Shown here piece by piece: positions 1 to 64,000 of a stretch of 64,000 bases of DNA. The first letter of the stretch is position 1. Each line of letters opens with the position of its first letter. The stretch is from positions 8,784 to 72,783 of the forward strand of contig DATNMD010000049.1 in the NCBI GenBank assembly GCA_035602505.1. The letters are read 5' to 3'. This stretch comes from Candidatus Acidiferrum sp. Lineage in GTDB: Bacteria; Acidobacteriota; Terriglobia; Acidiferrales; UBA7541. Under the pieces are notes generated by a model. It ran no database searches, was not told the DNA's origin, and saw only the letters and a list, made by a program, of their open reading frames with translations. The position numbers and the translations under genes are program-made.

Positions 1-521
1 AAGAAGCCTCGTGGCATGACGCCCACGACCGTCACTGGCTCCCCGTCCATCAGGATCGAACGGCCGATGATTCCCGGATCTCCCGCGTAGCGCCGTTGCC
101 ACAGCTCGTGTCTCAGCACCACTACGCGGCTCTTGGCCGCATCTTCCTGGGCCGTGAATGGCCTCCCGATCGCTGGCTGCACTCCCAGCACATCGAAAAA
201 GTTCGGCGTCACGCCTCGCCCCAGCACCTGCTCCGGCGCCTGATCGCCAGTCAAAGCAGCATTGACGTACCGCGCCGCCATCATATCCGTAAACACCTGG
301 TTCTGCGCCTTCCAGTCCACGTAGTTGGCCGGCGCCGGTGTGTTATGCGCAAACCCAATAAAAGACGCGTCTTCCCACACCATCACCAACCGTTCCGGCT
401 GCGCGTAGGGAAGAGCCCGAAGCAGCACGTCCTCCACCGCGCTGAAAATAGCCGTGTTAGCCCCGATCCCCAGCGCCAGCGCCGCCACTGCCACCGCGAA
501 GAATCCCGGATTGCGCTTCAC
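1..521 (-). CDS. ABC transporter permease, MacB-like/ADOP family (5' part only; runs off the window)
   Basis: Minus-strand reading gives LRQVKRNPGFFAVAVAALALGIGANTAIFSAVEDVLLRALPYAQPERLVMVWED...VTVVGVMP, the typical ADOP N-terminus. In-frame start is GTG at 521; the ATG at 559 is out of frame. Not in the ORF track because it is truncated. Confidence 0.9.
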   Translation of the reverse strand, partial: MKRNPGFFAVAVAALALGIGANTAIFSAVEDVLLRALPYAQPERLVMVWEDASFIGFAHNTPAPANYVDWKAQNQVFTDMMAARYVNAALTGDQAPEQVLGRGVTPNFFDVLGVQPAIGRPFTAQEDAAKSRVVVLRHELWQRRYAGDPGIIGRSILMDGEPVTVVGVMPRGF

Positions 522-695
522 TTGCCGTAATTAGGTTTAAGAGAAGATAGAAAGTCCATGTGGGAGGATACGTTTTACGTATCAAAACGTTCCCTGACAG
601 CGACCCTTCACTTGGGATAACGACGCGGATGCGATGCGGAAAAAACGTGAACCTAGCCGATCTTCACTCCCTCGAGCGCGAGACATCCAGACCGC

Positions 696-949
696 GCTTG
701 CAACTCATTGAAAACGAGGGCCTGTATAATTTAACTTGACAAAGATAGTACCAATCATGTAATATTCGGTATGAAGTTCCGCTTCGTCATCCTTTTGCCC
801 CCTCTAAGTTCTTTAGAATGTGCACTTACAGATTTCCCGCCTTTTTCGCCAAAAACTGCTCCTGCAACTCCTTCATATTCCGCACTTACAGACACCCCCA
901 CGGTTAAGTCCTTTAGAATACGCACTTACAAAAACAGGGGGGGTGGGGG
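696..949 (+). repeat. Promoter-led intergenic element, copy A
   Basis: Left motif GCTTGCAACTCATTGAAAACGAGGG (~696-720), TTGACA 736-741, three ~25 bp motifs (806-830 AAGTTCTTTAGAATGTGCACTTACA; 866-890 AACTCCTTCATATTCCGCACTTACA; 906-930 AAGTCCTTTAGAATACGCACTTACA), then AAAACAGGGGGGGTGGGGG. Confidence 0.8.
736..765 (+). promoter_or_regulatory. sigma70-like promoter in element A
   Basis: TTGACA (736-741), 18 nt spacer, TAATAT (760-765), with AT-rich sequence upstream. Confidence 0.65.
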
Positions 950-962
950 TGCTTCCGGTTCG

Positions 963-2318
963 CTACTTGGCTCCGCCTTCAACCTGGTACATAGTGATCC
1001 CGCTCAGGAGCTTGGGGTAAAAGTCGGTTGATTTCTGCGGCAGGACTTCACCGGCGGTGGCGATGCGCATCACCTGCTCCACGTCGCAGGCGTTGAGGAG
1101 AAAGGCGATCTGTGCCGCGCCGCTGTCCACGGCGTCCAGCGCCACCGAGGCTTCGCGCTCGTACGTCAGGTTCTTCTCCGAGGTTACCGCTTGCGGCGTG
1201 ATACCCAGGGCCGGCTCCAGGATTCCTTCGTGGAGCAACACCACGTCCAGCTCCCGCTGCAGCGGCGAAACATTGGGCAGGAGTTGCGCGAGGTCCGTGC
1301 CAGATCGCAGCGTAAGCACATAGTGCGCGTGCTTCGCGCCCTGCGCCGCCGGATACACACCGATGGAGCGTTGCGCACGCGTTTCGGCGAGGCGATTTAA
1401 GAATTTGCTGCGAGCTTCAGCTCGCTCTCCTTCGTTGCGAAAAGAAAACGCTTCCGCGGTAAACCACGGCTCAAGGTGGCGGCGCACACTGGGCCAGGAG
1501 AAATCGTGCAGGTTGGCCGCGACGCGGTGCGTCGGCAAAATTATCAGCCCTTCGCTGCGCGTATTGATGAAGGTCATCATCGCGAATTCGTAAGGCGCGC
1601 TGGGATCTATGTGGCCTGCTTCGCGGCGCCGCTCGTATCGGTAGGTAAGCGCGGTCTCATAGCGGTGATGGCCGTCGGCAATGACCAGCTTTTGATCCGC
1701 CATGGCTTGCTGGATCGCCGCCACACGTTCCGGCTCCGCGATGACCCACAGGCGATGCACAACGCCGTATTCGTCGCGCAGCTCAGTGGCGGGAGCCGAG
1801 CTTGATTCCGCTTCGGCGAGAATCGCGTCGACGCGCCGCTCCGCGTCCGAGTACAGCATGAAAAGCTGGCCGGTGTGCGTGCGCGTATGGCGAAGAAGTT
1901 CCAAGCGATCAGCTTTTGGGCCGGAAAGCGTCTGCTCATGGCGAAAAACAATGCCGGCAGAATAGTCCTCGAGCTTGCCGGTGCCGATGAAGCCGCGGCG
2001 CGTGCGTCGCTCCTCGGTGCCGGGAACGGCGTATTCCTGGGTGTAGGCGTAAAACGAAGGAGCAGGGTCCTGTACGACGATATTGCTGCGGATCCAGTCT
2101 TGAAACGCTGAGGCCGCGCGCGTGTACACATTGTTTTGCGGAGAATCGTTCGGGAAAACGCGGCCCTTCTCGATGGCGATCAGGTTGTGCGGGTCGGCGG
2201 CGTAATACTTCTCCTGCATGGCAGGCGAAATTTTGTCATACGGCTGCGTGAGCACGCGATCGAACGCGGCGCGCGCCGGATTGTAGCGGAAGGCGCGAAA
2301 GGGATGAACCTGGGCCAT
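963..2318 (-). CDS. DUF1015 family protein
   Basis: FRAFRY..VLTQPYDKIS N-terminus, IADGHHRYETA core, PQKSTDFYPKLLSG C-terminus. GGAG lies 5 nt before ATG 2318. Confidence 0.9.
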   Translation of the reverse strand: MAQVHPFRAFRYNPARAAFDRVLTQPYDKISPAMQEKYYAADPHNLIAIEKGRVFPNDSPQNNVYTRAASAFQDWIRSNIVVQDPAPSFYAYTQEYAVPGTEERRTRRGFIGTGKLEDYSAGIVFRHEQTLSGPKADRLELLRHTRTHTGQLFMLYSDAERRVDAILAEAESSSAPATELRDEYGVVHRLWVIAEPERVAAIQQAMADQKLVIADGHHRYETALTYRYERRREAGHIDPSAPYEFAMMTFINTRSEGLIILPTHRVAANLHDFSWPSVRRHLEPWFTAEAFSFRNEGERAEARSKFLNRLAETRAQRSIGVYPAAQGAKHAHYVLTLRSGTDLAQLLPNVSPLQRELDVVLLHEGILEPALGITPQAVTSEKNLTYEREASVALDAVDSGAAQIAFLLNACDVEQVMRIATAGEVLPQKSTDFYPKLLSGITMYQVEGGAK

Positions 2319-2497
2319 CAAGTCTCCGGTGTCAGTGTGAGCAGCATGCGAAGCCCTCCATTTTACGTGAAGAGTGCGCGTTTCAGAAAACGCGTGAAGT
2401 CGCTGACGATTCCGGTGCCGCTTGCGTTTGGAATTTACATCACGGAAGTGAGGACAAACCGCCGCACTCTACAAAGAGCGTATTAGAATGAACGTTT

Positions 2498-3172
2498 ATG
2501 GCTGATGCTAAATTTTGCCCGGTACGCGCGCTGATTTTTGACTTGGACGGCACGCTGATCGATTCCAAGGTTGATCTGATCCATTCCGTGAACGCCATGC
2601 TGCACGAGATGAAACGGCCGCAGCTTGCGACGGAAACGATTTCCGGTTACATCGGGCATGGCGCTCCGCAGTTGGTGGCGCGCGCGCTGGGCGGCGCTGC
2701 AACCGAGGAGGAGCTAAAGCACGCGCTGCAATTTTTTCTCGGTTATTACGAAGAGCACAAAATGGATAACACGTGCGCGTATCCCGATGTGCAGGAAACG
2801 CTGGCGCAACTGAGTCACATGCCCATGGCCGTGCTTACCAACAAACCGGCGCGCATCAGCGTGCGCATTCTGAAATCGCTGGGGCTGGAAAACTATTTCC
2901 GCACGATCTATGGCGGCAACAGTTTTGAATCGAAGAAGCCGGATCCATTTGGCGCGAAGAAAATCCTGCAGGAGTTTGGCATTGCAGCGCGCGAGGCGCT
3001 GCTCGTCGGCGATTCCGAAGTGGACGTACAAACCGCGCGCAACGCAGGCACGCAGGCCGCGGCAGTGAACTATGGATTCGGCGTGCACGACCGCGCAGCG
3101 CACCCGGCCGACATTTACTTAGACCGCTTCGCCGATCTCGCGGACGTTGTAGGCAACCACAACGCCGTGTAG
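2498..3172 (+). CDS. HAD-IA hydrolase, phosphoglycolate phosphatase-like
   Basis: IFDLDGTLIDS, VLTNK, KKPDP and VGDSEVD motifs. Confidence 0.9.
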   Translation: MADAKFCPVRALIFDLDGTLIDSKVDLIHSVNAMLHEMKRPQLATETISGYIGHGAPQLVARALGGAATEEELKHALQFFLGYYEEHKMDNTCAYPDVQETLAQLSHMPMAVLTNKPARISVRILKSLGLENYFRTIYGGNSFESKKPDPFGAKKILQEFGIAAREALLVGDSEVDVQTARNAGTQAAAVNYGFGVHDRAAHPADIYLDRFADLADVVGNHNAV

Positions 3173-3194
3173 AGCGCGGACGGAAACTGTAGCT

Positions 3195-4352
3195 ATGCGG
3201 CGTCTTGTGTTCCCGCGCGGCGCTTGGCAGACTCGACGCGTGCTCCTTGGACTCTTCTCTGAGCTGGACACGCCCGGCGGAGTGCAGCGGGCGGGGCGGC
3301 ACGTTGCCGCGGTGATGAATGAATTTGCCGCGGGCCATGGGATGGAGTGCCGGGTGCTGAGCCTGAACGACTCGCCGGAATTGCACCGCATGACCGTGGG
3401 GACGCGCGAATTCGTATTCACCGGCAGCGCACGGGGAAAGGCGCGATTCAGCGTGGCGGCCGCGCGCGCTGCGAGGCGGCGCGCGAAGGTAGTGGTTGCG
3501 GGGCATCCGTTTCTTGCCCCGGTTGCGCAAGGGGCGAAGCTTTTCGCGCGGCGAGCAAAATCCATTGTCTGGACGCATGGGCTGGAAGTGTGGGAGCCGC
3601 TTTCGATTTTGCGGCGGCGCGCGCTGCGCAGCGCAGACTTGGTTGTTGCGCCGACCAACGACACGGCCGATCACGTGGCCAGCGAGCAGGACGTTCCGCG
3701 CGAGCGGATTCGCGTGCTGCCCTGGGCGCTAGACCCGCAGTTCGAGGCGCTGCTCACGGCGAAGCCGGGGGCGGCATTGCCTGCAAACTTTCCTTCGGGG
3801 CGGGTCATCTTGACTGTGGGGCGGTGGTTCGCGGACGAGCGCTATAAGGGAATGGACACGCTGATCACAGCGCTGCCGCGTTTGCTGACAGAGTGGCCGG
3901 ACGTGCAACTTGTTGCCGTCGGCGAAGGCGATGATCAAGGGTGGCTGGAGCAGATTGCGGATGGCCGCGGAGTGCTGCGGCACGTACATTTTTTGAGCGG
4001 GCTGACCTATCCGGAAATTGCAGCGTGTTACCAGGCCAGCGAGATTTTCGCGCTGCCGAGCCGCGGAGAAGGCTTTGGCCTTGTGTATCTGGAAGCAATG
4101 GCGTGCGGCAAGCCGGTAATCGGCGGAGCGCACGGCGGCGCCCCGGAAGTGATCGACGACGGAAAAACGGGATATTTGGTGCAGCACGGCGACGCGGGGC
4201 AACTGGCGACTTCGCTGGAAACGCTCTTGGCCGATCCGGCGTTGGCACGCGAGATGGGCGCGCGCGGGCGCGAACGCGTGGAGCGGGAATTCCGGTTCAA
4301 TGTTTTCGCGAAATCGCTGAAAAAGATTTTGCGCGATCTATGCGAATCCTGA
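3195..4352 (+). CDS. Glycosyltransferase family 4
   Basis: C-terminal FALPSRGEGFGLVYLEAMACGKPVIGG GT-B signature. Confidence 0.9.
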   Translation: MRRLVFPRGAWQTRRVLLGLFSELDTPGGVQRAGRHVAAVMNEFAAGHGMECRVLSLNDSPELHRMTVGTREFVFTGSARGKARFSVAAARAARRRAKVVVAGHPFLAPVAQGAKLFARRAKSIVWTHGLEVWEPLSILRRRALRSADLVVAPTNDTADHVASEQDVPRERIRVLPWALDPQFEALLTAKPGAALPANFPSGRVILTVGRWFADERYKGMDTLITALPRLLTEWPDVQLVAVGEGDDQGWLEQIADGRGVLRHVHFLSGLTYPEIAACYQASEIFALPSRGEGFGLVYLEAMACGKPVIGGAHGGAPEVIDDGKTGYLVQHGDAGQLATSLETLLADPALAREMGARGRERVEREFRFNVFAKSLKKILRDLCES

Positions 4353-5569
4353 ACGTTACGCAGACCTATTTTCCATTTTTGGAATTCGGCGGCCCGCCGG
4401 TAAAAGTGCGGTCGCTATCACAACAGCTCGCAAAGCTGGGGCACCATGTGACGGTGCTAACGGCGGATTGGGGCTTGAAGTCGCGTGCTGCTGCGGCTGC
4501 GGCTGCGGTCGAGAGCGGCGGGGAGCGATCGGCATTGGGATGGCAGCTTGAGGAAAGTGGAATCGAGGCGATTTACTTGCCGACCTGGCTGCACTATCGC
4601 GCGCTGAGCTGGAATCCCGGGATCGCAAGATTTTGCCGCACGCGATTGTGGAATTTCGACGTGGTGCACATTTTTGGGCTGTACGATTTCTTGGGGCCGG
4701 CGGTGGCGGCGGCCTGCCGGCGCAGCGGAATTCCTTATGTGGTCGAACCGATTGGCATGTTCATGCCAATTGTCAGGAATTTTCTGCTTAAACGAATGTA
4801 TCATTTAGCCTTGGGACAACGGATGCTGCGGGGTTCACGCAAGGTCATCGCCACCTCACCGCAGGAAGTAGCGGAGCTTGCCTCATCGGGATTGCCGGCG
4901 GAAAAGATCTTGGTACGCCGTAACGGAGTGGAAGTACCAGAAACGCTGCCAGACCGAGGCAAATTTCGCGCCAGCGCGGGTATACCAGAAAACGCCAAGG
5001 TCATCCTGTACCTTGGGCGATTATCCGAAAAGAAAAGTCCGGATGTTCTCCTGCAAGCATTCGCATTGCTTTGCAAAGCGAAGAGCGATGCGGAGCTGCG
5101 CCTCGTGTTTGCGGGACCCGATGACGACGGCATGAAGGAGAAACTACTGCGAATGGCCGGCGAGTTAGGAGTTTCGTCGAGCGTGCAAATCCGCGGCGCT
5201 GCGTATGGCGAGCAAAAATGGAACGCCTATACGGACGCCGACGTTTTCGTGTTGCCTTCGCAAAGTGAAAATTTCGGAAATACCGCTGGCGAAGCAGTGG
5301 CCGCGGGTACTCCGGTGGTGGTCACAGACAAATGCGGAGTCGCGCCGCTGCTCGCGGACGTTGCTGGGCTGGTGGTGGCGCACGATGCAGCGGCCATGGC
5401 GCAGGCCCTGGCGCGCGTGTTGTGGGAGCCGGGACTTCACGCGCGGCTGACCGCAGGATGCAGAAAAGTCGCGGCGCGGCTCGATTGGGACGAGCCGGCG
5501 CAAGAGATGGAGAACCTGTACGAGCAATTGGTGAAGGACGAAAAGCAGACTGCAGAACTGCTGCACTGA
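4340..5569 (+). CDS. Glycosyltransferase family 4
   Basis: MRILNVTQTYFP start at 4340, in frame with track ORF 3941 and overlapping the upstream stop; YLGRLSEKKSPD and FVLPSQSENFGNTAGEAVAAGTPVV. Confidence 0.9.
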   Translation: MRILNVTQTYFPFLEFGGPPVKVRSLSQQLAKLGHHVTVLTADWGLKSRAAAAAAAVESGGERSALGWQLEESGIEAIYLPTWLHYRALSWNPGIARFCRTRLWNFDVVHIFGLYDFLGPAVAAACRRSGIPYVVEPIGMFMPIVRNFLLKRMYHLALGQRMLRGSRKVIATSPQEVAELASSGLPAEKILVRRNGVEVPETLPDRGKFRASAGIPENAKVILYLGRLSEKKSPDVLLQAFALLCKAKSDAELRLVFAGPDDDGMKEKLLRMAGELGVSSSVQIRGAAYGEQKWNAYTDADVFVLPSQSENFGNTAGEAVAAGTPVVVTDKCGVAPLLADVAGLVVAHDAAAMAQALARVLWEPGLHARLTAGCRKVAARLDWDEPAQEMENLYEQLVKDEKQTAELLH

Positions 5570-5579
5570 GGGTGGTATT

Positions 5580-6437
5580 TTGCCGACTCGAAGGCATCGC
5601 ATCTTTCGCGGAGTGTGGTGGAGCGCGAATTTCCTCCTGCTGTTAGCGCTGCTGGCCTTGGTTTATTCGGGAGGCTGGGAATACTCGGTTCGGCGATATC
5701 TCGACGGGTTTTCAGACGCCATCGTGCCGAGCTCGGAGCCTGCCGAGCGGCAAGCGGAGGCCATTCTTGATTGGATGCGGAGAGGCCCGCCGCGCATGGT
5801 GGCCATAAACCCAGCGGCGTTGCCCGGGCGCGATCCGGAAACAACACTAAACTATCAGCAACTTCTGTCCGTCTGCGGAACGGGCACGAACGCATTTCTG
5901 AACCTTGCACGTAGCAACGGCCTGAGCGTGCGGCGCCTCCTGTTGCTGAATGCGGAGGGCAAGGCGAAGCACGTGGTGGCGGAAGTGTTGATTGAGGGGC
6001 GCTGGGTGATCGCCGACCCCGCGTACCGGATTTTGCTGCGCGACGCAAAAGGGCGTCTTCTGACACGCGAAGAGCTGCGCAATCCAGCGGTGTTTGCGGA
6101 AGCAACCAGCGTGGTGCCCAACTATTTGAAGGAATACAACTACGAAAAGTTTGCACACGTGCGGCTTGCGCGGCTGCCACTGGAAGGATTTCACCTGAGG
6201 CGGTTTCTGGACAAGGCTGTTCCGGGATGGGAGGAGAGCCTTGACTGGACGCTGCTGCTGGAACGCGAGTCATTTTTTGCGCTTTGCGCGTCGGCGCTTG
6301 CGTGCTTTGTTTTTCTGCTGCTCAGGATTCTGCTGGGATGGTATGCGGACAACCGCTTGAAGATTCCGCGATTTCAATTGCGCTCGCAGTTCATACGAGC
6401 GGGAACAACCTTTTTTCGCGCACCGGAGATCAAGTAA
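5580..6437 (+). CDS. Membrane-anchored transglutaminase-like (Cys-His-Asp) protein
   Basis: N- and C-terminal hydrophobic helices; SVCGT..N, KHVVAEV and WVIADP give the papain-like triad order. Confidence 0.7.
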   Translation: MPTRRHRIFRGVWWSANFLLLLALLALVYSGGWEYSVRRYLDGFSDAIVPSSEPAERQAEAILDWMRRGPPRMVAINPAALPGRDPETTLNYQQLLSVCGTGTNAFLNLARSNGLSVRRLLLLNAEGKAKHVVAEVLIEGRWVIADPAYRILLRDAKGRLLTREELRNPAVFAEATSVVPNYLKEYNYEKFAHVRLARLPLEGFHLRRFLDKAVPGWEESLDWTLLLERESFFALCASALACFVFLLLRILLGWYADNRLKIPRFQLRSQFIRAGTTFFRAPEIK

Positions 6438-6440
6438 AGC

Positions 6441-8396
6441 GTGTGCGGCATCTGCGGAATCGCTTTTGCCGGGCGCAGCTCTGAAGCAGAATCGCGAGTG
6501 CGGGCGATGGCTACGGCGATGCAGCACCGCGGCCCGGACGATGACGGTTTTCTGGTCAACGAAACGCGCGCTCCGGGCTTGGCGCTGGGCATGCGCCGGC
6601 TCAGCATCATCGATCTAAAAACCGGTCGCCAGCCCGTCTGGAACGAAACGCGCGACGTGGCGGTGATTTTCAACGGCGAGCTTTATAATTACCGCCAGCT
6701 GCGCGAAAGACTCATACTCTCCGGACATCGATTCGCCACACAATCCGACACGGAAATCCTGGTGCACGCGTGGGAAGAGTGGGGCGAGGACTGCCTGGAC
6801 GAGCTGCGCGGGATGTTCGCATTGGCGCTTCTGGATTTGCGGAAGCGTTATGCCACGGCGCCTTTGCTTTTTCTGGCGCGCGACCCACTGGGCATCAAGC
6901 CTTTGTACTACACGCAAACTGGCGATGGATTTGCGTTCGCCTCAGAAGTTCGCGCGTTAGTGGCCGGGGCAGTGGCGCCGAAAACACTTTCGCCGGACGC
7001 GCTGACGTCGTACTTCCTATTTGGCAGTGTTTCGGAACCAGTCACACTTCTGGATGGGGTATTTTCGCTTCCGCCCGGGCATCGCATGCTGCTGTACGTG
7101 CCGGAAAGGCGACGCATGCCGCGCGCGCGGGCGTGGTGGGACGCAACGCGGAGCCCGGCGGCGAAGGATGGGCGAGCAACGAGAGATTTTGCTTCCGCGA
7201 CAAGGGGTTTGCGCCCGCTGCTGGAAGACGCGGTGCGCGCGCACCTGATTGCGGATGTTCCAGTGGGATTATTTCTTTCAAGCGGCCTGGATTCCGGCGC
7301 GATTGCGGCGATTGCGGCGCGGGAGCGAGCGGGAATCTGCAGTTTCACGCTCAGCTTTCCGGGAACCGCTTACGATGAGGCGCCGCTTGCGCGCAGCGTC
7401 GCGAAACATTGCGGCACACAACATCGCGAAGTTCCGCTGGAAGGCGACGCGGTTGTGTCCAGGCTCGACGAAGCCGTTGCGGCGCTGGACCAGCCGAGCA
7501 TGGATGGGATTAACACGTATTTCGTCTCATGGGCGGCGCAAGAAGCGGGTCTGAAGGTTGCGTTATCAGGACTTGGAGGCGACGAGCTTTTTGGCGGCTA
7601 TGCGACGTTCACGGATACGCCGCGAATCACGCGACTGATTCGAACGGCGTGGTTTGTGCCTGCGCCGCTGCGGAAGGCTATTGCCCCGCTGCTGCGCGCC
7701 GTAATTGCGGGCAAAAGCAGCCCGGACGCAGCGCGCAAGGCGGTTGCCGCATGGTTGTGGCCGGATGCTTTGCCGCATGCGTATTTTTTCACGCGGGCTT
7801 TGTTTCCGCTGGGCGCGGAATTGTCGCGACTGATCGAGCCGCGATTCCGGCCGAGCACGGTGGGCGCCGATGGTGTAACGCTGGAGCCGACGTGGCTGGG
7901 CTGGCTGGAAAGAGCGGCGGACGGCGCGCGAAAGCTGGAAGGGATGGGCAGTATTTCGTGGCTGGAGATGCGATGCTACATGGCCAGCACGCTGCTGCGC
8001 GATACGGACTCGGTGAGCATGGCGCGCTCGCTGGAAGTGCGCGTGCCGCTGCTGGATACTCCGCTGGTGGAGTTTGTTGGCGCGCTTCCCGATGCAGCCC
8101 GACGGCGCGATGGAACGCCGAAGGCTTTGCTAAACGAGGCGATTGCTGATTTGCTGCCTGAGGAGATTTTGACGCAGAGGAAGCGGACATTTACGCTGCC
8201 GTGGGAGGAGTGGCTGCGGGGCCCGCTGCGGAAGCGGTTAGAGGCGAGTTTTGCCGAGCCTGCGCCAGGTTTGGCGCCGTATCTTCGCGGCGACGGAGTA
8301 CGCGAGGTGTGGTGGGATTTTCTTGCGGGCAAGACTTCGTGGTCGCGGCCGTGGTCGATTTACGCGCTGAATGAGTGGTGCCGGCGACATCTCTAG
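6441..8396 (+). CDS. asnB: Asparagine synthase (glutamine-hydrolysing)-like amidotransferase
   Basis: MCGICG Ntn start, HRGPDD, FNGELYN, LSSGLDSG, LSGLGGDELFGGY and EVRVPLLD. Confidence 0.92.
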   Translation: MCGICGIAFAGRSSEAESRVRAMATAMQHRGPDDDGFLVNETRAPGLALGMRRLSIIDLKTGRQPVWNETRDVAVIFNGELYNYRQLRERLILSGHRFATQSDTEILVHAWEEWGEDCLDELRGMFALALLDLRKRYATAPLLFLARDPLGIKPLYYTQTGDGFAFASEVRALVAGAVAPKTLSPDALTSYFLFGSVSEPVTLLDGVFSLPPGHRMLLYVPERRRMPRARAWWDATRSPAAKDGRATRDFASATRGLRPLLEDAVRAHLIADVPVGLFLSSGLDSGAIAAIAARERAGICSFTLSFPGTAYDEAPLARSVAKHCGTQHREVPLEGDAVVSRLDEAVAALDQPSMDGINTYFVSWAAQEAGLKVALSGLGGDELFGGYATFTDTPRITRLIRTAWFVPAPLRKAIAPLLRAVIAGKSSPDAARKAVAAWLWPDALPHAYFFTRALFPLGAELSRLIEPRFRPSTVGADGVTLEPTWLGWLERAADGARKLEGMGSISWLEMRCYMASTLLRDTDSVSMARSLEVRVPLLDTPLVEFVGALPDAARRRDGTPKALLNEAIADLLPEEILTQRKRTFTLPWEEWLRGPLRKRLEASFAEPAPGLAPYLRGDGVREVWWDFLAGKTSWSRPWSIYALNEWCRRHL

Positions 8397-8449
8397 CACT
8401 GTCGTCTTGCGGTGTGTGAGAGAGATGAATTTTTGTTTCCTGCCTAGCT

Positions 8450-8490
8450 GGGGCGCAGCGGTGCCTGTGTTGGGCAGGCTGCGCCCCTAC
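8450..8490. repeat. REP-like palindrome
   Basis: GGGGCGCAGC...GCTGCGCCCC followed by TAC (GTAG on the minus strand), intergenic. Confidence 0.7.
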
Positions 8491-8540
8491 AAAGATGAGG
8501 AACCGCGGCGGCTGGTCACCTTGCTGTACGATGCTTCTGC

Positions 8541-10292
8541 ATGAATATTCTGGGCATCAATGCGTATCACGGGAACGCGTCGGCGGCAGTGGTGTGCGAC
8601 GGCAGGCTTGTGGCCGCGGTTGAGGAAGAGCGGTTCAATCGCGTCAAGTACGCGGCGGGATTTCCGGCGCAGGCGATTCAGTACTGTTTGAAAGAAGCGG
8701 GTCTGAAGCTGGAGGAAATCGATCATGTGGCGGTGCCGCGAAATCCGTATGCTCGGCTGGGCACAAAACTGCTTTACGCGCTGCGCATGCCCTCGTTTGC
8801 GCGCGGACGGGCCAAGGTGCTTGCGAAATTTACCGGCGTACGCGAAGCATTGGCGGCGGCGTTTGGCAGCGACCCGAAAGCGATTGCGGCGGAATTTCAC
8901 CGGATCGAGCACCATCAGGCGCATCTGGCCAGCGCGTTTTTTGTTTCGCCGTTCGAGCGCGCGGCGCTACTTTCCGCCGATGGACTTGGGGATTTTGCGA
9001 GCACGATGTGGGGAAGCGGAAGCGGAAACCGCATGGATATTGACGATGCGATTGCGTTTCCGCACTCGCTGGGACTGTACTACACGGCGGTGACTCAGTA
9101 CCTAGGCTTTCTGAAATTCGGCGACGAATACAAAGTGATGGGGCTCGCGGCATACGGCAAGCCCGAGCAGCTCGAAGCGTTTCGCGACATAGTGCGATTT
9201 GACGCGAATGGAAACGGCAACGGGTTCCGCCTGGGACTTAATTATTTTGTCCATCATCGCACCGGACCGGAAATGAGCTGGGCAGAGGCGGATAAAACAC
9301 CGACGCTGGGAAAGCTTTTCTCTGGTGAGATGTCGCGACGGTTGGGTGCGGCACGGGCGCCAGAAGAACCGCTGGAGCAGCGCCACCGGAATTTGGCGGC
9401 GTCGCTGCAAGCGCGGCTGGAAGACGTTTATCTGGGGATGCTCAGGAAGCTGGCGAAGGCGACGGAGCTGAAATCGATTTGCCTGGCGGGCGGAGTGGCG
9501 TTCAACTGCGTGGCGAACGGGAAAATTTTTGAGAGCACTCCATTTGAGCAGGTGTACGTGCAGCCGGCTGCGGGTGATGCGGGGCTTGCAGTGGGAGCGG
9601 CGTACTACGTTTGGCACCAAAAACTGGGCCGGCCGCGCTCGTTTGTGATGGAGCACGCGTATTGGGGCCCGGGATTTTCAACTGCGGAGATTCGCGCGGC
9701 GATCGAGACGAGGGGTATGGCGCGCGAGGGCTATAGCGTTACGGAAATGCCGGCGCCGGAGTTGGCGCGGCGCGTGGCCGCGATTATCGCCGAGGGGAAA
9801 ATATTGGGATGGTTTCAGGGGCGCGCGGAATGGGGGCCGCGAGCGCTCGGAAATCGCAGCATTGTGGCCGATCCGCGGCGGGCGGATATGAAGGAAATTC
9901 TGAACCGGCGAATCAAGCACCGAGAGATTTTTCGGCCGTTTGCGCCATCGATTTTAGCGGAGGCGACAGGTGAGTGGTTTGAGAAGTCGCATCCTTCGCC
10001 GTTTATGACGCTGGCGTATGCGGTGCGGGCGGAAAAGCGCGCGCTGATTCCGGCGCCAACGCATGTGGACGGCACAGGACGATTGCAGACAGTTGCGCGG
10101 GAGTCCAATCCTCGATATCACGCACTGATTTCGGCGTTTCGCGATTTAACGGGTGTGCCGCTGGTGCTAAATACGTCGTTCAATGACAATGAGCCGATTG
10201 TTTGCCGGCCGGAAGAAGCAATCGATTGTTTCTTGCGGACTAAGATGGATGCCCTGGTGTTGGGAGATTTTCTTGTGACGCGCGGCTCGTGA
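8541..10292 (+). CDS. O-carbamoyltransferase, NodU/CmcH family
   Basis: EEERFNR, IEHHQAH, EYKVMGLAAYG, GGVAFNC, GPRALGNRS, RPFAP, HVDGTGRLQTV and LNTSFN. Confidence 0.95.
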   Translation: MNILGINAYHGNASAAVVCDGRLVAAVEEERFNRVKYAAGFPAQAIQYCLKEAGLKLEEIDHVAVPRNPYARLGTKLLYALRMPSFARGRAKVLAKFTGVREALAAAFGSDPKAIAAEFHRIEHHQAHLASAFFVSPFERAALLSADGLGDFASTMWGSGSGNRMDIDDAIAFPHSLGLYYTAVTQYLGFLKFGDEYKVMGLAAYGKPEQLEAFRDIVRFDANGNGNGFRLGLNYFVHHRTGPEMSWAEADKTPTLGKLFSGEMSRRLGAARAPEEPLEQRHRNLAASLQARLEDVYLGMLRKLAKATELKSICLAGGVAFNCVANGKIFESTPFEQVYVQPAAGDAGLAVGAAYYVWHQKLGRPRSFVMEHAYWGPGFSTAEIRAAIETRGMAREGYSVTEMPAPELARRVAAIIAEGKILGWFQGRAEWGPRALGNRSIVADPRRADMKEILNRRIKHREIFRPFAPSILAEATGEWFEKSHPSPFMTLAYAVRAEKRALIPAPTHVDGTGRLQTVARESNPRYHALISAFRDLTGVPLVLNTSFNDNEPIVCRPEEAIDCFLRTKMDALVLGDFLVTRGS

Positions 10293-10380
10293 GACGCAGT
10301 CTCAGCGCATTGCTCCTCTTCGATAACGATCTCATACAACGCGTGAGCACGGTGCCTGCTGCTGCTTGTACAATCTTGCG

Positions 10381-11601
10381 GTGCGAATTCTCCTGCTGAA
10401 TCTTTACTACCCGCCGGACACCTCTGCAACGGCGAAGATGGCGCAGACGGTTGTGAATGCGCTTTCGGCTGCGCATGAGGTCACGGTAATTTGCGGGCGG
10501 CCCTCATACGACCCTACGGAGCGAAGAGCTTGGCGCTTGTGGCAAACGGAGAAGCCAAGCAGATCGCTGCAACCCGGTGGAGCGAAGATTATCCGCGTGG
10601 GATCGACGGACTATTCGCGGACGCAGATGGGGCGGAGGGTGGTGAATTATCTTACATATGTTGCGCTGAGCGTGCCGCGGGCGGTGTTTGTGCGCTGCGA
10701 TGTGGTGCTTGGGATGACTGACCCGCCGTTCGAGGGAATTGTGGCGGCGTTTGTGGCGCTGCTGAAGGGCAAACGGTTTGTCTACAACATTCGCGATTTG
10801 TATCCAGATATGGCTGTAGGTGGTTCGATCATGAAGGAAGGGCTGCTGACGCGGGTGTGGGAGAGACTGCACAGGTGGGCGCTGCGGAAGGCGACGCGCG
10901 TGGTGGCGCTTGGCGAAGATATGCGCGCGCGAATTGTCGCGAAGGGCGTGAGGTCGGAACGTGTCGTAGTGGTCCGCGACGGAGCGGAGATTTGTGAAGC
11001 GGGGTCTGAGCCTGCGGTGGACGCTGACGTGGTGCGGGCGATTCGAAGCGATTTCAAATTTGTGCTGCTGCACGCCGGGAATCTGGGGTTTTACGGGACG
11101 TGGGGAACTTTGATAGCGGCGGCGCAGAAACTGCAGGACGAGGAAATCGGGCTGGTTTTCGTTGGGGACGGCGCGCAACGGGCGCAGATCGAAGCGGCGG
11201 CGCTTGGGTGCAGGAACGTGCGCTTCCTCCCATTTTTCCCGGCGAGCAAAATTGCATCCGTGCTGGCGGCGCCGGACGCACACATTGTAACGGTCGGGCG
11301 CGGGTTGGAAGGCGTGATCGTACCGAGCAAGATGTACGGAATTCTGGCGGCGGGCAAACCGATTGTGGCTGTTGCATCGCGCGAGACGGATGTTGCTGCT
11401 ATTGGGGAGAAGCGCGGGTTCGCAATCTGCGCGGACCCGGACGATGCTTTGCAGGTTGCAGATGCGGTTCGCCAGATTTTTCGGAGCGCAGAGAAACTGC
11501 GAAGGATGGGCGAGGCAGCGCGGGCGTCAGCTAATGACTATGATAGAGTCAACGAACTGCGGAAATTTGTGCGGATTATTGAGGAGGCGCGTCTAGCGTG
11601 A
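10381..11601 (+). CDS. Glycosyltransferase family 4 (WcaI-like)
   Basis: MRILLLNLYYPPDTSATA start (GTG 10381), HAGNLG and PSKMYGILAAGKPIV. Confidence 0.9.
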   Translation: MRILLLNLYYPPDTSATAKMAQTVVNALSAAHEVTVICGRPSYDPTERRAWRLWQTEKPSRSLQPGGAKIIRVGSTDYSRTQMGRRVVNYLTYVALSVPRAVFVRCDVVLGMTDPPFEGIVAAFVALLKGKRFVYNIRDLYPDMAVGGSIMKEGLLTRVWERLHRWALRKATRVVALGEDMRARIVAKGVRSERVVVVRDGAEICEAGSEPAVDADVVRAIRSDFKFVLLHAGNLGFYGTWGTLIAAAQKLQDEEIGLVFVGDGAQRAQIEAAALGCRNVRFLPFFPASKIASVLAAPDAHIVTVGRGLEGVIVPSKMYGILAAGKPIVAVASRETDVAAIGEKRGFAICADPDDALQVADAVRQIFRSAEKLRRMGEAARASANDYDRVNELRKFVRIIEEARLA

Positions 11602-12626
11602 CACCGGCGGAGAGTTTTTGGAGCGGGAAACTTGCGCTTGTGACGGGAGGAGCGTCGTTCATCGGCTCGACGCTGACGGATCAGCTTTTGGCACGCGGCG
11701 CAAGGGTGCGCATCGTCGACGACCTTTCAAGCGGACACCTGGACAATATTCGCGGGCACCTTGGCGGCGAAGTGGATTTTCTGCATGCGGATTTGCGCGA
11801 GCCGGGCGTCACGCGAGCGGCGATGCACGGTGTGGACACGGTGTTCCATCTTGCGGCGGATCACGGCGGCCGGGGATACGTGGATTTGCACCAGGCAGGG
11901 CCGGCGTCGAATTTTTTCCTCGACGGGCTGGTGTTTGCGGAAGCGTTGCGGGCGAAGGTGAAAAAAGTGGTGTTCGCTTCGTCGGGCTGCGTGTATCCGA
12001 ATTTCTTGCAGTCGGACATCCACAAAGAGATTTACCTGACCGAGGATCTGACTAGCGGTCCTAATGACGCGGACAACACGTACGGCTGGGCCAAGCTGAT
12101 GGGCGAGTTCACGCTGAAGGCATACGCGAAGGAGCACGGCATGGGAGCGGCGTCGTGCCGCTACTTTACGGTGTACGGGCCGCGCGGCGTGGAAAATCAT
12201 GCGGTGATCGCGATGATCGCGCGCGCGTTTCTGGGGCAGAATCCGTTTGAGATTTGGGGCGACGGCTCGCAAATACGAAATTGGACGTATATTGACGACA
12301 TTGTCGAGGGCACGATCCTGGCGGGAGAGAAAATCATCGACGGCACAGCCATCAATCTGGGAACGATGGAGCGCATCACGGTGCTCGACTGCGCGAAGAT
12401 GGTTTGCGAGTTCACCAAACACAAAGCAGAAATAAAAAAGCGGCCGGACATGCCTACCGGGCCGCTGAACCGGGTGGCGGACAACGCGCTTGCCAAACGA
12501 TTGCTTGGCTGGGAGCCGAAGGTGCCGTTTCGCGAGGGGCTGAAGCGCACGATCGATTGGTACTTCTCGAGCAAGGACCGGAAAGAAGTGGAGCGGATTT
12601 TCGGGCGAATGCTCACGGAGCGGTGA
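11598..12626 (+). CDS. NAD-dependent epimerase/dehydratase (extended SDR)
   Basis: VTGGASFIGS, YGWAK (YxxxK) and RYFTVYGPR. Confidence 0.9.
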   Translation: MTPAESFWSGKLALVTGGASFIGSTLTDQLLARGARVRIVDDLSSGHLDNIRGHLGGEVDFLHADLREPGVTRAAMHGVDTVFHLAADHGGRGYVDLHQAGPASNFFLDGLVFAEALRAKVKKVVFASSGCVYPNFLQSDIHKEIYLTEDLTSGPNDADNTYGWAKLMGEFTLKAYAKEHGMGAASCRYFTVYGPRGVENHAVIAMIARAFLGQNPFEIWGDGSQIRNWTYIDDIVEGTILAGEKIIDGTAINLGTMERITVLDCAKMVCEFTKHKAEIKKRPDMPTGPLNRVADNALAKRLLGWEPKVPFREGLKRTIDWYFSSKDRKEVERIFGRMLTER

Positions 12627-12796
12627 GGCGCCGGAATCTTCTGGCAGAGCCGCAATTTCCGAAGTATTGTGATTAGGCTGCGTGGGGCAGTTGTTGGTGT
12701 GTCTTGGGAGCCGGCCCCCAACGGGCAATTCATGTGAAACACCGCCTGTGCAGTGTTGCCTGCACCGGTGAGTTACTTCCATTCCGACGAGGTGGT

Positions 12797-13837
12797 ATGT
12801 CAGCCGGCGTGCTGGCGTTTTTCATTGCGCTTTTTGCGTCCATGATGCTCACGGTACCGGTGCGTGCGCTGGCGTTGCGCGTGGGGATGGTGGACCTGCC
12901 GGGTCCGCGCAAAGTGCATGTGCAGCCGATACCCCTGCTGGGTGGACTGGCGATGTACGGCGGGGTGATGCTGGCGATTATTTTTGCGTTTGACGGAGCC
13001 GCGCGAGAGCAAAGCGTGGGGATCGTGACGGGCGCGACGCTGGTGGCAGCGGTTGGCTTTTTGGATGATCGCGGCTGGTTACATCACCAAATCAAGCTTT
13101 TCGTAGGAATGCCGTTAGCCGCTTGTATTCTTCTGGCGAGCGGAATTCATGCGCAGGTGTTCGAACTGTTTGTTCCCGGACGCACGGGATACCTGCTGGA
13201 CGCGGCGCTGACCATCTTCTGGGTGGTGGCTATCACCGCGTCGTTCAGCATACTGGACCACATGGACGGGCTGTGCGCAGGGGTTGCGGCGACAGCTTCG
13301 TTCTTTTTTGCATTGCTCGCGTTTTTGAACGGTCAAATCGTGGTGTCGACGCTGGCTGCTGCGGTTTTTGGCGCTGCTAGCGGCTTTCTGCGTTGGAACT
13401 TCAAACCGGCGAAGATTTTCATGGGTGACGGCGGAGCGATGTTCCTGGGTTTCCTTATGGCGACGTTGGCGTTGAAGCTGAGACTGAGCCAGGGGAACCA
13501 TGCAGCGGCGCTTCTGGCTCCGCTGCTGATTCTCGGCGTCACCATTTTCGATACGACGCTGGTCACCATTTCGCGCGCGCGACGAGGACTGCTACCGTTT
13601 GCCGCGCCCGGAAAGGATCATGCCGCGCACAGGTTAGCGAATCTAGGATTGGGGCAGCGGGGCGCGGTGTTGGCGCTGTACCTGCTTGGCGCGGTGAGCG
13701 GAGCATCGGCAGTCTTGATTTCCTACATTTCGGCGAAGGCGGCGCTGTTGCTCGCCGCCGTCGTGATCGCGGCGATGTTATTTGCCATTGCGATGTTGGA
13801 GAGGGCACCATACGAACGGCAGGCGGCAAAGTCCTGA
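12797..13837 (+). CDS. Undecaprenyl-phosphate sugar-1-phosphate transferase, MraY/WecA family
   Basis: GAGG-type SD before ATG 12797; DLPGPRKVH..PIPLLGG, GFLDD, DHMDGL, IFMGDGG and HAAHRL; many TM segments. Confidence 0.92.
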   Translation: MSAGVLAFFIALFASMMLTVPVRALALRVGMVDLPGPRKVHVQPIPLLGGLAMYGGVMLAIIFAFDGAAREQSVGIVTGATLVAAVGFLDDRGWLHHQIKLFVGMPLAACILLASGIHAQVFELFVPGRTGYLLDAALTIFWVVAITASFSILDHMDGLCAGVAATASFFFALLAFLNGQIVVSTLAAAVFGAASGFLRWNFKPAKIFMGDGGAMFLGFLMATLALKLRLSQGNHAAALLAPLLILGVTIFDTTLVTISRARRGLLPFAAPGKDHAAHRLANLGLGQRGAVLALYLLGAVSGASAVLISYISAKAALLLAAVVIAAMLFAIAMLERAPYERQAAKS

Positions 13838-13898
13838 GCGTGTGACCGAGCGCCAGCCAGATCCGGCGTTTTCTCTACAGTTTCGTTGCCGTCGAGGT

Positions 13899-13926
13899 TT
13901 GCCGCGGCAGTCGGATTCGCTATACT
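13899..13926 (+). promoter_or_regulatory. sigma70-like promoter upstream of the flavoprotein gene
   Basis: TTGCCG (13899-13904), 16 nt spacer, TATACT (13921-13926). Confidence 0.45.
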
Positions 13927-14049
13927 TACGTCGGTCGCTCACTCACCCACTCCTTCCGTGCTCAGCAGGATCGGGAAAGCGGTTGCCCCGGGAAACCGCG
14001 GAAGCCGATGACCGTGAATTTGCAGACGTGCTGAAGGCCAAGGCAAAAA

Positions 14050-15231
14050 TTGTTGCAACCGAACCAGGAAAAGAGACGGCGCGAACAGGTAATTGTTGTG
14101 GGAGGTTCCGCGGCCGGATTTTATACCGCCGCCAAGGTGGCTCAGGGCGGCAAGCGTGTGCGTGTGCTGGAGTCCAAGCGCGGCTTGGAGCCGGCGCCGC
14201 GGACGCTCATCGTGACGGATCACTTCCGCAAACAACTGGGAGTTTCGGCTAACGAAAGCGTTCTGAACGAGATTCGGCGTTTCGAACTCTTCACGGACGG
14301 CCGCTCCGCCCAGGTCGCGCTGACCAAGCCGGACCTTATCATCGAGCGGGCGAAATTGATTCCGGCGCTGGCGCGAGAGGCGCGGCAGGCTGGCGCGGAA
14401 ATTTCTTTCGATACTCGCTTTCTCGGATTGTGCACGAACGCGAATAGCATTCACGTGCAGGTTGAATCCAGCGGACGGCGCGAAGAGTTGCCCGCCAACA
14501 GCGTGGTGGGAGCGGACGGCGCGGCGAGCCGCGTGGCGCGAACGGCGGGCTGGGCGCCTATTGACACCGTGCCGCTCGTGCAGGCCATTGTGCGCTTGCC
14601 GAAGGACTGCCCGGTGGATACGACACGCGTCTGGTTCGTGCCGGACGACACGCCGTATTTCTACTGGCTGATTCCGGAATCAGCGGAGCGTGGCGCGCTG
14701 GGCGTAATCGGAGAGGATGGCCGCGATACGGCGCGATGCCTGGCGCGATTCCTGGAGAAAAAAGGAATGGAGCCGCTCGAATGGCAAGGCGCCCGAATCC
14801 CCATGTACAAGCGCTGGGTGCCGGTAAAGAGGCGGGTGGGAAAAGGGAACGTGTACCTGGTGGGGGACGCCGCGGCGCAAGTCAAGGTGTCCACCGTAGG
14901 GGGAATCGTTACTGGCTTTCGGGGGGCGCAGGCCGTGGCGGAGTCGATTTTGCAAGGCGGCCTGGGCAGGGAACTGCTGGCCCTGCGGCGGGAACTAAGC
15001 ACGCATTGGCTGCTGCGGCGAACAATGCACTATTTTCAGCAGAAAGATTACTCGCGGTTAGTGGATCTGCTCAACGCGGCTACGCGGGAAACACTTAGTG
15101 AAATCACGCGCGATGAATCGACGCGGCTGCTGTGGAACGTGTTGCGCCGCCAGCCTCAACTCGTGCTGCTGGGGCTCCGGGGGCTGCTGTTGGGGTGGAA
15201 CAGCGAGCGGCGCCAGGACGGCGGCACATAG
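14050..15231 (+). CDS. FAD-dependent oxidoreductase, geranylgeranyl reductase-like
   Basis: VIVVGGSAAG Rossmann start, VVGADGAAS and YLVGDAAAQVK..VGGIVTG. Confidence 0.8.
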   Translation: MLQPNQEKRRREQVIVVGGSAAGFYTAAKVAQGGKRVRVLESKRGLEPAPRTLIVTDHFRKQLGVSANESVLNEIRRFELFTDGRSAQVALTKPDLIIERAKLIPALAREARQAGAEISFDTRFLGLCTNANSIHVQVESSGRREELPANSVVGADGAASRVARTAGWAPIDTVPLVQAIVRLPKDCPVDTTRVWFVPDDTPYFYWLIPESAERGALGVIGEDGRDTARCLARFLEKKGMEPLEWQGARIPMYKRWVPVKRRVGKGNVYLVGDAAAQVKVSTVGGIVTGFRGAQAVAESILQGGLGRELLALRRELSTHWLLRRTMHYFQQKDYSRLVDLLNAATRETLSEITRDESTRLLWNVLRRQPQLVLLGLRGLLLGWNSERRQDGGT

Positions 15232-15273
15232 GAATGTATGTGAGCATAAAGAATCTTTGCCCGGAGGACTAGA

Positions 15274-16623
15274 TTGCGTCTTTCCGTAGTTGGCTGTGGT
15301 TACGTCGGGCTGGTGACCGGCGCATGTCTCGCCGAAGCGGGCCACGAGGTCGTTTGCACGGACATTGATGAGAAGCGGATCGCCCAGCTCCAGGCGGGAG
15401 GCGTGCCGATCTACGAGCACCACTTGGAGAAAATCCTGGAGTCGGCGCGAAGTGGCGGAAAAATTTCGTACACTTCGGACGCCGGTGAAGCGATACGCAA
15501 CGGCGACGCCATCTTCATTTGCGTAGGCACACCGCCAAAAGAAGACGGCGATGCGGATCTTTCTGCAATCGACCACGTAGCGCGTCAGATTGCCACGGAG
15601 GCGCGATCTCCGAAGCTGGTGATCGAAAAAAGCACGGTGCCGGCTCGTACCGGACTGGAATTGCGGCGAGCGCTCACGGCCTACTCGCGCAACAGCGGCT
15701 TGACATTTCGCGTAGCGTCCAATCCGGAGTTCCTTCGCGAAGGGACGGCCGTATCGGATTTTTTTCACCCTGACCGCATTGTGGTCGGCGTGGAGGACGA
15801 GGCCTCGGCGCGCGATATGCGGGAGATTTACCGGCCGATCCTGGAGCGCTCCTTTCGCTGCCCGGTGCACGACGGCACGTGCCCTCCCGGGGGTGCCGTG
15901 GACCTGCTTATCACCACGATCAACAGCGCGGAGCTCATCAAGCATGCGTCCAACTCATTTTTGGCGTTGAAAATCAGCTACGCCAATGTGATTGCCGACC
16001 TTTGCGAGAAAATCGGCGCGAACGTCGAGGAAGTGACGCACGCGATGGGATTGGATCCGCGCATCGGCACGCAATTCCTGCGCGCGGGGCTGGGCTTCGG
16101 CGGCTTTTGTTTTCCAAAGGATTTGCAGGCGTTCATCCATCTAGCTGGGACGGTGGGCGTGGATTTCGACATTCTAAAAGCGGCCGAGCGTGTCAATAAG
16201 CAGCGGATCGAACGATTTTTCGACAAAGTGCGCCAGGCACTGTGGGTAGTAAAAGGAAAGCGCGTCGCCGTGCTCGGACTGGCGTTCAAAGCGAATACCG
16301 ACGACATCCGATTCTCGCCGGCGCTGGAAGTCGTGAAAGAACTGCTCCGGCAAGGAGCCCAGGTACAGGCCACGGATCCTGAAGCGATTTCCAGAGCTAC
16401 GACGCTTTTTCCCGCGGCTAGTTACTACGAAGATCCGTACGATGCTTTGCGTGACGCGGAAGCGGCGCTGGTCTGTACGGAATGGGATGTATTTCGAGAC
16501 CTCGACTGGGAACGCGCCGGGAAACTCATGGCGCGGCGGCTGGTGATTGACGGCAGGAACCTATATTCGCCGTCGTCGATGCGCGGGCTTGGCTTCGAAT
16601 ACCATTCGTTCGGGCGAGAATAA
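15274..16623 (+). CDS. ugd: UDP-glucose 6-dehydrogenase
   Basis: VVGCGYVGL, CVGTP, EKSTVP, SNPEFLREG, GFGGFCFPKD and GLAFKANTDDIR. Confidence 0.93.
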   Translation: MRLSVVGCGYVGLVTGACLAEAGHEVVCTDIDEKRIAQLQAGGVPIYEHHLEKILESARSGGKISYTSDAGEAIRNGDAIFICVGTPPKEDGDADLSAIDHVARQIATEARSPKLVIEKSTVPARTGLELRRALTAYSRNSGLTFRVASNPEFLREGTAVSDFFHPDRIVVGVEDEASARDMREIYRPILERSFRCPVHDGTCPPGGAVDLLITTINSAELIKHASNSFLALKISYANVIADLCEKIGANVEEVTHAMGLDPRIGTQFLRAGLGFGGFCFPKDLQAFIHLAGTVGVDFDILKAAERVNKQRIERFFDKVRQALWVVKGKRVAVLGLAFKANTDDIRFSPALEVVKELLRQGAQVQATDPEAISRATTLFPAASYYEDPYDALRDAEAALVCTEWDVFRDLDWERAGKLMARRLVIDGRNLYSPSSMRGLGFEYHSFGRE

Positions 16624-16651
16624 TTTTCACAGATCAGTAAGTTGAACGCTA

Positions 16652-17605
16652 CTAAACAGCGGCGGTCTGCTTGCCAGCGAAGTACTCTTTGAAATAGTCC
16701 AGCGTAGTGCGCAAGCCGTCCTCCAGACCCACCTTCGGTTCCCAACCTAGAATACGCTTGGCTTTGCCAATGTCCGGGCAGCGCTGCTTGGGGTCGTCTT
16801 GCGGCAAAGGTTCGAAAATAATCTTGGGCGCGTTTTCAAAATGGGCGCGAATGCGTTCCGCAAATTGAAGAATGGTGATTTCCTGCGGATTGCCAATATT
16901 CACGGGCAAATGTTCGTCGGATAACATCAGGCGGTAAATTCCCTCAATCAAATCGGAAACGTAGCAGAAGCTACGCGTCTGCTTGCCATCACCGTAGACG
17001 GTGAGGGGCTTCCCGGTGAGAGCTTGGTGAACAAAGTTGGGGAGGGCGCGGCCGTCATTTAAACGCATGCGAGGCCCGTAGGTATTGAAAATGCGCACAA
17101 TGCGCGTGTCCACGCTGTGGGAGCGGTGATACGCCATGGTCATGGCTTCGGCGTAACGTTTGGCTTCGTCGTAGACGCCGCGAGGCCCGATCGAATTCAC
17201 ATGCCCCCAGTATGTTTCCGGCTGCGGAGAAACTTCCGGATCACCGTAGCATTCGCTAGTGGAAGCCAGAAAAAATTTGGCGTTTTTAGCGAGCGCGAGC
17301 CCGAGTGCGTTGTGAGTACCCAGCGCGCCGACCTTTAGGGTTTGAATGGGCATTTTCAAATAATCGACGGGACTGGCCGGGGAAGCGAAGTGCAAGACGT
17401 AGTCAACCGGGCCGGCAACGTCGATGTAATTGGAGACGTCCGCCCGCGCGATGCGGAAGCGTGGGTGTTTCTGTAGATGAGCGATGTTCGAGTCCACGCC
17501 CGTAACAAGGTTGTCGAGCGACAGAACGTCCCATCCCTCCGTGATCAGGCGATCGCAGAGATGTGAACCCAGAAAACCCGCTCCGCCAGTAACTACTGCA
17601 CGCAT
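16652..17605 (-). CDS. UDP-glucuronic acid decarboxylase (UXS-like SDR)
   Basis: [17 protein letters not shown] start at 17605, [24 protein letters not shown] and FNTYGPRM. Confidence 0.92.
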
Positions 17606-17692
17606 GCAACCTCCCAAGAAATGCTGATCGGCAAGTTTATCGCGCCGGACAGCGATTGACCACATTGTTGGGCCGCGATACCATGCGCCCGC

Positions 17693-18361
17693 TTGTTTAT
17701 GGACAGCAGCGCAGATGCACCGCACGCCCCGAAGCGCCACTTCCTCCGGGCGATTATTCTCACCTTGATTGTTGGGCTAATCGTCTTGGCCGCGATCATT
17801 TTCCTTGGCGTGGGCCGATGGCTGATAGTTGAAGATCCGCTTGACAAGGCCCAAGCAATTGCCGTCCTTAGCGGGCGAATCCCCATGCGGGCCAAGGAAG
17901 CGGCACGCTTATACAAAGCCGGCTATGCACCGCAAGTTTGGCTGACCCGCGCCAATGAACCTGCTGCATCACTCCAGGAAATGCATATCGCTTACATCGG
18001 CGAGGACTTCTTCAACTCACGAGTTTTGATGCACGAAGGGGTGCCATCGAATGCAATCCTTGCGCTCGAGCCTCCTATAGACAATACGGTTGATGAAGTT
18101 CGGGCCATTGCGGCCGAGTTGGAGCGGGAGAAGGGCGGCGCGGTGATTATCGTTACCACGAAGGCGCACACGCGGCGGGTGCGCACGCTGTGGAAGGAGT
18201 TTTCGGGTGGGCGGGGGAGAGCCATCGTGCGGGCTGCTCCCACCGATCCGTTTGCGCCTGACCACTGGTGGCGCGCGACGGGTGATGCCCTGGACGTGGT
18301 GCGGGAAGTTCTGGGTCTGTTGAACGCATGGGCGGGCCTGCCTCTGCATCCTTCGCGGTGA
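17693..18361 (+). CDS. YdcF/DUF218 family membrane-anchored protein
   Basis: N-terminal TM helix, AIAVLSG, NTVDE and [12 protein letters not shown]. Confidence 0.8.
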
Positions 18362-18367
18362 CGGAAC

Positions 18368-19138
18368 TCAGAAGAAGAAAAACCTTCTACGCCGCGGCGA
18401 AACCTTTTCATCGGGGATTTCCGGGACGTACGGAAGGTCTCGTCCTTCAAAAGCGGCCAGCGGGTTTTCGAGAAACAGGGCGCGCGCCTTCTCGTCACCA
18501 AATTGCTTGCTTACCGCGTCATAAGCGGCCTGCAAACGCAGCGGCCTGCGCTTGGTGTTGTGCGCATCGCTGGCGACAAAGTGCACAAAGCCTTGCGCTA
18601 TCCAGCACAAAGAATCTTCCTGCGCTCGCGGACCGAAGGTTCCTGTCAGGGAACCGGCCGTGACCTGAACAAAGCAACCCAGCCGCGCCCATTTTGTCAG
18701 TCGCTCGGGCTGGCGGCAAAGAATGGCATTCCGCTCGGGATGGGTGATTATGGGTCGCAGGCCCTTGAGCTGCAGACCGTGCAGTGTGTCATCCATGGAG
18801 GGCGGGATGGAGATTTCGTTGAACTCGACAAGCAGGTAATCGTGCTGGTTGATGCAAAAGGGCGAGGCGTCAGCCCGCAAGGCCTCGAGATTTTCCGGGT
18901 TAAGATGAAAGTCGCATCCCGTAGCCAGCTTAAGCCGGTCACCAATCTCGCCTTGCAGGTGTTCGCGCAGACGCTGGACGCGCGCATAATCGAAAGGATA
19001 TTCGTTGCTGCAATGCGGCGTAGCGACGACATGCGTGATGCCGTCGGCGATCGCCGATTCGGCCATGGCCAGAGACTCTTCGATGCCCTGGGGGCCGTCA
19101 TCAAGACCTGGCAAAATGTGGCAGTGCACATCCACCAT
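18368..19138 (-). CDS. Tyrosine-protein phosphatase, CpsB/CapC (PHP) family
   Basis: VDVHCHILPGLDDG, VATPH, IITHPERN and VASDAH. Confidence 0.93.
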   Translation of the reverse strand: MVDVHCHILPGLDDGPQGIEESLAMAESAIADGITHVVATPHCSNEYPFDYARVQRLREHLQGEIGDRLKLATGCDFHLNPENLEALRADASPFCINQHDYLLVEFNEISIPPSMDDTLHGLQLKGLRPIITHPERNAILCRQPERLTKWARLGCFVQVTAGSLTGTFGPRAQEDSLCWIAQGFVHFVASDAHNTKRRPLRLQAAYDAVSKQFGDEKARALFLENPLAAFEGRDLPYVPEIPDEKVSPRRRRFFFF

Positions 19139-19452
19139 GGGATTCGCAAACTCCTCGCCGTGCTAGCACCGCAGTGCTGCTATACCTCAGGCGCTCCCGT
19201 GCGTCTGAGCGAAAATTGCATCCGCTGCTTGCTGAATGCCGGTTGCGCCTTCGACTGCCGGCTGGAAACGTTGGGCGCGGGCCTACTATCTTGCTCCGTT
19301 TTGCCAGGCAATCGCAACGGCCCTGACTTTCGGCAACACCTCTGAAGGGCGTTTTTTTTGCGCGCGCCGTGAACCCTGTTATATTTATTCGGCTCTTCAG
19401 GGGGCTTTGCGGCCTGTGTATCCCCAAATAGTTTAGGAGTGCAACGCGACTC

Positions 19453-20808
19453 ATGCCAATTGACCGGAAACCTGAGTTCTTCAAGGGCGCCCAGCTTAAG
19501 GTCGCCATTATCGGATGCGGATACGTAGGTTTGCCGCTGGCGCTGCGTTTTGCCGAAGCAGGGCACAAGGTGACGGGATTCGACACCGATCCCAACAAAG
19601 TGAATATGCTGAACGCCGGACGATCGTATATCGAGCATATCCCGCAGACGAAGATTCAGCAGTTCGTTAACAGCCGGCATTTTGGGGCGACCACGGACTT
19701 CGCGCGCTTGAGGGAGGCGGACGCCATCCTCATTTGCGTGCCGACACCACTGGACGAGCGGCGCGAGCCGGACTTGAGTTACGTCGAGCAAACGGCGATT
19801 TCGATTCAGCCGCACCTGCAGAAGGGGCATCTCGTGGTGCTGGAATCCACGACGTACCCAGGGACCACTGAAGAATTGGTGCTGCCGATTCTAGAGAAGA
19901 GCGGCCTGCGCTGTCCGATCGCGGCCGGGCCGGAAAATGAGAATGTCCCGTGCGACTTTTGGCTGGCGTTTTCTCCGGAACGCGAAGATCCGGGGAACAA
20001 GCAGTTTGGGTTGGCGCAAATCCCGAAAGTCGTCGGCGGCGTAAATCCTCCCAGCGGACGCGCTGCCGTGTCGCTGTACGCGCAAGTTGTTGCCCGAGTC
20101 GTTCCGGTAAGCTCCACTCGCGCGGCGGAGATGGCCAAACTGCTGGAAAATATTTTTCGTTGCGTGAATATTGCCATGGTGAACGAACTGAAGATGCTCA
20201 GCCTACGCATGGGTATCGACATCTGGGAAGTGATCGACGCAGCGGCAACGAAACCCTTCGGCTTTATGCCTTTTTATCCGGGGCCGGGGCTTGGCGGACA
20301 CTGCATTCCGGTGGACCCGTTCTATCTTTCGTGGAAGGCGCGCGAGTATGACTTTTCGACGCGCTTCATAGAGCTTGCGGGCGAAGTCAATACGGCTATG
20401 CCGTATCACGTCGTTGACGCAATTGCCGCCGCGCTGAACAATCACAAGAAAAGTTTGAAGGGCGCGAAGATCTTGATTTTGGGCGTGGCTTACAAAAAGG
20501 ATGTGGACGATTTGCGCGAGTCTCCAACGCTCAAGATCATGCAGCTACTGCAACAGCGCGGCGCACAGCTCGATTACAACGATCCGTATTTTCCGCAACT
20601 ACATAAAATGCGGCATTACAATTATGAGAATATGAAATCCGTACAGTTGAATCCGCAGGCGATTGGCAGCTACGACGCGGTGATCGTGGCCACGGATCAT
20701 TCAAGCTACGATTACGCGGCCATCGTCGACGCCGCGAAGCTGGTAGTGGACACGCGCAACGCCACGAGGCGTGTGATGCGTCACCGCGACAAGATCGTGC
20801 TCTGCTAA
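19453..20808 (+). CDS. UDP-N-acetyl-hexosamine dehydrogenase (WecC/WbpA-like)
   Basis: IIGCGYVGLPLA, CVPTP, LESTTYPGTT, FSPEREDPGN, KLLEN, GPGLGGHCIPVDP and GVAYKKDVDDLRESP. Confidence 0.92.
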   Translation: MPIDRKPEFFKGAQLKVAIIGCGYVGLPLALRFAEAGHKVTGFDTDPNKVNMLNAGRSYIEHIPQTKIQQFVNSRHFGATTDFARLREADAILICVPTPLDERREPDLSYVEQTAISIQPHLQKGHLVVLESTTYPGTTEELVLPILEKSGLRCPIAAGPENENVPCDFWLAFSPEREDPGNKQFGLAQIPKVVGGVNPPSGRAAVSLYAQVVARVVPVSSTRAAEMAKLLENIFRCVNIAMVNELKMLSLRMGIDIWEVIDAAATKPFGFMPFYPGPGLGGHCIPVDPFYLSWKAREYDFSTRFIELAGEVNTAMPYHVVDAIAAALNNHKKSLKGAKILILGVAYKKDVDDLRESPTLKIMQLLQQRGAQLDYNDPYFPQLHKMRHYNYENMKSVQLNPQAIGSYDAVIVATDHSSYDYAAIVDAAKLVVDTRNATRRVMRHRDKIVLC

Positions 20809-20813
20809 CCCAC

Positions 20814-21395
20814 ATGGCTGCGTCCGCCGAAGAGATTCGCCGCCAGCTAGAGGAAAGCGCTCGCGTCAAGCAGGCTTTCTCCGACGCGCTGATCCGAAAC
20901 ATCCTGCTGTTTGCGCAAAAATGTGCGACAGCCCTTCGCGCCGGCGGCAAAGTGGTGTTCTTTGGTAATGGCGGCAGCGCTGCTGACGCGTTGCACCTCG
21001 CGGCGGAGCTGGTAGTGAAATTACGCGACGACCGGCGCGGGCTGGCGGCCTTGGCGCTGACCACCAATCCATCGGTGCTGACTGCTGCGGGAAACGATTA
21101 TGGGTTCGAGCAGATTTTTGCGCGTCAGATCGAATCGCTTGTTTCGGCGCAGGACGTGTTGGTCGCTCTCTCCACCAGCGGCGACAGCGCAAACATTCTA
21201 AGAGGAATTGAAGCGGGGCGCACGCGGCGCGCGTTTCTTGTAGCGCTCACCGGTGAGACGGGCGGCGCGCTGGCGAGCAAGGTGGACCTGCTGCTGAACG
21301 TTCCCTCTCGGGATCCCCAGCGCATTCAGGAAGCGCACATCACTGTCGGGCACATCGCTTGCTCATTGATCGAGCAGCTCGCCTTGCTGGAGTAA
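20814..21395 (+). CDS. gmhA: Phosphoheptose isomerase (SIS domain)
   Basis: FGNGGSAADALHLAAE, NDYGF, LSTSGDS and RIQEAH..GH. Confidence 0.85.
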   Translation: MAASAEEIRRQLEESARVKQAFSDALIRNILLFAQKCATALRAGGKVVFFGNGGSAADALHLAAELVVKLRDDRRGLAALALTTNPSVLTAAGNDYGFEQIFARQIESLVSAQDVLVALSTSGDSANILRGIEAGRTRRAFLVALTGETGGALASKVDLLLNVPSRDPQRIQEAHITVGHIACSLIEQLALLE

Positions 21396-21403
21396 CCGCG
21401 GCT

Positions 21404-22294
21404 CTACTTCATTTTCACCAAGGCCACCCGCGCGGTCGCGAACGGCATTACCGCTTCGAGCAGCACGGGGGTCCGCGAAGGATTGTTTGCGAGATACAGT
21501 GCGAAATGGGCGTCCTTCAGTTCGGCTCCTGCGTCGAATATGCGAACTTCGATTTTTGAAGTGGCGAAGGTGCCCGCCGGCACGGTGATATTTTGCGGCG
21601 ACCCGTCGAGCCTTGCGCTAACGTCGTACAGCTTGTGGCCGTCATAGACTGGGCCGTGCACTTCGTGAATTTTCGTCCAGTCCACCGTGCGCAAATACTG
21701 CATTAGCCCCAGCGGGTCGCGGGTTCCCGGCACTACGCGCGTTTCTGTCGCATTTGAGGCAACGCGCTCTGCATCCGCTGTCCTCATGCGCTGAATCGAT
21801 TCTTGTTTTTGCCCGCGCTCGTTTAAATGCATTTCATATTGCAAACTGGAGAGAGTGGCGGCATCGCTGTAGGAATCAAACTGATCGTCAAGCTCGAAGA
21901 CCATGCGCAAAGGATTTTCCGTGCGCGCAAAGGCCTGCAGGTGCCAGGCATTCTTCCCGAAGAAGTCACGGCGTTCGGCAATTTGCAAACGTAGATTGGC
22001 GACGTTGCTGAGCTTCGCCACGTCCGCGGCAAATTCGAGCACTTCGCCAGGGCGCCAAGGTGTGCCCGCGTCCGCGGCTGCCACGCGGTCGCTGGGCTCG
22101 GTCGTTTTTGAGAGCGCGGGTGCGGCGGAAACTGGAGCTGCTTTGTCCGTCGTTACCGATGCTGGAGAAGCCACGGCGGGCTGCGCAGCCTTCGACACTC
22201 GACCGAAGGGGCCAATGCCATGCGCCCAGTAATACGCTCCGGCGGCGCATGCCAGCGCTGCTATCGCCGCGGTCGTTGCTGTGAGTTTGGTCAT
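21404..22294 (-). CDS. DUF3108-like exported protein
   Basis: Signal-like N-terminus, PWRPGEVLEF, RDPLGL and YDGHKLY. Confidence 0.65.
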   Translation of the reverse strand: MTKLTATTAAIAALACAAGAYYWAHGIGPFGRVSKAAQPAVASPASVTTDKAAPVSAAPALSKTTEPSDRVAAADAGTPWRPGEVLEFAADVAKLSNVANLRLQIAERRDFFGKNAWHLQAFARTENPLRMVFELDDQFDSYSDAATLSSLQYEMHLNERGQKQESIQRMRTADAERVASNATETRVVPGTRDPLGLMQYLRTVDWTKIHEVHGPVYDGHKLYDVSARLDGSPQNITVPAGTFATSKIEVRIFDAGAELKDAHFALYLANNPSRTPVLLEAVMPFATARVALVKMK

Positions 22295-22507
22295 GCTATT
22301 TCTGTGAACCTAGTCTGAAACAATCCGTTGCCTCGCTGCCGTCCGTCGTACAATACATTTTACGCGCATGGTGAGCGTCCAAGGATCGGCGGCTCGGCGC
22401 GAACTTTGAGATTATCAAAACGCGAGGCGCTCGTCTTTCTGAAGGGCGCGTCGCTTACCACGGCAGCCACCCGCCTGCTGTGAACCTGGTGGAGGAGGAT
22501 TCCCTGA

Positions 22508-23500
22508 ATGCGCTTCGTCGTCACAGGCGGCGCCGGTTTCATCGGTTCGAATACGGTGGACGAGCTCGTCCGCCGTGGGCACAGCGTCGTGGTGCTGGAC
22601 GATCTTTCTTCCGGTAAGGAAGAGAACCTCGCGGATATCCGCAACAAAATCACGTTGATTAAGGGCAGCATTACGGACATCGAAGTGGTTCGTAAGGCCA
22701 TGCACGAAGCCGAATACGTGCTGCACCTGGCGGCGCGCACTTCGGTCCCCAAGTCGGTCAAGGATCCCATTGAGACGAACCGAATCAATATCGACGGCAC
22801 GTTGAACGTATTGGTCGCGGCGCGTGACGCCAAAGTAAAGCGCATCGTCTTCGCAGCCTCGTCTTCCGCGTATGGAGAAACGCCTACGCTGCCCAAGATC
22901 GAAAAGATGGAGCCGCAACCCATCTCGCCCTACGGCGTCACAAAGTATGTCGGCGAGCTGTACGCGCAAACCTTCGGCCGGTGCTATGGACTGGAGAACG
23001 TGTCGCTACGCTATTTCAACATCTTCGGTCCTCGCCAGGATCCCAGCTCTCCGTATTCCGGCGTGCTGGCGAAATTTTGCAGCGCTTTTCTCGAAGACAC
23101 GCAACTTGTGATTTTCGGCGACGGCGAGCAAACGCGCGATTTCACATACGTGGACAATGCCGTGCAAGCCAATTTGCTGGCCTGTGAAGCTCCCAATGTT
23201 TCCGGCAAGGTGTTCAATGTTGGGGTCGGCGGACGTTTCAGCCTGAACCAGACCGTGGCGCTGCTCAATCAGATTTCCGGTAAGAACCTCGAAGCGAAAT
23301 TTGAACCGGCGCGCGACGGAGATATTCGCGACTCGCAAGCAGATGTTTCGCAGGCCCGCGAGTTCCTCGGTTATGAGCCGTCAATCGCATTCGAAGAGGG
23401 CCTGCGGCGCACCCTCGACTGGCATCGCGCGACGCAAGTCAAGACGGATGCCGCGCCTGCTACTGCTTCCGCACCCGCGCCGGCTCCTGCAAAATCCTGA
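22508..23500 (+). CDS. NAD-dependent nucleotide-sugar 4-epimerase (WbpP/GalE-like SDR)
   Basis: VTGGAGFIGS, ASSSAYG, SPYGVTK and RYFNIFGPRQDP. Confidence 0.92.
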   Translation: MRFVVTGGAGFIGSNTVDELVRRGHSVVVLDDLSSGKEENLADIRNKITLIKGSITDIEVVRKAMHEAEYVLHLAARTSVPKSVKDPIETNRINIDGTLNVLVAARDAKVKRIVFAASSSAYGETPTLPKIEKMEPQPISPYGVTKYVGELYAQTFGRCYGLENVSLRYFNIFGPRQDPSSPYSGVLAKFCSAFLEDTQLVIFGDGEQTRDFTYVDNAVQANLLACEAPNVSGKVFNVGVGGRFSLNQTVALLNQISGKNLEAKFEPARDGDIRDSQADVSQAREFLGYEPSIAFEEGLRRTLDWHRATQVKTDAAPATASAPAPAPAKS

Positions 23501-23572
23501 AAAGAAAAGGATGGAGCTTGGCTCTCGCTCCGGTGATTCTTCGACTTAGCGGGACCTGTCGCGCCAAGACTC

Positions 23573-26500
23573 TTACGGCAGGCTCGTCTTTCCGTAGCTC
23601 AGCGGCTCGCCGGCTTTCGGAGTATCGTAGTTCCAGAAGAAGAGCGGCTCGAGCTTTTTCTGCTCCGGCCAAATCTGGTCCAGCGTGTCGCCCTCGAACA
23701 GCTCGCCATTCTTCATGACCCAATGAACGCTGTTCGTGTTGTGAATATCAGCGAGCGGATCCTTGTCTAGAATAAGCAGATCTGCAAGCTTCCCCGGCTC
23801 GATCGAGCCGATATCCTGCGGGCGCCCAACAATCTTTGACCCATTGACCGTTGCGCACCGCAGCACTTCCATCGGCGTCATTCCGCCGCTGGCGAGCATC
23901 CACATCTCCCAGTGATACCCGAGCCCTTGCAACTGGCCATGACTGCCCACGCCCACCAGTCCGCCGGCGCGCTCGAGCTTGGCCATCTGCGCGGCCAGCT
24001 TGGGGAATGCGTACTCATCTTTCCGGAACCATCCTCCACGCCGCTTTGTTTTTTCGTCGATGATGCGGTGCGGCGTGAAATGGTTGAGCTTGGCGTCGTC
24101 GTGAACGTTCGAGGATTCGTAGAAGTAGTCCTCTCCGAACGGCCCGCCGTAGTTCACGATCAGAGTCGGAGTCTCGGCGATACCGGATTGCGCGAACATC
24201 TGCAGCACGTCCTTGTAGAGCGGCGTGATTGGCAGCGTGTGTTCGTTGCCGTGAAAGCCGTCGATCACGTGCGTCAGGTTGAGCTTCAGGTCCAGCGCGC
24301 CTTCGGTGGTCGGCATCATCTCTAGCTCTTTCGAAGCTTCCACCATGTACTGGCGCTGCTTGCGGTTGCCCACCACGTAGCTCTTGATGTTGTGCGTGCC
24401 GTAATATTTCTTGTACTTCGTCAACACGCCCTTCACTTCTTCCGTTGACTGGAAATTGTTGTCAGAGAAAACGCCCGGGCCGGTGGAAAACGCCCGCAGC
24501 CCGATGATGTCCCCGGTATCGACCAGGTCCTGATAAGCAAACATGTCGTTAGAGAACGTCTGGACGTCCAGCCCCGAGGTCACGCCGTAGGCCAAGTTCG
24601 CTAGGAACGCCCAGTTTTGCGTGTCCAGAATGCCGCGCCGAATTTCCAGCCAGTGCGCATGCGTATCAACAAAGCCCGGTACGATCGTTTTTCCACGAAC
24701 ATCGATCACCTTCGCGCCCGCCGCAACGCTTCCCTTTGCGCCCACACTCTTGATGCGATTGTTTTCCACCACGATGTCGGCATTCTTCAGCACTTCTTCG
24801 GAGCCGGCAGCGCCCTTCATCGTGATGACTGTCGCTCCGCGCAGAACTACCGTGCCTTTCGGCACCTTGCGGGGCGCTTCCACACTGACAGCGATCTCTT
24901 CAACGTTTTTGTCCAGCTCCTTGAATTTCTTCTCTTCTTTCTTCTCGTCCTTTTTCGCTTCGCTCGCGGAAGCGCCCGCGTCTTTCTTATCCGCGGCCTC
25001 CTTGTTGTCTCCGTCCTTTTTCTCGCCTTCTTTTTTTTCGTCCTTCGGTGTTTCAAAAGAGATAGCGCTCACCGGCTCGCGGAACAAGCTCGCGCCTACC
25101 GCCCAGGTAATGGTTTTGCCGTCGTCCGCCCAGGCAAAATAGTCCGCGCCGATGTCCGTCAGCCGTTTCACGGGCACCGATGCCGAGGCCAGATTGACGG
25201 TCGGCGCTTCGCCCCCCACTATGGGCATGGCGATCAGGTAGAGCTGATTGCTTATATGCGCCAGTACCCACTGCCCGTCGGGACTCGGCTGTACATCGTC
25301 GGCGGACACCGGTTCTTCCGCGAAAAATATGCCCTGGCCTTTCACTTGGAGATGTGTGCGACGGTCCGTGCCGTCGTAGCGCAACGACACCAATCCCTGC
25401 GGGGTATAAACATAAATGCGGTCCTTTTCATGCGTGAAATGCGGGCCGCCCGCGCCGCGAGCCGGCAGGATCAGATTGGCGTCGCCGCCGGCGGCGGGAA
25501 TCCACACAAGGTCCGCATTCGCTGTCTGCCCGCCATCAAATGCGCTGTTTTCCCGGTCATACGCGTTTCCGCGCAACGCCACGATTTTCGTGCCATCGGG
25601 CGACCACTCTGGATTGCTGTAGACTCCGGCTGACTTCGACAATTGCTGCGAAGTTCCGCCCGCCGCCGGCACCTTCCAGAGCTGCCCTCCTTCATTCGAC
25701 CAAGTTACGTAGGCGATTGTCTTGCCGTCCGGCGACCATGCCGGCTGAAATTCGCGCGCATTGCCGGTTGTCACGCGTCGCGGTTTCCCGCTGGGCAAGT
25801 CCAGCGTGTACAGATGGGTCAGCGCGGAGAACGCCAATTGTTTGCTGTCAGGTGATTCCACGGGGTCCTGAATTAGCCGCGCCTTTACCGGCCCTTCTTC
25901 GACTCTCTGCGGAAAATCCAACTTTGGCCCCAGTTCCTGAGAGACTTTGGCGGTAAACGGAATCACCGTCTCCGTTCCCGTTGCCAGATTCAGCCGCCGA
26001 ATCTTTCCGTCCTGGTTGTAGACAATCTCCTTCCCATCGGGCAGGAATGCAAATCCGGGAAAAAGGTCGCGAGTGAAGCGCGATTCCTGGTCGTCACGCG
26101 TGATGGGATACTTTACCCAGCGATCGTCGCCGCTCTGCAAATTGCGAACGCGCAATCCACTTTCCGTCTCGTACCGGGTCACGTACAGAATTTGTGTTCC
26201 GTCTGGCGAGAGCACCGGCCGGAAGCTGCTCTCCAGTTGTTGTAGCAGAACGTCCTCGTCTCCCGTCTTGCGGTCGCGGCGTGCGACCTGCCATAGCGGA
26301 AGCTGCGCATTGTAAGTAAAGCCGCCATGACGCATCGCGTAGTAAAGATACTTTCCGTCCGCGGAAGCCATCACGCCCAAGGCATTGTGGCGTTGCTCGC
26401 GCGGCGTGGTCGGCGCCGGCTTGGCTTTTGTGACCTGCACACCGGAGCCGCCCTGCACGTGGTACATCCAAATCTCGAAAGTATTGATGCCAAAGCCCGC

Positions 26501-27031
26501 TTTGGACACAAAGACGTAACTGCCATCCGGCGCCCAGCTTGGCGAAGCGAATTCGGCGTTGGGATCCTTGGAAACCTGCTTCGCGTCGCTCCCGTCGGCG
26601 CGCATGATCCAGACGTTCTCGCTCCCTTCGCGGTCGGAGAGAAACGCGATCCACTTTCCGTCGGGAGAAAACTTCGGCTGGCTGTCGAAGGCCATTCCGC
26701 CGGAGATCAGCTTGGCTTCTCCGCCCGCGATGGGCAGGGTGTAAATGTCCCCGAGCAGTTCGAATGCTATGGTCTTGCCGTCGGGCGCAACGTCCAGCGA
26801 GATCCACGTCCCTTCGTCGGTCGTAAATTCGATTTTCCGATCGGACTTCAGCGACAGCCCTTTCTTTTCATCCTTCTTGCCATCTTTCTTTTCTTCCTTC
26901 TTTTGTCCGCCGCCGCTTTCCTGCCGGGCAAGATTCCCAGCGAAAAGGTCCCCTGCCGCTAGCCCGAACACCACCGCAAACGCCACCAACCAGGCGCTCA
27001 CACCACTTCGCTCCAAACGCTTCGCGTTCAT
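23573..27031 (-). CDS. Secreted amidohydrolase with PD40/TolB-like beta-propeller repeats
   Basis: Signal peptide, repeated PxxSPDG units, GFVDTHAH metal motif, GSHGQ and GKLADL. GGAGGG lies 6 nt before ATG 27031. Confidence 0.88.
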   Translation of the reverse strand: MNAKRLERSGVSAWLVAFAVVFGLAAGDLFAGNLARQESGGGQKKEEKKDGKKDEKKGLSLKSDRKIEFTTDEGTWISLDVAPDGKTIAFELLGDIYTLPIAGGEAKLISGGMAFDSQPKFSPDGKWIAFLSDREGSENVWIMRADGSDAKQVSKDPNAEFASPSWAPDGSYVFVSKAGFGINTFEIWMYHVQGGSGVQVTKAKPAPTTPREQRHNALGVMASADGKYLYYAMRHGGFTYNAQLPLWQVARRDRKTGDEDVLLQQLESSFRPVLSPDGTQILYVTRYETESGLRVRNLQSGDDRWVKYPITRDDQESRFTRDLFPGFAFLPDGKEIVYNQDGKIRRLNLATGTETVIPFTAKVSQELGPKLDFPQRVEEGPVKARLIQDPVESPDSKQLAFSALTHLYTLDLPSGKPRRVTTGNAREFQPAWSPDGKTIAYVTWSNEGGQLWKVPAAGGTSQQLSKSAGVYSNPEWSPDGTKIVALRGNAYDRENSAFDGGQTANADLVWIPAAGGDANLILPARGAGGPHFTHEKDRIYVYTPQGLVSLRYDGTDRRTHLQVKGQGIFFAEEPVSADDVQPSPDGQWVLAHISNQLYLIAMPIVGGEAPTVNLASASVPVKRLTDIGADYFAWADDGKTITWAVGASLFREPVSAISFETPKDEKKEGEKKDGDNKEAADKKDAGASASEAKKDEKKEEKKFKELDKNVEEIAVSVEAPRKVPKGTVVLRGATVITMKGAAGSEEVLKNADIVVENNRIKSVGAKGSVAAGAKVIDVRGKTIVPGFVDTHAHWLEIRRGILDTQNWAFLANLAYGVTSGLDVQTFSNDMFAYQDLVDTGDIIGLRAFSTGPGVFSDNNFQSTEEVKGVLTKYKKYYGTHNIKSYVVGNRKQRQYMVEASKELEMMPTTEGALDLKLNLTHVIDGFHGNEHTLPITPLYKDVLQMFAQSGIAETPTLIVNYGGPFGEDYFYESSNVHDDAKLNHFTPHRIIDEKTKRRGGWFRKDEYAFPKLAAQMAKLERAGGLVGVGSHGQLQGLGYHWEMWMLASGGMTPMEVLRCATVNGSKIVGRPQDIGSIEPGKLADLLILDKDPLADIHNTNSVHWVMKNGELFEGDTLDQIWPEQKKLEPLFFWNYDTPKAGEPLSYGKTSLP

Positions 27032-27160
27032 GCTCATCCCTCCGAAATCATGAATACATCAGGAATTCAACGCCGCTAGCCCCAGAGCACAGACCACGTG
27101 CCAGCCGTCTCTGAGCAACCTTAGACGCGGCCTTCGCGCAAGGGTCTCAGTCTCCGAGCC

Positions 27161-30100
27161 CTACCGGGCTGACTCTTTGCTATCTCCGCCATCCGGGTGA
27201 TGCTCCGCCGGCTTCGGCACGATGTGCGGAATTCCCGCATCATTCATCTTCTTGTTGAGCGCCGGCAGGTCCTCGTCAATTAGCTTCTTGACCTGCGCCG
27301 AAGCGTCGCTAACGAGCGGGCCTAGTTCTACGAGCTTCTCCTTCTGTTGTCCACCAGGAGCCGCGGCGAATCCATCTAAATCTTGCAAGAGACCCTGCAC
27401 CTGATCCGGTAAAGGATCGGGCTTCCATTCAAACGGTGGACCTGCATTGCCGAGCTCTCCGCGTTCGCGGATGTATTTTTCGGCGACCTTGTCCACTTTT
27501 TTTTGCAGCTCGTCCGCCACCTTCTGTATCTCTTCAGGGATTTTTGGCACATCCGCCTTGCCGGCATCCGCCTTCCACTGTCCGCGCGCCGCATTCAACG
27601 CATCCTTCAGTCCCTGGATCGTTTTGCGGTCTTTGGCTGCGGTCTTTTCCATCGCGTAGAGCTGATCGATGGCTGCCCGCCGCGCGGCGCGATCCTCCGG
27701 GGAAAACTGAATGTGAGGGTCATCTTCGACCACTACCTCCTGCGTTTCCTCCTTCGTCCCAGATTTGATTTTGACGGTGTACTTTCCGGGCTCGACCCGC
27801 GGGCCGCGTGGACCTTCCCAGTATCCGGCGTTGATCATCTCCATCTGTTCCGGCGTGGGCTCGGCTGCCGAGTTGTAGCGCAAATCCCAATTGGTGCGAT
27901 TCACGCCCGCGGCTCCCGGCCCGTCAAACTCCCGCACTACGTTGCCGTCTTTATCGGTGACGCTGATCTTGACCTTGCCTTCTTTCTTCGGCTCCGCGGC
28001 GGATTTGCTCTTATCCTCTGCAGTGCTCTTGCCCTTTTCCTCTTTCTCGCTTTTCGCTGACGCGGCTTTGTCCTTGTCGTCCTTGTCCGTCTTTTGCTCG
28101 GTCTTCAGGGGCTCCGGCGGTACGGCTTCCTTCAAGTAGTAGTTCAGAATGGCGCCATAAGGCGGATTCTTTGCAGTAAAGAATTTCTGCCCTCCGCTCC
28201 AGCGCCGCATCCTTACGTTGAAAATAGTAGCCGCGTGCGGCGGAAAAAACGTCATGTCGCTATTCAACACGCTCGCGTCCATTTTCTCGATCGGCGTGAT
28301 GTCGTCGAAAATCCATATCGAGCGCCCGTGTGTAGCCAGCACGAGGTCGTTTTCCCGCGCTTGGATCTCGATATCGTCCACCGGCACGGTTGGGAAATTA
28401 TTCTTCAGCGCGGTCCAGTTCGCGCCGCGGTCCCAGGAGACCCACAGCCCGAATTCCAGCCCGGCAAACAGCAGGTTTTGATTGCGCGGGTGCTCGCGAA
28501 CCACGTGCACGCTTCCGGCGGAATCCGGGATGCCGTTGCGAATTGCTTTCCAGCTCTCGCCGTAATCATTGGTGACGAAGATGTAGATTCCGTAGTCATC
28601 GTTGCGATGACCATCGAACGTCACAAACGCCGCTCCTTCTCCGGACTTTGACGCCACCACGCGGCTGACGTACGTGCCCTTAGGCACGCCCGGAACACGC
28701 GAAGCCACATTCTTCCAATTCTTTCCGCCGTCACGCGTCACTTGCAGATTCCCGTCATCGGTGCCGACCCACAGCACGTTCGGCGTCAGCGGTGATTCGC
28801 TGAGCGTGGTGATGGTCGGATATTCCTGCACGCCGTCGTGCCGCGACAACGTGTTTTTGTCGGGCGTCTTTCCAAAGATTTGCAGCCTGTTGCGATCCGC
28901 ACCCGTGGTCAGGTCTCCGCCGAGCCGCGTCCAGGTATCGCCGCGCTCAGCGGACTTAAACAAATAATTTCCGCCGTAGTAGATCGTCGTGTGATTGTGC
29001 GCGGAGACCACCACTGGCGAATTCCACTGGAAGCGGTAATGCGCCTCTCCATATTTCGCTTCTGGCGATATCGAGCGTTGTTGCCCGGCCCGCAAATCGC
29101 GCCGATCAATGTTGCCGTCCTGCGATTCGGTGTACACGATCCAGGGCTCGACAGGATCGATCGCTGCGTAAAATCCGTCGCCGCCGTGAATCACATTCCA
29201 ATCTTCATTCGTGATGCCGTCGCGTGTCAGCGACTGGCTCGGCCCGCACCAGCTTCCGTTGTCCTGCAGCCCTCCGCAAATATGGTAGGGCCTCTCGTTG
29301 TCGAGGCCAATTTCGTAAAACTGGCCGATCGCAATCGTATTGACGAAATCCCACGTTCGCCCGCTGTCATAACTCCAGTGGATTCCGCCGTCGCTGCCGG
29401 TGATCATGTGATTCGAATCCGCCGGATCGATCCACATCGCGTGAAAATCGCCATGAATGCCCCTCACGCGATCGGTCGCAAATTTCTTGCCGCCGTCTTC
29501 GGAGTAAAACATCTGCGCGCCAAGTTCCCAGATGCGCAGATCGTTATTGGGGTCGATGCGGATCTGGCTGTAGTAGGAAGGCCGCGGATTCGTGTCGCCC
29601 ATCTTCTTCCAGGTCTCGCCTTTGTCTTCGCTGCGGAATGTTCCGCCCTTTTCGTGCTGCACAATCGCGTAAAGGATGTTCGGATCTTTGCGATAAATAT
29701 CCAGCCCGATGCGTCCGGTGTCGCCGCCGTTCTCGTACGGCAAGCCTTTCGTCAATTTCTTCCATGTCGCGCCGCCATCGGTCGTTTTGTAAATGCCGCT
29801 ATCCGAGCCGCCGCCGTTGAATCCGTAAGAGGTGCGGCGACGCTCATAGGCCGCGGCGTAGAGAATGTCCGGGCTCTGCGCATCCATGGCGATGTCGCTG
29901 ACGCCAGTGTCGTCATTTATCTTCAAGACCTGCGACCAAGTTTTTCCGCCGTCCGTCGTCTTGTACACGCCGCGTTCCGCATTCGGCCCCCACAAATGGC
30001 CCAGCGCCGCCACGTACACGACGTCCGGATTTCGCGGATGAATCACAATGCGTCCGATGTGATGGGTCGCCGCCAGCCCCATTTTCTGCCAAGTTTTTCC

Positions 30101-30514
30101 GCCGTCCAGCGACTTGTACGCGCCGTCGCCCCACGACGAGCTCTGCCGGTTGTTCGGCTCGCCCGTTCCCACCCACACCACCGAGGGGTCGGACGGCGCA
30201 ATCGCTATGTCGCCGATCGTCGACACCGCCTCTTTGTCGAACACCGGCGTCCAGGTGGTGCCGTTGTTGGTGGTCTTCCACACGCCGCCGGAAGCCACGC
30301 CTACAAAAACAATGTTCGGGTTGTTTTCCACCACCGCGAAGTCATCGATGCGCCCGCCCATCACCGCGGGACCGATCTCGCGTAGCTCCAGGCTCTTCAG
30401 TTTGTCGGTGGGGTTCGCCTGGTCCGCAGGCCGTGCCTCCGCTCCCGCAACAAGCGCTCCGCCAAACAACCCTGCGGCTGCTGCCAACTTCAAAAGAGAC
30501 GACACTCGCTTCAT
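27161..30514 (-). CDS. Secreted BNR/Asp-box (VPS10/sortilin-like) glycosyl-hydrolase-like protein
   Basis: Signal peptide from MKRVSSLL (30514); about ten S/TxDxGxT/SW Asp-boxes; GGLQDNG and LATHGRSIW. Confidence 0.88.
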   Translation of the reverse strand: MKRVSSLLKLAAAAGLFGGALVAGAEARPADQANPTDKLKSLELREIGPAVMGGRIDDFAVVENNPNIVFVGVASGGVWKTTNNGTTWTPVFDKEAVSTIGDIAIAPSDPSVVWVGTGEPNNRQSSSWGDGAYKSLDGGKTWQKMGLAATHHIGRIVIHPRNPDVVYVAALGHLWGPNAERGVYKTTDGGKTWSQVLKINDDTGVSDIAMDAQSPDILYAAAYERRRTSYGFNGGGSDSGIYKTTDGGATWKKLTKGLPYENGGDTGRIGLDIYRKDPNILYAIVQHEKGGTFRSEDKGETWKKMGDTNPRPSYYSQIRIDPNNDLRIWELGAQMFYSEDGGKKFATDRVRGIHGDFHAMWIDPADSNHMITGSDGGIHWSYDSGRTWDFVNTIAIGQFYEIGLDNERPYHICGGLQDNGSWCGPSQSLTRDGITNEDWNVIHGGDGFYAAIDPVEPWIVYTESQDGNIDRRDLRAGQQRSISPEAKYGEAHYRFQWNSPVVVSAHNHTTIYYGGNYLFKSAERGDTWTRLGGDLTTGADRNRLQIFGKTPDKNTLSRHDGVQEYPTITTLSESPLTPNVLWVGTDDGNLQVTRDGGKNWKNVASRVPGVPKGTYVSRVVASKSGEGAAFVTFDGHRNDDYGIYIFVTNDYGESWKAIRNGIPDSAGSVHVVREHPRNQNLLFAGLEFGLWVSWDRGANWTALKNNFPTVPVDDIEIQARENDLVLATHGRSIWIFDDITPIEKMDASVLNSDMTFFPPHAATIFNVRMRRWSGGQKFFTAKNPPYGAILNYYLKEAVPPEPLKTEQKTDKDDKDKAASAKSEKEEKGKSTAEDKSKSAAEPKKEGKVKISVTDKDGNVVREFDGPGAAGVNRTNWDLRYNSAAEPTPEQMEMINAGYWEGPRGPRVEPGKYTVKIKSGTKEETQEVVVEDDPHIQFSPEDRAARRAAIDQLYAMEKTAAKDRKTIQGLKDALNAARGQWKADAGKADVPKIPEEIQKVADELQKKVDKVAEKYIRERGELGNAGPPFEWKPDPLPDQVQGLLQDLDGFAAAPGGQQKEKLVELGPLVSDASAQVKKLIDEDLPALNKKMNDAGIPHIVPKPAEHHPDGGDSKESAR

Positions 30515-30705
30515 GATCCTCCCCTCATCACGCGGCGCGGCATCATACTCTGCTGCTTTCCGATGCGCATCATTTGTTTGTGGAAGCGACCCGGCCCCGT
30601 GCAGAAAGAGACGCATGCCGCCGCACCGCGGTTTCGCGGCCTGCTACACAACCCGGGAAGCCCGTGCTAGGCTATCGGGCTTACTCCATTGACCACATCG
30701 TCAGC

Positions 30706-33018
30706 GTGAATCGCCACTCTCATGCTCGGAAATTTTCCGCGCTTCAACTCCTTCTGCCGGTAACAGTGCTTTTTTCCGCGTTGATTTTTGACGGCGCAGC
30801 TTCGGACGCCGCGCAACAAGCCCGTCCGCCCATTGCCAAGGGCGGTGTCGCCGAGCTTTCTGCCGACGGCCCGCAGCGCCGCCAGGGCAATCTCTTCATT
30901 GCCGACGACAACGTCGATATCCACTACGCCGGCCAGCGCCTTCGCGCCGATCACATCGAATACAACGACCAGACCACGGAAGCTTTCGCGCGCGGCCACG
31001 TGCGATACGACTTCGAAAATCAGCATCTTGAAGCCGATGAAGCCCACTACAACGTCGGGACCGGCCGCGGCACGTTCATCAACGTTCGCGGCACGGTAAA
31101 AATCGAGCGCCGCCCGAATCCCACCTTACTCGTCACTGACAACCCGCTCTATTTCGAAGCTCGCCTGGTCGAAAGATTTGGAAACGACCTCTACATCATC
31201 CACCAGGCGTGGATCACGGTCTGCGACCCCCACCGCCCCACGTGGCAGTTCTATGCGCCGCGGGCCCGCGTCCGCCTCGGCAAAACGATGGCCCTCGTCA
31301 ACACTAACTTCCGCTTATTTCGCGTTCCGCTCATCTGGCTGCCGTACGCCACAGCGCCAGCTGGCCCGAAAATCCGCCAGTCCGGTCTGCTCGTACCCGT
31401 GGCCGGAAACAGCACCAGCAAAGGCTTCGTCTTCGGCGATGAATTTTACTGGGCACCCGTGAGCTGGATGGATACCACGGTCGGCGCCGAGCTTCTCAGC
31501 AGGCGCGGCTCCGCGGAACGCGCTCAGTTCCGCGCCACGCCCTGGGAGCACACTTCCATCCGCTACAACTATTTCGGCGTGATCGACCGCGAGCGGCAGG
31601 GCGGCCACGAGCAGCGCTTCGCCGTGCAATCGCTCCTGCCGCACAATTGGCGCTTTGTCGCCGACGTCAACGAGCTTTCCTCGCTTACGTTCCGGCTGGC
31701 TTTCGCCGACACTTTCGGCGACGCCATCAACTCCGATATTCGCAGCTCCATTTTTCTCACCCACAATTTCAGCGGCTTCAGTCTCAACCTCGCGTCACTG
31801 AACGACAGGAGCTTCCTCAATACCAATCCGCAAATGAGCGTGACGTTACGCAATACGCCGCAAGCCAGATTCGGTTCCGTCGAGCAGCGACTCTGGCGGC
31901 GCCTCCCTGTCTATTTTGGATTTGACGCCTTCGCCGGCGCCGTTGAGCGCGACGATATCGGTTTTGCTCCGAGCGCAACGTACCTGCCTATCGAGACGCC
32001 TAGTTTTGTTGCACGCACGGAGTTCGCGCCGCGCGTCACGCTGCCGCTCCACTTCGGACGGTGGCTCAACGCTACGACTACTGCCGCTTTTCGCACCACC
32101 TATTACGGAGCGTCCCTCACTCCCGCCGGCGCCGTCAGCACGCAATCCGTCACGCGCAACGATGGCGAGTTCACTCTCGATCTTCGCCTCCCAACCCTGG
32201 AACGTTTCTTCGATCCCATCGCGTCCGGCAAGACTAAATCTCGAAGACGCTACAAACACACCATCGAGCCGCGCATTACCTATCGCAATGTCACCGGCAT
32301 CGACAATTTCCTGCAATTCATTCGCTTTGATTCCGACGCCACACGCACCAACACTAACGAACTCGAATATGGCGTCACGCAACGCTTCTGGATGAAACCC
32401 GGCGACGACCAGCCGCAGGAGCTCCTCTCCTGGCGCCTGGTGCAGAAGCATTATTTCGACCCCACGTTCGGCGGCGCCATTCTCAACGGTCAGCGCAACG
32501 TTTTCGAGACTTTCGAGTCTATCTCGCCGTTTGCTTTCGCTCTTGGACCGCGCAACTCTTCGCCGATCGTCAGCGACTTCAAGATCACTCCCGGCGGCCT
32601 CTTTGATACCGAGCATTTGCTCGAATATGACCCGCAGCTCCACAAAATCACCGTCATCGGCACGCTGGTGAAGGTCAAGCCTTATCGCGAGTTCTTCGCC
32701 ACCCTTGCCCATTTTCGCTTGCAAGCCGATCCCATCCTGCAGCCGCTCTCTAATCAAGTGCGCGTGCTCATGGGCTACGGCAGCGAAACGCGTCGTGGCT
32801 TCAACGTCGCCACGGGCATCAGCTACGACATCACCAACAGCGCCCTGCAAAATCAACTCGTGCAAATCAGCTACAACGGCAAATGCTGCGGCATCGCGGT
32901 CGAATACCGCCGCATCGCTCTCGGACAGGTGCGCACCGACAATCAGTTCCGCGTCGCCTTCATAGTCGCCAACATCGGCACCTTCGGAAACCTCCGCCAC
33001 CAAGAAAAGATCTTCTAG
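30706..33018 (+). CDS. lptD: LPS-assembly outer-membrane protein LptD
   Basis: OstA-like N-domain (LRADHIEY), TVC..P.W..Y, RQSGLLVP, KHTIEP and a C-terminal Cys pair; likely GTG start at 30706. Confidence 0.85.
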   Translation: MNRHSHARKFSALQLLLPVTVLFSALIFDGAASDAAQQARPPIAKGGVAELSADGPQRRQGNLFIADDNVDIHYAGQRLRADHIEYNDQTTEAFARGHVRYDFENQHLEADEAHYNVGTGRGTFINVRGTVKIERRPNPTLLVTDNPLYFEARLVERFGNDLYIIHQAWITVCDPHRPTWQFYAPRARVRLGKTMALVNTNFRLFRVPLIWLPYATAPAGPKIRQSGLLVPVAGNSTSKGFVFGDEFYWAPVSWMDTTVGAELLSRRGSAERAQFRATPWEHTSIRYNYFGVIDRERQGGHEQRFAVQSLLPHNWRFVADVNELSSLTFRLAFADTFGDAINSDIRSSIFLTHNFSGFSLNLASLNDRSFLNTNPQMSVTLRNTPQARFGSVEQRLWRRLPVYFGFDAFAGAVERDDIGFAPSATYLPIETPSFVARTEFAPRVTLPLHFGRWLNATTTAAFRTTYYGASLTPAGAVSTQSVTRNDGEFTLDLRLPTLERFFDPIASGKTKSRRRYKHTIEPRITYRNVTGIDNFLQFIRFDSDATRTNTNELEYGVTQRFWMKPGDDQPQELLSWRLVQKHYFDPTFGGAILNGQRNVFETFESISPFAFALGPRNSSPIVSDFKITPGGLFDTEHLLEYDPQLHKITVIGTLVKVKPYREFFATLAHFRLQADPILQPLSNQVRVLMGYGSETRRGFNVATGISYDITNSALQNQLVQISYNGKCCGIAVEYRRIALGQVRTDNQFRVAFIVANIGTFGNLRHQEKIF

Positions 33019-33030
33019 TTCTTTTCATTG

Positions 33031-33072
33031 TCCTCTGCGTCCTCCGTGCCCCCTCCGTACCCTCTGTGTTAA
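33031..33072. repeat. Short CCTCTGTG-type repeat cluster
   Basis: Four degenerate CCTC(T/C)G(T/C)(G/A) units ending CCTCTGTGTTAAA; related cluster at 48685-48720. Confidence 0.6.
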
Positions 33073-33092
33073 ATTCTTTCCGTTTGCGCCCA

Positions 33093-34508
33093 ATGACCGA
33101 CACTGATCTAGCCTTCGCCTCCATCGAAGAAGTGGCTCGCCTCTATCGCAAGCGAAAGCTGTCCCCGGTTGAACTAACGAAACTCATGCTCGCGCGAATC
33201 GAGCAGTTGAACCCGAAATTAAACGCCTACATTACCGTCACGGCCGAACTCGCGCTCGCTCAAGCCAAAAAAGCCGAAGCCGAGCTTTTCGCGCCCCGAG
33301 GGCGCAACACGCGTCGCGGTCCCCTCCACGGCATCCCCATTTCGCTGAAAGACAACATCTACACGAAGGGCATCCGCACCACCGCCGGCTCCAAAATCCT
33401 GAAGGATTTCATTCCTGAACATGATGCTGAGGTCTGGGCCAAACTCCAGGAAGCCGGGGCGATCCTTTTAGGCAAGACCAATCTCCACGAATTCGCCTAC
33501 GGCGTAACCTCGAACAACCCACACTATGGCCCAACCCGCAATCCTTGGCATCTCGCGCGCATCCCTGGGGGTTCGAGCGGCGGTTCCGCAGCAGCCGTCG
33601 CCGCAGGCCTATGCTACGGCAGCATCGGAACAGACACCGGCGGCTCGATCCGCATCCCCGCGGCCCTCTGCGGTATCGTCGGCTTCAAGCCCGGGCTCGG
33701 CCGCGTCTCAGTCGAAGGCGTCGTGCCTTTATCGCCGCATCTCGATTTCGTCGGCACTCTAGCTCGCACCGTTGCCGATACAGCGCTCTTGCTTGACCCA
33801 ATTTTCGTCCGTGGCAAGGCTGAACCGAACCTTTCGTCCGCACAAAAATTCTCGAAGCGTGCCAACAAATTCCGTTTGGGATTACCGAAAGAGTTTTTCC
33901 TGGATCTTGTCTCTGACGATGTCTACATTGCGTTTCATGAAGCAATCAGGTCCCTGCAAAAGCAAGGCGCGAAGTTCAAAGACGTTTCCATTCCTCTGCT
34001 AAGCGAAACAGAAGAAGCCGGCAACCACATCGCGTGGGCCGAAGCCACGCACTATCACCAGCAAGCCGGCTGGTTCCCCGCCCACTCTGCAGATTACGGC
34101 GAGGACGTTCGTGCGCGCCTCGAAATGGGTACGAAAGTCTCGGCGACCGCCTATTTGCAAGCCCTCGAAACCCGCAACAAATTCATCCGGCGATTTCATC
34201 TCGCCATGACCGAAGCTGGAGTCGACGCACTCGTCGTCCCCACGACTCCCATCGCCGCTCCGCTAATCGGCGAAGAATCCACTCCCATCGGAAAAGCCAA
34301 TCATCCCACCCGCGCTCTGCTGCTTCGCCTGAATCGCCCTGCAAACTTGGCAGCCGTTCCCGCTCTGTCCGTACCGTGCGGCTTCACCTCTGCCGGCCTC
34401 CCCGTTGGCCTGCAACTAATCGGCGCCGTTACGGACGAACCGCTCCTACTCCACATAGCCCAAGTGGCACAGACAATCTTGCCTGTGCTCCAACGACCTA
34501 AGCTTTAA
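33093..34508 (+). CDS. Amidase signature family protein (GatA-like)
   Basis: GIPISLKD, GKTNLHEFA, GGSSGGS, GTDTGGSIRIPA and GLPVGLQL. Confidence 0.92.
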   Translation: MTDTDLAFASIEEVARLYRKRKLSPVELTKLMLARIEQLNPKLNAYITVTAELALAQAKKAEAELFAPRGRNTRRGPLHGIPISLKDNIYTKGIRTTAGSKILKDFIPEHDAEVWAKLQEAGAILLGKTNLHEFAYGVTSNNPHYGPTRNPWHLARIPGGSSGGSAAAVAAGLCYGSIGTDTGGSIRIPAALCGIVGFKPGLGRVSVEGVVPLSPHLDFVGTLARTVADTALLLDPIFVRGKAEPNLSSAQKFSKRANKFRLGLPKEFFLDLVSDDVYIAFHEAIRSLQKQGAKFKDVSIPLLSETEEAGNHIAWAEATHYHQQAGWFPAHSADYGEDVRARLEMGTKVSATAYLQALETRNKFIRRFHLAMTEAGVDALVVPTTPIAAPLIGEESTPIGKANHPTRALLLRLNRPANLAAVPALSVPCGFTSAGLPVGLQLIGAVTDEPLLLHIAQVAQTILPVLQRPKL

Positions 34509-34539
34509 GATAGGGGTGCAAATCATGACGGGCTAGCGA

Positions 34540-35643
34540 CTATGCTCTTTCGGCTTTCAATTCTCGACCGTAAATCTCTTCCTGCTTCTTCATAACCCAC
34601 TTCCCGATCACAAATCCCAGCGTCCCCGTGACCATCCCTCCCAAAATATCCGCTACGTAGTGATACCGCCCCCACACCGTCGAAACACACATGCACAGCA
34701 CCAGCGGCAGCATCACCCAAAACAACCAGCGCCGGTGCCGCCATGCGCCCCACAGAGCCGCGAACGATCCCGCCACATGCTCCGAAGGAAACGCCGCGCC
34801 CCGCACGCGCCCATAATGCTCGATAAAATTAACGACCGCCGTAAACGGCCCGCCGTGCAATTCCCCATGCCACGAGCGTGCCATTGCGAACCATGGGCTC
34901 TCAATCGGAAAAAGAATCGCGATCACATACCCGATCGCGTAGGCTACCGCCGAATACGTCATCACCGACCAATATCCGCGCCAATCTTCCCGGTAATACA
35001 AAATTCCGCCGAGTACCAGCAAATACAAAAAATAAGTGAAATATGCGAATTGCATAAACTCGTTGCGCGCCGGTGTGGCGAATTGCCCCAGCCAAATCAC
35101 CGGGTGCACGCCGGTGAGCCAGTGATCGAATGCAATCAGCTTCGCGTCCTGCCATCGCGGCGACACCAAATGCACGAGCGCGCCCAACTCCTCAAAGCAA
35201 AATAGGAAAAAAAGATGTGGATACCAATGCCTCCAAAAATGCCAGAATCTCTGCATCAGTGTGAGAGAGCCGTTTCTACTCTCGCCGAGGCTCTCCATCG
35301 CTGACATCGAAACAGGACTCCAGACATTAGCCTCAGCTCGACACAAAGCCACGATCAGTAGCGCCACGAGCGCCTGCACACTGAGCAACCGCAGGGGATG
35401 TGCCAAATTCCGCGCAAAAATCACAATCAGCGCGCTCGAAATCGCCAAATATCCCAGCGCCACCCATTCAAAGGGCCCGTAAGCCGCCACAGCCGACGCC
35501 AATTCCCCACGCAAGCCACCGGCAATGGCACGTCGCGAACCCAGAACCGTTAAGCGCGCTGTCTCTTCCTGCGACCCAATGCCCGGCTGCCAAGCCGCCC
35601 CGAATTCATTTCCCCGATACTCGCTCCCAGACGAACGACTCAT
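34540..35643 (-). CDS. PAP2 superfamily membrane protein (IPC synthase/AUR1-like)
   Basis: AFPSEHV and RYHYVAD motifs, multiple TM helices; ATG 35643 overlaps the upstream stop (ATGA). Confidence 0.8.
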   Translation of the reverse strand: MSRSSGSEYRGNEFGAAWQPGIGSQEETARLTVLGSRRAIAGGLRGELASAVAAYGPFEWVALGYLAISSALIVIFARNLAHPLRLLSVQALVALLIVALCRAEANVWSPVSMSAMESLGESRNGSLTLMQRFWHFWRHWYPHLFFLFCFEELGALVHLVSPRWQDAKLIAFDHWLTGVHPVIWLGQFATPARNEFMQFAYFTYFLYLLVLGGILYYREDWRGYWSVMTYSAVAYAIGYVIAILFPIESPWFAMARSWHGELHGGPFTAVVNFIEHYGRVRGAAFPSEHVAGSFAALWGAWRHRRWLFWVMLPLVLCMCVSTVWGRYHYVADILGGMVTGTLGFVIGKWVMKKQEEIYGRELKAERA

Positions 35644-36422
35644 CCCACGTTCTCCCAAATCTCTTCAGCTCTTCTCCGTGCTCTCTCCATCCTCTGTGAG
35701 ATCTGCGTTGAGTCTTTTCCCTCCGCCCACTTCAGCATCGACCACCCCCGTCGCCGCGCCAGCCTCTCCATCCTCCGAGAGGGATTCACTGCCACCGCCC
35801 GCCCAACAGCTTCGAGCATCCATCGATCACTTGCGCGATCTCCGTAGGCACAGCATTGCGCCAACTCAAATCCCTTTTCCACGGCCAACCGCCGCACAGC
35901 CCGCGCCTTTGCCTCGCCGAACATCGCATCCCCAACAATCCTCCCCGTCCAGCGCCCCTCGTTTTCTTCTAACCGCGTAGCGCAAACCGCCACCGAAGCC
36001 GCAATTCCGCGCACGGCCAGCCGCACCACCAGCGCCAGCGCTATCTCCTGTGCCAAAAGCGCCAGCGTGCCGCTCACCAAAACAATCGCGTGCCCCTGCT
36101 GCGCGTGCCAGGCCACTTGGTCCACCCCTTCCGGAAAGAACCGTGGGACAGCCATTTCTGGCTGTCCACTTCCTCTTCGAGATCCACTCTCCCCGGCGCA
36201 CACGCCGCGCAAATACATTTTGTTCGCGTGCCGCATCATCTGAATTCCTCGAGGCGCGAGCCACGCCGCCCGCGCCAGCCACAAAAAATAATTCCGCATC
36301 GGGATCACGCGCCGATACCGCAATTCCGCAAAAAGTCGCCGCTCGAGCGAAGGCCGCGCTATCAGCGTCCCGTCCAAATCAAAAAACGCCGCAACCCGTC
36401 CGCTTGTCCCTAGCCTTTTCAT
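35640..36422 (-). CDS. HAD-IB family phosphatase
   Basis: FFDLDGTL, VLVSGT, GEAK and AYGDRASD; ATG 36422 overlaps the upstream stop (ATGA). Confidence 0.88.
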   Translation of the reverse strand: MKRLGTSGRVAAFFDLDGTLIARPSLERRLFAELRYRRVIPMRNYFLWLARAAWLAPRGIQMMRHANKMYLRGVCAGESGSRRGSGQPEMAVPRFFPEGVDQVAWHAQQGHAIVLVSGTLALLAQEIALALVVRLAVRGIAASVAVCATRLEENEGRWTGRIVGDAMFGEAKARAVRRLAVEKGFELAQCCAYGDRASDRWMLEAVGRAVAVNPSRRMERLARRRGWSMLKWAEGKDSTQISQRMERARRRAEEIWENVG

Positions 36423-37096
36423 GCGATTTTCCTCGCAATCCTCTTCCCGCCGCGCGCCACTATTCCATCCGCGAAATACTTCCATCCCTCCAGCAGCACC
36501 GGCAGCCCCCGCACCAAGCAAAATCCCGCCGTCGCCCACGTCAACAACTGCGCCCCCAAACTAATCAACATCTTAGCGTCGGCAGCTAACTCCCCGATTA
36601 ACGCTACTGGTCCTCGCGTCAGCGCCAACTCCAATCCCAAATAGCAAAAACACAAGCACTTCATCGCCGCATACAATCCGCGGCTCCACCTCGAAGCCAC
36701 TAGTCCCCGTCCCCACCAGGTCTGCAGCATCGCGTTCGCTCCCCATCCCGAATGTCCCGCGTGCATCGTCAGCCCGCGAAGAAAATCCGTCGCCGCCCCG
36801 CGCGCAAAGAAAAATACCGGCAACCACAGCGACACCATCCCCACCGCGGCAAAGTAAGTGAAGTACACGTTCTCGATCATCCGGTCGCCCAAGATGTCGA
36901 TCTGCGCCCCCACCGGCGTCGCCAGCTTCTTTGTTCGCGCGATGTGCCCGTCCAGCGCATCGAGTGCTATCGACGCCACCGTCAGTCCCACCGCCGCCAG
37001 GTTCGCCCACATGCCGCGGCCAAACAGACTCACCGCCGCAAATCCCACCAGCACCCGCAACAGCGTCACTTTGTTCGGCGTCCAGCACATACTCAT
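36419..37096 (-). CDS. CDP-alcohol phosphatidyltransferase
   Basis: TPNKVTLLR and DALDGHIAR...GAQIDILGD signature. Confidence 0.92.
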   Translation of the reverse strand: MSMCWTPNKVTLLRVLVGFAAVSLFGRGMWANLAAVGLTVASIALDALDGHIARTKKLATPVGAQIDILGDRMIENVYFTYFAAVGMVSLWLPVFFFARGAATDFLRGLTMHAGHSGWGANAMLQTWWGRGLVASRWSRGLYAAMKCLCFCYLGLELALTRGPVALIGELAADAKMLISLGAQLLTWATAGFCLVRGLPVLLEGWKYFADGIVARGGKRIARKIA

Positions 37097-37554
37097 TCGG
37101 TAGCCCAGCCATTTGCGGCTGTTCTCTGGCCTGCTCGGAGGAATGCAACACCGCTGCCAACAGCGAATTTCTAAGCCATGTATTTCCAGCAGCTTGTGGA
37201 GGGCCTTCTTGATTACACTTATCGCCCCGCCAGCCAAATCCCTCATCTGTCGGCCATTCGCTACCCCACCACGCTGCCGTCCGTCCAAACAATTGCTCCG
37301 CTGTTGGAATAATCTGGCCGCGAATCCAGGTCATCTCTCGTAGTGGCCACTTCCGGTGGGCGATGCGCCGAAAGGCCGCGATTCGGCGAGTGCCGGCGCA
37401 AGCACTCACGCACTTTGTGGGACAATAAGAAGTTGCGCGCCAAGCGCGGCACCGCATATAGTGCGCCGCGCCGGGTATCGAGCCGCTGCGAAAACTGGCC
37501 AGGGCAAGCCTGGCCCCAAGCCACGACTCACAGGAAACGAAGGAACGATCACGA

Positions 37555-38451
37555 ATGACCGACGTCTCACTCTTAGGAGCTTTTCTAGCCGGCCTGGTCT
37601 CCTTTCTTTCCCCCTGCGTTCTTCCTCTCGTTCCCGGCTACATCTCCATGCTCTCCGGCATCGGTATGGAGCAGCTTCGCCAGGGTCAGCCGCCCCGCGC
37701 CGGACTATTCGCTTCTTCTCTAGCTTTCGTTGCCGGTTTCTCTGTCGTCTTTATTTCCTTCGGCGCCTCGGCCAGCGCCGTCGGCACATTTCTGCGTCAA
37801 AACCGTTCACTGCTCGCCCCCATCGCCGGCGCGCTGATTCTTCTTTTCGGCCTGCACCTTCTCGGCGTTCTCATCAAGCTGACGGTCCGCACCGGCCTCA
37901 TACTCGGCGGCGTGCTCGCGCTTCTCGGCCTCGTCGCGCTTCTGCGCGGCGGTCCACTCGTCGCTGGTTTCGGCTTCGTTCACTTTTTCTCGCTGTCGCT
38001 GATTGGTTTCTTCGGTCCGGCCATGACGCGCTGGCTTAATCGCGACGTTCGCCTCCGCACCAACAGCACGCAGCCCGGCATTTGGAGCGGGTTCCTCCTC
38101 GGCTTTGCCTTTGCCTTCGGCTGGACGCCGTGCATCGGACCAATTCTTGCGACCGTGCTGGCACTCGCAGCAGCCAGCGACACCATCGCCCGCGGCGTTC
38201 TCCTTCTCGCCGTGTACTCCGCCGGGCTCGCGGTGCCCTTTCTACTTACCGCTCTAGGCATCGGCCAGTTTTTGCGCTTCTACCAACGCTTCCGAAAGCA
38301 TCTCCACGCCGTCGAACTTTTTAGCGGCGCTCTGCTTCTTTTTGTCGGCGGCCTGATTTTCACCAACCGCCTCACCTGGATGGCCGGAAAGCTTGGCTTT
38401 CTCAACAGCATCGTTCTATGGCTGGAAAGATCCTTGACCGGAGCGAAATGA
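37555..38451 (+). CDS. ccdA: CcdA/DsbD-beta family transmembrane thiol-disulfide transporter
   Basis: SFLSPCVLP and FGWTPCIGP cysteine motifs. Confidence 0.9.
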   Translation: MTDVSLLGAFLAGLVSFLSPCVLPLVPGYISMLSGIGMEQLRQGQPPRAGLFASSLAFVAGFSVVFISFGASASAVGTFLRQNRSLLAPIAGALILLFGLHLLGVLIKLTVRTGLILGGVLALLGLVALLRGGPLVAGFGFVHFFSLSLIGFFGPAMTRWLNRDVRLRTNSTQPGIWSGFLLGFAFAFGWTPCIGPILATVLALAAASDTIARGVLLLAVYSAGLAVPFLLTALGIGQFLRFYQRFRKHLHAVELFSGALLLFVGGLIFTNRLTWMAGKLGFLNSIVLWLERSLTGAK

Positions 38452-38524
38452 AGCGCCCACTTTTGCCGTGCTCGCCAACCTGCGAGATAATATTTTCGAT
38501 AGTTAAATCTGGAGGAGTCGAACG

Positions 38525-39085
38525 TTGAAGAAATCTGTGCTGGTAATCATCGCGGTGGTGGCGGTCATCGCCGTGACGTATCTTGCGGACCGTGCCACGC
38601 GCCAGCCGCGGAAAAGCCACATTCGCCTTACGGTGAGTAATTCTGCCGCGAAGCCCGCGCCAGAAGTGACTCTGAAGGATCTCGACGGCAAAGATCTCTC
38701 CCTGGCCCAATACAAGGGCAAAGTAGTGCTCGTCAATTTCTGGGCTACTTGGTGCGAGCCCTGCCTCGTCGAAATTCCCTGGCTCATCGAAATGCAGCAA
38801 AAGTACGCCGCCCAAGGCTTCACCGTGCTCGGCATCGCCATGGACGAAGAAGGTGCGAGCGTGGTCACTCCGTGGGTCAAAAAGGAGCGCTTCGACGTCA
38901 ACGGCTCCAAATCCCAGATGAACTACCCGATCGTCATCGGAAACGACGCCGCAGCCGACAAGTTCGGCGGCCTGCTCGGCTATCCCACTAGCGTCCTCAT
39001 CACCCGCGACGGCAAAGTCGTCAAGCGCATCACCGGAATCATCAGCTACGACGAAATCTCCAAATCCATCGAGTCTCAGCTCTGA
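38525..39085 (+). CDS. TlpA/ResA-like thiol-disulfide oxidoreductase
   Basis: N-terminal anchor, VNFWATWCEPC and GYPTS. Confidence 0.92.
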   Translation: MKKSVLVIIAVVAVIAVTYLADRATRQPRKSHIRLTVSNSAAKPAPEVTLKDLDGKDLSLAQYKGKVVLVNFWATWCEPCLVEIPWLIEMQQKYAAQGFTVLGIAMDEEGASVVTPWVKKERFDVNGSKSQMNYPIVIGNDAAADKFGGLLGYPTSVLITRDGKVVKRITGIISYDEISKSIESQL

Positions 39086-39097
39086 TACTCTGAAGCC

Positions 39098-39427
39098 ATG
39101 GACGAAAAAGACTTCCAACGAAAGGCCGACGCTGCCTTCGATGATCTCAAGCGTCGCCTGCTCACGCTTGGCGATGAGCATGGCTTTGATGTCGAAGGCG
39201 AAAGCGGCAAACTCGAAGTCATCTTCGAGGAGCCTGAAGAAGCCAAATTCGTCGTTTCGCCAAACACTCCCGTTCGCGAAATCTGGATCTCCGCCCTCTC
39301 CACCAGTTTCAAGCTCGGCTGGTCCGACTCCAAGAACGCGTTCATTCTCGAAAAAACCGGCGAAAATCTCCTCGACGTTATGAGCCGCGTCGTCTCTCAG
39401 CAACTGGGCCAGCAGGTGCATCTGTGA
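39098..39427 (+). CDS. cyaY: Frataxin-like iron donor CyaY
   Basis: Acidic N-terminal helix, then V.SPNTPVREIWIS; 109 aa. Confidence 0.85.
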   Translation: MDEKDFQRKADAAFDDLKRRLLTLGDEHGFDVEGESGKLEVIFEEPEEAKFVVSPNTPVREIWISALSTSFKLGWSDSKNAFILEKTGENLLDVMSRVVSQQLGQQVHL

Positions 39428-39975
39428 AAGTCGCCGCAGCCATCGTCGTCGCGGCCCTTCTGCTGATCATCGTCGCCGCGCTGCCATCCGCGCAGCCGCA
39501 AATTCCGTCCGGCCGCGAAGTGGTCTCTCCCTCCGCATACGTTTCGCTCGAACCGGTCGCGCGCGGCAGCTCTTTCCAACTCGCTGTCGTGCTCAAAATC
39601 CGCAATGGCTTCCACATCAACGCGCACAAGCCTTCCGCCGAGTACCTCATTCCCACCGATCTTCGTGCGAACCTCCCGGCCGGTTTTAAATCCGCCGGTG
39701 AAATCTCCTACCCCAAAGGCGAGCTCCACACGTTCGCCTTCACCAAGACTCCGCTCAACGTGTACCAGGATAAAGTCGTGCTACGGGTACCGCTCACTGC
39801 GCAAGCCGACGCCCCGCTCGGCGCCCAACACATTTCCCTCAAGCTGCGCTACCAAGCCTGCAGCAATGAAGTCTGCCTCCCGCCCGTCACCCTCGATGTC
39901 GACGCCCCGGTCACCGTCGCAGTAAATACCGCCAATTCCCGCCCTGCTCACCCAGAACTTTTCCTTGTCCAGTAG
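39424..39975 (+). CDS. Stand-alone DsbD N-terminal (alpha)-like domain protein
   Basis: Signal peptide, GFHIN, YPKGE, VYQD and YQACSNEVCLPP. Confidence 0.8.
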   Translation: MKVAAAIVVAALLLIIVAALPSAQPQIPSGREVVSPSAYVSLEPVARGSSFQLAVVLKIRNGFHINAHKPSAEYLIPTDLRANLPAGFKSAGEISYPKGELHTFAFTKTPLNVYQDKVVLRVPLTAQADAPLGAQHISLKLRYQACSNEVCLPPVTLDVDAPVTVAVNTANSRPAHPELFLVQ

Positions 39976-39994
39976 CATCTTTTCTTCAGGCACT

Positions 39995-40033
39995 TTGGAG
40001 TGCGGCGGGCTTGAAGCTCGCCGATCCCTTTTT
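39995..40033 (+). terminator. REP-like hairpin/terminator after the dsb operon
   Basis: TTGGAGTG then CGGCGGGCT-TGA-AGCTCGCCG, followed by CCCTTTTT. Confidence 0.6.
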
Positions 40034-40106
40034 CAAAAAAGACGGCGCCGGCTCCGTAGTACCCATCCGCATCTCCGGCACCCGCGACGATCCCAAGTTC
40101 TCCCTC

Positions 40107-40139
40107 GACCTATTCCATAAATCCGAAAAGAAATAGGTC
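40107..40139 (-). terminator. Inverted repeat downstream of cusA
   Basis: GACCTATTCC...GAAATAGGTC (9/10 complementary), ~30 nt past the cusA stop. Confidence 0.4.
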
Positions 40140-40166
40140 CACACCAAGCCGAACATCGCCCTGTAT

Positions 40167-43100
40167 TCAAGTCATGTGTGACCCACGCAATGTACCGCGA
40201 CTCAGAGCCCGCTCCTTCATAAGCGCAAAGAAAACGGGTACGAGTATCAGGACGTGAATGGTTGATGTAATCATACCGCCCACGATGGGAGCCGCGATGG
40301 GCTTCATCACATCTGCGCCAACGCCTGACTCCCACAAGATGGGTATCAGACTGGCCAGAACAACGCAGACCGTCATTAGCTTGGGTCGCAACCGCTGCAC
40401 TGCGCCTTCAATTACTGCTGCCTCGACATCTTCATGCTTCAGCGGCACTCCAGTCGCGAGGCGTCGATTCAGTGCTTCATGGAGATACACGACCATGACC
40501 ACACCTGTCTCTACGGCAATCCCAAACAGGGCGATGTAGCCGACCCACACCGCCACACTAAAGTTGTATCCGAGGAGCTTTTGCAAGATGAGCCCTCCGG
40601 TAAGCGCGTAGATCGTCGGGAAGATGAGCACAACGGCTTCGCTAACAGAGTGGAACACCATATAGAGCAGCAGAAAGATAACAAAAAATACGATTGGCAG
40701 AATTAGCTGCAGGCGCTCCTTTGCCCGCAACTGAAACTCGTATTCGCCCGACCATTTGTAAGTAAAGCCGGGTGGCAAGCTGAGTTTTTCGTTGAGCAAG
40801 CTGCTCGCACGCGTGACAAAGCCGCCGTAGTCCTTCGTGTTCAGATCGATGTAAACGTAGCCGGTCAGTGCGCCGTCTTCATCGCGGATCATTGAGGGTC
40901 CACGAGAGAATGATATTTTCGCCACTTCGGCGATGGGAATCTGCGCGCCGGTGGGCGTGCCAATCAGCACGCGCCGCAATTCCTCGACGTTGTCCCTAAA
41001 GTCGCGGTTATACCGGACATTCACCGGATACCGCTCGCGGCCCTCGACGTTTTCAGCGACCATTTCGCCGCCGATTCCCGAAGCGACAGCCTGCTGAACG
41101 TCAGCAATAGTCAGACCGTAGCGAGCCGCCTCTGCACGGTTCACTTCGACGTTGAGATAAAAACCTTGCGAAACGCGTTCGGCAAAAATGGATCGCGTCT
41201 CAGGAATCGCAGAGAGGATCTGCTGTGTCCGCGCGCCAACTTGCTGGATGCCCTCAAGATTCGGCCCCTGAATCTTCACCCCGAGTGGCGTCTTGATGCC
41301 CGTTAATTCCATATCCAGACGGTTTTCCACCGGCATGGTCCAGGTGTTGGACAGGCCAGGAAACTGAAGTTTCGCGTCCATTTCCTGAATCAGCTTTTCG
41401 TAGGTCATCCCCGGTCGCCACTGACTGCGCGGCTTGAGCATGACCGTCGTGTCATACATATCGAGAGGAGCGTTATCGGTCGCGCTGTCGGATCGTCCGA
41501 TGGAACCGAAGACGGTTTCGACTTCGGGGAACGTGCGAATGATCCTGTCCTGTTCTTGGAGCAATTGCGACGCCTGCCCGATGGAGATTCCAGGCAAGGC
41601 TGTCGGCATGTAGAGGGCCGAACCTTCAAAGAGGGGCGGCATGAATTGACTGCCGATGTGAAGCGCGAGTGGAAGTGTGACGATCAGAAAGAGCAGATTT
41701 AGCAGCAAGGTGGTTTTGCGGAAACGCAAGCAGAGGCGCAGAACTGGCAAATAGAGAGCCTGGGTGATTCTTGAAATTGGATTCCGCGATTCAGGTATCA
41801 GCCGCCCCCGGACGAATAGAATCATGAGTACAGGCACAAGGGTGATAGCCAGGATGGAGGAGAAGCCAACAGCCAGCGTCTTCGTCCACGCAAGGGGACG
41901 AAACATGCGTCCTTCCTGCGCCTCCAATAAGAAGACGGGCAGAAAGGAAACTACGATGATCACTAGAGAGAAGAAAATAGCGGGACCCACTTGTGTCGCG
42001 GCTTGGAGCAGAATCCGCCGCCTTTCTGGCTCTGGCAGTTTCTCAATTTGCTCCGCTTGCCTTTCCGAAAGCTGTCGATAACCGTTTTCGACCATTACGA
42101 TGCCAGCGTCCACGAGGACGCCAATCGCGAGGGCCAAACCGCCGAGCGACATGATGTTCGAGGTGACATGGAGGTAGTACATCGGGATGAAAGATGCGAC
42201 CACGGCGATAGGCAGCGTCAGAATCGGAATTAGCGCCGAACGGAAGTGGAATAAGAAGATGACGATCACGATGCTGACGATGATCGCCTCTTCGATCAAG
42301 TCGCGTTGCAGAGTTTCGATGGATGCGTGAATTAATCCTGAGCGGTCGTAACCTGCAACGACTTCCACGCCCGGTGGCAGGGAGGGTTTTATTTCCAAGA
42401 GTTTCTGCTTGATGCCATTGATGACCTTGAGGGCATTCATCCCATCGCGCATCACGACAATTCCGCCAACCGTTTCCCCTTCGCCTTGCCATTCCGCAAC
42501 ACCTTCACGGATGTCTGGTCCGAAAGTAACTGTCCCGAGATTTCGGACGAGGACCGGCGTGCCGTTCTTGGTTGCAACGGGCACAGTTTCCAGGTCGCTC
42601 AGCGAACGCAGATAGCCGAGTCCACGAACCATGTATTCAGCCCCGCCCATTTCAAGCAGGCGTCCACCAACTTCGTTTGTACTTGCTCGAACTTTTTCAA
42701 TGACCGTCGAGAGAGGGATTCCATAAGCGCGAAGTTTGTCGGGGTCGAGGTTGACCTGGTACTGGCGCACGAATCCGCCAATGGTGGCTACCTCGGCCAC
42801 TCCGGGAACAGTTTCGAGCTGGTAGCGGAGATACCAATCTTGAAGGCTGCGCAAGTCGGCCAAACTGCGTTGATGGCTGTGGTCCACAAGCGCGTATTCA
42901 TAAACCCATCCTGCGCCCGTCGCGTCCGGCCCGATGACAGGATGCACGCCCGCTGGCAACCGTCCTGTGATCTGTTGCATGTACTCCAAAACACGCGACC
43001 GCGCCCAGTACAGGTCTGTAGTGTCTTCAAAGACGACAAACACATAGGAGTCGCCAAACATGGTTTGTGCTCGCACTGCCTTTACATGGGGTGCCGCAAG

Positions 43101-43319
43101 AAGCGTCGTGACGATGGGATAAGTGACCTGGTCTTCGATAATGCTCGGGGGCTGACCCGCCCAAGGGGTATGGATAATCACTTCCACATCGGAAATGTCT
43201 GGCAACGCGTCGAGCGGTATGTGACGCAGAGCCCAGATTCCTGAGAGCACAAGCAGGAGTGTTCCCATGAAAACGAGGAAGCGATTTCGCGCGCACCAAT
43301 CAATCCATTGAGAGATCAC
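40167..43319 (-). CDS. cusA: Heavy-metal RND efflux transporter, CusA/CzcA family
   Basis: LDALPDISDV, GPDATG, AIGVLVDAGIV, FMPPL, RLRPKLMT and PIAAPIVGG; 1050 aa. Confidence 0.93.
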   Translation of the reverse strand: MISQWIDWCARNRFLVFMGTLLLVLSGIWALRHIPLDALPDISDVEVIIHTPWAGQPPSIIEDQVTYPIVTTLLAAPHVKAVRAQTMFGDSYVFVVFEDTTDLYWARSRVLEYMQQITGRLPAGVHPVIGPDATGAGWVYEYALVDHSHQRSLADLRSLQDWYLRYQLETVPGVAEVATIGGFVRQYQVNLDPDKLRAYGIPLSTVIEKVRASTNEVGGRLLEMGGAEYMVRGLGYLRSLSDLETVPVATKNGTPVLVRNLGTVTFGPDIREGVAEWQGEGETVGGIVVMRDGMNALKVINGIKQKLLEIKPSLPPGVEVVAGYDRSGLIHASIETLQRDLIEEAIIVSIVIVIFLFHFRSALIPILTLPIAVVASFIPMYYLHVTSNIMSLGGLALAIGVLVDAGIVMVENGYRQLSERQAEQIEKLPEPERRRILLQAATQVGPAIFFSLVIIVVSFLPVFLLEAQEGRMFRPLAWTKTLAVGFSSILAITLVPVLMILFVRGRLIPESRNPISRITQALYLPVLRLCLRFRKTTLLLNLLFLIVTLPLALHIGSQFMPPLFEGSALYMPTALPGISIGQASQLLQEQDRIIRTFPEVETVFGSIGRSDSATDNAPLDMYDTTVMLKPRSQWRPGMTYEKLIQEMDAKLQFPGLSNTWTMPVENRLDMELTGIKTPLGVKIQGPNLEGIQQVGARTQQILSAIPETRSIFAERVSQGFYLNVEVNRAEAARYGLTIADVQQAVASGIGGEMVAENVEGRERYPVNVRYNRDFRDNVEELRRVLIGTPTGAQIPIAEVAKISFSRGPSMIRDEDGALTGYVYIDLNTKDYGGFVTRASSLLNEKLSLPPGFTYKWSGEYEFQLRAKERLQLILPIVFFVIFLLLYMVFHSVSEAVVLIFPTIYALTGGLILQKLLGYNFSVAVWVGYIALFGIAVETGVVMVVYLHEALNRRLATGVPLKHEDVEAAVIEGAVQRLRPKLMTVCVVLASLIPILWESGVGADVMKPIAAPIVGGMITSTIHVLILVPVFFALMKERALSRGTLRGSHMT

Positions 43320-43320
43320 G

Positions 43321-44883
43321 TTACATCCCTCCCGTGGCGTTCACGCTGAGCTGTTTGCTGGCGACGATTTGCCCGTTCTTCTTGGCGACGATCATGACCT
43401 GCCACGTACCGCCGCTGTCCAATTGCCCGGCTCCCTCATAGAGTCCGTTGCCTTTTTCGGCGAGAGAAACCTGCGTGCGCATTGCCGCCATGCCCATCGC
43501 CGGCATGGCAGGCATGGAAAACGTGGCGGAGACTTCCGCGGCAGAGATGGGTCCTCCGCTCGCATCCGTGAGGTTCACACGGAAGGTATTGCTGCCCTTG
43601 TGGGGAGGAGCTGGGTCGGTTGTGAGTTCCACGTTCGCCTTTGGAGCATTGATAGCTCCTGCCGCGCCTGCGCCGGGAGGTGGAGGAACAAACGAACCGA
43701 GTGCCGCCTGCAGCTGGCTCTCGGAATCGATCAGGAAATTGGCGGACGTGACGATTTCTTCGCCCTCCTTTACTCCTTTCAGCACGATGAAATTGTCGCC
43801 AGCGCGCGCGCCTAGTTGCACCTCGCGCGGCTCGATGTAGCCGTCGCCGCGGCTAACGAAAACAATCTGGCGGGTGCCAGATTGCAGCAGGCCGCTTGTA
43901 GGAATGACCAACTGCTTTCCCATCGGCACTTTCAGCACGACGTTGACGAACATCCCCGGAGTCAATTTCAGCCCAGGATTCGAAAAGACGAGCCGCGCGT
44001 GCGCGGTGCGCGTCATCATGTCCACCTGTGGGTAGATGAAGTTCACCCGGCCTTCGAAGGTGCGGCCCGGATAAGAATCCACGGTGAGGGTCGCGCGTTC
44101 GCCGACCTTGATGCGTCCCAAGTCAATTTGAAACACCTCGGCCAAAACCCAAACGGTCGAGAGGTCCGCGACGGAATAAAGGCGCGTCTCCGGCTGAACG
44201 GTGAGATTCGGCAGCGCGTTGCGCTCGGTGATGTAGCCGAAGACCGGAGAATCGACTTCCAGTTCCTGTTGCACCTCGCCAGTGGACTCAAGTCGGGCGA
44301 TTTCCCTCTGAGACACGGCCCACTGCTTGAGTCGTTCTCTGGCAGCTTCCAAGAGGGAAGTGGCACCTTCGGCTACGCCTGTAACCGGGCTTCCGGCCAC
44401 GCGCTGTTGATTTTGTTTCGCCACCAGGTATTCACGCTCGGTGGCGACGAGGTCCGGGCTGTAGATGGTGAAGAGCGGCTGCCCTTTCCGGAGGTATTGA
44501 TAGGTGGCGTCCGCGAAGACTTTCTGAATGTAGCCGGAATACCGGACCTGCACTGTGGAAAGCCGTGTTTCATCGACCGCGACGTTTCCGGTGACGCGGA
44601 TCTCGTTTTCGACCACCTTGCTTTCGACCCGGCCGGTTTTGACGCCGATGCTTTGCAACCGTTCCGGCGAGATCTGCACCGGAACCACCGGCGCTTCTGT
44701 TGATGCAGCGGGTGTTGCCATCGAGGTGGCCATAGAATCCTGCGCGGAAGAATTCGCCTGTTTGGTTTGGGCATTTGCCATCGGCTTCGCTGCGCGATAG
44801 TGAAGCCACAATCCCACGAGGACTACAGCGAGCAAGATGTTTCCAATCAAAGCCAGCAAGAATCCCGTGCGATAGGTTTTCAT
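43321..44883 (-). CDS. cusB: RND periplasmic adaptor (CusB-like) with a C-terminal YtkA/FixH-like domain
   Basis: TIYSPDL, LKPGM-like LTPGMF, ANFLIDSES, and an extra domain with MPAMPAMGMAAM and GTWQV. Confidence 0.85.
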   Translation of the reverse strand: MKTYRTGFLLALIGNILLAVVLVGLWLHYRAAKPMANAQTKQANSSAQDSMATSMATPAASTEAPVVPVQISPERLQSIGVKTGRVESKVVENEIRVTGNVAVDETRLSTVQVRYSGYIQKVFADATYQYLRKGQPLFTIYSPDLVATEREYLVAKQNQQRVAGSPVTGVAEGATSLLEAARERLKQWAVSQREIARLESTGEVQQELEVDSPVFGYITERNALPNLTVQPETRLYSVADLSTVWVLAEVFQIDLGRIKVGERATLTVDSYPGRTFEGRVNFIYPQVDMMTRTAHARLVFSNPGLKLTPGMFVNVVLKVPMGKQLVIPTSGLLQSGTRQIVFVSRGDGYIEPREVQLGARAGDNFIVLKGVKEGEEIVTSANFLIDSESQLQAALGSFVPPPPGAGAAGAINAPKANVELTTDPAPPHKGSNTFRVNLTDASGGPISAAEVSATFSMPAMPAMGMAAMRTQVSLAEKGNGLYEGAGQLDSGGTWQVMIVAKKNGQIVASKQLSVNATGGM

Positions 44884-46226
44884 CTTTTCGCCCCTTCAAC
44901 GCGCAAAGACAGTCCAGTGAGTTGTTCGAGCCGCGCCAATGCCGTCTCGCGTTCAGCTATGCTTTTCCAGTACTCCTCGTCTAAATGGAGGACATCGAGA
45001 AACGAAGCCAGCAGTGCCGAAAAGTCCTGACGATTGTTTTGGTAGGCTGCAATGCCCGCCTGGAATCCTGCACGCGCCTGTGGCTGAAGTCCTTCACGAT
45101 AAATTGTTAGCAACTCGGCGGTTTTCTCAGCGGTTTCGTATTCGCTACGCAGTTCAAACGCGACCCGTTGTGATTGAACTTCGGACTCCCTGCGGGAGCG
45201 GTTCAGCTCAGCTTCCGCCTGCGCCAGTTCGGGGTGCTGTTTGCGGCCTCGATAAATTGGAACGCGAACGCCAAAGCTGAGCATGTAGTAGGCACGGAAT
45301 TGAGTCGGGTCAGTGCGTTGCCACATGTATTGAACATTGAAGTCCGGGTAGAAATCCTTGTGTGCAAGTTCGACTTGCAGCTTCTGTCTCTCAAGCATCT
45401 TCTCCGCGCCAGAAATCTCTGGGTTCTGCGCTTTCGTCGCGGACAGGAGTTCTTCGAAAGTAAAGGGAAGCGGCGTCTCGGGAAGTTCGGAGGGTTCTAT
45501 GTCCGGCGAAGACTGTGCGCGGTTGAGAAGTTGCTTGATTTGCGCCTGCAACTTAGCCACTTCCAGGTGATGCATGGTGATTTCGCGCAGCAGTTTCGTT
45601 TGTTCGAGTTGCGCCCGTAGCAGGTCTTGTTGATTCTCCATCCCAGAGCGGTAGCGTGCGTCCGCAGCTTTCTCAACCTGCTGGAGCAGTTCTCCGTCGC
45701 TCTCAAGAATTCCTAGCGTCTTGGACAGATAGGCAAGCTGGAAATATGCCGATTTGACTCTGGCGAGGATCGAGCGGCGCACGGACTCGTACTGCTGCTG
45801 CACAACGTCAGCATCTCGCTTCGCTATCTCGCCTTTTAGCCGCAGTTTTCCTGGGTAGGGAAAGTCCTGAGAGACGCCGAGACCAAAGTAGGCGAAGTCG
45901 CTGTTTGTGTATCCGGCGAAAGGTCTCGGGCTTCCGACATTTACCTGCTGCACATTGAATTGAGGATCGGGAAGCGTGGAGACCTGGGAAGGAACCTGCT
46001 TCGCGGCCTGCCATCCTTGGCGCGCAGCGTGAATCTGTGGATTATTCTGCTCTGCTTCCTGCAACAATTCGGCAAGCGGCGTGACGGGCTGCGTTTGATG
46101 AGGCTGGGACCCCTGCGCGAAGCTCACGCTGACTAAGACGAGGGGGGAGAGCAGAACCAGCAACCTAGTTTCAATGAATCTGAATAAGAATGTTTTTGTC
46201 CCGTTCTTTCGCACAATCACTGACAT
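44880..46226 (-). CDS. TolC/CusC family outer-membrane efflux protein
   Basis: LPDP, VSQDFPYPGKL, YPDF and AYQNN..DF; cotranscribed with the adaptor and RND genes. Confidence 0.9.
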   Translation of the reverse strand: MSVIVRKNGTKTFLFRFIETRLLVLLSPLVLVSVSFAQGSQPHQTQPVTPLAELLQEAEQNNPQIHAARQGWQAAKQVPSQVSTLPDPQFNVQQVNVGSPRPFAGYTNSDFAYFGLGVSQDFPYPGKLRLKGEIAKRDADVVQQQYESVRRSILARVKSAYFQLAYLSKTLGILESDGELLQQVEKAADARYRSGMENQQDLLRAQLEQTKLLREITMHHLEVAKLQAQIKQLLNRAQSSPDIEPSELPETPLPFTFEELLSATKAQNPEISGAEKMLERQKLQVELAHKDFYPDFNVQYMWQRTDPTQFRAYYMLSFGVRVPIYRGRKQHPELAQAEAELNRSRRESEVQSQRVAFELRSEYETAEKTAELLTIYREGLQPQARAGFQAGIAAYQNNRQDFSALLASFLDVLHLDEEYWKSIAERETALARLEQLTGLSLRVEGAKR

Positions 46227-46372
46227 CGCCTTCTCCTAAAGGTGCAAATTCCATCGGCCAGCCATCGGTGAGCGACGAGATAAAATTCGCCGCCGAATAG
46301 GCGTGGCGCTCAAATGCCAGACTTAGACAGAGGGATAGAGCGCGGTGCGGGAGCGCACCGTGGAGAGGCGGG

Positions 46373-46726
46373 CTAGATCAGAAGAGAAGAATGAAGGGTG
46401 TACAACTCTGGAGGCGAGTGTTGAGGCGCCTCGGATCTAACGCGAGAGACAGGCGCGAAGATGGGGACTTCGGGCGTAGACAAATGATCGACAACTGCCG
46501 CGACAGGAACGCTCAAAGTGGAGTGCTGTGCTGGCAGCACGTTCGATGCGTCCGCAGAAACCATCGTCTTGCAGCAGTCGTGAGACTCATTGGCAGGATT
46601 GCAAGGCATCGAGCCGCAGCACTGCATTGTCTGATCGTCGGCGGACACGGGAGACAAACAGTCCGCAAACTGCAACCCTATGAGCGCAGCGAACGACAAC
46701 AAAAAGAATGTGACTCGGCGAATCAT
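46373..46726 (-). CDS. Small exported Cys/His/Met-rich protein heading the efflux operon
   Basis: Signal-like N-terminus; DC..MQCCGSMPC..HDCCKTM; C-terminal HSPP.LY.LH..LLI. Confidence 0.7.
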   Translation of the reverse strand: MIRRVTFFLLSFAALIGLQFADCLSPVSADDQTMQCCGSMPCNPANESHDCCKTMVSADASNVLPAQHSTLSVPVAAVVDHLSTPEVPIFAPVSRVRSEAPQHSPPELYTLHSSLLI

Positions 46727-46734
46727 CTATTCAG

Positions 46735-46763
46735 ACTCTAGGGCCGTTAGACGCACCAGTCAA
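46735..46763 (-). promoter_or_regulatory. sigma70-like promoter of the efflux operon
   Basis: TTGACT (46763-46758), 17 nt spacer, TAGAGT (46740-46735), 8 nt before ATG 46726. Confidence 0.6.
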
Positions 46764-46787
46764 GAAATTGGATTCGGCGTGCAGCCT

Positions 46788-47102
46788 ACTCGCCCGCAAC
46801 CCGCTCAATTCACAGTCTTTAATTTCTCACTTGACAAATAGTAACGGATGCGGTAATCTGTAGCCAGGTTCTACGGACCGTGTCCCCGTTTCGTCCTTCC
46901 TTTCTTCCGCAACCCCGTGTGTCTCCGCCACTCGACCCAGAGCAACGCCGGGGGGACGCTCGTCTACCCCGAGCACTGTCGAGGGGCCACTCACCTGAAA
47001 TAACTATCTTTAGAATCAACACTTATAAAAGTGATACAAAACAAACGACTTTAACCACCAGTAGAATCAACACTTTATGCAAAAACCCCAGGGGGGTACC
47101 CC
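46788..47102 (+). repeat. Promoter-led intergenic element, copy B
   Basis: GCAACCCGCTCAAT at 46796, promoter, pyrimidine-rich tract, embedded CCCCGAGCACTGTCGAGGGG palindrome, two TAGAATCAACACTT motifs (47011, 47062), and end GCAAAAACCCCAGGGGGGTACCCC. Confidence 0.85.
46831..46859 (+). promoter_or_regulatory. Near-consensus sigma70 promoter in element B
   Basis: TTGACA (46831-46836), 17 nt spacer, TAATCT (46854-46859). Confidence 0.8.
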
Positions 47103-47201
47103 TCACGGTATGAGAGATCGGCCCTCTTGCCCACCAGTCGCCAGTCACTATTCACCAGTCAGCACCCCGCCTCTGTGGCAAAATCCCAGCCCGGAGGAAC
47201 C

Positions 47202-47555
47202 ATGCCCGACCGTCTCGACGACTTCCAAAAATTTCGCGCCGACCTCAACGAAGAAATCCTCAGCTGCGGCCACCTTGGCATAAAACGCTTCTTTGCGCTC
47301 GATCATCAAGCCTACGAGCCCGGCCCGCTAGGCACTAAGACCAAGGAACTCCTCGGCCTCGTCGCTTCCGCCGTGCTGCGCTGCGACGATTGCATTACCT
47401 ACCATCTCGTGCGCTGCGGCGAAGAAGGCTGGAAGCGCGAAGAGGTCATCGACGCCCTCAACGTCGCCCTAATCGTCGGCGGCTCCATCACCATCCCGCA
47501 CGTCCGCCGCGCCTTCGCCCGCATGCGCGAAATCGACGGCCTTAAAAACACCTAA
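47202..47555 (+). CDS. Carboxymuconolactone decarboxylase/AhpD-like protein
   Basis: GGAGG before ATG 47202; KTKELLGLVASAVLRCDDCITYH and GGSITIPH. Confidence 0.88.
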   Translation: MPDRLDDFQKFRADLNEEILSCGHLGIKRFFALDHQAYEPGPLGTKTKELLGLVASAVLRCDDCITYHLVRCGEEGWKREEVIDALNVALIVGGSITIPHVRRAFARMREIDGLKNT

Positions 47556-47637
47556 TGTGACTACCACTTCTCACGAATTGGTTTTGTTTTTTCCGCGCGC
47601 AGTGCTAAAACATTGCACAGCACCAGAACGCACGGTA

Positions 47638-48327
47638 ATGAGCACGACCTCAACCCCAATCGCTCCCCCGCAGGAAACCACCGCTGCCCGGCTCCGCTAC
47701 TTCGGCCTCGGCGTCCTCTTTGCGCTCGTCCTGCTTCTGCCCAAGCTACTGAATATTCGCCGCGATCGCCGAAGCTGGCTCGCCTTCCGCATCCTGCTCG
47801 CGATCGCCGGCGCTTCCCTCGTTACTCTGCCCCTCAGCTTGTGGAACAGTTGGCACGCCGCCATCGCCGGCCTGGCCATGTTTCTCGCCGCCATCTTGCT
47901 TCCCGCGGCAAAGCCGGACACGACTCTGGCTGATACCGCCGCGCGGCTCGGAGCCTTGGTGATCGTCAATGGCGGCAGCTATCAAGTGGAAAACGGCCAA
48001 CTGGAATACGGGCAACTGGAAAATGGGCAACTGGAAAATGGGCCGCCCTCCGCCGTGCAGCTCTTCGTTTGTACTGAACGCATCTGGGCTCTCGATTTCC
48101 ACCAGCACCCCCTGCTGGTCATTCCCACTGCGCAAATTTCATCCGCCACCGCCGCAGAGTCCGCTGGTGACTGGATCGTTCGCATCCGCTGGGCCGACCA
48201 CACCGCTGACTTCCACTATCGCGGCATCTTTGCCGAGCACCTCGCGCGCGTGGCCGAATCCACATTGCGCAGCATAATTCACCCGCCACTCCCGGTCCTT
48301 CCCCAAAAACGCGCCGCCACCGCCTGA
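47638..48327 (+). CDS. Hypothetical membrane protein with a C-terminal PH-like soluble domain
   Basis: Three hydrophobic segments followed by a beta-rich domain; host-like codon usage. The PH-like fold is a guess. Confidence 0.6.
   Translation: MSTTSTPIAPPQETTAARLRYFGLGVLFALVLLLPKLLNIRRDRRSWLAFRILLAIAGASLVTLPLSLWNSWHAAIAGLAMFLAAILLPAAKPDTTLADTAARLGALVIVNGGSYQVENGQLEYGQLENGQLENGPPSAVQLFVCTERIWALDFHQHPLLVIPTAQISSATAAESAGDWIVRIRWADHTADFHYRGIFAEHLARVAESTLRSIIHPPLPVLPQKRAATA
47983..48042 (+). repeat. In-frame 15 bp tandem repeat x4
   Basis: CAAGTGGAAAACGGC / CAACTGGAATACGGG / CAACTGGAAAATGGG / CAACTGGAAAATGGG encode QVENG QLEYG QLENG QLENG. Confidence 0.85.
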
Positions 48328-48426
48328 ACTGGCGACACACATCCCGCGACTGAAGCCAATCTCTTCAAATCGAAACTTTCCACACAAACGCCCTCATAAT
48401 TCCGCCGTTTGTGTCAAAATATAGGC

Positions 48427-48672
48427 ATGGCGAGAGGCTGGGAAAGCAAAGACGTAGAAGCACAAGTCGAATCCAAAGAAGGTAGCAAGACGTCATCGGG
48501 ACGCGACCCAAAGAGTGCTGAGCAACAAGTCCGCGAACAGGACATCCAACAACTGCAACTCTCGCGCACCCGCATTGCGAACGACCTTGCCACCGCCACC
48601 CACCCCAATCACCGTAAATCCCTCGAAGCCGCCCTCGCCCACCTCGACAAAAAAATCGCCGATCTCTCTTAG
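48427..48672 (+). CDS. Small helical hypothetical protein
   Basis: MARGWESKDVEAQ...LQLSRTRI...RKSLEAALAHLDKKI; coherent coiled-coil-like sequence. Confidence 0.7.
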   Translation: MARGWESKDVEAQVESKEGSKTSSGRDPKSAEQQVREQDIQQLQLSRTRIANDLATATHPNHRKSLEAALAHLDKKIADLS

Positions 48673-48684
48673 CCTTCTCAGCGG

Positions 48685-48720
48685 CCTCTGTGCGCCGACC
48701 TCTGTGCCCTCTGTGTTAGG
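48685..48720. repeat. Short CCTCTGTG repeat cluster
   Basis: Three exact CCTCTGTG units (48685, 48699, 48708) between convergent genes. Confidence 0.65.
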
Positions 48721-48732
48721 TTTTTTCTTCTC

Positions 48733-49842
48733 TCACTGAATAAAATCCCCCGCCAGCCCCCAAAAATCATTCACGTAATAATGCGACAGCACATTCCCAA
48801 ACAGATAGCAGATCCCTTGGCATGGCGGAATCTCTCCGTACATCTTCTTTCCATTCGCAAAAATCTTTCGCAATGATCCATCCCGCAGCAAATTCCCCGC
48901 AATCTTCCGCAAAGGCTCGCAAGGATAAAACACGTCCCCGTTCGGATATACCCGCGGAAACATCGTCGGATAACACTGGAAATCGCGAAACCGCAGTAGC
49001 GTCTCAATCGTCTTGGGCGTTCCGTTGATCGGCTGCGTTCCAGCGCGGCGCCGCGCGATGATTTTGTCTACTAGCGCCTGATACTTTGCATTTCTCAGCA
49101 GCGCCAGATTAGGCATTTTCTCCATCTGCGCCGATTGCGCCGCGAACACAAAGTCCCGCTCGCCGCACCAATCCAGCAAGCGCTCCACTTCGCCGATATT
49201 CCACTCCTCGATCACCGTGCTGATGGTGATGCGCCGCGGACTCCCCAGCCGCTCCTTCGCAAACTCCAGGTTCTCCATTACCTTCGGCAAAGCCGCCGGT
49301 TTTGAAAGCTGATTCGTTGGATCCGCGGCCAGCGCGTCCAGGCTCACCACTAATCCCGTCACTCCCGAGAAAATTCCCGCCTTGCGGTCCAGCAACGTTC
49401 CATTCGTAATCAGCAGCACCGACCGAAACTTGCACTCGAATCGCGCCGCATGGACAATTTCCTCAATGTCGCTGCGCAGCGTCGGCTCTCCGCCCGTAAT
49501 CACGATCGAATCGCTCTCCTTCCGAATCTTTCGCAGCAACCGAATCGTGTCAGACGTCCCCAGTTCCTCGCTGAAAACGTCCGGCTCCTTCTGTGTGCAG
49601 TAAGTGCAAGCCAGGTTGCACTTGTGCGTCGCATAAAACGTCACCGCATAAGGCGCCACTACCTTCGTCCGCAAAACATGCCGCCGCCACCCATTCCGAA
49701 AATAAAGCCGGAAATTCTTCGCCACAAACGGCGCCTGCCGCACCAATCCGCGCAGTAGTTCGCGCTTCGACGGCACATGCCCAGCCGCCACGCGCTTGTC
49801 TAGCACGCTCACCGGCACAAAATTTGCAGTCTTCTCAGTCAT
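48733..49842 (-). CDS. Radical SAM protein with a probable SPASM/Twitch C-terminus
   Basis: CNLACTYC, ITGGEP and ITNG; C-terminal CYP...NGDVFYPC...C..IC. Confidence 0.9.
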   Translation of the reverse strand: MTEKTANFVPVSVLDKRVAAGHVPSKRELLRGLVRQAPFVAKNFRLYFRNGWRRHVLRTKVVAPYAVTFYATHKCNLACTYCTQKEPDVFSEELGTSDTIRLLRKIRKESDSIVITGGEPTLRSDIEEIVHAARFECKFRSVLLITNGTLLDRKAGIFSGVTGLVVSLDALAADPTNQLSKPAALPKVMENLEFAKERLGSPRRITISTVIEEWNIGEVERLLDWCGERDFVFAAQSAQMEKMPNLALLRNAKYQALVDKIIARRRAGTQPINGTPKTIETLLRFRDFQCYPTMFPRVYPNGDVFYPCEPLRKIAGNLLRDGSLRKIFANGKKMYGEIPPCQGICYLFGNVLSHYYVNDFWGLAGDFIQ

Positions 49843-49944
49843 ACTTCACACACCCAGCGTACAAGACGCGCCTCGCGGGACCAAGCGTATGGGGTGTTTA
49901 TCGCTGACAGCCATTTAGGTTATAGTCGCGCACCGTAAACGCTG

Positions 49945-52359
49945 ATGCGAAACCCTCGCAAAATTCTGGTCCCTACAGTCTTGGCTGGGTTAGCCATGAG
50001 CTCGGCCGCAATTCCAGCTCAAACCGCTTCGCACCTGCCACAATGGACGGCGCGCTGGATAACCTGCCCCGATGCGCCTGTGCGCGACGAGGCGGTGTTC
50101 CACTTTCGCAAGCTTTTCAAACTCGAAAACTCACCCGCGCATTTCATCGTGCACGTCAGCGCGGATAACCAGTTTCTTCTTTACGTCAATCAACACCGCG
50201 TCGGAAGCGGCCCTGTCCGCGCAGACCTTGCTCATTGGAGATTTGAAACCTATGACCTCGGCCCATATCTGCGCCCGGGAACAAATCTTCTGTCCGCCAC
50301 GGTCTGGAACTTCGGCGTGCACTCCGCGCTGGCCCAAATGAGCGATCGCACCGGATTGCTATTGCAGGGAGACACCGCAACCGAACAGGTCGCCGATACA
50401 AACGAAACATGGGAAGTCGAGCAAGAGAACGGCACCGCCGCCGCGGTTTCCAGCTTACCGCCGGACACCTATTTCGCTGCCGAGCCATCTGAGCGAATCG
50501 ATGCTGCGGCGTTCGACTGGGTGTGGAATACCGATTCGCAAGCCAATCTGAATCCGCGCTGGAAGAGAGCTGTTCTGATCGGTAAAGCTAGCCTGCGAGG
50601 CGAGCGTTTCCCCTCCACGAATTGGCAACTCATCCCCGATCCACTTCCCCACATGACAGTGGAGCTTGCTCCTGTTGGAACAGTTGTTCGCGCATCCGGA
50701 ATCGATCTCCCCTCGCAATTCCCGGACAAACCTTTCCGCGTCCCTGCCCACGCAAACGCCAGCATTCTTATCGACACGTCGCACCTGACCACTGCGTATC
50801 CGGAGCTAACCGTTACCGGTGGAGCGGGTAGCCTCATCCGCGCCACCTATGCGGAGGCGCTTTACGACGAGAAGGGCAACAAAGGGAACCGTAACGAGAT
50901 CGCCGCCAAACACATCGCAGGCCTCTGCGACGAATTTTTGCCCGACGGTCTGACCCGCACATTCGTTCCTCTAACCTGGAAAACGTGGCGCTTCCTCCAG
51001 TTGGATATCACGACCTCCAACGAAGCGTTGGAAGTCGACCGCCTCCGTTCCTGGTTCACTGCCTACCCTTTCGAGCAGCGCGGTCACTTCGACTCAGACG
51101 ATTCAACCCTGGATTCGATCTGGGAAATCGGTTGGCGGACTGTGCGTCTTGACGCTCACGACACGTACATGGACACTCCCTACTGGGAGCGCCTGCAATA
51201 TGTGGGAGACACGCGCATTCAGGCTTTGCTCTCCTACACTGTCGCCGGCGACGACCGCCTTGCCCGGCAAGCCATTCAGGCTTACAACGATTCACGCATT
51301 CCAGACGGCATCACGCAAAGCCGCTACCCTTCATCCTTGCCGCAATACATTCCCACCTTCTCCCTGTTGTGGATTGGCACGGTCCACGACTTCTGGCTCT
51401 ATCGTAATGATCCGGATTTTGTTCACGCACAGCTAGCCGGCACGCGCACGGTGTTGGACTGGTTTCTGCAACATCAACGCGCCGATGGCCTGCTTGGAAA
51501 ACTCCCCTGGTGGGTTTTCGTAGATTGGGCCGCCGACTTCAACGCCGGTGAGCCACCACAAGACGAAGACGGCGGTTCGGCCATTATCACACTGCAATTT
51601 ATGGAGGCCCTGCGGTACGGAGCAGAACTCGAAGAAGCCTGCGGTCTTCCCGCAAGGGCAGAGATGTATCGCGAAGCGGTGAACCGCGCGACCCAGGGCC
51701 TACGTAAACTGTGCTGGAGTCAAAAGTATGATTTGATTGCCGATACTCCCGCGCAAGCTCATTTCAGCCAGCACGCCAACATTCTTGGCATATGGCTAGA
51801 CGTCATCCCGCAAGAACAACAGCAAAGCGCACTTAAGAAGCTTCTTTCCGTAAGCGACACGCGTTTCAAGAGCAATTCAGCCCTTCCACCGATGTCGCAG
51901 GCCACCTACTATTTTCGTTTCTATCTCGCGCGCGCCTTGCAGCATGCTGGTTTGGGCAAGGAATATCTCCCGTTATTGCAGCCGTGGCGCAACATGCTCG
52001 CCCTCGGCCTGACCACATGGGCGGAACAGCCGGAGCCTACTCGCTCCGACTCCCACGCCTGGAGCGCTCATCCCAACTACGATCTGTTGACCATAGTTGC
52101 CGGAATTCGCCCCGCGAGCCCAGGATTTCGCACTGTAACTATCGAGCCGAATTTGGGGCCGCTCCACCACGTCGTCGGAACCATGCCGCACCCAAATGGC
52201 GAAATCAAAGTCGAATACACAAAAAAGGATGCCGCAGTCCATGCAGGAATCACTCTCCCGCCGGGCATTTCAGGCACGCTGCTGTGGGAAGGGAAGACCT
52301 ATCCACTCCACGAAGGCACGCAAATGATTGAAGTGCCTGGGCTGAGCACAACTCGGTGA
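49945..52359 (+). CDS. Secreted alpha-L-rhamnosidase (GH78)-like protein
   Basis: Signal peptide, VSADNQF, DTPYWERLQYVGDTR, GLTTWAE and SDSHAWS. Confidence 0.9.
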   Translation: MRNPRKILVPTVLAGLAMSSAAIPAQTASHLPQWTARWITCPDAPVRDEAVFHFRKLFKLENSPAHFIVHVSADNQFLLYVNQHRVGSGPVRADLAHWRFETYDLGPYLRPGTNLLSATVWNFGVHSALAQMSDRTGLLLQGDTATEQVADTNETWEVEQENGTAAAVSSLPPDTYFAAEPSERIDAAAFDWVWNTDSQANLNPRWKRAVLIGKASLRGERFPSTNWQLIPDPLPHMTVELAPVGTVVRASGIDLPSQFPDKPFRVPAHANASILIDTSHLTTAYPELTVTGGAGSLIRATYAEALYDEKGNKGNRNEIAAKHIAGLCDEFLPDGLTRTFVPLTWKTWRFLQLDITTSNEALEVDRLRSWFTAYPFEQRGHFDSDDSTLDSIWEIGWRTVRLDAHDTYMDTPYWERLQYVGDTRIQALLSYTVAGDDRLARQAIQAYNDSRIPDGITQSRYPSSLPQYIPTFSLLWIGTVHDFWLYRNDPDFVHAQLAGTRTVLDWFLQHQRADGLLGKLPWWVFVDWAADFNAGEPPQDEDGGSAIITLQFMEALRYGAELEEACGLPARAEMYREAVNRATQGLRKLCWSQKYDLIADTPAQAHFSQHANILGIWLDVIPQEQQQSALKKLLSVSDTRFKSNSALPPMSQATYYFRFYLARALQHAGLGKEYLPLLQPWRNMLALGLTTWAEQPEPTRSDSHAWSAHPNYDLLTIVAGIRPASPGFRTVTIEPNLGPLHHVVGTMPHPNGEIKVEYTKKDAAVHAGITLPPGISGTLLWEGKTYPLHEGTQMIEVPGLSTTR

Positions 52360-52383
52360 AGATGCCCAGTCCAGTCTGTGAAG

Positions 52384-52599
52384 CTAGCGCAGCTTTGAGA
52401 ACTCCTCGACAGAGATTCCAAGCTGTCGAAGGATTTTAAAGAAAAGCGGTGGACCGATTTCGCGGCCACCATGTATGGGTATGGTTACAGCTCGGCCATC
52501 AGAATGATTCCATCTTTCATGGCTGCCTGTTTGCCTCGTCAAAACGAATCCTAGAAGCCGCGCGATACGTTGGAAGTCGCGCGCCGTCGCGCTAGGCAT
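52384..52599 (-). CDS. hicA: Type II toxin, HicA family
   Basis: LGF..RQTGSH.RW....VTIPIH..IL.QLG; 71 aa. Confidence 0.9.
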   Translation of the reverse strand: MPSATARDFQRIARLLGFVLTRQTGSHERWNHSDGRAVTIPIHGGREIGPPLFFKILRQLGISVEEFSKLR

Positions 52600-52804
52600 T
52601 CACTATCTCAGTCGTGTCGGAAGGCAGGCTAAGGCCCTTTTCGCGATACTCCTCGGCGATAAGCCCAAAGACGTTGCTCAATTCTGCCAGCGCTGCTTCT
52701 CTCGTTTCCATCAGTGCGTAGCAACCGGCAATCGCCGGAATCTCGGCGACCCACGAACCGTCCTGCTGTCGATAAAGAACAGTCTTGTAATCTTCTAATT
52801 TCAT
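52592..52804 (-). CDS. hicB: Type II antitoxin, HicB family (short, no DNA-binding domain)
   Basis: DGSWVAEIPAIAGC...T.E.A..E...P; overlaps hicA by 8 nt. Confidence 0.88.
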   Translation of the reverse strand: MKLEDYKTVLYRQQDGSWVAEIPAIAGCYALMETREAALAELSNVFGLIAEEYREKGLSLPSDTTEIVNA

Positions 52805-52857
52805 GTTGCCTAAAGAAATTATACGCCAGAACCAGTCGCTGCCCAGGCGGATCGGAA

Positions 52858-54027
52858 CTAATCCGTGAACACCACGCCTACCGCTGTCTGACCCTTCTCT
52901 GTTTCTCCGTCGATTCGCACCACGTACCCGCGCAGTTGCATCTGCTGCATTCCGTTTATACCCGGTGTCTCCATCGTCACCTGAAGCTCGGACTGCAATC
53001 GAGGGCTGTGCTTCAAGGAAATCAGTGCACCCTGCAGCGACAAGTCCCTCACCACCGTATCCTCTTCAAACGCGTGCCCGCCTTCCGTTACGCCGCAAAC
53101 GTGCGCCCGGAATTGAGCCTCACGCCGCAAAGCCGTGCGGCTCCCCGGCATGTGTGCTTCCACGCGCTCCCCGGGCGCGCCCAGGGTAATCACCATGCCT
53201 TCGCTAGCAGCAAACACGGAATCGAACTCCTCCCGCGCATGCTTCAAAATCGTATCCACAATACGGTCCGTCGAATCCGGATCGTGATGAAACAGCACCA
53301 GCGTCTTCGCGCCCACTTCTCTCGCAACGCGCGCCCCATCGAGCCAGCTCGAATGGCCCCAACCCCGCCGTGTGCTCGCCAGTTGCTCCGGCGTGTACTG
53401 CGCGTCGTTGATGAAAATGTCCGCGCCTGCCGCTAATTCCCGCAGGCTCTGGTCCAGCTTCGCGTCGCCTGGCTCGTTGTCCGTCGCATACACCACCGAC
53501 CCCGCCGGCGTATCGATGCGAAATCCCAGACACCCCTGCGGATGGTTCAGCCACCCCGCGGTAATTTCATTCTCCCCAATTCGAAACGTGTCCCCGCCAT
53601 CCACCTCTTTGAACTTCCGCTTCGCGCTCATCGCGGACATGTCCACCGGAAAATACGGCACGGCCATCTGCGCTTCGAACACCTGCTTCAAGCTATCGCG
53701 TCCCAAAAATTTCGACCGAAAACTGTAAAAGTGAAATTCATTGTTCTCCGCATACAGCGGAGCAAAAAACGGGATTCCCTGGATGTGGTCCCAGTGGTAG
53801 TGCGTGACAAAAATATGCGTCTCCGCGGAACTTCCCGCGCTCGGCGAACTTCCGCGGTTCCCTAGCATGCGCAAACCCGTGCCGCAATCCAGAATGAATT
53901 GCGTGCCGTCCGGCGCAATTAGCTCCAGGCAAGGCGTGTTTCCGCCGTAGCGCCAAGTCGACGGATCCACCGTCGGCGTGGAGCCTCTCACACCCCAGAA
54001 GCTCAACTTGGCAAAGGGAGCGGTCAT
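52858..54027 (-). CDS. MBL-fold metallo-hydrolase fused to a C-terminal PilZ domain
   Basis: FWGVRGS, YGGNTPC, DCGTG, THYHWDH and FHHDP; then RTALR (RxxxR) and DLSLQG (DxSxxG). Confidence 0.85.
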   Translation of the reverse strand: MTAPFAKLSFWGVRGSTPTVDPSTWRYGGNTPCLELIAPDGTQFILDCGTGLRMLGNRGSSPSAGSSAETHIFVTHYHWDHIQGIPFFAPLYAENNEFHFYSFRSKFLGRDSLKQVFEAQMAVPYFPVDMSAMSAKRKFKEVDGGDTFRIGENEITAGWLNHPQGCLGFRIDTPAGSVVYATDNEPGDAKLDQSLRELAAGADIFINDAQYTPEQLASTRRGWGHSSWLDGARVAREVGAKTLVLFHHDPDSTDRIVDTILKHAREEFDSVFAASEGMVITLGAPGERVEAHMPGSRTALRREAQFRAHVCGVTEGGHAFEEDTVVRDLSLQGALISLKHSPRLQSELQVTMETPGINGMQQMQLRGYVVRIDGETEKGQTAVGVVFTD

Positions 54028-54210
54028 CTCTCTCCGCGTACCGGCCTCGCAGCCAGACCTCTGCGCGTACGCGTGCAATCAGGAAGCTCATTTGATGTTG
54101 GCAGCGAAGCTGGGGAGCGTCAACGAAATCAAGGCGGGGAAGTGTCAAACTGCGTAATAAGCCTGCGGCCGTGCTGCGCGGCGCTGTTCGAACGCGTAGA
54201 ATATTTCTGG

Positions 54211-55215
54211 ATGCACCAGCACTCTCACGGACCGGCTATCCAGCCCTGCGATTCTTCCGAATCCACGCAGCAGGGCCACGGGCATTTTGGTCATTCCCAT
54301 CACGGCCACGCTCATGCCCACCCGCATCCCACCTTAAAACCGTCCGTGCTCGGTTGGGCTATGGCCGCCACTCTCGGCCTGGTCGTGGCCGAAGTTGTTG
54401 GCGGCCTTCTCGGCCGCTCCGTCGCTCTCCTCAATGACGCGGTCCACAATCTTTCCGACGTTCCTGCCCTCGGCATTTCCTGGCTCGCCATGCGCTGGGC
54501 TCAGCGCCCCGCGGACTCGGAGAAAACATACGGCTACCATCGCGCCGGCACGCTTGCCGCTTTCACCAATGCGCTCGTGCTGGTGATTCTGTCGCTGTGG
54601 CTCGGCTACGAAGCGTTCCAACGCTTGCGCGCTCCCGTCAACGTCGTCGAAAGCTGGATGATCTGGACCTCGCTCGCAGCACTCGCCGTCAACGGTGGCA
54701 TCACCCTCGCGTTGGTACGCGGCCGCAACGATCTGAATCTGCGCAGCATTTTGATCCACAATTTTGGCGACGCTCTCTCCAATATCGCCATCATCGCCGG
54801 CGCCATTGCTATTCGAATGACCGGCGCGGAATGGCTCGACCCCGTCCTCGGCCTCGCCATTGGCATCCTTGTCCTCTGGTCCAGTATTGGAATCTTGCGC
54901 GAATCTTCCCATATTTTGCTGGAAGGGCGCCCGCGCGAAATGCACGTGGAAGAAGTCGCGCGCGCGATGCTTACCATTGAAGGCGTGCAGGAAGTTCACG
55001 ACGTGCACATCTGGTCGTTGGGCGGAGGGCACAACGCGCTTAGCTTGCACGCGCGCGTGCCAGATATGCACATGGACGAATGCGAACGCATCCTGATTTC
55101 TATCCAGGAAAAAGCGGCGAAGAATTTTCAGATTGATCACACTACGGTGCAGTTGGAGCGCGCCGGGCTTCCCGCCACCTCGGGGTACGTGATGCCGGAG
55201 CCCGCGAAAAAATAA
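54211..55215 (+). CDS. Cation diffusion facilitator (CzcD/ZitB-like)
   Basis: His-rich N-terminus, DAVHNLSD, TYGY.R, HNFGD and VHDVHIW. Confidence 0.92.
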   Translation: MHQHSHGPAIQPCDSSESTQQGHGHFGHSHHGHAHAHPHPTLKPSVLGWAMAATLGLVVAEVVGGLLGRSVALLNDAVHNLSDVPALGISWLAMRWAQRPADSEKTYGYHRAGTLAAFTNALVLVILSLWLGYEAFQRLRAPVNVVESWMIWTSLAALAVNGGITLALVRGRNDLNLRSILIHNFGDALSNIAIIAGAIAIRMTGAEWLDPVLGLAIGILVLWSSIGILRESSHILLEGRPREMHVEEVARAMLTIEGVQEVHDVHIWSLGGGHNALSLHARVPDMHMDECERILISIQEKAAKNFQIDHTTVQLERAGLPATSGYVMPEPAKK

Positions 55216-55314
55216 GTGAGCCGTCGCGTCTTGAGGCGATCTGTGCAGCGCCAGTGAGTCTTAATCTAGCCGGTATTCAGACTCGGCATTTCAGACTGGC
55301 GCGTCAGCCCGCGT

Positions 55315-56115
55315 TTAGGCTGGCGAGCGGAAATTCAGGCCGCGCTGCTCGTTGAATTGCTGTGTGGCGTTCAGATCGAGCGCATCGCGTGCAATACTGC
55401 GGCGCAGTCCATCGGGGGTGACGTAGCGCAGTGTGCCGTTCTCCCACGCATACGCCACGGCAAAGACCAGTCCGCCGTCGCGGCGCACAAAAACATATTG
55501 CTCGACATCACGCGGCGGTGCGGGCGCGCTCTCTGGTTGTACCTCGGCCGAACGCGAGGCTGGCGAGCGCCGCGGTGCACGCTGCAACGGCGGCGCATCC
55601 TCTGCGATTGCCTGTTCGTCCGCTGCGGAAGGTTGCGCGTCTGCGGCCTGTGATTCCGCTGCGGGCGCTTCCTCCACGATCACAGGTGGAGTCAACAGAA
55701 AGCCGCTGAATCCGAAGGGAGCTCCGCCGTCAAATCTGCGGCCGTGCCCGCGCCGGTTGCCGCTGATCGCCGCGAGGTGCGGATAATCAAATCCCAAGCC
55801 GGGGACATCCTGGAAGTCTGTCCCGTTGAAATTCCCGTTGGATCCGAAATTTGCGCTGTTACCGCGACGGATGGGACGACCCGTATTTCGCCCATGCGCG
55901 ATGGGTCCGCCAACTCTGGCGGCGCTTTGCATTCCCGATTGCGCTCGCGCGCTTGCGTGCGCTGCAGCCGGAGCCGCTCGAGGTATCGCGGTCGCAGGAC
56001 GGCTTGGGCCCACCGCTGCCGCCGGCGTCGAAGCGCCTGGGCCGCCGCGATGCTGCGCCGCGGCAAATGTTGGAACCGTGAGAGCAATTATTGCAAGTAT
56101 TGAAAGGCGACTCAT
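55315..56115 (-). CDS. Exported Gly/Ala/Pro-rich hypothetical protein
   Basis: Signal peptide MSRLSILAIIALTVPTFAAAQ, low-complexity middle, ordered C-terminal domain (YVFVRRDG...DLNATQQFNEQRG). Confidence 0.7.
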   Translation of the reverse strand: MSRLSILAIIALTVPTFAAAQHRGGPGASTPAAAVGPSRPATAIPRAAPAAAHASARAQSGMQSAARVGGPIAHGRNTGRPIRRGNSANFGSNGNFNGTDFQDVPGLGFDYPHLAAISGNRRGHGRRFDGGAPFGFSGFLLTPPVIVEEAPAAESQAADAQPSAADEQAIAEDAPPLQRAPRRSPASRSAEVQPESAPAPPRDVEQYVFVRRDGGLVFAVAYAWENGTLRYVTPDGLRRSIARDALDLNATQQFNEQRGLNFRSPA

Positions 56116-56310
56116 GACCGAACCTCTTCTCATCCCCCACAACCCTTTATTGCTCTTACTAGAAAGATGCGCCGCACAGAGCATTGGTTACCACTGAGCC
56201 TTGCACTTCAGCCTCTGCTCACGCGAGGTTTCGCCGCAGTCGGCGCAGGCAGAAGCTGGTGCTACTGGCGCTTCTCCCTTGCAGGGGGATGTGCTATAAC
56301 CGTCCCCGCC

Positions 56311-56529
56311 GTGGAACATGCCGTGAAGCCAGGGTCGGCGCCGGTTCGGCCGGAGCCTGCGGGGAGCGCATCTTCGCAGCTCGCGGCGCACGCGGAACAG
56401 AGCGCGGTTGCCCCCGAGGAAGATGCTTCGCAATATTGTCCCGTCTGCTCCCAGCGGCTGGAATCGCGGAGCTGCAAACTGATTTGCGCGGTGTGTGGCT
56501 ATTACATGTCTTGCGCGGACTATTACTGA
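56311..56529 (+). CDS. Small zinc-ribbon protein
   Basis: CPVC..RLESRSCKLIC..CGYYMSC; start uncertain (GTG 56311 follows TATAAC). Confidence 0.7.
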   Translation: MEHAVKPGSAPVRPEPAGSASSQLAAHAEQSAVAPEEDASQYCPVCSQRLESRSCKLICAVCGYYMSCADYY

Positions 56530-56589
56530 TATGCTTTGCGGGTCCGGCCCGGTTGCCGCTGGAACCGCGATCGACGAGGAGAGAACAAC

Positions 56590-56949
56590 ATGGCACTCAA
56601 GATGACGAACCGCGAAGTGGATGGCGTGGCTGTGGTGGCGCTGGATGGGCGCATCGTGCTCGGGGAAGAGAGCAACGCGCTTCGCGAAAAAGTGAAAAGC
56701 CTGATCGCCGGCGGGAAAAAGAAAATCATTCTCAACATGGACAACGTGACCTTCATTGACAGCGCCGGGCTCGGCACGCTTGTCGCCGCGCATCACAGCG
56801 CGAAGTCGCAAGGCGCAGCGCTCAAGCTGTGCCACTTGGGCAGCAAGTTTCAGGAAGTTTTGCAAATCACCAAGCTCCTGACGGTTTTCGACGTGTACAA
56901 CACGGAAGCCGAAGCGGTGGGCAGCTTCTCCAAAGGTGCCGGCGCATAA
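56590..56949 (+). CDS. STAS domain anti-sigma-factor antagonist
   Basis: LDGRIVLGEES..LR, VTFIDSAGLG.L and LQITKLLTVF; AGGAG upstream. Confidence 0.93.
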   Translation: MALKMTNREVDGVAVVALDGRIVLGEESNALREKVKSLIAGGKKKIILNMDNVTFIDSAGLGTLVAAHHSAKSQGAALKLCHLGSKFQEVLQITKLLTVFDVYNTEAEAVGSFSKGAGA

Positions 56950-57026
56950 TCGACGCGTAGCTGATTGCAATTGTGAAGAGGGCACGCGTCTGCGCGCCCT
57001 GCTGTTTCCTTCTGTACCACCGCGCA

Positions 57027-57442
57027 TACCCCACACCCCCGGTGTTTTGCAAAAAAGAGGCTGGAAGCTCTTGAAAATAAGGGACGGGAGTGCGGAAAAG
57101 AGGGCAAAGAGAGGCGAAAGAGGCCGCAACTGTCTGTAGGCAAAAGAGTCGGCGTTTCCGAAGGCCTGAATGGCCGAGAGTTTGGGAACGGCGAGGGGTA
57201 CACCCCCCGTGGCGACGTGAAGTATGCGCAACGTGCTGAGAATGGGAGAGATATTGACGCCACGTGGTACAGATGATGGAGGGAGTGGTGGCTGGTTACG
57301 AGAAGACACGCGGGGTTGCGGGGGAAAGGAGGGACGAAACGGGGCCACTGTCAGCAGAACCTTGGTTTAGAGGTTACCGCATCCGTTACTATTTGTCAAG
57401 TGAGAAATTAAAGACTGTGGATTGAATGGGTTGCGCGTGAGC
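57027..57442 (-). repeat. Promoter-led intergenic element, copy C
   Basis: ~140 bp 5' part homologous to copy B (46 bp identical), internal GGGGGGTGTACCCC (57208-57195), degenerate motif TCCCTTATTTTCAAGAGCTTCCAG, and end GCAAAACACCGGGGGTGTGGGGTA. Confidence 0.85.
57371..57399 (-). promoter_or_regulatory. Near-consensus sigma70 promoter in element C
   Basis: TTGACA (57399-57394), 17 nt spacer, TAACCT (57376-57371). Confidence 0.8.
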
Positions 57443-57578
57443 ATGGGAGCGAACCCAGAAGCAGGAAAAAGAAGAACCGAGTGTCCTACCCTTTTTCCCA
57501 ACCGAGCGGGGGACACCCGCCATTAGAATGATATTCTATGCCATTCTCCCCTTTGTAATCCGATCGAGTGAACACAAC

Positions 57579-60500
57579 ATGAAATTGGCATTCGAGCAGA
57601 TTCGATTGTCGGCGACCGACTTGAGCAATCACTTGGCTTGCCGGCATGTGACCACGCTGGATTTGCAAGTGGTGCGGGGCGAGAAACGGGCGCCGGACTG
57701 GGCAGCGCCAGATCTTGTGGTCATTCGGGAACGCGGTGAGCGACACGAAGCAGCCTACCTTGCGTACTTGGCGCAGCAGAAAAAACTGCAAGTGGTGAAT
57801 CTTTCGGAGATCAAAGACGAGAGGGAGCTTCTCGAGAAAACGCGAAGGCTGATGGAGGAGGGTGCGGAGGTGATTGCGCAGGGTGCGCTCACGGAAGGGT
57901 ACTGGTTTGGGCGGCCGGATGTGTTGCGGCGGGTGTCGAAGCGCGGACCGAAATGGGACTGGTCGTATGAAGTAGTGGATACAAAGCTGGCGCGGGAAAC
58001 CAAGGCAGGTACGATTTTACAGATTTCGATGTATTCGGAGCTGCTGGAAAAGGCTCAGGAATGCGCGCCGGAACGGATGTGGGTCATTCCTCCCGGCGAA
58101 GATTTTGCGGGCGAAGCGTATAGAGTGGCGGAGTATGCGGCGTACTTCCGATACGTTAAGGACCGGTTGGCGCGGGCGGCGCAGAACGGCGGCGGGAGTG
58201 GGACGTACCCAGAGCCGGTGGCGCACTGCGACGTATGCCGGTGGTTTCGCGAGTGCGATACCCAGCGGCGCGGGGAGGATCACTTATCGCTGGTAGCGGG
58301 AATTCGGCGGCAGCAACGGAACCAGTTGGAAGAATGGGACACGGAGACGATGGCGAAACTGGCCGTGCTGCCGGTGCCTCTGCAGGAGAGGCCGAAGCAC
58401 GGTTCGCGAGAAGCAATCGAGCGGGTGCGGGAGCAGGGGCGCGTGCAGGTGACGGGACGCTCGGAGAAGCGGCTGGTGCATGAGCCGCTTTTGCCGGTGG
58501 CGGACGGAATGGGTCTTTGCAGATTGCCGGAGCCCTCGGCGAACGATGTGTTTGTGGATTTGGAAGGCGATCCGTTCGTGGAGCAATCGGGACTGCAATA
58601 TATGTTCGGGTTTGCATTCAAGAATGCGGGCGACGAATGGAGTTACGAGAAGCGGTGGGCGCTGAATTGCGAGGAGGAGAAAAAGGGATTCGAGTGGTTG
58701 GTCGACGAAATCATGCGGCGGCGGGAAGCCAATCCGAAGATGCATGTGTATCACTTCGGAGCGTACGAGCCGGGAACGCTGAAGCGGCTGATGGGGATGT
58801 ATGCGACTCGGGAAGACCAGATCGACCGATTGCTGCGTGCCGGCGTACTGGTGGATTTGCACCAGGCGTTCAAACAAAGCACGCTGGCAAGCGTGGAAGA
58901 GTATTCGCTGAAAAAGATTGAGGCGTTTTACAGGTTTGAGCGGAAGACGCCACTGGATGTGTCGCGAGCGGCGATGCGGTATGTGGAGCATCGTCTGGAG
59001 TTGGGCTGGGGCGATGAAGAACTGCCGAAGTCGATTCGCGAAGCCATGGAGGGATATAACAGCGAAGATTGTTTTTCTGCGGCGAAGCTGAGGGATTGGT
59101 TGGAGGCGAGACGGGAGGAACTGGTGGAGCGCGGAGTGAGCGTTCCGCGGCCGCCGGAGAAGACTGGAGATCCTTCCGAGAAACTGCAAGAGAAACTCGA
59201 CCGTGCGGCTGCGCTAACCCAACGGCTTTCTGAGGGCATTCCGGCCAACGCAAAGGCATGGTCGGAAGAACAATCAGCACAGTGGCTCTTAGCACAGCTT
59301 TTGAGCTGGCACCGGCGCGAGGACAAACGGGCCTGGCAAGAAGGCTATCGATTCGCGGAAATGGAAGATGAAGAGTTGCTGGATGAGCGGGTAGGTCTGA
59401 CGCGTATGCGCTTTGTGGAACGAGTGGATGCCGGACGACAGGTTCCAACGGACCGGTATATGTTTGACCAGCAAAAGAGCAACGTAAGAGTCGGCAAGAG
59501 TGTGTACTTCTGGGATGACCGATTTGGCGAGGTCGTTGCAATCGACCATGCTCAGGGAATCGCTGACATCAAGAAGATGAAAAGAACGGCTGACGTCCAT
59601 CCTCCGACGGTCTACATGTGGGACGCCCCGCTCAACACCGACGCGCAGGCGGGCTCGCTGTATCGGATCGGCGACTGGGTGGCATCAAAGGAAGTCGACG
59701 CACACGGGCCCTATCGTGCGGGACGAGATTTGCTACTGCGAAGGCCGCCGCGTCTTCTGAATGGGGAAAAGCTGAAGCCGCTGGCCTCCGAAAAGCCCGA
59801 AAACACCGCAAGCCGCATTGCGCTAGCGCTAGATGACTCGGTTTTTGCGATCCAAGGGCCTCCCGGATCCGGAAAGACGTACACGGGCGCGCGCATGATC
59901 TGCGAACTGGTGAAACGAGGGAAAAAGATTGGCGTGACGGCGCTGAGCCACAAAGTGATTCGCAACCTGCTGGAGGCCGTGGTTGAGGCAGGTCGCGAGA
60001 AGGGCGTAGACGGAGTGCGATGCATGCATCGACAGCCCGGCGGCGAGGAAAGCGATGGCGTTGCGGTGGCGAAAAAAGATAATGAAGAAGCATGGGACGC
60101 TCTGCATTCGCGAAGGACTAATGTTTTGGGAGGGGTTTCGTGGTTGTGGTCGCCGGAGCCAGCATTTGAATCGGTGGACGTGCTGTTCATCGATGAGGCG
60201 GGGCAGATGGCGCTTGCGGATGTGATTGCGGTGTCGCAGGCGGCAAAGAACATGGTTTTGCTCGGCGATCCGCAGCAGTTAGAGCGGCCGTTGAAGGGGA
60301 GCCATCCGGGTGGAGCAGAAAAATCGGCGCTGGAGCATCTGCTGAATGGGCGGAAGACGATTCCAGAGGATATGGGATTTCTATTGCCGGAGAGCTGGAG
60401 ATTGCATCCTGAGGTTTGCAAATTTACCTCTGAGGTTTTTTATGAGGGCAAGCTGAGCTCGCATGCGATTGCGCGGAGCAGAGTTTTGGAAGGGCATGCA

Positions 60501-61010
60501 TGGCTGGAGAGGCCTGGGTTGTGGTTTGTTCCGGTGGAGCATGAGGGGAACCGGAACTCGTGCGCGGAGGAAGTGGAAGTCGCGGCGCGGATTGTAGAGG
60601 GATTGCTGAAGCCGAAAGTGAAATGGTTTTACGGCGCGGGCAATAGCCGGCGGCTGAAGGAAGAAGACATCTTGATTGTAGCGCCGTATAACGCACAGGT
60701 AGCGGATTTGTCGGTGCGGTTGCCGAAAATGCGGATCGGAACGGTGGACAAATTTCAGGGGCAGGAGGCGCCGGTGGTGATTTATTCGCTGACGACGTCG
60801 TCGCCGGAAGAGGCGCCACGGGGAATGGAGTTTCTCTACAGCCTGAACCGGTTGAATGTGGCTACATCGCGAGCTATGTCAAATGTGATCGTGGTGGGAA
60901 GCCCCAAACTGCTCGAACCAGATTGCCGGACTCCTCGGCAGATGCAATTGGCAAACGCTCTTTGCCGATACCGTGAACTGGCGAAAATCGTTGAGCTGCC
61001 CAAACCGTAG
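57579..61010 (+). CDS. TM0106-type RecB-like nuclease fused to an RNase H-like domain and a DNA2/NAM7-like SF1 helicase
   Basis: LSATDL, GRPD...VDTKLA..K, HC..C.W..EC, VDLEGDP, YSLKKIE, YN.EDC, QGPPGSGKT, IDEAGQ, LGDPQQL, VDKFQGQE and NVATSRA. Confidence 0.9.
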   Translation: MKLAFEQIRLSATDLSNHLACRHVTTLDLQVVRGEKRAPDWAAPDLVVIRERGERHEAAYLAYLAQQKKLQVVNLSEIKDERELLEKTRRLMEEGAEVIAQGALTEGYWFGRPDVLRRVSKRGPKWDWSYEVVDTKLARETKAGTILQISMYSELLEKAQECAPERMWVIPPGEDFAGEAYRVAEYAAYFRYVKDRLARAAQNGGGSGTYPEPVAHCDVCRWFRECDTQRRGEDHLSLVAGIRRQQRNQLEEWDTETMAKLAVLPVPLQERPKHGSREAIERVREQGRVQVTGRSEKRLVHEPLLPVADGMGLCRLPEPSANDVFVDLEGDPFVEQSGLQYMFGFAFKNAGDEWSYEKRWALNCEEEKKGFEWLVDEIMRRREANPKMHVYHFGAYEPGTLKRLMGMYATREDQIDRLLRAGVLVDLHQAFKQSTLASVEEYSLKKIEAFYRFERKTPLDVSRAAMRYVEHRLELGWGDEELPKSIREAMEGYNSEDCFSAAKLRDWLEARREELVERGVSVPRPPEKTGDPSEKLQEKLDRAAALTQRLSEGIPANAKAWSEEQSAQWLLAQLLSWHRREDKRAWQEGYRFAEMEDEELLDERVGLTRMRFVERVDAGRQVPTDRYMFDQQKSNVRVGKSVYFWDDRFGEVVAIDHAQGIADIKKMKRTADVHPPTVYMWDAPLNTDAQAGSLYRIGDWVASKEVDAHGPYRAGRDLLLRRPPRLLNGEKLKPLASEKPENTASRIALALDDSVFAIQGPPGSGKTYTGARMICELVKRGKKIGVTALSHKVIRNLLEAVVEAGREKGVDGVRCMHRQPGGEESDGVAVAKKDNEEAWDALHSRRTNVLGGVSWLWSPEPAFESVDVLFIDEAGQMALADVIAVSQAAKNMVLLGDPQQLERPLKGSHPGGAEKSALEHLLNGRKTIPEDMGFLLPESWRLHPEVCKFTSEVFYEGKLSSHAIARSRVLEGHAWLERPGLWFVPVEHEGNRNSCAEEVEVAARIVEGLLKPKVKWFYGAGNSRRLKEEDILIVAPYNAQVADLSVRLPKMRIGTVDKFQGQEAPVVIYSLTTSSPEEAPRGMEFLYSLNRLNVATSRAMSNVIVVGSPKLLEPDCRTPRQMQLANALCRYRELAKIVELPKP

Positions 61011-61154
61011 GTTGGGTTGGTGAGGCATCGTAACAGCATTCGAAGTAACCGCCAGACTTGCGAGTGGTACGTGATTGCGGAGTTACGGGGCTTTTCAGGG
61101 TGGGGGGCAGACAGTATACTCCGGGCAACGAAGTGCCCTTCCGGAGAGAATTCG

Positions 61155-61565
61155 ATGAGCGGTAGCAAGGGTGCGCGGCCTGCGAGCGAGGGCGTGCGGG
61201 ACCGCGCGGACGATTTTGCGAAGGCTTTCTATGGGCTGAAGCTGGTCTTCGCGAAGTACGAGAAGCATCTGCACGTCAACGCCGATACGCGGGAAAAGTA
61301 TTATTTGGAGACGCGTGCGCACAGCTACCAGGGGAAACCGCTCTTCTTCGGAGCGGTGATCCGCGGGCGAGCGGACGTCAGCTTCCACCTGATGCCGCTC
61401 TACTGGGAGCCTTCCTTGGCGAAAGGGATTTCGGCAAACCTCAAGAATCGCATGCAGGGTAAAAGCTGCTTTAATTTTTTAGGGCCCGATGCGGCCCTCT
61501 TTCGTGAACTGGCCCAATTAACCGGCCGCGGCTTCGCGCTATATAAGCGGAAAAACCTGCTCTAA
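61155..61565 (+). CDS. DUF1801/YdhG-like protein
   Basis: FFGAV.....VSFHLMPLY...LKNRMQGKSCFNF. Confidence 0.7.
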   Translation: MSGSKGARPASEGVRDRADDFAKAFYGLKLVFAKYEKHLHVNADTREKYYLETRAHSYQGKPLFFGAVIRGRADVSFHLMPLYWEPSLAKGISANLKNRMQGKSCFNFLGPDAALFRELAQLTGRGFALYKRKNLL

Positions 61566-61612
61566 GTCCTTCATATCTAAACGAACCCCGGCCTAGCGAA
61601 CTCTGCTAAAGC

Positions 61613-61637
61613 GCACAGCCAAGATTGGCTGTGCCAC
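61613..61637. repeat. REP-like perfect palindrome
   Basis: GCACAGCCAA-GA-TTGGCTGTGC followed by CAC. Confidence 0.75.
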
Positions 61638-61709
61638 AAAACCTCAGCCGCCTGCGGGATGTGCTCGGCTATGGAATACTAGGAAAGCGACATTTGCAAA
61701 CGGAGCTCT

Positions 61710-61979
61710 ATGCCTCGCTATCTCACGCAGCACACGCTCGCATGCCTGACGCGGCAGGGCGCGGAAAATCTTGCGCAACGGATGCAATCGGGCGGCACCG
61801 CGCATGCCGAGCGCGTGCTGGTCAACATGCTGGAAGGGAAAATGTTCGTGGAGTTCCGCGCCGAATCGCGAGAAGCGCTGGAGACCTGGCTCAAAACTGA
61901 AGGCATGCATTTTGACTGGCTGGTGCGCATCGAGTGGGAAACACGCGGCCAAGATGGCAAACTGCACTCCGCCGATTGA
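61710..61979 (+). CDS. Small alpha/beta barrel-type protein (DUF4242/GYD-like)
   Basis: MPRYLTQH...GKMFVEFRAESREAL; GGAG upstream. Confidence 0.6.
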   Translation: MPRYLTQHTLACLTRQGAENLAQRMQSGGTAHAERVLVNMLEGKMFVEFRAESREALETWLKTEGMHFDWLVRIEWETRGQDGKLHSAD

Positions 61980-62121
61980 GGTTTCGCGAGATGGACGGAT
62001 GGGGCGCCTCCAGCAGGAGGTTTACGATATAGCACAGGCGTTAGAGCGATGTGGTGCGAGAGCGGCGGAACTCCACTATTCTTCCTGAGGGCTATCCAAT
62101 TCCGAACGAAGGAAGGCGCGA

Positions 62122-63048
62122 ATGGCGAATTTGCGCTTTATCGTTTCCCTGACCACGAAAGACAACGATTACCAGCTAGAGCAGGCCGCGTCGGCGCAAG
62201 CTGCTGCGCAGAAACTCGGCGTCGACGTACAGATTCTGTATGCCGATAGCGACGCGATCACGCAGAGCACGCAACTGCTCAAAAGCATTCAATCGGACGC
62301 AGCGGCGCGTCCGCAGGCGATCGTCTTCGAGCCTGTCGGGGGGACGGCGTTTCCGCAGGTGGCGCAGGCGGCGGTGAGCGCGAAAATCGCGTGGGCGGCG
62401 TTGAACCGCGAAGCAGATTACATTCCGCAACTGCGCAAGTCCGCGCAAGTTCCGGTGTTCTCCATCAGCTCCGATCACAAGGAAATCGGGCGCATTCAAG
62501 GACGGCAATTTGCGGCGCTGCTGCCGAAGGGCGGCTGTGTCCTGTACATTCAGGGGCCGTCGGAAACTTCGGCGGCGCGTGACCGGACCGCGGGCATGCA
62601 GTTGACCGTTCCGCACGGCGTACAAATTATTTCGCTACGCGGCCGCTGGACGGAGGAAAGCGCGCAGCGCGCGGTGGAATCGTGGCTGCGCCTGAACACG
62701 TCGAACAAAGTGCAGATCGATGTGGTGGGCGCGCAAAACGATCTGATGGCCATCGGCGCGAGAAAAGCGTTCGAGGGCGTGTCCAATATTGCGGAACGGG
62801 AAAAGTGGCTGCGGCTTCCGTTTACCGGGGTCGACGGACTGGCAAAGACCGGGCAGGCCTGGGTGCGCACTGGCATGCTGGCGGCGACCGTCATGGTTCC
62901 GACGAACGCGGGTCAAGCCGTATCGATGCTGGTGGAGGCGCTGCGGATGGGCAGAGACGTGCCGGAGCGAACTTTTACGATGCCGGAGTCACTTCCCGCG
63001 ATCGAGAAACTCCTACCGAAGGGCGAGAAAGTTGCGCCTACTGTTTGA
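62122..63048 (+). CDS. Periplasmic-binding-protein type I (sugar-binding/LacI-like) fold protein without a signal peptide
   Basis: SDHKEIGRIQG, RTAG, GRWTEESA, AQNDLMAIGA and TGVDG; the N-terminus starts directly in the first beta strand. Confidence 0.85.
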   Translation: MANLRFIVSLTTKDNDYQLEQAASAQAAAQKLGVDVQILYADSDAITQSTQLLKSIQSDAAARPQAIVFEPVGGTAFPQVAQAAVSAKIAWAALNREADYIPQLRKSAQVPVFSISSDHKEIGRIQGRQFAALLPKGGCVLYIQGPSETSAARDRTAGMQLTVPHGVQIISLRGRWTEESAQRAVESWLRLNTSNKVQIDVVGAQNDLMAIGARKAFEGVSNIAEREKWLRLPFTGVDGLAKTGQAWVRTGMLAATVMVPTNAGQAVSMLVEALRMGRDVPERTFTMPESLPAIEKLLPKGEKVAPTV

Positions 63049-63074
63049 CGAACTCCACACACGACGAAAATGAG

Positions 63075-64000
63075 TTACTTTGGACTGTTACGTGGTGTCT
63101 GACCGAGTTGCTGCAGGTTCTCCCTGGCTAACTCGTTGTTCGGATTGAGCCGCAGGGCGCGCTCGTAATGCAGCTTGGCTTGCTTGATATCGCCGATTTC
63201 GGCGAAGGCGCTGCCCAGATTCGCTTCGGCGTTGGCGTCTTCGGGATTGATGCGTACGGCGGCCTGAAACTGCGCTAGTGCTCCGCGAAAATCACCCAGG
63301 GAAGCGAGCGCGTTGCCCAGATTGTAGCGCGCATCGAAATAATCCGGCCGCGCATTGAGCGCCGCGGTTAAATGCGGAACGGATTCTTCCGTGCGGCCGG
63401 CCGCTAGCAGCGCGGCGCCGAATGCGTTGTTCGCCGTAGGTTCATTCGGGCGGATGCGGTTGGCTTCCGCAAATTGCGCGATGGCTTCCGCGACTTCGCC
63501 TCGTGCCATCAACAAAGCTGCCAAGTTGTAATGCGCCTCGAAATTCTCGGAACTCTTCTGTAAATTGTGCCGCGCCATGGCCTCTAGAATCAGCGCTCTC
63601 GGATCGCCTTTTGCTTGCGCGGAATCTTCCGGCAGCACTTGCAGCCAAAGGTGAGCCATTTCGTCTACAGCGCGGTTTCCCGCGACAACACGCTGCAGCG
63701 GATCATTTGGATTGCGCACGTTATCGTCGGAATTGTCGTAAACGAACTTCATTGAAATCGCGGTTCCCTTGGGCAATTTGACCGGTTGGGCGTAGCGATA
63801 CACCGCCTGCCAATTCAGGTTCCAATCGGAAATATGAATGAGCATCTCGGATCGCCCGTCCGGCAATTTCGCAATGGCTTGCAGATCCTTACCGAGATAG
63901 TGCGCGTGCGGATAGATGGCGAGCACATTCACATCCACGGGCAGAGTGAATTCGTCCGTTACTACGAAATGTTTTTCGCCTGGCGGAATATCCAGCATGC
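63075..64000 (-). CDS. PHM/copper type II monooxygenase-like domain plus TPR repeats (3' part only)
   Basis: YPHAHYLG, WNLNWQ..Y and DEMAHLW, followed by about four TPR units; the start lies beyond the window. Confidence 0.8.
   Translation of the reverse strand, partial: MLDIPPGEKHFVVTDEFTLPVDVNVLAIYPHAHYLGKDLQAIAKLPDGRSEMLIHISDWNLNWQAVYRYAQPVKLPKGTAISMKFVYDNSDDNVRNPNDPLQRVVAGNRAVDEMAHLWLQVLPEDSAQAKGDPRALILEAMARHNLQKSSENFEAHYNLAALLMARGEVAEAIAQFAEANRIRPNEPTANNAFGAALLAAGRTEESVPHLTAALNARPDYFDARYNLGNALASLGDFRGALAQFQAAVRINPEDANAEANLGSAFAEIGDIKQAKLHYERALRLNPNNELARENLQQLGQTPRNSPK

Follow-up and report, generated by a model that had tools for sequence, protein, structure and literature searches.

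Two inverted repeats around a 10.5-kb gene block in Candidatus Acidiferrum belong to a dispersed family of promoter-like elements that head noncoding arrays

Two oppositely oriented copies of a ~135-nt intergenic element, here called P, bracket a 10.5-kb gene block in a genome of Candidatus Acidiferrum sp. P is a dispersed multi-copy family with a core under purifying selection, and it is followed on the same strand by noncoding arrays whose modules turn over between orthologous loci. On balance, we favor the interpretation that the two arms (copies A and B) are independent members of this lineage-specific family, that each heads a polar noncoding unit, and that the bracket is coincidental. 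The positions of the features in the window, i.e. the whole 64,000-nt stretch of DNA that was analyzed, are listed in Table 1.

Table 1. Features of the P units and neighboring genes in the window
Feature	Position	Strand	Details
Diverged unit of the same kind	736-955	+	Weak match to L007 modules
Head, modules and tail of the diverged unit	Head, 736-765	+	Head TTGACA-18-TAATAT; CU-rich modules CTTTAGAATGTGCACTT...; G-run tail CAAAAACAGGGGGGGTGGGGGTG
Copy A of P	46789-46926	+	Sequence, repeats, alignment; orthologues in L007 and L012
Copy A, 5' box and A/T block	Within 46789-46926	+	Box CCGCAACCCGCTCAAT, then A/T block TTTAATTTCT
Copy A, -35 TTGACA	46831-46836	+	
Copy A, 17-nt spacer	46837-46853	+	
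Copy A, -10 TAATCT	46854-46859	+	
Copy A, predicted start and leader	Start near 46866; leader to ~46926	+	C/U-rich leader
Noncoding stretch from copy A to the CMD/AhpD start codon	46927-47201	+	
T4-type module	~47000-47112	+	Downstream of copy A; terminates in CAAAAACCCCAGGGGGGTACCCC
CMD/AhpD-family gene	47202-47555	+	117 aa, ATG at 47202; Pfam
CDF gene	54073-55215	+	Pfam
STAS-domain gene	56536-56949	+	Pfam; convergent with copy B
Hairpin	~56985-57010		Between the STAS gene and the copy B array
Noncoding array past copy B	57022-57302	-	T6-type module (~57275-57185), then T2 tail
T2 tail module of the copy B array	57160-57025	-	Terminates in GCAAAACACCGGGGGTGTGGGGTA
Copy B of P	57303-57441	-	Sequence, repeats, alignment; orthologous metagenome copy L138
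Copy B, -35 TTGACA	57399-57394	-	
Copy B, spacer	57393-57377	-	
Copy B, -10 TAACCT	57376-57371	-	
Copy B, predicted start and leader	Start near 57364; leader to ~57303	-	

The inverted pair and its orthologous loci

The inverted ~140 bp repeats with an identical 46 bp core, described in a sequence-only reading of this DNA, are reproduced by reading the sequence and by a repeat finder. The arms lie at 46789-46924 (+) and 57304-57441 (-), and the repeat finder gives them as two blocks: 46789-46862/57368-57441 (74 nt, 91% identity) and 46857-46924/57304-57371 (68 nt, 82% identity). Positions 46811-46856 and 57374-57419 hold exactly the same 46-mer in reverse-complement orientation. In the pairwise alignment, the likeness stops near 46926 and 57303. 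When up to three mismatches are allowed, a 25-mer of the core matches only copies A and B within the window and has no match in 100 dinucleotide shuffles. A short G-run motif (GGGGGGTACCCCTC-like) reappears farther downstream of both copies.

The genes between the arms are broadly those that the earlier reading had listed, judging from Pfam (CMD/AhpD, radical SAM, GH78, HicA/HicB, MBL-PilZ, CDF, and STAS), but their orientations had been partly misread: the radical SAM gene is on the - strand, and the CDF and STAS genes are on the + strand. The claim that both promoters point inward over these genes is correct as geometry only. Copy A is co-directional with just two genes, the first being the CMD/AhpD gene, whose ATG is located about 275-415 nt from the copy. 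If P fires, the noncoding stretch in front of this gene would belong to a 5' UTR of ~336 nt. The T4 module in this stretch is also present in L007 and L010. Copy B has no co-directional gene downstream and runs into a convergent gene after ~415 nt; since the CDF and STAS genes are on the + strand, copy B is aimed at the 3' end of a convergent gene.

The conservation of copy A among relatives should be noted. Copy A is orthologous in two relatives (L007 and L012), where it is also found upstream of the CMD/AhpD gene. The 41-nt core is identical to those of these two other species at 41/41 and 39/41 positions, while the third codon positions of the adjoining gene are only 77% and 70% identical, respectively. 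The core is under purifying selection. The promoter core is the best-conserved part, as had been proposed, and it has the anatomy of a promoter.

The same reading had regarded the pair as a substrate for inversion or composite mobilization. That copies A and B act together, either as the ends of a composite mobile element or as the recombination substrate of an invertible 10.5-kb segment, is highly improbable. Inverted copies with 46-bp identity are in principle enough for rare RecA-dependent inversion, and the content of the block varies, the GH78 gene being missing from Ca. Acidiferrum typicum. However, the identity of the 46-mer is mere invariance of the whole P family, and the comparison of synteny also goes against a functional pair. 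In L007 and L012, copy A is retained and the block is oriented as it is here, and L016, which is colinear with 49076-57000 of the window through the STAS gene, has neither copy B nor its array after that gene, though the species of L016 still has copy A (L012). Among the ORFs in and beside the block that were scanned with Pfam, which comprised part of the small ones, none matched a transposase, integrase, or invertase domain. The orthology of copy A and the absence of copy B in a relative thus leave a composite or invertible unit without support. No joints were reported for the DNA runs, an outcome that carries no weight, as the unitigs (k = 31) end inside the 46-mer.

The many P copies elsewhere agree with one half of what had been named beforehand as refuting the pairing, namely a high number of identical 46-mers in other places together with a single orientation in all reads and relatives. 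Because copies A and B are two of many P copies, the bracketing of the gene block is most likely incidental, i.e. a coincidence of two oppositely oriented family members. The other suggestion of the sequence-only reading, that the copies were inserted independently and selection acts on the promoter, comes near to the data, as the core is kept at the orthologous copy A site.

Anatomy and distribution of P

P begins with a sharp 5' edge (CCGCAACCC-ATTCAAT), followed by an A/T block, TTGACA, an invariant 17-nt spacer, TAATCT, and a C/U-rich leader. The -35 hexamer agrees with the consensus at 6/6 positions and the -10 hexamer at 3/6, and a promoter consensus scan, which demands at least 4/6 per hexamer, does not call P a promoter. 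Nevertheless, in the 125 distinct copies from which the profile statistics were drawn, the -10 positions T-12, A-11, and T-7 are found at 96%, 98%, and 94%, respectively, and the middle positions at 84-86%. The conservation drops right after the -10 hexamer and returns in the leader. The invariance of the 17-nt spacer goes beyond what sigma-70 recognition explains. P is most likely a sigma-70-type promoter cassette, comprising the upstream box, the A/T block, TTGACA, the 17-bp spacer, and TAATCT, with a conserved C/U-rich 5' leader, and we infer that it is an active promoter.

Three to five copies of P are present in each of four other Ca. Acidoferrum/Acidiferrum MAGs. Counted by an exact 20-mer of P, these 4 species-level MAGs have 15 loci, and P is found in >118 soil-metagenome contigs. 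The core has a depth of 337.7 against a single-copy depth of 32.8 in run X1 at 95% likeness, and ~2000 against 35-43 at 88% likeness. These depths suggest roughly 10 to 50 copies of P per genome-equivalent in runs holding this genome. P was not found by an nhmmer profile with relaxed thresholds in 80 loci (1.6 Mb) of other Terriglobales. Judging from these sequence matches, P appears to be specific to one group of soil Acidobacteria (Ca. Acidoferrum/Acidiferrum-like Terriglobia). A phage or mobile-element origin was also considered and rejected, since neither P nor the tail module T2 described below matched in viral contigs.

Noncoding arrays downstream of P

P is followed by mosaics of noncoding modules that recur, always on the same strand. 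Modules T1-T6 are seen solely downstream of P in this orientation, and the arrays often close with the T2 tail (...CCTTTGTTTTCA..GCCTCTTTTGCAAAACACCGGGGGTGGGG). Of the 79 T2 matches in P loci, 76 follow P on its own strand at a distance of 131-481 nt, and the median span between the predicted start and the end of T2 is ~340 nt. All 56 measured arrays are 58-68% pyrimidine on the P-sense strand; the copy B array contains 37% C and 20% G. The window holds a further, diverged unit of this kind at 736-955, which is flanked by one gene that starts at ~522 (-) and another that ends at 963 (-), and which the relaxed-threshold P profile did not recover.

T2 arrays that have no P are informative about the head. 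In 9 of 23 such arrays, a sequence that agrees with the promoter consensus at 10/12 positions or more lies upstream in the same sense, whereas none has one in the reverse sense or on the antisense strand. Their heads are unrelated sequences with 10-11/12 agreement with the sigma-70 consensus.

P shows no preference as to the orientation of the gene that follows. The downstream gene is co-directional in 46 P copies and convergent in 36, and the co-directional genes are mutually unrelated (CMD, P450, proline dehydrogenase, and Ku, by Pfam). The order of a unit would be a P head, a mosaic of pyrimidine-rich modules, and often a T2 tail with a G-run. About half of the units, including that of copy A, would supply a promoter and a long untranslated leader to a co-directional gene. 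Since a convergent next gene leaves a stand-alone noncoding RNA as the only possible product, the remaining units, including that of copy B, would yield such RNAs.

No fold of these RNAs was detected. RNAalifold gives 0 pairs for 45 T2 copies, and the folding energies of three units in the window are not in excess of those of shuffles (z = -1.07 for the copy B array, +0.16, and +0.93), so a structured RNA was rejected. P itself folds worse than shuffles on both strands (z = +1.7 and +1.5). A known RNA family was rejected as well, because Rfam has no match at the gathering score, either in the window or across 15 P loci, and searches at E values up to 10 around copies A and B give chance-level matches only. 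No tRNA or tmRNA is located beside the units. No sense-direction terminator was found past the arrays, and the tails look more like weak terminators when read from the opposite strand. Hammerhead-like motifs, and a 5'-3' pairing of CCCCGCAACCCC with the G-run tail, were entertained by eye but have no backing from the folds or Rfam. Long ORFs over the arrays (e.g. 56188-57348, -) have no Pfam match and were rejected as coding; 1-nt indels among the T2 copies disrupt every reading frame, and we regard these ORFs as by-products of purine-poor sequence. An unstructured, C-rich, and G-poor RNA might work through its primary sequence, speculatively by protein binding or Rho/Nus-type control.

It is quite unlikely that P and its modules are non-autonomous selfish DNA, either MITE-like or a REP/BIME/BOX-like mosaic, with a promoter likeness that is incidental or a by-product. 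Their dispersed, intergenic locations, the indifference to the orientation of the next gene, the mosaic construction with modules gained and lost between orthologous loci, a truncated P copy adjoining a complete one in L011, and the breaks of assemblies at P copies would all suit such DNA. Contrarily, neither terminal inverted repeats nor target-site duplications were seen: a search with the P profile gave no inverted partner close to the ends of the units, and the 5' edge and the G-run tail are not mutually complementary. The indel in L138 is bordered by homologous copies of the T6 module with no short duplication, suggesting recombination rather than transposition. Orthologous copies are kept with the core conserved far above synonymous sites, the head-to-tail polarity is strict, and independent sigma-70-like heads precede the same tail module.

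Transcripts and comparison with known elements

The metatranscriptome X21 includes both P and T2. At an L008-like locus, the depth is ~48-66x over the unit, 13-21x past the tail, and 9x in the gene. A 37-nt unitig over -12 to +24 of the P core has a depth of 220, and contigs span the -10 hexamer and the predicted start. The upstream flank and the 5' half of P are joined in a contig with a depth of 48, compared with 66 for the leader at the same locus. The presence of the core and the upstream flank in RNA indicates that most RNA at that locus does not start at the predicted start. The RNA over the promoter core could be derived from antisense or read-through transcription, the unitigs being unstranded. 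Dividing the depth of the core by that of the leader gives 2.3-3.1 for RNA and 3.8-10.6 for DNA, a comparison between different communities that is confounded by the matching threshold. The 2025 runs of study P4 show an even, low depth, as expected of DNA, and carry no information on expression.

These transcripts raise the alternative that the core is not a promoter but part of a longer unstructured RNA, or a DNA site, whose primary sequence is read by a protein or complementary RNA, with the start elsewhere. We consider this doubtful. RNA of the core at leader-like depth on contigs continuous with the upstream flank, the invariance of a spacer that sigma-70 does not require to be invariant, and the 3/6 agreement of the -10 hexamer are consistent with it. 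On the other hand, the homology breaks off sharply at the 5' edge, and no conserved sequence farther upstream could act as a promoter. At copy B and several other loci, a divergent upstream gene starts within about 90-150 nt, so that read-through from upstream cannot supply the forward transcript. Both strands of P fold worse than shuffles, and the same position in the P-less arrays is occupied by the unrelated sigma-70 matches described above. The promoter reading of P is the preferred one.

Small RNAs such as Qrr and the CsrB/RsmXYZ-type sponges are structured, with motifs in hairpin loops and intrinsic terminators. The P units resemble them in that one genome has several paralogous noncoding units, whose promoter region is conserved and whose RNAs repeat short motifs, but the P units have no detected structure or sense-strand terminator, and GGA motifs are few (0.3 per 100 nt). 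E. coli BIMEs are built from palindromic REP units, and pneumococcal BOX elements (boxA-boxB-boxC) fold into stable hairpins. Like the P arrays, BIMEs and BOX elements are intergenic and multi-copy, consist of a few modules in varying number and order, and can be co-transcribed with their neighbors. The P array modules differ from them in having no consensus structure, in being strand-asymmetric (64% pyrimidine), and in trailing a promoter-like head in one fixed orientation.

Putative mobile promoters (PMPs; Matus-Garcia, Nijveen & van Passel 2012; commentary PMC3575422) are defined as sequences at -150 to -50 before the start codon with at least 80% identity over at least 50 nt, shared by the upstream regions of non-paralogous genes in one genome. 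Both PMPs and P are near-identical noncoding sequences with promoter features located before unrelated genes and common to related species. Like most PMPs, P matches nothing in Rfam and has no established mode of spread. Copies A and B, whose flanking genes are unrelated, are similar enough to be within the PMP range (91% across 74 nt; 82% across 68 nt). The position is not, since copy A is ~275-415 nt before the ATG and copy B has no co-directional gene. Unlike PMPs as defined there, P has a convergent neighbor in ~44% of the copies for which a downstream gene was called, and it is tied to a polar array of further repeat modules. Promoter-bearing MITEs such as the Correia elements of Neisseria (cited in PMC3575422) share with P the character of short dispersed repeats able to supply promoters to adjoining genes. 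Correia elements have terminal inverted repeats and TA target duplications, neither of which was seen in P.

The candidate invertible or composite element is largely deflated by these results. A gene block may be enclosed by a striking pair of inverted repeats that are just two copies from a dispersed family, and related genomes and metagenomes reveal this quickly. What is unusual is a 41-nt promoter-like core that is near-invariant while synonymous sites have diverged by 23-30%, and that heads noncoding arrays exchanging modules between loci and expressed above the neighboring gene in soil metatranscriptomes, at one measurable locus. Should P prove active as a promoter, CMD/AhpD, proline dehydrogenase, P450, Ku, and other genes, together with stand-alone RNAs, may share regulatory input in an abundant but uncultured soil lineage. 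Tentatively, these Terriglobia may carry tens of autonomous units per genome, each with a sigma-70-like head, a mosaic of pyrimidine-rich modules that are conserved but lack structure, and a G-run tail, that produce abundant untranslated RNAs acting through primary sequence. Such RNAs could bind a pyrimidine-binding protein, as its sponge or platform, or they could serve as a Rho/Nus-dependent attenuator and insulator, and P would be one class of head, held invariant by the binding of a regulator across the spacer. If true, these units would represent a previously undescribed kind of noncoding element in bacteria.

The inverted pair and its dispersed family

P is a promoter-like element of about 135 nt, present in the window as copy A (46789–46926, +) and copy B (57303–57441, −). 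The inverted repeat described in the sequence-only reading is real: when the sequence is read at both sites, both arms are present as described, and the 46-mer common to them is exact. The repeat finder pairs 46789–46862 with 57368–57441 (74 nt, 91% complementary) and 46857–46924 with 57304–57371 (68 nt, 82%), and finds no comparable second inverted pair anywhere in the window. A 25-mer of the 46-mer occurs, at up to 3 mismatches, only at the two arm sites in the window and never in 100 shuffles. Copies A and B part ways downstream of ~46926 and 57303. The repeat finder also gave a 37-nt direct repeat (family D1, 29762–30287; four copies, spacing 153–174 nt), probably a repeated domain inside a gene.

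The pair is not unique, as a check for the 46-mer elsewhere found many copies of the P core in relatives and metagenomes. The exact 46-mer also occurs in another species. The core 20-mer is found at 15 loci in four species-level MAGs (Ca. Acidoferrum SMAG_U7596 and SMAG_U9714, Terriglobales SMAG_U9455, and Ca. Acidiferrum typicum), with 3–5 copies each as counted in short-read MAGs, which collapse repeats, and in more than 118 soil-metagenome contigs; it is absent from the viral contigs searched. In the soil DNA runs X1 and X2, which cover the window's genome ~33x, core depth is 337x at 95% likeness and ~2000x at 88%, versus 35–43x for the flanks. This excess suggests roughly ten to fifty P copies per genome-equivalent, to which related strains may add and whose upper figure depends on the threshold. 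The P profile has no match in 80 loci (1.6 Mb) of other Terriglobales. P thus forms a lineage-specific, dispersed family.

Promoter-like heads and polar arrays

The conservation profile was derived from 125 distinct P copies. Homology starts abruptly at CCGCAACCC-ATTCAAT. A near-invariant block comprises the A/T stretch TTAATTTCT, TTGACA, and the entire 17-nt spacer, and its invariance extends to positions beyond the 20-mer used for collecting copies. The −10 element, TAATCT, retains T−12 in 96% of copies, A−11 in 98%, and T−7 in 94%; its middle positions are conserved in 84–86%. Conservation drops sharply over 8–10 nt 3′ of the −10, resumes in AGGTTCTGCTGACAGTGTCCCCGTTTCGTCC, and then declines along C/U-rich sequence that ends near CCGCAACCCCGTGTGT. 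Such a profile is what a promoter with a transcribed leader would be expected to show. The −10 matches the consensus at only 3/6 positions, and P is not called by a consensus promoter scan. A tandem P was observed at locus L011 (3343–3732); the first copy is truncated within the −10 region, and the second, ~150 nt further, is complete and more diverged (TTGCCA, AACAGTAAC).

Every P copy is followed by 200–550 nt of noncoding DNA made of a few recurring modules in variable order, labelled T1–T6. The array sense strand is 58–68% pyrimidine in 56/56 measured, and the median C/G ratio is 1.7. T2 is the last module of many units; its conserved part ends in ...CCTTTGTTTTCAATAGCTTGCAGCCTCTTTTGCAAAACACCGGGGGTGGGG, beyond which conservation ceases. 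In the 1.74 Mb searched, T modules lie solely 3′ of P on the same strand, and 76 of the 79 T2 hits in P-containing loci are 131–481 nt 3′ of P in this orientation. With T2 alone as query, 34 genome-contig loci were found, some of them in three additional species-level MAGs. Most of the new loci are without P and have unrelated sigma-70-consensus-like sequences at the equivalent place (TTGACA-17-TATGCT, TTGACC-17-TATAGT, and TTGACA-17-TATCAT, for example). Promoter matches of at least 10/12 lie upstream in the sense direction in 9/23 P-less T2 arrays, and in reverse sense or on the antisense strand in 0/23. The module polarity and these sense-only heads are strong evidence that head and array form one polar unit read from P to tail, with P as one head class. 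The head-to-tail polarity is strict.

A third, diverged unit in the window (TTGACA-18-TAATAT head, CU-rich modules, and G-run tail) lies between two minus-strand genes, one starting at ~522 and the other ending at 963. Its head and leader seem distantly related to those of P, and the leader carries a deletion.

Another head class was noted upstream of T2 arrays in L216, L222, L230, L231, and L238 (CGAAATTCGACC-TTCAA(T/C)G ... TTTACT-17-TACCAT). The box CCATTCAA(T/C) is present both in this class and in the upstream portion of P; the two may share a regulator site, differently spaced from the −35. L231 (DASZIA010000509.1), a 1.7-kb contig binned as Planctomycetaceae, contains T6 and T2 modules characteristic of the Acidoferrum-like family and is probably mis-binned. 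One MAG has a short repeat, CACAGCCAGAAATCG(C/A)TGTGCCAC, 3′ of two of its arrays (L003 ~6380–6420 and L014 ~6700–6740). On the opposite strand, G-run tails (47085–47103 (−) in the window; T2 tails generally) have the form of a short C/G hairpin and then a T-run. Such terminator-like tails might stop transcription entering arrays from convergent genes.

A structured RNA was considered for the array and rejected. Rfam has no match for P or arrays in the window and the P loci, none of the three window units folds better than its shuffles (z-scores −1.07, +0.16, and +0.93), P on either strand folds worse than shuffles, and RNAalifold predicts zero pairs in 45 T2 copies. T2 copies differ by one-nucleotide indels, which rules out a conserved reading frame. 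Since no RNA family, structure, or conserved frame was found, we speculate that the modules act as primary sequence, whatever their role.

Gene context and history of the two copies

The gene list of the sequence-only reading is mostly confirmed by Pfam. Its statement that both promoters point inward over these genes holds for orientation, but only two genes are co-directional with copy A, and copy B leads through ~415 nt of noncoding DNA before meeting the convergent STAS gene at its 3′ end. The upstream neighbour of copy B is the divergent helicase gene, which starts 86 nt from the P edge. By our reading, the ORF at 56188–57348 is an artefact of purine-poor sequence. The 120-aa ORF just 5′ of STAS has CxxC...CxxC at its end, and conservation of the region extends to L016 and L138. 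The 87-aa ORF lies between the 256-aa ORF and the radical SAM end; DNA runs contain variants skipping 74–79 nt at 48662–48742.

Features of the window around the copies of P and the third unit
Feature	Position	Strand	Basis
Third, diverged unit	736–955	+	sequence comparison
OEP	44880–46226	−	Pfam
CMD/AhpD	true ATG at 47202	+	Pfam
256-aa ORF	47557–48327	+	Pfam scan, no assigned family
87-aa ORF	48409–48672	+	no Pfam match
Radical SAM	48733–49842	−	Pfam
GH78 rhamnosidase	49945–52359	+	Pfam
HicA and HicB-like	52384–52804	−	Pfam
MBL-PilZ	52858–54078	−	Pfam
CDF	54073–55215	+	Pfam
Long ORF	55315–56184	−	no Pfam family match
120-aa ORF	56167–56529	+	no Pfam match
Long ORF	56188–57348	−	no Pfam family match
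STAS	56536–56949	+	Pfam
RNase_H-like/SF1 helicase	57528–61010	+	Pfam

Two other species carry an orthologue of copy A (L007, Ca. A. typicum; L012, SMAG_U9714); in both, P lies upstream of the same CMD/AhpD gene and the block has the same orientation. The third codon positions of this gene are 77% and 70% identical in the two orthologues, whereas the 41-nt core of P is identical at 41/41 and 39/41 positions. Core identity far above third-codon identity indicates that the core is under purifying selection and not recently copied. The P-to-gene arrays differ in module content among all three species. The orthologue of copy B in metagenome contig L138 has an additional 195 nt (half T6 plus T4) between direct T6 repeats; this insertion bears the signature of inter-module recombination, not transposition. 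Modules evidently turn over via recombination.

L016, also from SMAG_U9714, is colinear with the window from radical SAM through STAS, and beyond the STAS terminator continues straight into a convergent MBL gene, array and P both being absent. GH78 is present in L016 and missing from the otherwise colinear L007 locus, a gene gain or loss within the "block". The comparisons with L007, L012, L138, and L016 point to separate histories of copies A and B, the block between them being no unit. The view that the repeats bracket a ~10.5-kb gene block is thus unsupported: the pair is not unique, L016 is without copy B, and the copies have separate histories. A selected promoter present as independent copies, also proposed earlier, is the better reading, given the dispersed family and the core under selection.

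According to a crude codon-usage gene caller, the next gene is co-directional in 46 P copies, some of these calls being inflated by purine-poor pseudo-ORFs, and convergent in 36. The co-directional genes are mutually unrelated (CMD/AhpD, cytochrome P450, proline dehydrogenase, and Ku by Pfam; others we take, from N-terminal sequences by eye, to encode a CoA-transferase subunit, an MFS transporter, and a protease). P as a promoter is therefore not confined to a single gene family, and almost half of the units are unable to serve any downstream gene.

Expression in soil and possible roles

The soil metatranscriptome X21 consists of unstranded unitigs. Because its depth over the neighbourhood is uneven, from zero over GH78 up to ~100x elsewhere, it was taken as RNA behaviour, not contaminating DNA. 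The intergenic 48328–48732 has the highest depth in the neighbourhood (~104x). About 50–60 X21 contigs match P, and T2-matching contigs are also present. The flanks of locus L008 closely match X21 contigs. There, the upstream flank and 5′ half of P are at 48x, the leader and first module at 66x, the region just past the G-run tail at 13–21x, and the downstream gene at 9x. The noncoding unit is thus several-fold above the downstream mRNA, and abundance falls at the tail. The noncoding units are expressed.

The core itself is in X21 RNA (a 37-nt unitig over −12..+24, 220x), contigs span the −10 and predicted start, and there is no depth step at the predicted start. This core RNA counts against a simple promoter reading of P; read-through from upstream genes or antisense RNA, for example from divergent neighbours, may account for it. 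We infer with moderate confidence that P is an active sigma-70-type promoter driving an untranslated, unstructured RNA, which would be C-rich and G-poor, while one or more candidate regulators would bind the invariant spacer and upstream box. Unstructured C-rich, G-poor RNA is the classical Rho substrate, and the modules contain boxA-like CTCTTT/GCTCTTT motifs; a speculative candidate role of the array RNA is hence in Rho/Nus-dependent attenuation or insulation. Equally speculative is that a pyrimidine-binding protein uses this RNA as a platform.

Among described concepts, the "putative mobile promoter", defined by similarity and by position (PMC3575422), comes closest. P agrees with it in similarity but not in position, and unlike it heads polar arrays, often without a gene to serve. 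In their modularity the units are like BIME and BOX mosaics, without the palindromes of the latter two; they differ from MITEs in showing no terminal repeats or target duplications, and from known multi-copy sRNAs in having neither their structure nor their terminators. P is filed among promoter-bearing dispersed intergenic repeats; in a wider reading, this lineage may have a class of modular noncoding units not described before.
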